Part shown: positions 1-20,000 of the stretch, one piece after another
Layout of the letters: the number at the start of each line of letters is the position of its first letter
How positions within the stretch are numbered: the first letter of the stretch is position 1
NCBI GenBank assembly: GCA_008632985.1
Contig: QPGO01000119.1
Coordinates: forward strand, 246,294 to 266,293
DNA length: 20,000 nt
Origin: Psammoneis japonica
Lineage: Eukaryota
Direction: 5' to 3'
Notes under the pieces: generated by a model
The model's input: only the letters and a program-made list of their open reading frames with translations
Databases searched by the model: none
What the model was told of the DNA's origin: nothing
Program-made: the position numbers and the translations under genes

Positions 1-783
1 CAAATTGAAGCGCTGGGCAACGGCAGCCAAAGAGTCAGTGTCACAGGTGAAATCAGTGTTAAAGTCCCCAAAAACAATGACTTCTCAATTGGAATCCGCC
101 AGAAAATCCTGCAAGACTCGGGACAAGTCTGCACAAAATGCCTTCCTGGGATCGAGTGACGGCGCCCCAATTGNCCGGAGGAGGGCCAATTGTTGAGCAC
201 ATGCTGTTGTCTTCCCTGGGTGTTGTTGGTTCTTAGCGCAAACTCGACAGCAAGAGACAAACACAACTTGGCGTCCATTCCCACCGTCGAAGACTTGAAT
301 TGACCACCTGCCGAGCGGGTCGGATTCTTGAGTCCGGAAGCAAGCAGAAATCGAATTACATGACAACAAGGCCATTCCACCCGGTTTGCATTGCATTGCA
401 AAGGTGGTGGAACTGCTTGAAAAGGCAGACCGCCCATGATGTAAAGACTTGGAAACGGCAGATCTGCACATGGATGAAATGTCGAATTGGGTGGTGTCGA
501 GGCACACCTCCGAGATGCCAATGACATCGGCTTGAATTTCGGAGGCGAGTTGACAGCACTTGTTCACATCACCGCCACGCTTGTCGAATTTACAACCGTT
601 GGCATTGAAGGCGTAAAGGCGCGCATGGTGAGAAAGCTTGGGCCGGAGTTCGTCGCCCACAGGTGCGTTGGTCTTCAGTCGAGAAAAATCTATCCGACGA
701 TCTGTGGGAGGGTGGCAACTGCGTCCGTCTAGGACATTCTGCCAAGCGAGAGCTGGATCTTCAGCAGAAGGCGAATGACTCAT
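1..783 (-). pseudogene. LINE ORF2, N-terminal apurinic-like (APE) endonuclease domain with a premature stop
   Basis: Motifs YAFNANG, DVIGISE, (C)KPGG, DPLGRWS, VSC(C)RVC, DPRKAF. After the in-frame TGA at 87-85 the same frame reads EVIVFGDFNTD (GDFN motif) and stays open to base 1. Confidence 0.88.
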
Positions 784-832
784 TGTTGGGCCATGCTCCT
801 CCGAAGAGAAGACTGAGGCTTAGAGCACTGCA

Positions 833-2749
833 TTAACTTGGTGTTGGCTTGGAAGGAAAAACTCCGGCATCGTGAAGTCCGACGGAAAATTGATGTTGGC
901 GCAAGTGGTGAGTGGGGCGAGGAAGCAACATCAGGAGGTCGCCTGATTTCTTGAGGGGGTGGAGGCGGTGAAGTCCAACCCCTGCCTGAAAATCCGTCTC
1001 CCGTTCTTTGTGGTCGCCAGGGCGTTCAGGAGTTTCCATGTTGTTGGGGCGTTTTCTGGCTGAACTCTGAACAGGTTGGTTTGCTTGAAGCAGTTGAACA
1101 ATTTGGTTCATTTGTTCCTGCACTGCAGCCAACTGTTGGGAATGCTGAAACTGCATGGTGGCCATGTCCTGGGAGTGTTGTTTGGTGAAGGTGTTGTGCA
1201 AAGCTTCCACATCCTGAGAATGCTGTCGGCGGAGATCTGCCAGAGCCGCATCGTTCTTCTGTTGCATTTGTGACAGGGTCTGTTGCACTTCCGCCATCTG
1301 TGCTGACGTGAGGGAAGAACTTGTAGACGACTGAGTCGCTTGAGCGCACAAATGCGGAGGGGACGAGATTCCTGGGTGTCCAGAACATCCGCAAGGAGTT
1401 GCCTGGAAGGAGGGCCTGGGGGCGAAGATTTGCGGAGTGACTGACGGGCTTGGAGAGTGGCCTCGACCAGGGGTGCTGCCACGACCATGGCCTCTGCCCG
1501 CGAACTGTGCCGGAGGAGGAGGACGGTTTGACCTCGAGGCCTGGGTGTCCGTCAATGGAGATACGTCTGAGAAGGTTGGGGACTCCAAACTGCGGATGCT
1601 CGCAGACACTGTGGATTTGCTGGTGTCGGACTGCTCGTCAAGCACACCAGACACGTGAGGTTGATCGGGAAACGGAGGAGACGGCCAAGATTCTTTGGGG
1701 ACATTTGGAATTTGATCCATGATGCATGTGGAGATGCCAGCACGGGAAGCTTTGAAATCCGTACGTTTGACCAACACATTGTACCGACCAGGGGTGGCAC
1801 TAGACTTGCAGATCTCTTTCACTCCGGAGATGGCCCTGATGTGGTTTTCCAAATAAAACATCACATCCGGGGAGGTGCACAACAGCGGAACCACGCAAGC
1901 ATCATGATTGCGACGAGCTTGGAGTTTGACAGCGTTATAGAAGGCGAGTGGCGACATGCACCGTGTCTTTGCCACAACAATGTGTGTCGGCAGCTTGTTG
2001 GAGGCGTGCAGCAAGGTTTTTCCTGCAGTGCGGCAATCGTCTTGTTGCACTTCGATGGCACAAGTGACGGTGCGAAGGGGAGGAGCCAATTGATCGTCAT
2101 CGGCACGAATGGAGGTAGGTGCGAGACGAAATTTCGGCATCTTGGACTTGAATTCGCCCAGATCTTTTGCAAACAACTTGGTAGCTTCGTCGATCGGAGT
2201 GTGCTTGGATGGGGCAGCGACGCAACATGCCGGAGTCGCCGTGTCGATCACTGGCTCATTCCAGCAGTGGCGCTTCAAACCCATGTTGTTTGAGTCTAAA
2301 ATGCTCTGAATATGAGGATGAGAACAGATCTCTCGAAGGGGGACTTTGGTCAAAATACGGTGGCACAGGCGGTGGACGACAGGGCGTTTTTCTCCACTGC
2401 GAGTCGCAGAAATCGTGAAGTGACGTTCGTGCTGAAGGGTTGCAATCCATTCTGCAATGTTGACATTGGTGATCTGGTTGTTGTGGTTGTCCAGGATCTG
2501 AACATCGTTGTGATACGTGAATAGGATTTGTTGCAAAACTTGAAGATGAGCGGTGGTGAGGGTCATCGGCTTGCACGTCGCCTCCGGGCCACGAACATCA
2601 AAGCGTGGGGTGATCTCCACATAGGGAGGCTCTTTCGGTTTAGAAGAAGGTTTGTTGGATGCGTGATCAACAGTGATATCGTCCGCCATATTGATATCGT
2701 TGTTATCGTTGGGGGTATGGCTACCGTCAGCGACGGAACGAGACGCCAT
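833..2749 (-). CDS. LINE ORF1 (638 aa; low-complexity and Gln-rich coiled-coil-like C-terminal part), probably mutationally damaged
   Basis: Long ORF directly upstream of the APE ORF2, same strand and same TpA depletion; Cys/His at many positions where Tyr would fit (HCWNE, TCAIEV, ACVVPL, EICKS). Confidence 0.78.
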   Translation of the reverse strand: MASRSVADGSHTPNDNNDINMADDITVDHASNKPSSKPKEPPYVEITPRFDVRGPEATCKPMTLTTAHLQVLQQILFTYHNDVQILDNHNNQITNVNIAEWIATLQHERHFTISATRSGEKRPVVHRLCHRILTKVPLREICSHPHIQSILDSNNMGLKRHCWNEPVIDTATPACCVAAPSKHTPIDEATKLFAKDLGEFKSKMPKFRLAPTSIRADDDQLAPPLRTVTCAIEVQQDDCRTAGKTLLHASNKLPTHIVVAKTRCMSPLAFYNAVKLQARRNHDACVVPLLCTSPDVMFYLENHIRAISGVKEICKSSATPGRYNVLVKRTDFKASRAGISTCIMDQIPNVPKESWPSPPFPDQPHVSGVLDEQSDTSKSTVSASIRSLESPTFSDVSPLTDTQASRSNRPPPPAQFAGRGHGRGSTPGRGHSPSPSVTPQIFAPRPSFQATPCGCSGHPGISSPPHLCAQATQSSTSSSLTSAQMAEVQQTLSQMQQKNDAALADLRRQHSQDVEALHNTFTKQHSQDMATMQFQHSQQLAAVQEQMNQIVQLLQANQPVQSSARKRPNNMETPERPGDHKERETDFQAGVGLHRLHPLKKSGDLLMLLPRPTHHLRQHQFSVGLHDAGVFPSKPTPS

Positions 2750-2814
2750 GGTGTATCGGCAGTTCTACGGAGAGCGTGGTACTAAAAACACGTAGGTATA
2801 TTCAGTACAAGTAA

Positions 2815-4159
2815 TCGCAGAATTATACCACAAAAAAGTCAGTAGGGGGGCATGTCAAAGGTCTTTCGTCCTGCAAACGTTCGGGAACCTTTGAAACGTA
2901 CGCCCTTGTGGAACACACGCTGCACGATCCCGACGAGAGCAATGAAGAGATATTTCCAATCCTTGAAAGCGCATTTCGTGACACGTACAATGCTCTTAAT
3001 GCCCCCAGTCAAGAAGAGCATGTTTGCGACATGGATTCGAAACGGGTTGTGGAGAGAGTCACGGTGGTAGAGACGGACCACATCTTGAAACACATGGAAG
3101 GCCACAAACTCACCTCACGAAACTTTCTGTATAGAGTCACTGGAAGTTGCGAAGGTATTGGCTGCACAGAAGACACACATCTCTTTGACGTCGGCAATCG
3201 TAGAAACGAGGAGAAGGTCCTTTCTGTGTTGGCGGACAAGACGCCAACAACCTGCGAGTGCGCTGGAGGCCTTACCGAAAATCGCGCACCCATGGAGGCA
3301 GAATTCAGAGATGCTTTCCAAGAAGCGCTCTTCGAGACTGAGGCTCATGGAAGCTTATCGAATTTGAAATCGGTGAACACTGTCATAGAATATGGGGTGG
3401 TTAACTGCGATTGGCAACAAGATGTGTTTGAAAGTGACTATGACTTGGATTTCACTTGTGATCCCTTGGAGAAAGACTTTGGCTATCTCGGTGACAGTTT
3501 CTTGAACGAATACAACTCTGCCGCAACGTAAGTCCAGGAATATTTTTCGTCAAACACCGCATTCAAATATCTCACACTAACCGCTTTCACTATCACGTCC
3601 ATGCAGGTCCTACTGCGACCCAGAGTTCCGCTACATTACGGAAGTGAGTGTCCAAGACGAAGAGCAGCCAATGCTAAGACACAGAGATTTGAATATTGTA
3701 ACAAAGCAGCAAAAGAAGAGGAGCCTTCGGTTTAGAGTCAAGGGTAGGTGTAGGGGGTGCGGGGAAAATGCCCGTCTCTTCAATGACGCTTCTGACAGGA
3801 AGCTCCGTGTTTTAACTGATGCTGGCGATGTTACGTTTGATTTTCGCCACATTTATGACGGCCACGACGAGTGCTTTTGCGCACTGAGAAATGAAGGACA
3901 AACAGCTCAGTCTCAGGATGAATTTGTGCAGAGGTATAATGATGATCTGGCAAGAGCAAACATGAAAGGATTTTTGGGAAGGAAGTATGGTGTAACTGAA
4001 ATGACTTTACACGAAGTTATTGAAAGTATTAAAGAATTTCTAAGTGGCGTTGACTGGGAAAACCGAGATCGAGTCGGGGGTGGATTCCATGGCTTGGACT
4101 ACAGTGACCGGCAGAAACGAGATCGAGACATGGATGATCGGACGAGACGACTGAAGTGA
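2815..4159 (+). CDS. Cys-containing two-repeat protein of unknown function, spliced join(<2815..3527,3607..4159); start codon not found
   Basis: An intron joins ORFs 2908-3531 and 3644-4159 in frame (YNSAAT-SYCDPEFRYITEV). Two homologous repeats: F..[TE]YN...CD...R...V; [YF]RV.G.C.G(..)C.....LF; C.C; EF...[FY]...L. Confidence 0.75.
3528..3606 (+). other. Spliceosomal intron, 79 nt
   Basis: GTAAGT donor at 3528, CTAAC branch point 3577-3581, TGCAG acceptor ending 3606; removal deletes the stop and restores the repeat motif. Confidence 0.88.
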
Positions 4160-4769
4160 GTTGGGCACATACTTGGTTCACTATATACTACTTCTATAAG
4201 CAGCTTATTTACTTCTCCTCGTGCCTAGTTTAGAAAAGTCAAAAAGACACTAACACCAACTTGTCGGTATCCTCAAACGACGGCAGCGAGGACGAGAATC
4301 AGGATTCCATCACGGCTGTGAGCAGCGCTGGCGTTGAGAGTTTTCAAAGGCACTTATTGAACTAACAAGCGAACGAGACATGAAACGCTCATGTCATCGT
4401 TCCATGTTCCCGATATTGTCCTTAGGCACTCTAGCAAGGAACTGAACTTGTCCCGGTTCAGCTCGCCGTAGTTCTTTCAAAGATGAGTTTCGCGCGGGGG
4501 CAAATGTACGTAGTGAATCTGGCAATACAGGATTCAAAGGACGCTTGCAAAAGTCGTCGCTGCCCCCAAAGAGGCGAACTTCTGAACAATTCACATGACT
4601 CCTTCAATCTTTGCTGCTAGCTTTTTGAGTCCTCTCACGTGCTTCTTCTGCATCCCAATATAAGGATATCCTTGTTCATCATTGTAGCTGAAATGAGCAT
4701 TTAGCATGGATAGTCATTCACACTCCAGCAAGGTACTCCCAATACCCTTGGTAAACTTTGCGTCCTCCG

Positions 4770-4784
4770 CCCCCCCCCCCCCCC
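4770..4784. repeat. C15 homopolymer
   Basis: 15 consecutive C. Confidence 0.95.
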
Positions 4785-4904
4785 GTTCAGTTTTGCCGTC
4801 GCGTACTTGTAGAATCCAATCGCTTCATTGTGACAAGTGTAAATAAAAGTAGAACGTATTGAAAGTCATCCCTCCTCTAGCTAGAACTTCTTTGATGAAA
4901 TAAA

Positions 4905-6911
4905 TTACATTTTCTTTCCAAACTTGAAATTTGGATCCAACAATGGTTTCCTGCGACGAGAGGAACGCCTCACGCCGGCAGTTGGACTCGCCGCTGCAGG
5001 AGTCTCTTGCTGCGAGCTCGTGTCATTGGAAGTCCCATTCTCCGGTTTCAAGGCATCATGGTTCTCTTCGTTTACTTTCTCGGTTTGTTTTTCTTCTTGC
5101 TTGGCAATCTGTACCTCTTGCTCCTTTTTGCTGGTGGCTGTAGTTTGTTTCCCTTTTTCTTGCTCCTCTTTGGCTTGTGCCTCTGGCTCCATTGATTTGG
5201 TAGTTTTAGATTGTGTCTCTTCTCCTTGCTTTTCTTTAGTGCTACTAGAATCGGATGATGATGATGATGTAGAAGAAGAAGATGATGATGACGACGAGGA
5301 GGCGGAGCTACTAGAAGAAGACGATGATGAGCTCGTACTCGACAAATCCTCTTCCTCCTTCTTGGATCCCTCTTCTTTCTGTGCCTCTGGTGAAACGACA
5401 CCCTTTTGCTCGTCATTGTCGGGTACACGATCCACTACGCTGTCTTGGTCTGGATCAATGTCACCTTTTCCTTTGTCACGCTCCTTCTTGTCGCTTGGTG
5501 AATCCGGGATCACGTTGTCTTTGTCTTTGCCAGGCTCCTTCTTGTCGTTTGGTGAATCCGGGATCACGTCGTTTGTTTTCTGTTCTGGCGAATCAGGCTC
5601 TATTTCCTCTGGCGGATCTTCTTGCGTGACTGGTACTGGAGCATGTTCTTCGTCTGGCTTGGATGACGAAGAAGAACTTTCGCTTGAACTCGAAGAGGAA
5701 GATGATGACGAACTCGAGCTGCTGCTGCTACTACTGCTACTACTACTTGTAGTTGAGCTCGAATCATCCTCGTCTTCATTTTCGTCGGCCATGTCTGTTT
5801 TAGCTTTTGATTCCTCATGGTTGCTAGGTCCGTCCTCTTTGTTAGCAGTTGAATCGTTCTTTGCTTCTTTTGCGTTTTCCTCTTTATCTTCAACACTTGT
5901 CCCCATCCCTTTTATCGCGCCATTCACAACACTTGATTCCTCATTAGCTTCTTCGTTGGTGTCGTCTTTTGTTTCCTCTGTCTCTTTCACAGTGGGTTCC
6001 GTCTCTTCTGTTCCGCTGCCATTAGCTGCTGTCTCGGGCCCATTTGCCTTTGCGGTAGCCTCATGCGCCTTTTCATCAGGACTGGCCAGAGCGGAAGACG
6101 TTGCAGTGTCTATCTTTTCCGAGGCAATTGCAGCAGCAGCTGTAGTAGTCGCCTGTTCCTTGTTGGCAGTTGAAGCCAAGCTAGCCACTTTGGCCGCCTG
6201 CAGGATACTGTCTTTTCCTGCTTCTTCTTCGGTTGGTGGCGATGCCTCCTTGTGATAGGCATTGTTCAATTCCTCTTCCGTATCCATGTGACTCGTCGAG
6301 GAGCCTGAAGATGAATTCGAGGACGACGATGCTGCTGCAGATGCATCACTGTTGTCTTCATTGTTATCTGCTGCTGCGTCTTGAACCACCCACCCCTCTA
6401 CAGCTCCTCTTCTTGGTGGTTCATATGCCAACGTCATGGTTGTGGAAAGAGGCGGTGTTGGATCATCGCAATTGATGGGATCATTGTCGTTTCTGCGTTC
6501 ATAATCATACACCCAATACTCGACAGGCTCCAACCACAACGTAACATGATATTGTTGACCCGGTGGTAACAAATCGGCTATACAACAAAAGGGATCCCAA
6601 AACGTTTCGTGGCTTCCCACTTTATGATAGGCTCGAACAAAATAACGATAATGAGCAACGCGCTGTTGTTGTTCACGTCGTTGTGGTTCCATTATAATGT
6701 TCATTCGTATTCCCTGTCGAAAATTGCACCAAAAATCAATAATTTTGTCTCCTTGTGGTAAATGGGGAAAATACCACCACGTTGCTAAACCTCCTCGCTG
6801 TATGATTTCCAAAATCCAATCGGCAACCGTTGCCGAAGACTTTGGAATCAACGTTGTCATCAAGGCGGTATCGGAAGACCAGTCAACATTGATTGTAGCC
6901 AACGATGACAT
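4905..6911 (-). CDS. Hypothetical 668-aa protein: ~150-aa globular N-terminus, long acidic/poly-Ser disordered region, basic C-terminal NLS-like motif
   Basis: ATG-to-stop ORF of 2 kb; poly-Ser tracts with mixed codons; VIPDSP.DKKE duplicated with 54-bp period (~5480-5515 and ~5534-5569); RRSSRRRKP near the C-terminus. Confidence 0.8.
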   Translation of the reverse strand: MSSLATINVDWSSDTALMTTLIPKSSATVADWILEIIQRGGLATWWYFPHLPQGDKIIDFWCNFRQGIRMNIIMEPQRREQQQRVAHYRYFVRAYHKVGSHETFWDPFCCIADLLPPGQQYHVTLWLEPVEYWVYDYERRNDNDPINCDDPTPPLSTTMTLAYEPPRRGAVEGWVVQDAAADNNEDNSDASAAASSSSNSSSGSSTSHMDTEEELNNAYHKEASPPTEEEAGKDSILQAAKVASLASTANKEQATTTAAAAIASEKIDTATSSALASPDEKAHEATAKANGPETAANGSGTEETEPTVKETEETKDDTNEEANEESSVVNGAIKGMGTSVEDKEENAKEAKNDSTANKEDGPSNHEESKAKTDMADENEDEDDSSSTTSSSSSSSSSSSSSSSSSSSSSSESSSSSSKPDEEHAPVPVTQEDPPEEIEPDSPEQKTNDVIPDSPNDKKEPGKDKDNVIPDSPSDKKERDKGKGDIDPDQDSVVDRVPDNDEQKGVVSPEAQKEEGSKKEEEDLSSTSSSSSSSSSSASSSSSSSSSSTSSSSSDSSSTKEKQGEETQSKTTKSMEPEAQAKEEQEKGKQTTATSKKEQEVQIAKQEEKQTEKVNEENHDALKPENGTSNDTSSQQETPAAASPTAGVRRSSRRRKPLLDPNFKFGKKM

Positions 6912-7556
6912 ATTGTGAATATATGAGTACAGTATATTTCAAGAATACAAGAAGACTGCAACAAACACAATCAATTTAGCAGTCGCTGCAACCTTTTCCA
7001 TTTTCTTGTGAAGCACTTTTATTGTGTGGGGTGCGTCGGAAGCTGAGAGCAGAGACATCACGAAAGATCTTTGACGCGCGACGACAGACTTTTGCGCGGG
7101 AATCTGAGCGAGCGAAGGACAGGCATTTGCGCGCGAAACGAAGGATGATTTTCTTCGATCCAGTGTGACGACTAACTCGACCAGATTCTCGCATTTTCAA
7201 TTTCGGCTTTGACCGCACACATGCTTAGTGCGGTACAACCCGCTGCGCTTGCATTGTGTAAATAAGAATCGGGTTCTAATGTTGCAGATGCAGGAGATGT
7301 TCGTTTCATGTTGGTTCTTTTTCGGATTTCGTTGGTTGCTCTCAAAATTTTTATTTTCTGTGACTTGCCGACCGCAGAACAAGAACCCACTTGTGATAGT
7401 TGAGTCGTGCGAAGGCGAGGCTTGCCTCATTTTTTCTTCACATCGATCATCATTCACAATCAAAAATAGTTTCAAACTGGAGCTACAGGTCAGCTTTGGC
7501 AGTTCACAAACACTTCAAGACCATTTTTTTGTTTCCTTCTACTGCGGTTGGTGTCA

Positions 7557-8546
7557 ATGAGGAATAAGGAAAATGCTTCTTCCGCAAGCGACGAAGATGC
7601 AGAAGCGACTGCTGCTGCGTCTCGGCAGGAAAGTACCCGTATGATCCGCAGTCATCTCGATGCACATTTGGCATTGAATCCAAACTCCTCTTATGTATCA
7701 TGGATCGCTACACTTCACCCTGAAAATGCCCATGTTACCATTGATCCTCGTTTCTTTACTCCAGACAATCCGTGGAAAACTGTCTATGAAGAAGGAAGAG
7801 CTACTACGACGCACCACGTGACGGGTGTACCCGTGGCTAATAACGGAGAATCTGAGTCGGAACAAGCATCCAACACAGCCGCTCCATCCGAAACTCCAAG
7901 GAAACACGGTGGTTTGTTTGCTTGTGTCTTTGGCTTTACCATTGCTCTCATTGCCGTCCTTTGTGCCTTCATACTCGAGACAACCTCTGCTCCGTTTTAT
8001 CTCGTGGCGGTTGGTTTCCACAAGATTTGCCACTGCTGCAAGCTCAACGTATTGACCTTTCTTCCTCTATCCATTTTTTGGATTATGCTTCAAGTGTTTT
8101 TATGGACAGACATCCTTTTGCTCTGGGTCAATGTCTTGCTTGTCGAGCTCTTGGCCGTAACAAATGCCATGATTTGTACCCTCTTTTCGTTGGACTGTGG
8201 TGTGGGTAAAGCGTGGCACCAACACACGCGGCGTTTGGCTCACTACACTCGTTGGGCCTTTCGAATGCCCTTTCAGGAATGGAAGAATCCCCCCAGGTCA
8301 AACTGTTGTCCAGTGGCCACGGCCAATGAGGAAGAGGTTGAGGACGCCGTCAACGTGGTGATGGTTCGGGAGTGTTGCATTACGGATCGTCATGATGGCG
8401 CTGATGCGATTCACCAGGACTCCATTCCATCTGTGCCAGCGACTGCTCCAACAGAAGACGAAGAAGAACACGTCGTGGTCATTCCCCAAGATAGTATCGT
8501 CATTCTTGATGATGAAGATCAAGAGAAGGACGTTGAGTACAAGTAG
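7557..8546 (+). CDS. Hypothetical multi-pass membrane protein (~329 aa)
   Basis: First in-frame ATG at 7557; N-terminal SSYVSWIATLHPEN segment, 3-4 hydrophobic stretches, acidic tail. Confidence 0.8.
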   Translation: MRNKENASSASDEDAEATAAASRQESTRMIRSHLDAHLALNPNSSYVSWIATLHPENAHVTIDPRFFTPDNPWKTVYEEGRATTTHHVTGVPVANNGESESEQASNTAAPSETPRKHGGLFACVFGFTIALIAVLCAFILETTSAPFYLVAVGFHKICHCCKLNVLTFLPLSIFWIMLQVFLWTDILLLWVNVLLVELLAVTNAMICTLFSLDCGVGKAWHQHTRRLAHYTRWAFRMPFQEWKNPPRSNCCPVATANEEEVEDAVNVVMVRECCITDRHDGADAIHQDSIPSVPATAPTEDEEEHVVVIPQDSIVILDDEDQEKDVEYK

Positions 8547-9050
8547 TAGGACCGGAGAAAGCTGGTTTGATACAGTCGTGCATTATAATATGCACTGCAA
8601 TTCTTAATTGTAAGAATTTTGTTTCGAATTAGTGTGTTAAACTGCATGTGTTGTGTAAACAATCTCTTTTAGTGAAAATTCCACAAAGACAAATAGAAAA
8701 TCGAATATACTCGCACGCGCCTCTTTCGTTATCGTGGTAGATATCAGCGTGAGGCTGCTTGCAAAGGAAACGAGATTCTAGCTGTTCTCGAGAATAGTCC
8801 GAGAGGATCCGAAGCATCGAAACAAACTGTTCGACCAGTACTTTTTCTCCAACGGTTTTGTTGCGTTGACCTCAAACGAGGAAGAATCAAAAGACAAACA
8901 GTAGTTTCCAATCCAAGTCGAAGGCTGCTCCGGTGCGTTCTGGCGTTACGAGCCATGTCGAGTTGCTACGCCTGGTCTCTAGAGGCGGCCTTCGGATCTC
9001 TCTAATTCGATCGCAAAATAACTTAATACCAATAATCTATTTGACTCTGA

Positions 9051-10904
9051 CTAATAGTCAGCCATATCGTCACTGTCGAAGAGGCAGCTTTGCCCTAACC
9101 TCCGAGTCTCGTCATATGGCCCACGAGAGTGTAATTCACCACCACCTTGTGTAATGCACTTGAACCACGCTAGATCAAAATCCTTATCCATGGGAGTCTC
9201 CGGGTGAGACTCAATCTCTTCCTGGAAATCTCCATACTCCCATCCGTCGTCACCGTCCATGACGACATTTCGGGTGATACCAATTAAGGCATCTACAGCA
9301 TGTTCAATCTTGCCACCTTTGCTAAAGTAGTGTCGTACCTTGCGCTCATCAAAGCTAATATAGAAACATCCCAATTGTTGTCGAATGCAATATACAGTCG
9401 GTACCCTGCCTTTGTGTAAGATGTACATCATGATCTCCCACAGATGGAGCCACGTGTCAACAAAACTCTGATAAAGTCCTTCGGGATGTTGCTGGAGAAC
9501 CTCGGCGGGAATGTAGGCAAGTCGACTCATTCCAAACACACATTGGGCAATGGAGGTAGGCCGACCAGGAGAAAAGAAAATGCCTTCATCTGAATGTTGA
9601 AAGTCCCTTTCAATTTCAGCAGTAATAGTCAATGCGCGGCGCATCCGCGGTGACATCCACCCGTCAATCAGCGACTCTTGCATGGACGGTGGCATGAGCA
9701 TCGAGGTGATTTCTAGCTCTGGAATGACATCCATATATCGTGGTGGGAGAGACTCTATCCCCATGGCGGCTTCAGAGTCATCCCGTGATTGTCTCGCATC
9801 CTCGACTATTTTGAGCGGCGTGTCACCATAGCGATTGGTTGCCATTGTATCTGCACCCAGAGAAATGAGATACCTAATGGCGTCATGGTTTTTCGATGCG
9901 GCAGCCACATGGATTGGCCGGTCACCGATTTCATCACCCTTCTTGATATCGCCACCCAACCGAACAAGGGTTTGAAGTATACTCAAAGTCTTAGAACTAG
10001 AAACACTGATCGCCACCGCAATGAACAAGGCTTTGGACTTTTCAATTGATGCCCCGCGCTGAATAAGATCTTGAAGTCGTGAGGAATAATCTTGTACAAT
10101 CGAGGACCTTGCTGATGATTCAATCGCTGCTGTTCTAGCAGACGAACCACTGCGCAACCACTCTTTTACAAGATTCTGGAGTTCCAAATCCAAACCTTGA
10201 GGCTGTTTCCGTTTTGGCTCCATGTAAAGTTCAATCTCTGAAGCTGATGCTTTGCTCAACCATTGTGATTTTGCGTAGGCGGGTGGATGATTGGCTTGAA
10301 AGTACATGGAGGACGTTAGAAACCATGTGTTCCACAATTCGGGTCGATTCCCCGCTTGCACAAACCCTAAACGAGCCCAGTGTCGAGCAATCTTGTGTTT
10401 GGCAGTTTCGAAATCTCCGTTTCCTCTATCTTCCCTTGAAAGAGAATTCGTCCAGTGTCCAATAGTGAGCGTCCCGGGTTGCAACACTGCCAGGCTCCAA
10501 GAATCTTTCAGTAAAACAAAAAGCTCATGAAGCAGTCGAAGTCCCAGATCGTTTCCTCTGTGGGACGGCTCCACCTCGACTTCTTCCAAAACGAGAAATC
10601 CACCTCTTGAGACACACGAGCTGTTTGAAGTCAATAATGGGTGATTGACTCGGTTGGCAATCCCGTGTTTTTCACAAAAGATACGAGCCATGTCAATGGT
10701 TTCTGCGGAAATGGCATCGGCAAACTCAAAGAAATGGCGCGACGGTCTGGGCAAAAGAGCCCCTCTGACAATCGCTGCAAGCTCGCCACCTTTCTCTTTC
10801 AATTCCATGGATATTCTGTATTCATTTTCATACTGGAGCTCCACTTTGTACTCTGTGCCGCCAGGAGGCCACGAAAAAAGACTTGACGAGTAGCGAACCA
10901 CCAT
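9051..10904 (-). CDS. Protein with N-terminal GNAT-like acetyltransferase region and central ankyrin repeats (617 aa)
   Basis: EVEVEPSHRGNDLGLRLL (GNAT motif A-like) and HWARLGF (motif B-like); ankyrin GDRPIHVAAASKNHDAIRYLISLGADTMATNRYGDTPL. Confidence 0.82.
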   Translation of the reverse strand: MVVRYSSSLFSWPPGGTEYKVELQYENEYRISMELKEKGGELAAIVRGALLPRPSRHFFEFADAISAETIDMARIFCEKHGIANRVNHPLLTSNSSCVSRGGFLVLEEVEVEPSHRGNDLGLRLLHELFVLLKDSWSLAVLQPGTLTIGHWTNSLSREDRGNGDFETAKHKIARHWARLGFVQAGNRPELWNTWFLTSSMYFQANHPPAYAKSQWLSKASASEIELYMEPKRKQPQGLDLELQNLVKEWLRSGSSARTAAIESSARSSIVQDYSSRLQDLIQRGASIEKSKALFIAVAISVSSSKTLSILQTLVRLGGDIKKGDEIGDRPIHVAAASKNHDAIRYLISLGADTMATNRYGDTPLKIVEDARQSRDDSEAAMGIESLPPRYMDVIPELEITSMLMPPSMQESLIDGWMSPRMRRALTITAEIERDFQHSDEGIFFSPGRPTSIAQCVFGMSRLAYIPAEVLQQHPEGLYQSFVDTWLHLWEIMMYILHKGRVPTVYCIRQQLGCFYISFDERKVRHYFSKGGKIEHAVDALIGITRNVVMDGDDGWEYGDFQEEIESHPETPMDKDFDLAWFKCITQGGGELHSRGPYDETRRLGQSCLFDSDDMADY

Positions 10905-11330
10905 GGCTGACGTGCGAATGTATAAGACACCGCTCTTATCGCCCGCAAAGAACCAACGAGACTTGTTTGTCTTAATGAAAGCAGTGGCAATAATTTATAC
11001 ACGTCCAATGAAACAGTAGATTCTTTTTCAACACCAAGAGTTGCATACAAGTAGCGGCACCGAACTGTCATGGCATTGATGCTTTGCGCGGCAATCTCAC
11101 AGTAAAGTATGGATAGACGTTACTAGACGTAGTATGAAACTCTTCAGATGCTGATGAGATTATTGAATTTTTTCGAAAAGTTTATTTTATTCTTTATTCG
11201 TACAGTATGGTAAAGAACTAATAAGACCATTGAATATTATCGAAAAATTTAGTTGAAGTCTATCATTTCTTGCGAACACCGATTTTTCTTTTCCAATAGC
11301 AATCTTTCGCGCTGTAGAGTCATTACGTAG

Positions 11331-11466
11331 AAATTGTGTAGGACAATACCATGACAAGTCTGTCTGTCTGTCCTTAGTGAATTTTAACTTTGCGAAAAAT
11401 TGTGTAGGACAATACCATGACAAGTCTGTCTGTCTGTCCTTAGTGAATTTTAACTTTGCGAAAAAT
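11331..11466. repeat. Perfect tandem duplication, 2 x 66 bp
   Basis: 11331-11396 is identical to 11397-11462, plus AAAT repeated at 11463-11466. Confidence 0.95.
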
Positions 11467-12534
11467 GGATTTGACTGTTTTCTGATCAGGCGTATTTTTC
11501 TTCAACACATTTGCAAAAATACGCCTGACCCGATAACAGTCAAGTCTATTTTTGCACAAATTGTGTGAACATAACAGTTTCATTACAAAAACGTGTAGAT
11601 TCTACAGGCGTCCATAATTAATTTATGGGTTATACGTCACGGGTCATTTTCAAAAGATTCCCATTGACTCTCTTGACTGCTGTCAGAATGATCCGTACAG
11701 TGCGGTAGTTGCAGATAGAGGATGCTTGCCATAAAGTATGATGTTCTTCGCTGATTGATTGGTGATGCGATTTTTGTCATGTTCGACTCTCAATTTGCAG
11801 CTGGACGCAACAAGACGATGTCTTCTGTTGCGACGATGGCGAGGGCGCGCACCAAGGCCATTCTGCCAGAATGCTTTGCTGAAGGGTTCTTGACGGTGTT
11901 TGCTGGAAATGGCTTTGTCACATTTGATCATTTCAGATGCCACAGGGTGTGTGTGGAAGTCTCCAATCTCATTTTACTGCACGTCCGAAGCCAGTGTGCG
12001 ACGAGAGCCGAGAGCATGCCTCCACTGCAGTTCAAACAAACAGTTTGAAAAGGCGGCCAGCATCGTCAGGCGTCAGCTCCTGCTAGAGAGGGCCCTAACT
12101 TGGGAAGGCATAACCCGCGTTTGCTTCGTGTCAAAAACCCATACGTGCTTCAACATAAATGTACACAGAAAAAAACGCGATACCTTTTTTCAAAGAACAA
12201 CCTTCGACAACCTTCTACACGTGTTGGATCCGCGAATCGAGCGTGGGATCCGCAATCGCGAGTTGCGGTTGATGGGATCAAAATATGCACTCCTTAATTT
12301 ATCATAAAGACACTCTCATATTTTGAATGGCTAATTTCATCGACGCCAATTGCCCTTTGGATGGTCGTGATCGAAAAAGTGTCGCGGCGCCCCAACATTT
12401 TTCCCAACGCACCTGTTTCCGCTTGCCTCTCATGCGTGCATCGCGGGCATCGCCAAGCACGTCTCACATCTCACACATCATGTAAAAAAATGAATGACAA
12501 CACAACTCGCAAGCACCAGCAAACTCAAGACAAA

Positions 12535-13107
12535 ATGGCGTTTTTCCTTTCATCGGATACCAGTATATCCTCTTTGGTAGAGCACGACCTGGCATCCACT
12601 TTTATCGACGACTTGACCTTTTCTTCAAAAGAATCTACTACTAACGCCGAATCGCAGAACGCTCCAAGTAGCATTCAGATTGACTTCCCACCTTCATCTC
12701 CTTTCGATGTATTTTTAGGAAAAGGCAAACGAATTCATGAACGAAATCGTTTATTTCACGAAGCTATCGACGAGAATCGAAAGCGTTACGCCGAGGCGAC
12801 GAACAAGCGAGAAAAGACAAGCATCACATACGAAATTATAAATGGGGTAAAATCGAAAGGAGGAAGGTTTCTTCAAAAAGATGACGCATCAGGAATGTAC
12901 ATTGAAGCCAGCGATAAAGTGGCTAGAGAAAAGGTGAGTCATGCACTGCGGGCTCCAAAGCCCGCTCGTCCATCGCTGCAACAAGGTGCCGGTAAGAAAA
13001 GAAAGAGGACCATTACTCAAATTGATCAAGAAAAACTCGAGAATTTGTTTTCAAGTCAACGTCAAATTTTCCAAGAGCTGTTGGAGTCGGAGGAGGATAA
13101 TGATTGA
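12535..13107 (+). CDS. DUF6824-type domain protein (family expanded in diatoms), ~190 aa
   Basis: DVFLGKG...NRLF...I...RKRY...KREKT.I..EII..VKSKGGRFL...DKVAREKVSHALR signature. Start taken at AAAATGG 12535; upstream in-frame ATGs exist. Confidence 0.85.
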   Translation: MAFFLSSDTSISSLVEHDLASTFIDDLTFSSKESTTNAESQNAPSSIQIDFPPSSPFDVFLGKGKRIHERNRLFHEAIDENRKRYAEATNKREKTSITYEIINGVKSKGGRFLQKDDASGMYIEASDKVAREKVSHALRAPKPARPSLQQGAGKKRKRTITQIDQEKLENLFSSQRQIFQELLESEEDND

Positions 13108-13872
13108 ACAAGTTCTTGCGGATCTGCCCAACGTGAGCAGAATGGTTGACTAAAAGGCGACGCGCCTATCCAATCCAATATATTATAGGTGACCAAGATC
13201 AATTAATAACTTCATATTAACGGATACATAGAGACACGAATCTTTTCCTTTTTCTCGTTGCTATGGACTCTAGATTGACTTTGGTTGTATCTACCACAGT
13301 ATCGCCGCCGAGTCAGGTCCGCGGGAGATGCCGGTACAGCGTATCGGCGGTTGCTTACCAGAAGATTGCAGAAAGTCTTGTTCCCGTCACGAATAATCAC
13401 GATTTTAAGGAATACCAAGGTAGTGGACATTTTGGTCTCGAAATCAATCATCTGAAAGCATCCTTTACAAGTTCCAAGGTGCACACTCGTTTGTTGAATT
13501 GTATCTCATTTTTCGAGGAGGCAAATGAATGCCATAATAATCTTTCCGTCTTTTCCATTGAGTTCTCCAAATGAAGTCAGAGTAATAGAGAGTTAGGAAT
13601 GCATTCAGACGTGACAAGGACAACATATCCCATCCGCTGATAACAGCACCAAGAAGACATCGGGACAGCTTCAAGATGTGGAAACGCACTATTCATTATT
13701 CTCCTTGAAGTTGCTTCTCGCACGTCTCGTTCGGTTTTGGAGTTGACCGGTAGAGAGCATGCGAGCTACGAGCTCCGGTATCTTTCCGTACTACCAGTAG
13801 ACCGTGTTGAAGCATGATAATATGTAGCTGTTGGCGTTGAAGCAGGGAAAGGGTATCGAAAGGAAACCGGCC

Positions 13873-14700
13873 ATGGCGTATTGGCGACAAGGATACCGTG
13901 ACTGGGACGATCCATGGTATGACGACAGTGAGGAAGAAGAGGAGGACATTACGTTTTACCGACCGGATGGGAAAACGGAACGCAAGAGCATAGAGTGGTG
14001 TCGATCCAATGGCTTTTTCGAGATTGAGGAGGGCCTGTGGTCCGGCGATTGGTACTGGGAACGTTTTCCCGAGAAAAAGAGAGAATTGGAACAAAAGAAG
14101 AGAAAAAGACAAGAAGATCTCAAGGATCCAAAGTATTGGGAAAAATGGCATGCGAAGCAGCGAGCAGATCGGCGGGCTAAACTCCTAGACGAAGTGTATG
14201 GCTCGGAGTACAGCAATGCACGAGCGCTTGCAGAGTTACGGAGAATGGGTGAGGAAGAGTATGAGTTTGAATGCCCCATTGTATGGTGCAAGAGTCGCTT
14301 CCCAACTAATGACGATATGCAAGAGCATGTGAGAGAACAATGCGGGAAAGGACATCATAAATACCGAGTTGAACATGGTATTCCGTTTGAAGGGATTGAT
14401 CCACTCGAAAAGAAAAAGTTAGAGCAACAACTACAAGAATTGGAACGCGAGTAATGGTTGCTTGAAGTAGAGTTAGAGGTCAGGCGTGAGTATGAGTTGG
14501 GTCCCAACAAACTATTGTACGCCGACAAGCACCTGTTTGATTTGGAGCTTGAGAATCGTCTGGACGAGAACCTGCTAGAGTTGGTTTACTGGCTAGAGTC
14601 TGTGCGATTGGCTCGATGCAACGCAAAAATGTGGGACGAGCAAGCCTACACACCAGAGCGATCATTTATGAAAAAATGGCTAGGGTTGGATGAACGTTGA
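13873..14700 (+). CDS. Charged hypothetical protein with a C2H2-like zinc finger; ends at 14454, or continues to 14700 through one in-frame TAA
   Basis: ATG 13873; FECPIVWCKSRFPTNDDMQEH motif; the same frame stays coding-like for 81 codons after TAA 14452-14454. Confidence 0.62.
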
Positions 14701-15329
14701 TTTTCAATTGGCGTGAACAAGAGTAGGACGACATTGCCACCAACTGAGGCTACATAACACTATTAACGGTAAAATCTTTGAGTCAATCGATGTGTCTACA
14801 GCGTGTTGTGTCCCTTAGATGATAAGGAATACTAGTACTACAGTACTTTCAACATGCACGCAGGTGCCGACAAATTACAACAAAAATGGCAACCGCTTGC
14901 TTGATGCGATGTCTGATTGATGACGTCCTTTTGCTTCACCCGAACATGAGGCATCTCCAGTCATGCGCGGGTGATGTGTAAGTAGAACTACTTTACTTTC
15001 GCATCTGTTTATCTGAATACGAATTGTCAACGGAGACTTGGAGTTCGTAATCCTTCGTTGTACTGTATGTGCAGTACAGTACCGTACTGAAGCTATCATC
15101 CGCGCCTGAGAAGGCTACCTTACGTACATTTCAACGTATCGTGAAAAGCGTGAATCAACTAATGGTAATTCGTATGACGATGGCGTCCCATGATGGATGC
15201 AGTAGCTCTTTGCTACACCTCCCGAAGTGGCCTCCCGACCCTCCGCCATGGCCATCCTTCTTTTTGCGGATCCTTTTCCCTGCTGTTCTTGCCTTTGCCA
15301 TCGTCTCCTTTCTCCATTCCCTTTCGGTC

Positions 15330-15840
15330 ACTCCCTTCGCTCCTTTCGCCTGTACATTTCTACGCCCCCTCTACTGGTCCCCAGTTTCCACGATTGCCAA
15401 CTGCCCTTCCAACTGCTCATTCCATTGCCCTTTCATTCTTCCTCACTCCCTTTCTTCATCCCAACAACTGCCCTCTGCCATTTCCCTTTCTACTCTTCCT
15501 TATGCCCTCTCTCCTTCTCCGCCTCGTTCGATTCTTTTCCCTATGGCCCCTCTTTGCCCCCTGACCTCTTCCCCACTTCCTCCTCTAGCAACCCCTTCAA
15601 TTGCCCCCCTTCCTCCCATGACTCCCTTCGCGCTTTTAGTTGTGACTCCTCTCCTATCGTTCCACATGCCTTTCTACGCCCCTCCGAACACGATTGCTTC
15701 CATACTCCTCTACAGCTTCCCCTACCCTTCAGCCCTCTCTACTGCCCCTTTCTCTTCCATGACTCCCTTCGCGCTTCTGCTTGTGCCTTCCCCCCTATGT
15801 TTCTATGCGCCCTCTACGATCATTCGTGTACGATTGCCCA
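15330..15840 (+). repeat. Three degenerate direct repeats in the element 5' region
   Basis: Ordered motifs ACTCCCTTCGC (15330, 15621, 15762), then TTTCTA(C/T)GC, then ACGATTGC in each unit. Confidence 0.75.
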
Positions 15841-15956
15841 CGTCATGCCTTCACCTTCCCTCCTCCTATCTTTCTACGCGTTCTGTGACCTTGTCGCTGT
15901 TTTTGGCGATCCGCACACAACAACGACTCTCTGCAACTTTCTCTTTCCGTTTGACC

Positions 15957-17619
15957 ATGTCCACTCTCGCCTCCGCTCCTCCTGCTGACGTTAAGCTTTT
16001 AGCTCAGGTCCTTCATCCTACTGACCTGCCTGACATGCCCACCATTGCTCTTGCGTCTGATGTCATTCGCGACATTGTTCTCAAGACGCCAGAGCATCAC
16101 AGCCGGCGTGTCTCTCCGCTCCTCCTCACTCTTGGCTCTGTGACGCTTGCTGAAACCAAGAAACGCTCCCACCCCCACCAGAATCAGTGGGCGTCTTACT
16201 TTCACGTTGCTCTTCACCCGGTGACGCCCGATGGCACCACCTTTGCCTTCGAATCCTTCCGCAGCCAAGCGCTCTCTTTTCTCCTTCAGAAATGGCATCT
16301 GCACCCTGCGTCGCACTTCACCCCCTTCCGCTCTGCCAGCTCCCCTTCCAATTTTCTCCACCCTGACTTCTCTCCGGTTTTGGCTGTGGACAATCCTTGG
16401 GCTCGACACTGCACCTTTGTGATCCCGGCCTGCAACTCTTTCGATGAAAAGGCTCGTGGCATCCTTGCTGGCCCCTCTCCAACCCTCTGCGGTTCTTCTT
16501 GACGCACTTCTGAGTTTCTCCTGTCCCGCCTTTGTTCCTTCCTTGTTGGCAAGATTTCCAGCACTGCGACCAATCCCATTCTTCAATCCTTCCGAGACTG
16601 TCCTGCCTTTCTTGGTCTCGTTGGAATTCGTCCTTCGCAATGCCCCGCTAACTCGGCCCAGGCGCGACGCTGTTCTCTTCCGGTTTTTTACATTTCTGCT
16701 GCCTCCGATGCCGTCTGGAACACCCCACTTCATGTCACCAATCCATCCAATGCGCCACCTGCCTCCTTCTCCATCCTGGGGACATCCACCACCATCATTC
16801 CCTTCCCAGCCCCGGCCAACTTTGCTTCCACCTACAACGCCCTCTCCGAGCAACATGAAAGTGGTTGTCTCTGACCATCTTCTCCTTCCTCTCACCCAAC
16901 CTGGCATCAGTCGTCTCCTTGCTGCAACCAATCTTCGCTCCCTTGTCCCCATCTTCTCTGCTCATGACTCCCTTCCAATCAAGTGCAAGCTGCTCTTTTT
17001 CCCGTCTCTGTGCACAATTGCTCTTGTGGATGCCAACCCACATGACTGTCCCAGCTTTCCCTTGGATCTCCTTGCCTCTGCGGCGGAATCTACCCATGAC
17101 GACAGCATGGCTTCCCCATCCTGTGCCTCTGCTGCTCTTCAGCCGCCTGCCCCCTCTCAAGATTCTTTCTCGTGTCGTGCCCTTGAGCTGCTTGCTCAAG
17201 ACTGGCAGCTCCCCAAACCCCAAGATCCGCTCCCCACTGCTGCATCTCCTTCCTCTCATCCTCCCCAAGCCCACTCCCTCACCACCGAGCCTCCTCCCTC
17301 CAAGCATCCCCACTCTTCTCCCGACACTTTCTCTCCGCCCCCTGCCATTCCTGCCGCAGTTGTGCAGACCTCTCCGCCCCCCACCACTCCCGATGCAATC
17401 ATGCAGACCGAATCTGATGACTCGGTTTCTCCTCAGCAGACCCAGCGCGAGATGGAACTCTTGGATGTCCTTGATGCCTTCGTAGGTGCTTGCTGCCCGG
17501 CCAGCCTTTCTGCCTGGAAACCTTTCTACGAAGAAGCCATCCGGGCTGCAGCCCCTGATGTCGACTCCCTCCGCGATCTCATTGCCTCGTGGAACCCACC
17601 GAAGCCCGTGCCCCGCTAA
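15957..17619 (+). pseudogene. Putative ORF1 of the CRE-like element, frameshifted near 16470-16500
   Basis: MSTLASAPP... frame ends at 16502 and overlaps a second frame running to TAA 17617-17619. The first frame is also open upstream to ATGs at 15162-15180, so the start is uncertain. Confidence 0.55.
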
Positions 17620-20000
17620 CCTGCCCCTTCTGCTCCTGGTCCCCTCCTTCCATTGATGCATCATCTCTTCCTGCCACTGTGCGCAGCCATCTTCGCCAGG
17701 AGCATCCCCGCCTCTCCCTTTCTCATGCACCTGCGTCCTTCTTTGATGCCGCTGGTTTGCATGTCTGCAGGCATTGCAATCACAGCCAATGCACCTGCCT
17801 GTCTGCCACCCACCTCCGCAATCACTTGCAGAACAAGCACTTTGCTCCTCGCTCTTCCCTCAACACTGACATTGTTCTCTCGTCCTTCCATAATCTGGGT
17901 GACTGGGGCCCCTCGCCACAATGGCTCCATGCTCTTGCACTCGAGCCTCCGCCTTTCCGAGCTTCCTGTCGCCGCAAGCTCTCGTCCTCTGCCCGTGAGG
18001 AACTCCACTCCGCTCTTCATCATGTGACAAGCTGGGCACTGGCCGCCTCCCAGCCCCCATCTGACCCCTCCCATCTCATTCCTACGTGGCAACGTGACTC
18101 TGCTCCCTTCTGGAAGCTTCTCTTGCTCTTTGAAGCTCTCGTTCTTGCTCCTGTCCCGCCACGCTCCAAGTTTGGCCCTGCCATTGCCTCCCGCTTGTCC
18201 CTCTTCCGCCGTGGCTGCATTCGCCAACTCTGTCACGAAGCCTGCTCCCACACGCCGTGCCTCTCCTCATCTTCCCCTGACTTTTCTGCTTCCACCTGCT
18301 GCCATTCCGCTCAAGTCTGCGCCGACGAAGATGACTTTCACTCGGCCCACTCCAAGCTCACCTCTGCACTTCCTGTTGCTGCCGTTGCTCCTGAGCGCCT
18401 TCCTGCCATCCTCAAGCTCTGCCCTCCTCGCCTGCATCCCTCCGACCTGCCCAATCCTCCTTCAACTCGCTCGGCCTCCTCCCTTCATGACGAGCCCATT
18501 GAGCTCTCCTCCGACGCTCTTCTTTCTGCTCTCTCCAAATGCAAGCCTGGGACTGCTGCCGGTGTCTTTGCTGATTCCACTGACCTCTTCAAGTCCTGCG
18601 CCCTTTGTTCCACCAAAACCCCGACAGGAGTTGCTCAACGTCCCTGCTTGTCATCCTTCCGTGAGCTTGTCCTTCTCCTGCTCCATGGCTCCATTCCTCC
18701 CTCCGTCCATTCCTTGTTTGCTTCAAACTGCTTTGTCGCTCTGCACAAAGATGCTGGCGACCTCAACAAGCTTCGCCCCATTGGTGTCGGCACTGCTCTC
18801 CGTCGCATTGCCGGCTCCATCGTCATGACTCTCTTTGGTTCTGCATTTGCCGAATGCCTCCTCCCAGATGGCCAATTTGGCATTGGTGTCAAAGGTGGCC
18901 TCGATTGTCTCACTCACTCTGCTCTTGCCAACATCGAACGATGTCTTTCTTCTGCCGACTCTGCCAAGGTTCTTCTTCTTCTTGACCTTGCCAACATGTT
19001 CAACAAAGCATCCCGAGATGCCTGTCGACACGTTCTCACCTCCACCCCTGCCTTCCATCCTCTGCTTCCTTTTTTTGACCTTCCACACCAAAGTTCCAAT
19101 GCATGTTGGTGTCGCCGACCCGATTCTTCCTGGGGCTCCTTTCTTCAAGAAGAGGGATTTGCCCAAGGATGCCCTCTCGGCCCTGTCTTCGCCAGCCCAG
19201 TCCTCTCTCTGGTTCTTCGTCCAATCAACCAAGAGCTTCAAGAACGAATCCCTGGCCGTTCCTCTGTCTCAGTTGGCTCCTGCGTTGATGATGCTCATGC
19301 TTTCCTTCCCCATTCGGTGCTCCCATGGTTCCTTGAACGCTTCTCCGCCCTCGGCGCTCCCTGCGGGATCTCCCTCAACCTCCGTAAAACCAAGATCCTC
19401 GCCTCCATTGCCGGTGTTAGCCCCATCCCTGCTCTCCCCCCTTCCCGTGCCGATTCTCTCCGTGCTGCACTTTCCTTCTTAAACCCCACCAATGACCCCT
19501 CTTACAACCCCGAACTCACCTCTGGCGTTCGCTTCCTCGGACAGCCCCTCGGCTCCCGCGACTTCGCCACCTCCTTCCTTTCCGATGCTTCCTCTGCTCT
19601 CTCCGACAAAGTTGACATGCTTCTCACCCGTCTTCATGACAAACAAACCCAGGCTCAACTCTTCAAGCACTGTTTTGTTCTATCCTCTGCTCACCTCCTT
19701 GGGGCTGACTTCCACCACAACTTCGACCCCGACAATCCTCCCGACCCCTTTCTCTGGACCTCTCCATTTCAAGATTTCCTCCTCACCGTTGCTCACCGCT
19801 TTCTTCACTGCGTCACTTCCTACGCCACTCCTTTTCCTGACCATTCTATTGCCATCGCCTTCCTTCCTGCCTCCTCAGGCGGGTTTGGTCTCCGGGATCC
19901 AACAGCTGCTGCCATTCCTTCCTTCTTGGTGTCGCTTCTCCGCTCATTCCGCTTTGCTTTGCACGGTGTCAGCCTGCCATCTGGCGCTTCTGTTTCCCTT
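17589..20000 (+). pseudogene. ORF2: two C2H2 zinc fingers + reverse transcriptase; frame open to window end but catalytic motif altered
   Basis: Hand translation, 804 codons without a stop: CPFC..HLRQEH, CRHC..HLQNKH, KLRPIGVGTALRR, QFGIGVKGG, LLDLANMFN, GFAQGCPLGP, SCVDD (19278-19292), LNLRKTKI, GVRFLGQPLG, LPASSGGFGLRD. Confidence 0.92.

Follow-up and report, generated by a model that had tools for sequence, protein, structure and literature searches.

Cytosine-targeted hypermutation is an established form of genome defence (RIP, APOBEC), while its TpA/adenine counterpart is so far described in one preprint on one alga. That preprint, a mutation-accumulation study of Bigelowiella natans, reports that de novo mutations in integrated viral DNA fell only at TpA, giving TpG or CpA (Mettrop et al. 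2026, bioRxiv 10.64898/2026.01.13.699255). It also reports that TpA-poor coding sequences (CDS) are enriched for reverse transcriptase (RT) and endonuclease-RT domains (10.64898/2026.01.13.699255).

Other processes leave partly similar traces. Ascomycete RIP ruins repeated mobile DNA copy by copy through dinucleotide-specific transitions and spares neighbouring genes, but converts CpA/TpG to TpA (C>T), with TpA enriched. ADAR or APOBEC editing, the work of a host deaminase on one strand of RNA or cDNA, marks retroelement copies with transition clusters in strand-coordinated runs. To our knowledge ADAR is a metazoan family. Decay of CpG in methylated transposons raises TpG and CpA in repeats but cannot remove TpA.

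Here we describe a window (the whole 20,000-nucleotide stretch of DNA that was analysed) in which two non-LTR retrotransposons lie on either side of a block of host DNA. It resembles the NCLDV and virophage inserts of Bigelowiella in its loss of TpA with gain of TpG and CpA, in that foreign or mobile DNA is hit while host genes are spared, and in its local, sharply bounded zones. It differs in host and target (a diatom-like stramenopile with non-LTR retrotransposons, as opposed to a chlorarachniophyte with viral inserts), in the far deeper depletion (observed/expected ratio, o/e, of 0.11-0.17 against 0.45 in the Bigelowiella NCLDV region), and in being a fossil scar only, with an edge cutting through an element, whereas the Bigelowiella mutation rate was measured. 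Among known systems, Bigelowiella TpA hypermutation comes closest. In contrast to RIP, TpA is lost here and CpA/TpG gained, and there is no sign in the data from this window of the dependence of RIP on duplication or the sexual phase. In contrast to ADAR/APOBEC editing, the outcomes are strand-mixed and almost wholly at TpA. CpG decay is present as a minor second signal (6 of the 34 best-supported events, and a TGA codon at 85-87) and, being unable to remove TpA, accounts for only a small part of the differences. Among the literature on hypermutation of diatom retrotransposons, searched by title and abstract, we found no such TpA process; the available passages of PMC4504042 concern nucleosome positioning only.

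Results

A dead LINE at the left end of the window

Positions 1 to approximately 2830 of the window belong to a dead LINE, an APE-type non-LTR retrotransposon whose 5′ part lies here on the minus strand, with the following features:

1..2620, minus strand: TpA-depleted body of the left retrotransposon, continuing beyond the window's left end
1..819, minus strand: start of ORF2 with the APE-type endonuclease domain, incomplete in the window; first ATG at 783-781
85..87, minus strand: in-frame TGA stop in ORF2, seen in the translation
833..2749, minus strand: ORF1, 638 codons, ATG at 2749-2747 and TAA at 835-833
836..1323, no strand: TpA-free stretch of 488 bases in the C-terminal part of ORF1
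2621..2827, minus strand: 5′ end of the element, comprising the first 43 ORF1 codons and leader; TpA not depleted

A PF03372 match (E 2e-10) identifies the endonuclease domain of ORF2, whose N, E, D and GDFN positions align with the profile, and ORF2 has 1094 homologues at E ≤ 1e-3. Full-length homologues carry APE (11/11), zf-RVT (6/11), RVT_1 (2/11) and RVT_3 (1/11) domains, and an F-V-D-D block is visible in their alignment; any RT region of the copy studied here would lie outside the window. A profile search of solved structures using the left-family alignment returned endonucleases only, and a search of solved structures with one full-length homologue, P0004, gave a chance match only. ORF1 and ORF2 lie in tandem (stop at 835-833, ATG at 783-781), and several versions of the element are seen in sequencing contigs. 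For ORF1 (Tyr 0.9 %, His 5.1 %) no homologue at E ≤ 1e-3 was found among 7234 candidates and the Pfam match was sub-threshold only, while a metagenome scan gave 54 pattern matches with no relative among them. The TGA at 85-87 arose by a C>T change of the CpG type that only this copy carries: position 87 is G in 3/3 contigs covering the site, which gives CGA (Arg) in other versions.

The initial annotation had drawn the element as 1..2620. These limits hold for the depleted zone, but the element itself runs to at least 2827, and its true 5′ end is to be placed somewhere from 2827 to about 2855. Up to 2814 the summed contig depth stays at 216-281, after which it is a flat 57; one contig bridges 2292-2688; and, read by eye, the consensus of a loose end behind 2798 agrees with 2799-2828 at 21/30 places.

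Depletion of TpA is confined to the two elements

The left stretch, initially described as having about 25 TpA, contains exactly 25 in 1-2620 against 144 expected from base composition (o/e 0.17). At the host rate (o/e 0.55, from 2800-14500) the Poisson probability of ≤25 TpA is ~1e-12, and with bins of 500 bases the five from the left element (TpA o/e 0.04-0.26) are all lower than any of the 23 from host DNA (minimum 0.31; Mann-Whitney P 1e-5). TpG and CpA are raised in the left body (1.38 and 1.37 vs 1.16 and 1.14 in host DNA) while CpG is at 0.82 vs 0.98. TpA is thus down with TpG/CpA up, the TpA-loss pattern of Mettrop et al.; RIP, by contrast, would have left TpA up and CpA/TpG down (found: TpA 0.17, CpA 1.37, TpG 1.38). 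The reported absence of TpA from 836-1323 is exact, the nearest being at 834 and 1324. Its probability is 6e-7 at the host rate and 0.0095 at the element's own rate, so that within the element the stretch stands out only mildly. Across the six frames of the whole window there are 81 ORFs of ≥80 codons.

The 12 kb of host DNA between the elements is unaffected, as had been claimed (TpA o/e 0.55, no 500-base bin <0.31). Mobile DNA is accordingly where the loss falls, with both retroelements at o/e 0.11-0.17, host DNA at 0.55 and the adjoining spliced gene at 0.48. The second element was identified at the right end of the window:

16000..20000, plus strand: TpA-depleted body of a second, RT-bearing element (RVT_1 match)

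It retains 19 TpA (o/e 0.11), with TpG at 1.51 and CpA at 1.26. That the two elements differ in orientation and composition was borne out: they lie on opposite strands with different base composition. Comparison of the right ORF2 with a full-length homologue of the left family gave a best E of 0.69, with no detectable similarity. A search of solved structures with the right ORF2 returned no match, and Tandem Repeats Finder on 14800-16200 yielded one weak 12-base array only.

Surviving TpA in the elements is poor in the RTAY context (6/44 vs 143/463 in host DNA, P 0.015); the YTAR context, at 12/44 vs 82/463, does not differ significantly (P 0.15). Of the mutated sites identified below, read by eye, only 5/12 lie in the favoured context, and the signal for a preference for a 3′ pyrimidine (TAY) is mixed.

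Conserved tyrosines have become cysteines

We scored the Tyr columns of the left endonuclease against 150 aligned homologues, and Cys occupies 2/3 of its Tyr-conserved columns. Two of the Cys residues singled out by the initial annotation are indeed unusual. In QCKPGG the codon is TGC at 388..390 (minus strand), and the corresponding Y-K-P-G-G column is Tyr in 75 %, Phe in 12 % and Cys in 1 % of 150 homologues; in SCCRVC the codon is TGT at 247..249 (minus strand), in a column that is Tyr in 96 % and Cys in 0 % of 140. The third, TACAQQ (199-201), had been read against a motif that the homologues do not bear out, its column being Ala in 40 % and Tyr in 18 %. Over the 228 aligned residues Tyr stands at 0.44 % and Cys at 6.1 %, vs 2.7 % and 2.1 % in the homologues. 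In three further departures from consensus, I99V, I188V and T66A, A has become G at the first codon position where the preceding codon ends in T, compatible with TpA>TpG.

It had been recognised at the outset that intact homologues with Cys at these positions and equally little TpA would speak against hypermutation. Overall they are not of this kind: Cys makes up 0-1 % of the two columns, and four loci of distant relatives, obtained from a metagenome scan with P0004, have TpA o/e 0.58-0.64 and Tyr 2.5-3.6 %. The one partial exception is the metagenomic relative L002, which has Cys at the first Tyr column yet is not TA-poor.

The right element shows a similar replacement. At 11 Tyr columns defined by 19 homologues it has Cys 6 times, His once, Phe 3 times, Leu once and Tyr at none, while control columns are kept (Phe 20/21, Trp 6/7, Cys 5/5, His 6/7). 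Across both elements Tyr columns have become Cys 8 times and His once, and this Cys-over-His skew departs from the strand-symmetric prediction and is unexplained.

Versions of the left element lost TA independently

To compare copies we utilized Logan contigs, not reads, of a public run, with 233 contigs covering 1-4000. The contig versions are unphased, allelic and paralogous versions are indistinguishable among them, and the run may be the window's own source sample. Against the window 45 of 233 contigs are at ≥99 % identity and 188 below 99 %, and summed contig depth, which is not copy number, is 131-865 on the element vs a flat 57 on the flank. The contigs differ from the window at 179 places in 1-4000 (136 transitions, 43 transversions); at some, for example 2755, the window's own letter is in none of the aligned contigs.

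Site-level reading covered the best-supported 40 of the 179 places, which make up 34 events. Among these, 18/34 are TA-derived, a direction that we infer, where about 20 % would be expected. They fall equally into 6 sites with TG or CA in the window and TA in another version, 6 with TA in the window and TG or CA in another version, and 6 where one version has TG and the other CA, so that at these last each version lost an ancestral TA independently. For single transitions, 12/22 are TA-derived against an expected fraction of 0.198 (P 3e-4), and in the contig bridging 2292-2688 (397 bases, 15 differences) 12/12 of the best-supported differences at its depth are TA-derived. The window's own 12 mutated sites read, on the plus strand, TG, CA, TG, CA, CA, TG, CA, CA, CA, TG, CA and TG, that is 5 TG and 7 CA, interleaved. 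The 16/34 non-TA events comprise 6 CpG-type changes, 4 other transitions and 6 transversions, and show that ordinary decay is at work as well.

The TpA loss of the left element is a mutation of this copy and not a composition of its family. At roughly four fifths of the TA steps of the left body TG or CA now stands in place of TA, each copy having been changed on its own.

The edge of depletion lies inside the element

Depletion stops short of the left element's 5′ end by some 210 bases, at about 2620. TpA jumps across this edge from 2 in 2400-2620 to 15 in 2621-2800, and 2621-2826 holds 18 (o/e 1.2). Other versions are altered at TA sites within this spared part, at 2623 in contigs and at 2799, 2807, 2812 and 2825 in a loose end read by eye; the sharp edge at 2620 is specific to this copy. 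Beyond the element begins a host gene:

2852..4159, plus strand: host gene of two exons (ORFs 2815-3531 and 3581-4159), head to head with the element
3528-3606, plus strand: host-gene intron of 79 bases, GT..AG, skipped by a contig of a second run

Contigs of the first run span this intron at the flat depth of 57, and TpA o/e over 2827-4000 is 0.48. Within the window the depletion stays out of the neighbouring host DNA. In each element the 5′ end is spared and is also the end turned towards the host block; a domain edge and sparing specific to 5′ ends are thus inseparable here.

Discussion

Probable host-driven hypermutation at TpA

The left body was probably hit by host-driven, TpA-specific A:T>G:C hypermutation, leaving TG or CA in place of TA. 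Both strands were hit, with interleaved outcomes, an unrelated second element is scarred likewise, and the host genes between the two are spared. The initial annotation had ascribed the loss to the host and not to the error bias of one RT, and the data support it, with two unrelated elements scarred and with TG and CA outcomes interleaved in a way not expected from the bias of one RT or from single-strand editing.

Such a process may act on chromosomal DNA after insertion, within a silenced domain whose edge need not follow that of the element. The chemistry would be that proposed for Bigelowiella, in which the adenine of TpA is deaminated to inosine on either strand. The process would destroy TAA and TAG and never create them, so that reading frames stay open, and the nearly invariant Tyr of the endonuclease would have become Cys as a consequence. 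Since the element is a LINE, lacking an LTR pair, and there is no spill into the flank, the window gives no proof of post-integration timing.

Alternative explanations

The strongest alternative, though an unlikely one, is that a host deaminase edits element RNA and/or first-strand cDNA before integration, at each retrotransposition. Separately edited intermediates would give each version its own outcome at the same ancestral TA, as seen here; the depleted zones are confined to elements in this window, both affected elements are retroelements, and ADAR-type enzymes favour U before the edited A, according to Mettrop et al. (10.64898/2026.01.13.699255). Editing of sense RNA alone, however, gives one outcome, whereas the sense strand holds both (5 TG and 7 CA, interleaved, with TpG ~ CpA overall); the mixture would require both RNA and cDNA as substrates. 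Restriction to TpA is also much tighter than a neighbour preference (only 4/34 of the best-supported events are non-TA, non-CpG transitions), the edge at 2620 is sharp, without gradient and specific to this copy, and in Bigelowiella the same signature arose anew in virus-derived DNA resident in the chromosomes (10.64898/2026.01.13.699255).

Somewhat less likely still is the same local targeting of DNA with a different chemistry, in which the T of TpA is oxidised to a 5hmU-like base and misread or misrepaired to C. Since a TA>CA change reads as TA>TG from the opposite strand, the sequence does not reveal which base is attacked, and in the available passages of PMC11572971 a TET/JBP enzyme of dinoflagellates makes 5hmU, which is concentrated on transposable elements and aids their silencing. 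Those passages, however, mention neither a TpA preference nor a mutational scar; such a base or enzyme is without support in the organism studied here, and for the only measured case the preprint favours adenine deamination, on indirect grounds only (10.64898/2026.01.13.699255).

That the poverty in TA is inherited through a master copy, from codon usage or from selection against UA in RNA, is very improbable and largely refuted. Host coding DNA is itself TA-poor (o/e 0.55) and ORF1 and ORF2 are almost open, but open frames are expected anyway where TAA and TAG are removed. At 6 of the best-supported sites that read TG or CA in the window other versions keep TA, and TG stands against CA at 6 more; a Tyr conserved at 96 % is Cys here; and the 5′ end of the same element is at o/e 1.2 and the DNA of relatives at 0.58-0.64.

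Long-read assemblies carry systematic base-calling errors at modified motifs and retroelements pass through an error-prone RT, but an assembly artefact or an error bias of the element's own RT is equally hard to credit when two elements with unrelated RTs bear the same scar with strand-mixed outcomes, 45 of the 233 public contigs are at least 99 % identical to the window, and versions differ in letter at one site, unlike a systematic error. GC-biased gene conversion among repeats was considered and rejected, as it would not be tied to TpA.

Implications

What the window adds to host-driven TpA hypermutation is the same scar in a diatom-like genome, on two unrelated non-LTR families and with independent hits per copy. 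Its edge, running through an element beside an expressed gene, offers a handle for asking what defines the target. With TAA and TAG removed in all frames, dead elements keep long open frames and will be wrongly annotated as genes whose products carry Cys or His in place of Tyr. We regard as evenly balanced the wider proposal that diatoms possess a position-directed, TpA-specific A:T>G:C DNA mutator, a mirror image of RIP using adenine chemistry, which rewrites silenced mobile DNA of any class after integration, with zone borders set by neighbouring active genes and not by element ends, and that this is an old and widespread eukaryotic defence. If true, such a mutator in both diatoms and Bigelowiella would place it in two branches of the SAR supergroup.

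Loss of TpA in two unrelated retroelements

The principal features of the window are as follows.

1 to ~2830, minus strand: 5′ part of the left retroelement (ORFs, endonuclease domain)
2749-2747 (ATG) to 835-833 (TAA), minus strand: ORF1 of the left element (ORF reading)
783-781 (ATG) past the left end of the window, minus strand: second frame (ORF2), following ORF1 after a 49-base spacer
2852-4159, plus strand: two-exon host gene, interrupted by a 79-base GT..AG intron at 3528-3606 (ORFs, contig of run X2 skipping the intron)
17559-19998, plus strand: ORF2 of the right element (RVT_1)

A domain search identified an apurinic-endonuclease-like domain (PF03372, E 2e-10) in the left ORF2, and 1094 relatives at E ≤ 1e-3 were recovered from 1.84 billion representative proteins, the top one being 1934 residues in length with 40 % identity. 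The endonuclease is present in all 11 full-length relatives, accompanied by zf-RVT in six, RVT_1 in two and RVT_3 in one, and an F-V-D-D block is visible in their alignment. On the basis of this endonuclease and the RT-type domains of its relatives, we classify the left element as a putative APE-type non-LTR retrotransposon, the reverse transcriptase (RT) of which would lie beyond the window. No relative of ORF1 was detected by protein search at E ≤ 1e-3. The endonuclease-coding part includes a single N at position 173; one contig lacks one base at 174 and carries an insertion after 159.

Exact counting gave 25 TpA within 1-2620 (observed/expected ratio, o/e, 0.17) and none within 836-1323, in agreement with the initial annotation, while TpG (1.38) and CpA (1.37) are both raised and CpG (0.82) is slightly low. 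The 12 kb of host DNA between the elements has values of 0.55 for TpA, 1.16 for TpG, 1.14 for CpA and 0.98 for CpG, and had rightly been described as unaffected: the 500-base bins of the left element, five in all, range from 0.04 to 0.26, and none of the 23 host bins is below 0.31 (P 1e-5). From 16000 the right element contains 19 TpA (o/e 0.11). Comparison of its ORF2 with a full-length relative of the left family revealed no similarity (best E 0.69), so that the two are, as had been proposed, unrelated elements with one scar, which argues against the bias of one reverse transcriptase as the source of the loss. In an alignment of the right ORF2 with 19 homologues, 11 columns are at least 50 % Tyr, at which it reads Cys six times, Phe three times, His and Leu once each and never Tyr; control columns are kept (Phe 20/21, Trp 6/7, Cys 5/5, His 6/7).

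Mutation of the window copy rather than family composition

Four lines of evidence, namely the protein record, the DNA of relatives, the TA-rich 5′ end of the element itself and other versions of the element, point to mutation of the window copy rather than family composition as the cause of TpA loss in the left element, the comparison with other versions being the most telling. Among 150 homologues of the left endonuclease three columns have Tyr in at least half; the left copy retains Tyr at residue 69 and has Cys at residues 144 (column Tyr 75 %, Cys 1 %) and 191 (Tyr 96 % of 140, Cys 0 %). The Tyr to Cys changes that the initial annotation had proposed from three motifs thus held at residues 144 and 191 and failed at the third motif, where the column is Ala in 40 % and Tyr in 18 %. 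Over the 228 aligned residues the left copy has 0.44 % Tyr and 6.1 % Cys, compared with 2.7 % and 2.1 % in the homologues. Five of its 24 departures from the majority residue fit TpA to TpG changes (Y144C, Y191C, I99V, I188V and T66A) and two fit CpG decay (R160C and T149M).

Family composition would predict homologues with Cys at these positions that are equally TpA-poor. Cys is found in 1 % and 0 % at the two columns, and four metagenomic loci coding for distant relatives have TpA o/e of 0.58-0.64, with 2.5-3.6 % Tyr in the matching frame. In one of these relatives, L002 (3001-3900), Cys occupies the first Tyr column, that of the Y-K-P-G-G motif. This relative is near-intact (one stop in 1871 codons, TpA o/e 0.59); Cys at this column alone is therefore not decisive for hypermutation. 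At the second Tyr column (residue 191) all relatives shown have Tyr.

Other versions of the left element were obtained from Logan contigs of the public run X1, of which 233 aligned to window 1-4000 (45 at least 99 % alike, 188 below). Comparison with the window revealed 179 differing places, 136 of them transitions and 43 transversions; the best-supported 40, representing 34 events, were classified.

Classes of events between the window and other versions (best-supported 40 of 179 differing places)
Window TG or CA, other version TA: 6 events
Window TA, other version TG or CA: 6 events
Adjacent double difference, TG vs CA: 6 events
CpG-type: 6 events
Other transitions: 4 events
Transversions: 6 events

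Within this set 12 of 22 single transitions are TA-derived, against 20 % expected (P 3e-4). The TG-vs-CA pairs could hardly have a source other than an ancestral TA changed separately in two lineages. A 397-base contig (2292-2688) carries 15 differences, and all 12 of the listed differences that bear its depth figure are TA-derived; as a rough estimate, the ancestor of this version and the window copy would have had ~14 TA in 329 bases, a normal TA content.

Strand pattern, sequence context and effects on reading frames

The 12 sites mutated in the window read, in plus-strand order, TG, CA, TG, CA, CA, TG, CA, CA, CA, TG, CA, TG. Both strands are therefore affected, with outcomes interleaved within ~100 bases. 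Had only the sense RNA or only the first cDNA strand been edited, a single outcome would be expected; this reading was rejected, since both outcomes were found.

There are hints that TA is preferred where a pyrimidine follows. Such a preference predicts the excess of Cys (eight) over His (one) at the Tyr columns of both elements, and surviving TpA in 1-2620 and 16000-20000 are poor in RTAY (6/44 vs 143/463 in host DNA, P 0.015); the identified mutated sites, however, do not confirm the preference, only 5 of 12 having the favoured context.

As TA to TG or CA changes erase TAA and TAG and create neither, open frames pile up, with 81 of at least 80 codons across the six frames of the window. Both dead ORFs of the left element appear nearly intact, and long spurious frames arise on both strands, including one of 240 codons running antisense to ORF1 (1571-2293, plus strand) and one of 320 codons at 15999-16961 (minus strand), a trap for gene callers. 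The sole in-frame stop of ORF2, TGA at 85-87, reads CGA in other versions, a change of CpG type that belongs to a second, slower decay. Sites with TG or CA in the window and CG elsewhere occur at 85-87, 561, 776, 1931 and 2458; this second decay is the weaker, and CpG o/e is 0.82 in the element vs 0.98 in host DNA.

Edge of the depleted zone

The depletion ends abruptly: o/e rises from 0.15 over 2400-2620, which has two TpA, to 1.25 over 2621-2800, which has 15. The element extends past this edge, ORF1 being in frame up to 2749, and the 2292-2688 contig spans it. Summed contig depth is 216-281 as far as 2814 and a flat 57 from 2815. By manual reading, the loose-end consensus of a contig aligning to 2798 matches 2799-2828 at 21 of 30 bases, including a 12-base exact run, and four of the nine mismatches are TA in the window and CA or TG in the consensus. 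Position 2623 is likewise TA in the window and TG in another version; other versions are thus mutated in the 5′ part that the window copy has kept.

The host gene starts (ATG at 2852) at most ~25 bases from the 5′ end of the LINE, head to head. Its intron is absent from a contig of run X2 and covered by X1, so that X2, not on record as RNA, behaves like RNA. Neither exon ORF matched a Pfam family at E ≤ 0.01. An X2 contig (1378 letters), aligning to 2418-2798, represents a diverged version of the LINE 5′ part with a depth of 89.9 vs 15.4 for the host gene; some copy of this family may be transcribed. Elsewhere in the host block, the ORF at 9051-10994 (minus strand) encodes ankyrin repeats and that at 12298-13107 (plus strand) DUF6824, for which the closest Atlas clusters occur most often in Bacillariophyta, a lead in keeping with the diatom-like character of the host.

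The right element is also spared toward the host block (TpA o/e 0.76-0.82 over 15000-15990), its depletion beginning at ~16000-16020, just past an in-frame ATG at 15957-15959. A candidate leader lies at 15190-16020, where ~770 bases are strongly C/T-rich, with normal TpA and the same strand skew as the right-element body. As the 5′ ends of both elements face the host block, a zone edge and 5′-end sparing look alike here. We infer that position decides where the border falls, the open chromatin of the active gene next to it being a possible determinant.

Relation to known TpA hypermutation

In the window, two retroelements that are unrelated to each other have lost TA to TG or CA copy by copy, specifically at TpA and with both strands affected, while host genes were spared. 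The target of the process would be DNA already integrated into the chromosome and lying in silenced zones, and its chemistry would be adenine deamination. Neither an LTR pair nor spill of the depletion into unique DNA was found within the window. A TpA to TpG/CpA process has been described before, in a single preprint of 2026 that deals with Bigelowiella natans, an unrelated alga (Mettrop et al., bioRxiv 10.64898/2026.01.13.699255). This is the only measured case, 231 of 302 mutations of mutation-accumulation lines falling in two integrated viral regions, where all GC-biased mutations were at TpA; RT domains were enriched among TpA-poor CDS, and the authors put forward an ADAT2-like deaminase from indirect evidence (bioRxiv 10.64898/2026.01.13.699255). 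Our literature search for TpA hypermutation in diatoms found no description. To this the window adds the involvement of non-LTR elements from two families, the independent changes seen between copies, and a border of the depleted zone that falls inside an element, next to a gene that is expressed.

Follow-up and report, generated by a model that had tools for sequence, protein, structure and literature searches.

TpA-specific A:T>G:C hypermutation as the probable cause of TpA deserts in two non-LTR retrotransposon copies of a probable diatom genome

How does a retrotransposon lose nearly every TpA dinucleotide while the host DNA beside it retains them? This question is raised by the window analyzed here (the whole stretch of 20,000 nucleotides), whose right end is occupied by a non-LTR element that continues beyond the last base. 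The features of this right element, all on the + strand, are:

15201..16020, +, pyrimidine-rich 5' region with ordinary TpA (TA O/E 0.73)
15957..16502, +, first ORF, from an internal ATG at 15957 (181 aa, no Pfam family)
16021..20000, past the window end, +, body of the right non-LTR retrotransposon copy, a TpA desert (O/E 0.10)
16444..17619, +, second ORF (391 aa, Pro/Ser-rich, Tyr 0.3%)
17589..20000, +, ORF2, with N-terminal Cys/His fingers and a reverse transcriptase (RT; Pfam RVT_1)
18084..19384, +, longest TA-free run, in the RT domain (1301 bp)
19281..19292, +, RT active-site motif CVDD in the ORF2 frame, where relatives have Y/F-x-DD

Within 16021-20000, 167.3 TA are expected from base composition and exactly 17 are observed, a count that the first-pass annotation had given as approximate. 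On the sense strand, TG (O/E 1.52) and CA (O/E 1.25) have been gained. The longest stretch without TA had been placed at 18085-19384 and proved one base longer, and the 21 TA quoted for a host segment (9061-9420) were found again on recount. Against a baseline O/E of ~0.53, taken from the six relatives closest in composition, 88.7 TA would be expected across the element (P(<=17) = 1.4e-20) and 28.6 in the 1300-bp desert (P(0) = 4e-13). The coding consequences that had been described also hold: ORF2 has its first Tyr at codon 639 and none in the 638 codons before it, and the RT motif reads TGC-GTT-GAT-GAT (aa 565-568). Overall, ORF2 contains 0.2% Tyr and 8.8% Cys+His, compared with a family median of 6.0% for the latter.

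The right element has the outline of a non-LTR retrotransposon. ORF2 stays open for 803 codons up to the window end with no in-frame stop, Pfam RVT_1 matches aa 392-651 (E 5e-8), and a C-x2-C-x12-H-x3-H pattern lies at its N-terminus, with no Pfam zinc-finger match. In full-length relatives, the C-terminus shows a C-x-C...GDH...C knuckle and, after it, an E...RPAD...D(V/I)T block; this endonuclease block is seen in the relatives only, the window copy ending upstream of that domain. The element is provisionally labeled R2/CRE/NeSL-type, from its motifs (an RT and putative zinc fingers at the N-terminus) rather than from an RT tree; the first-pass annotation had called it CRE. Its features in common with elements of this type, which have a restriction-enzyme-like endonuclease, are the N-terminal Cys/His fingers, the central RT, and the two ORFs. 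The first and second ORFs overlap in different frames, which may reflect a frameshift in an original ORF1. Searching the window with Rfam for a spliced-leader, rRNA, or snRNA target beside the element gave 0 families, a sequence search of solved structures with a full-length relative gave 0 matches, and tblastx of the ORF1/5' region against relatives yielded low-complexity Pro/Ser matches only.

The composition shifts near 15200 (A 0.11-0.14, C 0.36-0.46), and the desert sets in only at ~16020, an offset that the first-pass annotation does not mention. The intervening segment would comprise a putative 5' UTR and the first ~21 codons of the first ORF; it contains a direct repeat (15593-15661 and 15733-15801, ~140-bp spacing), and its depth of 358-584 indicates that it is multi-copy. 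We infer that it is part of the right element, whose desert body is likewise multi-copy, with a summed contig depth of 758-3705 versus ~58 for the host.

The opposite end of the window holds a second depleted element, followed by host DNA:

1..2620, past the window start, -, TpA-poor body of a second, unrelated non-LTR element (O/E 0.17)
85..783, -, putative apurinic-type endonuclease start of the left ORF2 (Pfam Exo_endo_phos)
833..2749, -, left first ORF (638 aa, no Pfam family, Tyr 0.8%)
2621..2810, -, left element 5' end with ordinary TpA (O/E 1.22)
2811..15200, no strand, host DNA serving as internal control, with ordinary TpA (509 TA, O/E 0.56)

The left body contains 25 TA where 144 are expected, with CA at 1.35 and TG at 1.36 on the sense strand, and is multi-copy at a depth of 313-496. 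Its depletion is absent from the first-pass annotation. The endonuclease match (E 2.7e-5) scores 24.4 bits, just under the cut-off of 24.5, and its ORF contains 0.4% Tyr and 6.0% Cys; this ORF overlaps another at 3-527 in a different frame, probably through a frameshift. From these sequence features the left element would be an APE-endonuclease-type non-LTR element, and neither blastn nor tblastx detects any real similarity between it and the right one. Its spared 5' end holds the first ~45 codons of its first ORF; the edge of repeat depth falls between bins 2158-2818 and 2819-3479, and differences among multiple contigs occur at 2754-2760.

Between the two elements, the 12.4 kb of host DNA behaves differently. 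Five-hundred-bp windows starting at 2501-15501 never fall below an O/E of 0.31, whereas the nine desert windows (starts 1-2001 and 16001-19501) are all at or below 0.26, so that the depletion is bounded, with step-like edges. Baseline TA is in any case low, at an O/E of ~0.5 in the element family and 0.56 in the host. The host DNA contains DUF6824 and ankyrin ORFs, and the best named match of the ORF at 7548-8546 is from a diatom (47% identity); a word-indexed search found no homologues of the DUF6824 ORF, and Pfam gave nothing over the cut-off for nine further host ORFs. The taxonomic distribution of DUF6824 points to Bacillariophyta, while that for the ankyrin ORF carries no signal about the host. 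Since two families without detectable similarity are depleted and the host DNA between them is not, the cause appears to lie at the level of the host. The first-pass annotation had proposed that repeats are targeted, and on this the data are mixed: a short repeat at ~11331-11600 with a depth of 3121 has ordinary TpA, and, although both deserts are multi-copy, so are the 5' parts of both elements that keep ordinary TpA. Hence neither a simple "all repeats" nor a "whole element" rule fits.

To establish the direction of change, we turn to the relatives. Thirty of 31 related metagenome loci have a TA O/E of 0.36-0.85; the exception, L007, stands at 0.05 and contains the only further TpA desert in these loci and their flanks. 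Compared with L003, a relative 74.8% identical to it, L007 retains 6 of 146 TA, with 56 changed to CA, 49 to TG, 17 to TC, and 6 to TT, while 2012 of 3376 other dinucleotides are retained (41-77% by type; Fisher p = 2e-45). The substitutions are thus enriched at TpA, as the first-pass annotation had anticipated, and its reading of TpA loss through A:T>G:C transitions on both strands is borne out by TA>TG and TA>CA alike. No consistent preference for a wider sequence context around TpA emerges from L003 to L007. None of the 44 L003 Tyr codons survives in L007 (24 TGN for Cys, 18 CAN for His, 2 other), which also carries an in-frame TGA and indels in non-multiples of three. Its desert ends sharply, the last TAs inside lying at 3468 and 3486 and ordinary density resuming from 3575; L003/L004 homology ends 27 bp past the ORF2 stop, which puts the desert end no more than a few bases from the 3' end of the element. 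Among the family representatives listed, 12 of 152 are Tyr-poor, and their nearest relatives fall into at least five separate groups. Together with the ordinary TpA of the 30 loci, this indicates that the TpA-poor state is derived.

The same replacements are found in the window copy. Its seven conserved Tyr columns are all lost, five to Cys and one to His, with one offset by a column beside the Cys of CVDD, whereas other conserved columns are largely kept (Phe 19/21, Trp 5/5, Leu 45/56, Ile 7/11). At a threshold of 0.3, the Tyr columns give seven Cys and four His, with codons that are now TGY or CAC. The claim of near saturation regardless of protein function is therefore sustained by the Cys or His at six of seven Tyr columns and by the L007 codons above. 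Siblings were hit separately. At 30 Tyr sites of L003/L004, each covered in at least two of seven Tyr-poor siblings, the residues are Cys 52, His 42, Tyr 10, and other 11, and at 16 of these 30 ancestral sites Cys occurs in some siblings and His in others, which implies independent hits on individual copies; the first-pass annotation had raised the case of all copies sharing one TpA-free sequence, and these siblings do not share one. Proteins P0002 and P0003 differ at 44 of 444 aligned residues, the commonest exchange being Cys<>His (6), and 30 of the 44 differences fall in classes expected from TA>TG/CA.

These comparisons bear on the idea that selection, rather than mutation, removed TpA: an active lineage would have purged UpA from its RNA, escaping UpA-cutting ribonucleases or RNA decay, and CVDD would belong to a functional master. 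UpA is disfavored in cytoplasmic RNAs of many eukaryotes, according to the available part of one source (PMC3829696), the 803-codon frame of ORF2 is open with its conserved Phe, Trp, and Leu retained, and the synonymous route prevails at NNT|ANN codon boundaries of L007 (19 CA, 1 TG). This bias at boundaries may mean that purifying selection operated for part of the process, or that the ancestral third-position base is unsure. Such selection is nevertheless a very improbable cause. All conserved Tyr residues, the catalytic one included, are replaced, by Cys and His nearly equally; sibling differences between Cys and His, with some sites still Tyr, mean that the TA-free state was not inherited from one master; L007 is broken; and the trait is common to two unrelated families and absent from their 5' ends. 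High-depth contigs of the right element's own family, moreover, have TA at three positions (18251, 18578, and 19198) at which the window reads CA. The open ORF2 leaves slight room for an active TA-free lineage in the case of the window copy.

Within the window's own genome, 17 difference rows lie inside the elements (among 40 of 1375), and nine of them swap TA with CA or TG, where ~20% would do so by chance (P = 0.003). Eight of the nine have TA in other copies and CA or TG in the window, and one is the reverse. Rows 2200/2201 form a double difference, TG versus CA. The overall spectrum of contig differences is symmetric (A>G 218, G>A 233, C>T 239, T>C 257), which fits independent resolution into CA or TG and fits ordinary transition noise equally well. 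In run X2, one contig skips a GT..AG intron and looks RNA-derived; the run has no cover over either desert and was not counted as evidence.

The right-element rows among these differences show a base in the window that occurs in no contig, as would be the case if a TpA base modification in transposon DNA caused systematic base-calling errors over true TA. We regard this artefact as scarcely credible, given that the signature recurs in metagenome assemblies and protein sets unrelated to this one (L007 and the 12 Tyr-poor representatives) and that clean transitions preserving an 803-codon frame are unlike modification-induced errors. Run X1, in addition, contains 54% of sampled 31-letter words from 12001-20000, and since the host part (12001-15200) makes up only ~40% of that stretch, the element is partly supported by reads.

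Selection and assembly artefact thus fit the data poorly. Judged from the sequences, the change is a TpA-specific A:T>G:C mutational process, which has both strand outcomes, is confined to element bodies, hit siblings independently, and recurs in other lineages of the family. Our favored explanation, which we hold to be probable, is that a host-driven hypermutation of this kind overwrote both non-LTR retrotransposon copies, now dead or dying, in the genome of what is probably a diatom. At each TpA, one A:T pair would be converted to G:C, so that an A changed on the top strand gives TpG and one on the bottom strand CpA. The process would approach saturation within a sharply bounded domain corresponding to the element body, sparing the 5'-most 0.2-0.8 kb and neighboring host genes. 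Every Tyr codon would be removed (TAY to TGY, Cys, or CAY, His), including that of the catalytic Tyr of YxDD, and we propose that this loss inactivates the element. By analogy with de novo TpA>TpG/CpA changes in mutation-accumulation lines of Bigelowiella natans, it would act on integrated DNA in situ. The process is presumably enzymatic, through a DNA adenine deaminase or a mispairing thymine modification, and chromatin marks or small RNA may guide it in what could be a genome-defense role. As the first-pass annotation remarked, no candidate enzyme is visible here: no deaminase family was found by Pfam among the ORFs of the 20-kb window, a result that applies to the window only.

Would the same editing take place during retrotransposition instead? 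An ADAR-like or other adenosine deaminase could act on UA of the template RNA (TA>TG) and on TA of the first-strand cDNA in the RNA:DNA hybrid (TA>CA), and copies would be born mutated. Independent patterns in sibling copies agree with this, as does a desert in L007 that stops at the element's 3' end; the 5' end, being copied last and exposed most briefly, could thereby be spared; and ADARs prefer a U preceding the edited A, as stated in the available part of the preprint on B. natans (bioRxiv 10.64898/2026.01.13.699255). Two different substrates would have to be edited at near-equal rates, however (56 CA and 49 TG; 24 Cys and 18 His), the 5' edge is a step with no gradient, and the sole direct observation of the process concerns viral DNA that is integrated, single-copy, and transcriptionally silent, and that does not move by retrotransposition. 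We consider this route unlikely, although it deserves to be kept in mind.

A further alternative departs from the favored in situ hypermutation in chemistry only: a TpA-directed thymine modification, such as a 5-hydroxymethyluracil (5hmU)-type mark on transposons, would mispair with G and yield T>C. Because TpA reads the same on both strands, sequence does not tell A>G from T>C chemistry. We know of no report of strong mutagenicity for 5hmU at T positions. A dinoflagellate enzyme makes 5hmU, with a role in transposable-element silencing, according to the accessible part of PMC11572971, while the authors of the B. natans preprint favor adenine deamination, on a candidate ADAT2 homologue only (bioRxiv 10.64898/2026.01.13.699255). 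On balance, a thymine lesion seems to us doubtful.

Several known systems resemble the process that we favor. RIP is defined by its dependence on duplication and by its premeiotic stage. Like the present footprint, fungal RIP consists of transitions in a dinucleotide context that hit both strands and ruin transposon copies one by one; it differs in that the short high-copy repeat in our window is untouched. RIP as such is rejected by its direction, being C:G>T:A mainly at CpA and producing TpA (excerpt of PMC2621366), where the present change takes TpA away and adds CpA/TpG. ADAR hyper-editing of double-stranded RNA is alike in being A>G, in preferring a preceding U/T, and in having repeats and viruses as usual substrates. 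A fossil of such RNA editing was dismissed, as editing of sense transcripts gives TA>TG only and sense TA>CA is equally frequent here; ADARs are, besides, known as metazoan enzymes. APOBEC3/AID hypermutation also inactivates retroelements through a host deaminase with a dinucleotide context. It was rejected too, for APOBEC changes are C>U (G>A on the plus strand) and strand-asymmetric, as the part of PMC4866542 consulted has it, and those observed here are A:T>G:C and strand-symmetric.

To our knowledge, no natural A:T-to-G:C hypermutation was known in a eukaryotic genome before 2026. The closest system is that of the chlorarachniophyte (Rhizaria) B. natans, for which hypermutation at TpA is reported in NCLDV and virophage DNA integrated in the genome (Mettrop et al., bioRxiv 10.64898/2026.01.13.699255). 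In the available portion of that preprint, two integrated viral regions of mutation-accumulation lines acquired 231 single-nucleotide mutations, of which 230 were A>G or T>C, all at TpA, at a rate of ~6e-7 per site per generation (~1000-fold over background), and RT, endonuclease-RT, and DDE domains were over-represented among TpA-depleted CDS (bioRxiv 10.64898/2026.01.13.699255). The first-pass annotation therefore stands in its account of A:T>G:C loss of TpA, near saturation and disregard of protein function, and is out of date in one respect, as the process it took to be undescribed has a counterpart in that preprint. The proposed aim at repeats sits less easily with the target in B. natans, which is single-copy. 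Our literature search for TpA>TpG/CpA hypermutation returned only this preprint and none in diatoms; the portion of its text searched by term has zero mentions of diatoms, stramenopiles, or retrotransposons.

A footprint in a second supergroup-level lineage, probably diatoms, suggests that a one-species curiosity is a candidate widespread genome defense. We put forward, tentatively and at somewhat less than even odds, that SAR protists (the probable diatom, several environmental lineages, and Rhizaria) share a guided DNA base-editing defense, which would convert A:T to G:C at every TpA in a marked chromatin domain and silence retrotransposons and integrated viruses by erasing Tyr codons, its mark covering the element body and not the promoter-proximal 5' end. 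If this is true, the organism encodes a natural, targetable editor of A:T>G:C in double-stranded DNA, and such an editor would be of interest to the base-editing field. The sharp edges and the 5' sparing are handles for finding the enzyme and its guide, and some diatoms are genetically manipulable. For annotation, Tyr-free, Cys/His-rich RT "proteins" such as the Tyr-poor representatives would be fossils of the process rather than functional variants.

The likeness to B. natans, as far as the available part of that report extends, is close: both systems change A:T>G:C exclusively, at TpA only, into TpG or CpA by strand; both hit bounded foreign DNA while the remaining genome mutates normally; and both leave long-term TpA depletion with a gain of CpA and TpG. 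They differ in host, a chlorarachniophyte versus a probable diatom (stramenopile), and in extent, as the NCLDV region of B. natans is mildly depleted (rho 0.45) and multi-copy non-LTR retrotransposons here reach an O/E of 0.05-0.17. Element 5' ends are spared here, and we see footprints only, whereas de novo events were seen there. Taken together, what our analysis adds to that system is a probable diatom host, the saturation of non-LTR elements, recurrence in environmental relatives, copy-by-copy action, and a sharp sparing of 5' ends.

The window carries two non-LTR retrotransposons, separated by 12.4 kb of host DNA:

17589-20000, plus strand: ORF2 of the right element, open at the window end, with a Pfam RVT_1 match and Cys/His finger patterns at the N-terminus
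1-2810, minus strand: the left element, a non-LTR retrotransposon of another type, with an apurinic-type (APE) endonuclease match and a 638-aa first ORF

The C-terminal part of full-length ORF2 relatives carries a C-x-C...GDH...C knuckle together with an E...RPAD...D(V/I)T block. Because of these blocks, the RVT_1 match and the N-terminal fingers, the right element is predicted to be an R2/CRE/NeSL-type non-LTR retrotransposon. Comparison of the left and right elements found no shared similarity. In the left element, ORFs 85-783 and 3-527 share sequence but not reading frame, indicating that this copy is probably frameshifted. When Logan contigs from sequencing run X1 were placed on the window at ≥80% likeness, summed depth was 313-496 over the left element and 758-3705 over the right element, climbing toward its 3' end, against ~58 over host DNA; both elements are therefore multi-copy.

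Both elements are severely depleted of TpA. In the right element, base composition would give 167 TpA over positions 16021-20000, and 17 are present (observed/expected ratio, O/E, 0.10); the 1301 bp from 18084 to 19384 hold none, versus 21 in the host stretch 9061-9420. TpG (O/E 1.52) and CpA (1.25) are both elevated. Even with the low TpA of the six relatives nearest in composition (O/E ~0.53) as the baseline, the shortfall is extreme, with P(≤17 | 88.7) = 1e-20 for the element and P(0 | 28.6) = 4e-13 for the 1301-bp desert. ORF2 has no Tyr before codon 639, where the first one stands, and the reverse transcriptase motif at 19281 reads TGC-GTT-GAT-GAT in the ORF2 frame, giving CVDD (aa 565-568). 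The TpA counts, the Tyr-less start of ORF2 and the CVDD motif reported in the first-pass annotation all proved exact on recount. The left-element body (1-2620) has 25 TA (O/E 0.17), with CpA at 1.35 and TpG at 1.36, and its ORFs are Tyr-poor (0.4-0.8%). TpA O/E is 0.56 in the intervening host DNA, where every 500-bp window, by its start position, stays at 0.31 or higher.

The host is a eukaryote. The nearest Atlas clusters of a DUF6824 ORF are commonest in Bacillariophyta, and the best named homologue of ORF 7548-8546 is a diatom protein annotated 'transmembrane protein' (47% identity). A second run, X2, covers 7446-8767 at a depth of 280-490 (~15-40 elsewhere), from a ~90%-similar paralogue or allele of that ORF. 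One X2 contig joins 3527 straight to 3607; the skipped 79 bp (3528-3606) begin GTAAGT and finish CAG, and form a canonical intron in a host gene on the plus strand, with exons within 2815-3527 and 3607-4159, so X2 looks RNA-derived despite its listing as 'DNA?'. A tandem repeat at 5465-5569 (54-bp offset, two 51-bp copies, 90% identical) lies inside a 668-aa minus-strand host ORF. The window has one N, at position 174.

For the right-element family, a profile search across 1.84 billion representatives yielded 5699 members, and a metagenome scan gave 31 loci, 30 of them with ordinary TpA (O/E 0.36-0.85). These 30 share the C-rich, G-poor sense strand, so the strand skew is a family trait and lies outside the anomaly. 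The exception is L007, another desert: over 2.1 kb it contains 5 TA (O/E 0.05), with TpG at 1.94 and CpA at 1.32. Its alignment with L003 and L004 spans 3.6 kb (74.8% identity); those two loci share 97.6% identity, and their ORFs (1068 and 1264 codons) are intact. Of the 146 TpA in L003, L007 keeps 6; 56 have become CpA, 49 TpG, 17 TpC and 6 TpT, whereas all other dinucleotides are kept at 41-77% (TpA versus the rest, Fisher p = 2e-45). None of 44 Tyr codons survives (24 TGN, 18 CAN, 2 otherwise changed). NTA codons went to TG 24 times and to CA 19 times, and NNT|ANN boundaries to CA 19 times and to TG once. An in-frame TGA and indels with lengths that are not multiples of three mark L007 as a dead copy. 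That the same signature recurs in unrelated assemblies defeats an explanation by assembly artefact.

L002, L003 and L004 (e.g. L003:564-7396) are 97.5-99.3% identical copies, in three metagenome assemblies, of an intact 6.8-kb element with normal TpA (ORF1 1068 aa, ORF2 1264 aa, ~27 bp past the ORF2 stop); they look like a young, probably active family. A sister subfamily 75% identical to it, comprising L007 and six proteins, is entirely Tyr-poor. Two giant predicted proteins with the same RT family, P0120 (5900 aa) and P0134 (4213 aa), have ~1% Tyr and 0.4-0.7% Asn/Lys and are probably read-through gene models from GC-rich genomes.

The window's own ORF2 tells the same story at the protein level. 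We took the alignment columns with Tyr in at least half of 40 Tyr-normal relatives. ORF2 keeps Tyr at 0 of these 7 columns (5 Cys, 1 His, and 1 offset by one beside the CVDD Cys), the codons there being all TGY or CAC; Phe is kept at 19/21, Trp at 5/5, Leu at 45/56 and Ile at 7/11 columns. ORF2 is thus otherwise well preserved, and the TpA process must be far faster than ordinary decay. L007 and these columns bear out the earlier proposal of an A:T to G:C loss of TpA, near saturation and regardless of protein function. Among the 40 differences listed of the 1375 between the X1 contigs and the window, 17 lie inside the two elements, and nine of these interconvert TA with CA or TG, versus ~20% by chance (P = 0.003). 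In eight the other copies have TA where the window has CA or TG (18251, 18578, 19198, 2098, 2201, 2223, 2351 and 2607), and one, at 2182, runs in the opposite direction; 2200 and 2201 jointly form a TG-versus-CA double difference. Over all X1 differences, opposite transitions are about equally frequent (A>G 218, G>A 233, C>T 239, T>C 257), as independent resolution to CA or TG predicts; symmetry alone is not diagnostic.

Sibling copies indicate that each was altered on its own. Twelve of the 152 family proteins listed are Tyr-poor (<1%, median 2.6%) and rich in Cys and His; their nearest relatives put them in at least five separate groups, and six are siblings of L007. At 30 L003/L004 Tyr sites, each covered by at least two of seven copies (L007 and the six siblings), Cys occupies 52 cells, His 42, Tyr 10 and others 11, and 16 of the 30 sites have Cys in some copies and His in others. 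The same copies keep Phe in 99/114 cells and Trp in 16/16. Two family proteins, P0002 and P0003, are 90% identical, and their commonest difference is Cys<>His (6 of 44 differing residues in 444), for which every direct route takes two base changes; 30 of the 44 belong to the classes that TA>TG/CA would produce (Y/C/H, I/M/T, L-P, L-S, V-A and first-position A>G). It follows from these differences and the Cys/His mixture that the copies had ancestors with TpA and that each was hit on its own. Selection for UpA-free RNA would also remove TpA, but it fails on this Cys/His polymorphism, the loss of the catalytic Tyr, the broken state of L007 and the TA carried by sibling contigs.

The depletion has sharp limits. 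In the right element, pyrimidine-rich composition starts at ~15200, TpA is normal over 15201-16020 (O/E 0.73), and the desert begins ~60 bp past the ATG at 15957; CpG O/E falls over the same edge, from ~0.9-1.0 to 0.53-0.83. The left repeat extends to ~2810, with TpA O/E 1.22 over 2621-2810, and its desert begins ~130 bp inside the first ORF. The 5'-most 0.2-0.8 kb is thus spared in both elements, with a step-like edge, and the L007 desert boundary coincides with the element end. TpA is also normal in a short high-copy repeat at 11331-11600 (summed depth 3121, 37 contigs at one site). This repeat holds a 70-bp sequence that recurs exactly at a 66-bp offset (11331-11400 / 11397-11466) and a 110-bp inverted repeat, and may be a MITE or satellite. 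Together with the spared 5' ends it speaks against the rule that any repeat is hit; the spared sequence hints that chromatin or small RNA may define the domain, or that exposure time during reverse transcription may matter.

The process is thus a TpA-specific A:T>G:C change on both strands, saturating, limited to element bodies, independent from copy to copy and blind to protein function. Because TpA is self-complementary, adenine deamination and a mispairing thymine modification are inseparable by sequence. Given a precedent in Bigelowiella natans (bioRxiv 10.64898/2026.01.13.699255), we envision a hypermutation that would act on already integrated DNA, would be enzymatic and may serve genome defence. 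Editing of RNA and cDNA during retrotransposition is a rival that fits the independent copy patterns and the exact 3' edge, but it requires equal editing of two substrates and leaves the B. natans case unexplained.

A literature search for TpA>TpG/CpA hypermutation found a single description, that preprint, so the first-pass statement that no description was known, though reasonable, is outdated. That preprint reports 302 nuclear single-nucleotide mutations from B. natans mutation-accumulation lines, 231 of them inside two integrated viral regions. Of the 231, 230 were A>G or T>C and every one of these lay at TpA; the rate was ~6e-7 per site per generation, in some lines only. RT, endonuclease-RT and DDE domains were over-represented among TpA-depleted CDS, and an ADAT2 homologue was proposed as the candidate enzyme. 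Its main text makes no mention of diatoms, stramenopiles or retrotransposons; its supplementary tables S6-S11 give the TpA-depleted CDS and clusters, among which elements of the present family may already figure. Our analysis adds a second major lineage with the signature, the host being probably a diatom and not Bigelowiella. It extends the targets to non-LTR retrotransposons, hit to saturation, and shows the signature, in public data, in no fewer than five groups within a single element family. It also gives direct evidence that copies are hit one by one, and shows that element 5' ends are spared. APOBEC was considered as the process and rejected. ADAR leaves a one-strand trace, whereas both strands are affected here, and fungal RIP is the mirror image, C>T at CpA, creating the TpA that is here lost. 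The closest likeness is to the B. natans hypermutation, three of whose defining features recur here in the sequence footprints; the fourth, de novo occurrence, is the B. natans observation.

Follow-up and report, generated by a model that had tools for sequence, protein, structure and literature searches.

Near-complete loss of TpA from the body of a non-LTR retrotransposon in Psammoneis japonica, probably by a host process acting on either DNA strand

The last quarter of the window (the whole stretch of 20,000 nt analysed here, from a Psammoneis japonica contig) carries a long open reverse transcriptase frame with almost no TpA dinucleotides, which raises the question of what removed them, on which strand and from which nucleic acid. 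Our answer, at a probability of roughly 0.7 that covers both the identity of the element and its fate, is that the frame belongs to a dead copy (element 2) of an RLE-type non-LTR retrotransposon, and that a host process rewrote the body of this copy at TpA on either DNA strand. The features of element 2 are as follows.

15162-20000, plus strand: element 2, the 5' part of a non-LTR retrotransposon with zinc fingers and a reverse transcriptase
15162..15989, plus strand: 5'UTR, C/T-rich, TpA not depleted, with a 141-nt spaced internal repeat
15589-15662 and 15730-15803: the two units of repeat D2 in the 5'UTR
15990..16502, plus strand: ORF1, with its ATG at 15990 and its frame broken beyond 16502
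16022..20000, no strand assigned: TpA-erased domain, extending to the window end
17589..20000, plus strand: ORF2, with two C2H2 fingers and a reverse transcriptase, truncated by the window end

The repeat edge at about 15162 was placed by a loose contig end and a depth jump in contigs from the sequencing run. The ORF1 frame, read with X at its stops, matched the ORF upstream of ORF2 in two relatives (L005 and L004) over about 16032-16821 (tblastn, E = 4e-12), and the similarity persisted beyond the frame break, to about 16821. ORF2 matched Pfam RVT_1 (33.3 bits, with the cut-off at 29.6); Pfam gave no second domain for it, and there was no AP endonuclease ahead of the reverse transcriptase. 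Its finger residues C12, C15, H34 and H39, and C60, C63, H79 and H84, are conserved in 19-28 of the 20-28 relatives that align there, and we take the element to be of the RLE type (R2/CRE/NeSL-like). At E ≤ 0.001 there were 2192 relatives of ORF2 with a top identity of about 41%; near-length, shorter-length and exhaustive protein searches returned no relative above about 48-51% identity, and blastn of element 2 against 80 metagenome loci gave just short matches (47-289 nt, 66-83% identity). The C-terminal Cys/His motif and the restriction-like endonuclease that follow the reverse transcriptase in RLE-type elements would come after residue 804, where the window cuts ORF2; in the relatives, the conserved columns beyond alignment column 1095 are D, G, D, H, C, K, E, P, D, D, T, H and K.

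The depletion begins close to the start of ORF1. The body (16020-20000) holds 17 TA in 3981 nt, an observed/expected ratio (o/e) of 0.10, whereas the 5'UTR, of the same C/T-rich composition, holds 26 TA in 858 nt (o/e 0.71), and the ORFs of the closest relatives have an o/e of 0.43-0.62. A change point was located at 16022 (likelihood-ratio statistic 35.7), where the probability that a T is followed by A drops from 0.092 to 0.015, and beyond it the TA o/e lay at 0.00-0.19 in each of eight 500-nt bins, a flat plateau with no 3'-to-5' gradient. About 80-90% of TpA has been lost within a sharply bounded domain of element 2. Across the same edge TG rose from an o/e of 1.35 to 1.52 and CA from 1.05 to 1.25, and GC was 0.569 in the body versus 0.534 in the 5'UTR. 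CpG, too, is scarcer in the body (o/e 0.68 versus 0.86), and CpG decay likewise feeds TG and CA, which counts against a process confined to TpA. The C/T-richness of the sense strand was considered as a further product of the process and rejected, because transitions cannot alter the purine share and the closest relatives have the same trait; the C/T bias predates this copy as a subfamily character, and it is equally strong in the 5'UTR, which the process left unmutated.

A second, unrelated element at the other end of the window carries a similar domain on the opposite strand.

1..2749, minus strand: element 1, a non-LTR retrotransposon not related to element 2, with TpA erased between the start of the window and about 2621
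833-2749, minus strand: ORF1 of element 1
85-783, minus strand: endonuclease ORF of element 1 (Pfam Exo_endo_phos, E = 2.7e-5, 24.4 bits against a cut-off of 24.5)

Element 1 holds 23 TA in 2500 nt (o/e 0.17), with a change point at 2622, 127 nt inside its ORF1, a protein for which a search detected no relatives. Both domains of the window sit inside their elements and the flanks here are unaffected. TpA depletion was found in bounded regions of mobile DNA, in retrotransposons both times, with the gain of CpA and TpG measured in element 2. Family members on metagenome contigs show such erasure at 4 of 80 loci (TA o/e ≤ 0.31), and in two relatives (L014 and L021) TA returns near the 3' end of the element.

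Could an old copy have come to look like this without any targeting, through ordinary divergence together with compositional bias, UpA avoidance or GC-biased gene conversion? TpA is mildly low everywhere (o/e 0.56 in the DNA between the two elements), and the C/T-rich strand being a subfamily trait would suit such an account. We compared the window ORF2 with 41 relatives in a 42-row subfamily alignment at 321 conserved columns, using eight relatives as leave-one-out controls; ancestral states were inferred from relatives of about 40% identity, with no close unmutated copy among them. The window ORF2 differed at 76 of the 321 columns. A>G preceded by T made up 16 of the 76 differences versus 8 of 449 in the pooled controls (Fisher P = 2e-9), and T>C before A made up 7 of 76 versus 4 of 449 (Fisher P = 2e-4), while T>C not before A, seen in 11 of 449 control differences, was absent from the window (0/76). 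Part of the ORF2 divergence is, judging from the alignment, ordinary, because 35 of the 76 differences are transversions (20) or multi-step changes (15). At columns conserved at ≥70%, 11 of 17 differences were A>G after T or T>C before A and 2 more were A>G after C; the joint share of A>G and T>C, 13/17 at this level, is 29/75 at 50% conservation, where it is inseparable from ordinary divergence without a close ancestor.

Codon by codon, the same alignment points to TpA. All 9 consensus-Tyr columns are lost, with Y>C at 6 and Y>H at 2, while the other six NAN>NGN residue pairs changed at 2 of 47 columns, and ORF2 retains 2 Tyr in 804 residues versus a mean of 2.5% in relatives (minimum 1.3%). 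Each of the five second-position T>C changes yields a codon ending in A, an ending carried by just 31 of the 292 NCN codons of the whole ORF. Within codons the changes thus appear restricted to the TpA context, with the caveat that 6 of 16 first-codon-position A>G follow C rather than T. At 29 dinucleotide sites where TA is present in at least half of the relatives with DNA sequence, the window reads TA at none, TG at 8, CA at 7 and CG at 2; the controls kept TA at 54 of 127 conserved TA sites. Replacement at conserved TA sites, as reconstructed from the relatives, is TG or CA. These controls contradict ordinary divergence: the eight relatives of the same composition keep TA (o/e 0.43-0.62) and Tyr (2.1-3.2%), GC-biased conversion should also act outside TpA and yet T>C away from A is 0/76, the open frame indicates only slight decay, and the segments on either side of the edge belong to one element and are similar in composition. 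We regard it as a very improbable account of the locus.

A first-pass annotation had proposed six codons as scars of this kind, three altered at A and three at T, and we judged them against 60 relatives of at least 700 aa together with the subfamily alignment. All lie on the plus strand.

17760..17762: CAT, His 58; relatives H 11, Y 6, F 4 of 26
18420..18422: TGC, Cys 278; relatives Y 22, H 15, F 13 of 52; TA>TG
18729..18731: TGC, Cys 381; relatives Y 40/53; TA>TG
19083..19088: CCA CAC, Pro 499 and His 500; subfamily L 83%, Y 52/58; two adjacent TA>CA
19197..19199: CCA, Pro 537; subfamily L 78%; TA>CA, private to the window copy
19281..19283: TGC, Cys 565, within the reverse transcriptase Y-x-D-D motif; relatives Y 45/60; TA>TG

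Every coordinate and codon agreed with the letters, and the proposed ancestral residues were supported in five of the six cases; the exception was the CAT at 17760, read as a former Tyr, where His is probably ancestral. That annotation had also held that A>G and T>C both occur on the sense strand and that both are tied to TpA, as is borne out by the 16 A>G after T, the 7 T>C before A, the absence of T>C away from A, and the fit of the Tyr and NCA codons.

The balance between the two directions bears on whether one strand or both were altered. The raw A>G:T>C count of 16:7 compares with detectable opportunities of 98:82 under a 1:1 process, giving a TG:CA ratio of about 1.9:1 once corrected for detectability; this was compatible with 1:1 (P = 0.21) and with 4:1 (P = 0.10) and incompatible with 1:2 (P = 0.002), so the strong strand asymmetry that would have spoken against two-strand action was not seen. 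The Tyr codons alone lean to A>G (6:2 to 8:2). A real sense A>G bias of up to about 4:1 could be present, because the alignment suggests that A was lost (0.14 versus 0.17-0.22 in the closest relatives) and G gained (0.18 versus 0.12-0.16) with C unchanged, and, relative to the same relatives, the TG class is up by some 56 per 1000 codons with no gain in the CA class. In the TpA-erased relative L014, from a metagenome contig, 146 sites that are TA in L005 read CA at 56, TG at 49 and TA at 6.

ADAR-type A-to-I editing of a double-stranded region in the sense RNA intermediate would give sense A>G only. A>G after T is indeed the largest single class (16/76), and ADARs favour U before the edited A, according to a preprint (bioRxiv 10.64898/2026.01.13.699255). 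The T>C changes before A (P = 2e-4 against controls), the five of five second-position T>C that give NCA codons, and three CA sites of the window at which every sister contig, 3 to 5 per site, has TA, among the variants listed, all stand against it. The 7 T>C events speak against a pure A>G process, and the ratio test rejects 1:2. With both directions present at a ratio compatible with 1:1, sense-only editing of this type cannot explain the pattern, as the first-pass annotation had argued, and of the explanations weighed here we give it the smallest chance. The annotation's further claim, that the lesion is made on both strands of genomic DNA, stands as to the changes on both strands, whereas an integrated duplex is only the probable substrate and is advanced below as the best reading.

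Sister copies of element 2, present as contigs of the sequencing run, carry different states at the same sites. Position 19198, within a window CA, is T in 5 of 5 sister-copy contigs, among the 40 of 250 variants listed; 18251, 18578 and 19198 are CA in the window and TA in all of 3, 5 and 5 contigs, respectively, and 16052/16053 is TG in the window and CA in another copy, again among the variants listed. The 5'UTR lies under a single contig, which has a depth of 568 and stops at 16039, and the pieces and joints of the body, among those listed, have depths of about 59-76 each, except for the 16110-16504 piece at 378; this depth pattern fits copies that diverged one by one. Over all sister contigs the variants comprised 82 C>T, 59 T>C, 37 G>A, 38 A>G and 28 transversions, not split by context, and per base of the body the four transitions were about equally frequent, which fits copies resolving TA independently and, equally, plain transition drift.

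Changes on both sense and antisense positions could also arise at each retrotransposition, if a single-strand TpA/UpA-specific adenine deaminase acted on the RNA template (sense A>G) and on the first-strand cDNA (sense T>C) and the products were then fixed as DNA. The confinement of both erased domains within elements, the return of TA near the 3' end of L014 and L021, and the copy-specific states, each non-LTR copy being a separate event, agree with such editing, and the raw 16:7 lean to sense A>G could mean heavier editing of the RNA. The shape of the domain does not: a gradient governed by time spent single-stranded would match neither the abrupt change at 16022 nor the even level beyond it, and the 5'UTR was spared although the same RNA and cDNA include it. 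The same spectrum moreover arose in already integrated DNA in Bigelowiella natans, as described in the preprint (bioRxiv 10.64898/2026.01.13.699255). We therefore consider editing during retrotransposition unlikely, if less so than the two explanations weighed above. Integrated duplex DNA is the best reading of the substrate, because erasure sets in abruptly at 16022, continues at an even level and has left states that differ from copy to copy.

Under the preferred reading, in which a host process rewrote TpA on either DNA strand, that process would act on the element body from about the ORF1 start onward, after insertion and on the integrated duplex, and the A of TpA would become G on either strand, so that the sense strand shows TA>TG and TA>CA. 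The chemistry may be deamination of adenine to hypoxanthine, the purpose would presumably be to disable mobile DNA, and a chromatin or other guide signal might span the element body and not the 5'UTR. Despite the loss of some 80-90% of TpA, ORF2 has 0 stops in 804 codons; a TA>TG/CA process cannot create a stop codon, which is why the ORF stays open while the catalytic Tyr is lost. A live gene, as one might read from the open 804-codon frame, was rejected on the same two grounds.

Several known systems resemble this pattern in part; the B. natans preprint names RIP in its discussion and also takes up ADAR and APOBEC3 editing. RIP of ascomycete fungi converts CpA to TpA, leaving AT-rich DNA in which stop codons are created. 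Element 2 shares with it dinucleotide-specific transitions on both strands that wreck repeated or mobile DNA within sharp limits, but here TpA is destroyed, GC goes from 0.534 to 0.569 and stops cannot arise; C>T at CpA with AT enrichment, the mark of fungal RIP, was not found in element 2. ADAR hyperediting of viral and retroelement RNA in animals gives A>G on one strand only; the A>G outcome and the preference for U/T before the edited A are alike, whereas element 2 also has T>C before A. APOBEC3-type editing of retroelement cDNA in animals, likewise a host hypermutation of retroelements through deamination, leaves sense G>A, which makes up just 3 of the 76 differences in element 2. Decay of methylated CpG yields TpG and CpA from a palindromic dinucleotide on either strand, the same products as here, and CpG too is lower in the body; in element 2, unlike in CpG decay, the source is TpA, the changed base is A and not C, and the loss is far deeper (0.10 versus 0.68).

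The closest counterpart is the hypermutation of TpA in giant-virus and virophage DNA integrated in B. natans (Mettrop et al., bioRxiv 10.64898/2026.01.13.699255, 2026). According to that preprint, TpA-only A>G/T>C changes arose de novo, far faster than background, in integrated viral DNA of mutation-accumulation lines, and TpA-poor coding sequences are enriched in reverse-transcriptase domains. The two cases agree in TA>TG and TA>CA changes, in GC enrichment, in bounded regions of foreign or mobile DNA and in the gain of CpA and TpG. They differ in that element 2 presents an end-state scar and the culture lines new mutations, in that the targets here are non-LTR retrotransposons with spared 5'UTRs in another lineage, and in that erasure here is near saturation (o/e 0.10 versus 0.45 for the B. 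natans viral region). Literature searches found, among the titles listed, no report of TpA-only hypermutation in a diatom, and in the literature covered the spectrum is described in this preprint only, so that TpA-only hypermutation of invading DNA is so far a matter of one preprint and one alga (bioRxiv 10.64898/2026.01.13.699255).

An end-state scar in the non-LTR retrotransposons of another lineage, together with the metagenome relatives, suggests that the process is widespread. For genome annotation, long open frames in TpA-erased DNA are no evidence of live genes; for transposon dating, the divergence of copies would be inflated by the TpA process; and for the search for the enzyme, action that is on both strands, bound to TpA and bounded by a step points to a reader of duplex DNA in a marked domain. 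More tentatively, and with less than even odds in our judgement, the locus may reflect a guided genome defence in which the adenines of TpA are deaminated on either strand of mobile DNA once it has integrated, from about the first ORF start, sparing the 5'UTR/promoter and leaving frames open, for which chromatin or small RNA might serve as the guide. If true, such a defence would, with its occurrence in a chlorarachniophyte, amount to a widespread 'reverse RIP' of algae.

Both non-LTR retrotransposons of the window, a stretch of eukaryotic DNA, are strongly depleted of the dinucleotide TA over most of their length within it; in element 2, TG or CA often stands in its place at conserved sites, as the comparison with relatives below shows. 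The features are as follows.

Features of the two elements
1–2749, − strand: element 1, a non-LTR retrotransposon unrelated to element 2, with an Exo_endo_phos endonuclease
85–783, − strand: element 1 endonuclease ORF
833–2749, − strand: element 1 ORF1
about 15162 to window end, + strand: element 2, 5′ part of a non-LTR retrotransposon (at this repeat edge, read data show a loose end together with a jump in depth)
about 15162–15989, + strand: element 2 5′UTR
from the ATG at 15990, + strand: element 2 ORF1 (from about 16032 it resembles the ORF that precedes ORF2 in two family loci, L005 and L004)
from 17589, + strand: element 2 ORF2, 804 codons without a stop, truncated by the window end

TpA content by segment (o/e, observed/expected)
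1–2500: element 1 body, 23 TA in 2500 nt, o/e 0.17
2501–4500: element 1 5′ part, 85 TA in 2000 nt, o/e 0.62
4501–15161: between the elements, 440 TA in 10661 nt, o/e 0.56
15162–16019: element 2 5′UTR, 26 TA in 858 nt, o/e 0.71
16020–20000: element 2 body, 17 TA in 3981 nt, o/e 0.10

A two-rate change-point fit located the domain edge of element 2 at 16022, 32 nt past the ORF1 ATG, and that of element 1, whose erased part spans 1 to about 2621, at 2622, likewise inside ORF1 (127 nt in, on the opposite strand). Inside the element 2 edge the TA o/e forms a flat plateau (0.00–0.19 over eight bins), with no gradient seen across the body, and the spacer between ORF1 and ORF2 (16503–17588, o/e 0.13) is as depleted as the ORFs, which rules out codon usage as the cause. 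From 5′UTR to body, TA falls by 26 per kb, against gains of 16 for TG and 20 for CA, a rough baseline given that UTR and coding sequence differ. CpG is also lower in the erased body (16020–20000, o/e 0.68) than in the spared 5′UTR (15162–16019, 0.86), so the erased domain may also be the methylated one; CpG decay likewise feeds TG and CA. Elsewhere, the window holds a 248-aa ORF with a DUF6824 domain (12361–13107, + strand, E = 5e-21), a 668-aa ORF with many Ser runs and acidic residues and no Pfam match (4905–6911, − strand), opposite which a 443-aa mirror ORF on the + strand is probably a low-complexity artefact, two perfect tandem copies of a 66-nt unit within an AT-rich intergenic stretch (11331–11462), and one N at position 174.

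ORF2 of element 2 encodes two C2H2 fingers and a reverse transcriptase (RT; Pfam RVT_1, 33.3 bits, cut-off 29.6) and has 2192 relatives at E ≤ 0.001, the closest only about 41–51% identical; downstream of the RT, beyond the point where the window stops, these relatives have a Cys/His motif together with conserved acidic and Lys columns typical of a restriction-like endonuclease. Using a subfamily alignment of 42 rows (the window, eight relatives whose DNA came from metagenome contigs, and 33 relatives represented by protein alone), we compared each DNA-bearing row with the majority residue of the remaining rows at conserved columns and classed single-base paths by type and neighbour. The window differed at 76 of 321 conserved columns: A>G after T accounted for 16 of the 76, A>G after C for 6 (plus the start codon), T>C before A for 7, T>C elsewhere for 0, G>A for 3, C>T for 8, transversions for 20 and multi-step differences for 15. 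The eight controls pooled, with 449 differences, gave 8 A>G after T (Fisher, P = 2e-9), 4 T>C before A (P = 2e-4) and 11 T>C elsewhere. This enrichment was stable across conservation thresholds of 35%–70%, and at 70% the three classes A>G after T, T>C before A and A>G after C made up 7, 4 and 2 of the window's 17 differences, compared with 2 TpA-type changes among 137 in the controls. The first codon of ORF2 (17589–17591) is GTG, preceded by C, and Met is the first residue in 88% of the aligned relatives; this start codon may itself have been hit.

Tyr makes up 2 of the 804 ORF2 residues (60 relatives of at least 700 aa: mean 2.5%, minimum 1.3%) and Cys 3.9% (same relatives: mean 1.7%, maximum 2.9%); at nine consensus-Tyr columns the window has Cys six times, His twice and Tyr never, while the remaining six NAN>NGN residue pairs were changed at 2 of 47 columns. 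All five second-position T>C changes yield codons with a final A (CCA three times, TCA, GCA), compared with only 31 of 292 NCN codons across ORF2. At 29 TA sites common to at least half of the DNA-bearing relatives, the window reads TG 8 times, CA 7, CG 2, TT 6, other dinucleotides 6 and TA 0, compared with TA kept at 54 of 127 in the controls. The six codons singled out in the first-pass annotation as altered were all found where it placed them, and comparison with relatives supported the proposed ancestral residue at five of the six sites: Tyr for Cys 278 (Y 22, H 15, F 13 of 52), Cys 381 (Y 40 of 53) and Cys 565 in the Y-x-D-D motif (Y 45 of 60), Leu-Tyr for Pro 499 and His 500 (L 83% in the subfamily; Y 52 of 58), and Leu for Pro 537 (78% in the subfamily). 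For the last, position 19198 is T, giving CTA (Leu), in five of five contigs of a public sequencing run with many family copies, which is direct DNA evidence. For His 58 (17760), proposed as a former Tyr, relatives gave no such support: His is their commonest residue (H 11, Y 6, F 4 of 26) and is probably ancestral.

The process would convert the A of TpA to G on either DNA strand; since TpA is palindromic, TG and CA would then both appear on a single strand. Both A>G and T>C do occur on the sense strand, as the annotation had claimed, with a raw count of 16:7 at conserved columns. Visibility in protein is unequal: a TA spanning a codon boundary reveals the TG path alone, one at codon positions 2–3 almost only the CA path, and both are visible only in Tyr codons, so that a 1:1 process is expected to give detectable events at 98:82 (from TA sites of the eight relatives at the same columns). 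The observed count fits 1:1 (P = 0.21) and 2:1, sits uneasily with 4:1 (P = 0.10) and is incompatible with 1:2 (P = 0.002); the strong strand asymmetry named beforehand as evidence against duplex-DNA action was thus not shown. A lean to sense A>G appears in Tyr codons (6:2 in the subfamily alignment, 8:2 in a wide one) and, relative to the closest relatives, in composition (A lower, G higher, C unchanged) and in codon classes (TG up by about 56 per 1000 codons, no gain in CA). The opposite lean appears in the best-supported private differences among those listed for the run (three CA-for-TA, one TG-for-CA) and in its summary of differing places (C>T 82 vs. G>A 37). In element 1, for whose ORF1 no relatives were found, the + strand carries 100 TG and 72 CA per kb in the body and 71 and 68 in the 5′ part, a TG excess that would be a lean to T>C in the element's own sense. 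We conclude that both directions are real, with no strong asymmetry shown, and that a sense A>G bias of up to about 4:1 may be present.

A cleaner direction count than the window's own comes from L014, a TpA-erased family locus (TA o/e 0.05), aligned to the unerased L005 (75% identity over 3533 nt): at 146 L005 TA sites, L014 reads CA 56 times, TG 49, TC 17, TT 6, TA 6, AA 5 and CG 4, while 50–67% of non-TA dinucleotides are kept. Six of the window's 16 first-position A>G changes are preceded by C, not T; these may be TA>CG double changes, yet CG is found at only 4 of the 146 sites, and weaker activity at CpA or later drift are possibilities. The sense strand of element 2 is 68% pyrimidine; this is not a product of the process, as transitions leave the purine share unchanged. 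The spared 5′UTR is equally C/T-rich, and the ten closest relatives on metagenome contigs have the same skew (pyrimidine 0.64–0.70) with TA retained (o/e 0.43–0.62); it is therefore ancestral to the subfamily.

The annotation had attributed the changes to editing of duplex DNA rather than ADAR-type editing of RNA. TG and CA on one strand rule out editing of the sense RNA alone, and we favour, at a probability of roughly 0.7, action on both strands of integrated duplex DNA. This is because the edge is step-like and the plateau flat, and because in each of two unrelated elements erasure has left untouched the 5′UTR, which the same RNA and cDNA also contain. Read depth points the same way: the 5′UTR forms a single contig in the run (depth 568, ending at 16039), while body pieces and joints, among those listed, lie at about 59–76 each, except 16110–16504 (378), a pattern expected of copies with similar UTRs whose bodies had diverged individually. 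Sister copies also keep TA at three of the sites that are CA in the window, and a matching spectrum arose de novo within the viral DNA integrated in Bigelowiella natans culture lines, as described in the preprint of Mettrop et al. (bioRxiv 10.64898/2026.01.13.699255). A rival process that edits both the RNA template and the first-strand cDNA during each retrotransposition would fit the confinement of both erased domains to elements and the return of TA near the 3′ end in L014 and L021, another family locus, but is unlikely given the spared 5′UTRs. In the spared 5′UTR (15216–16039), a sister copy shows 33 differences over 824 places, indicating an ordinary inter-copy divergence of about 4%; these are mostly C<->T outside TpA (5 of 32 listed lie at TA/TG/CA sites).

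The B. natans hypermutation is the closest known case, alike in spectrum and kind of target, although it concerns another lineage and target class, and what the window shows is the end state alone. Its authors proposed adenine deamination by an ADAT2-like enzyme (bioRxiv 10.64898/2026.01.13.699255), and adenine deamination would be the chemistry here as well. Fungal RIP runs in the opposite direction, and APOBEC editing is unlike this process, with G>A at only 3 of 76 differences. In the literature listings searched, no report of this scar in diatoms was found. Among the 80 family loci on metagenome contigs, four are TpA-poor (L014 throughout, L021 over 1–2500, L040 and L065; o/e 0.05, 0.22, 0.28 and 0.31), the other 76 having at least 0.43.

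TA>TG and TA>CA cannot turn a sense codon into a stop and eliminate TAA and TAG, which explains why ORF2 has no stop in 804 codons despite the loss of the Y-x-D-D Tyr and eight other conserved Tyr, and why long ORFs occur in other frames. For ORF2 to be still open, there can have been little ordinary mutation since erasure; an open frame in TpA-erased DNA is no evidence of function.
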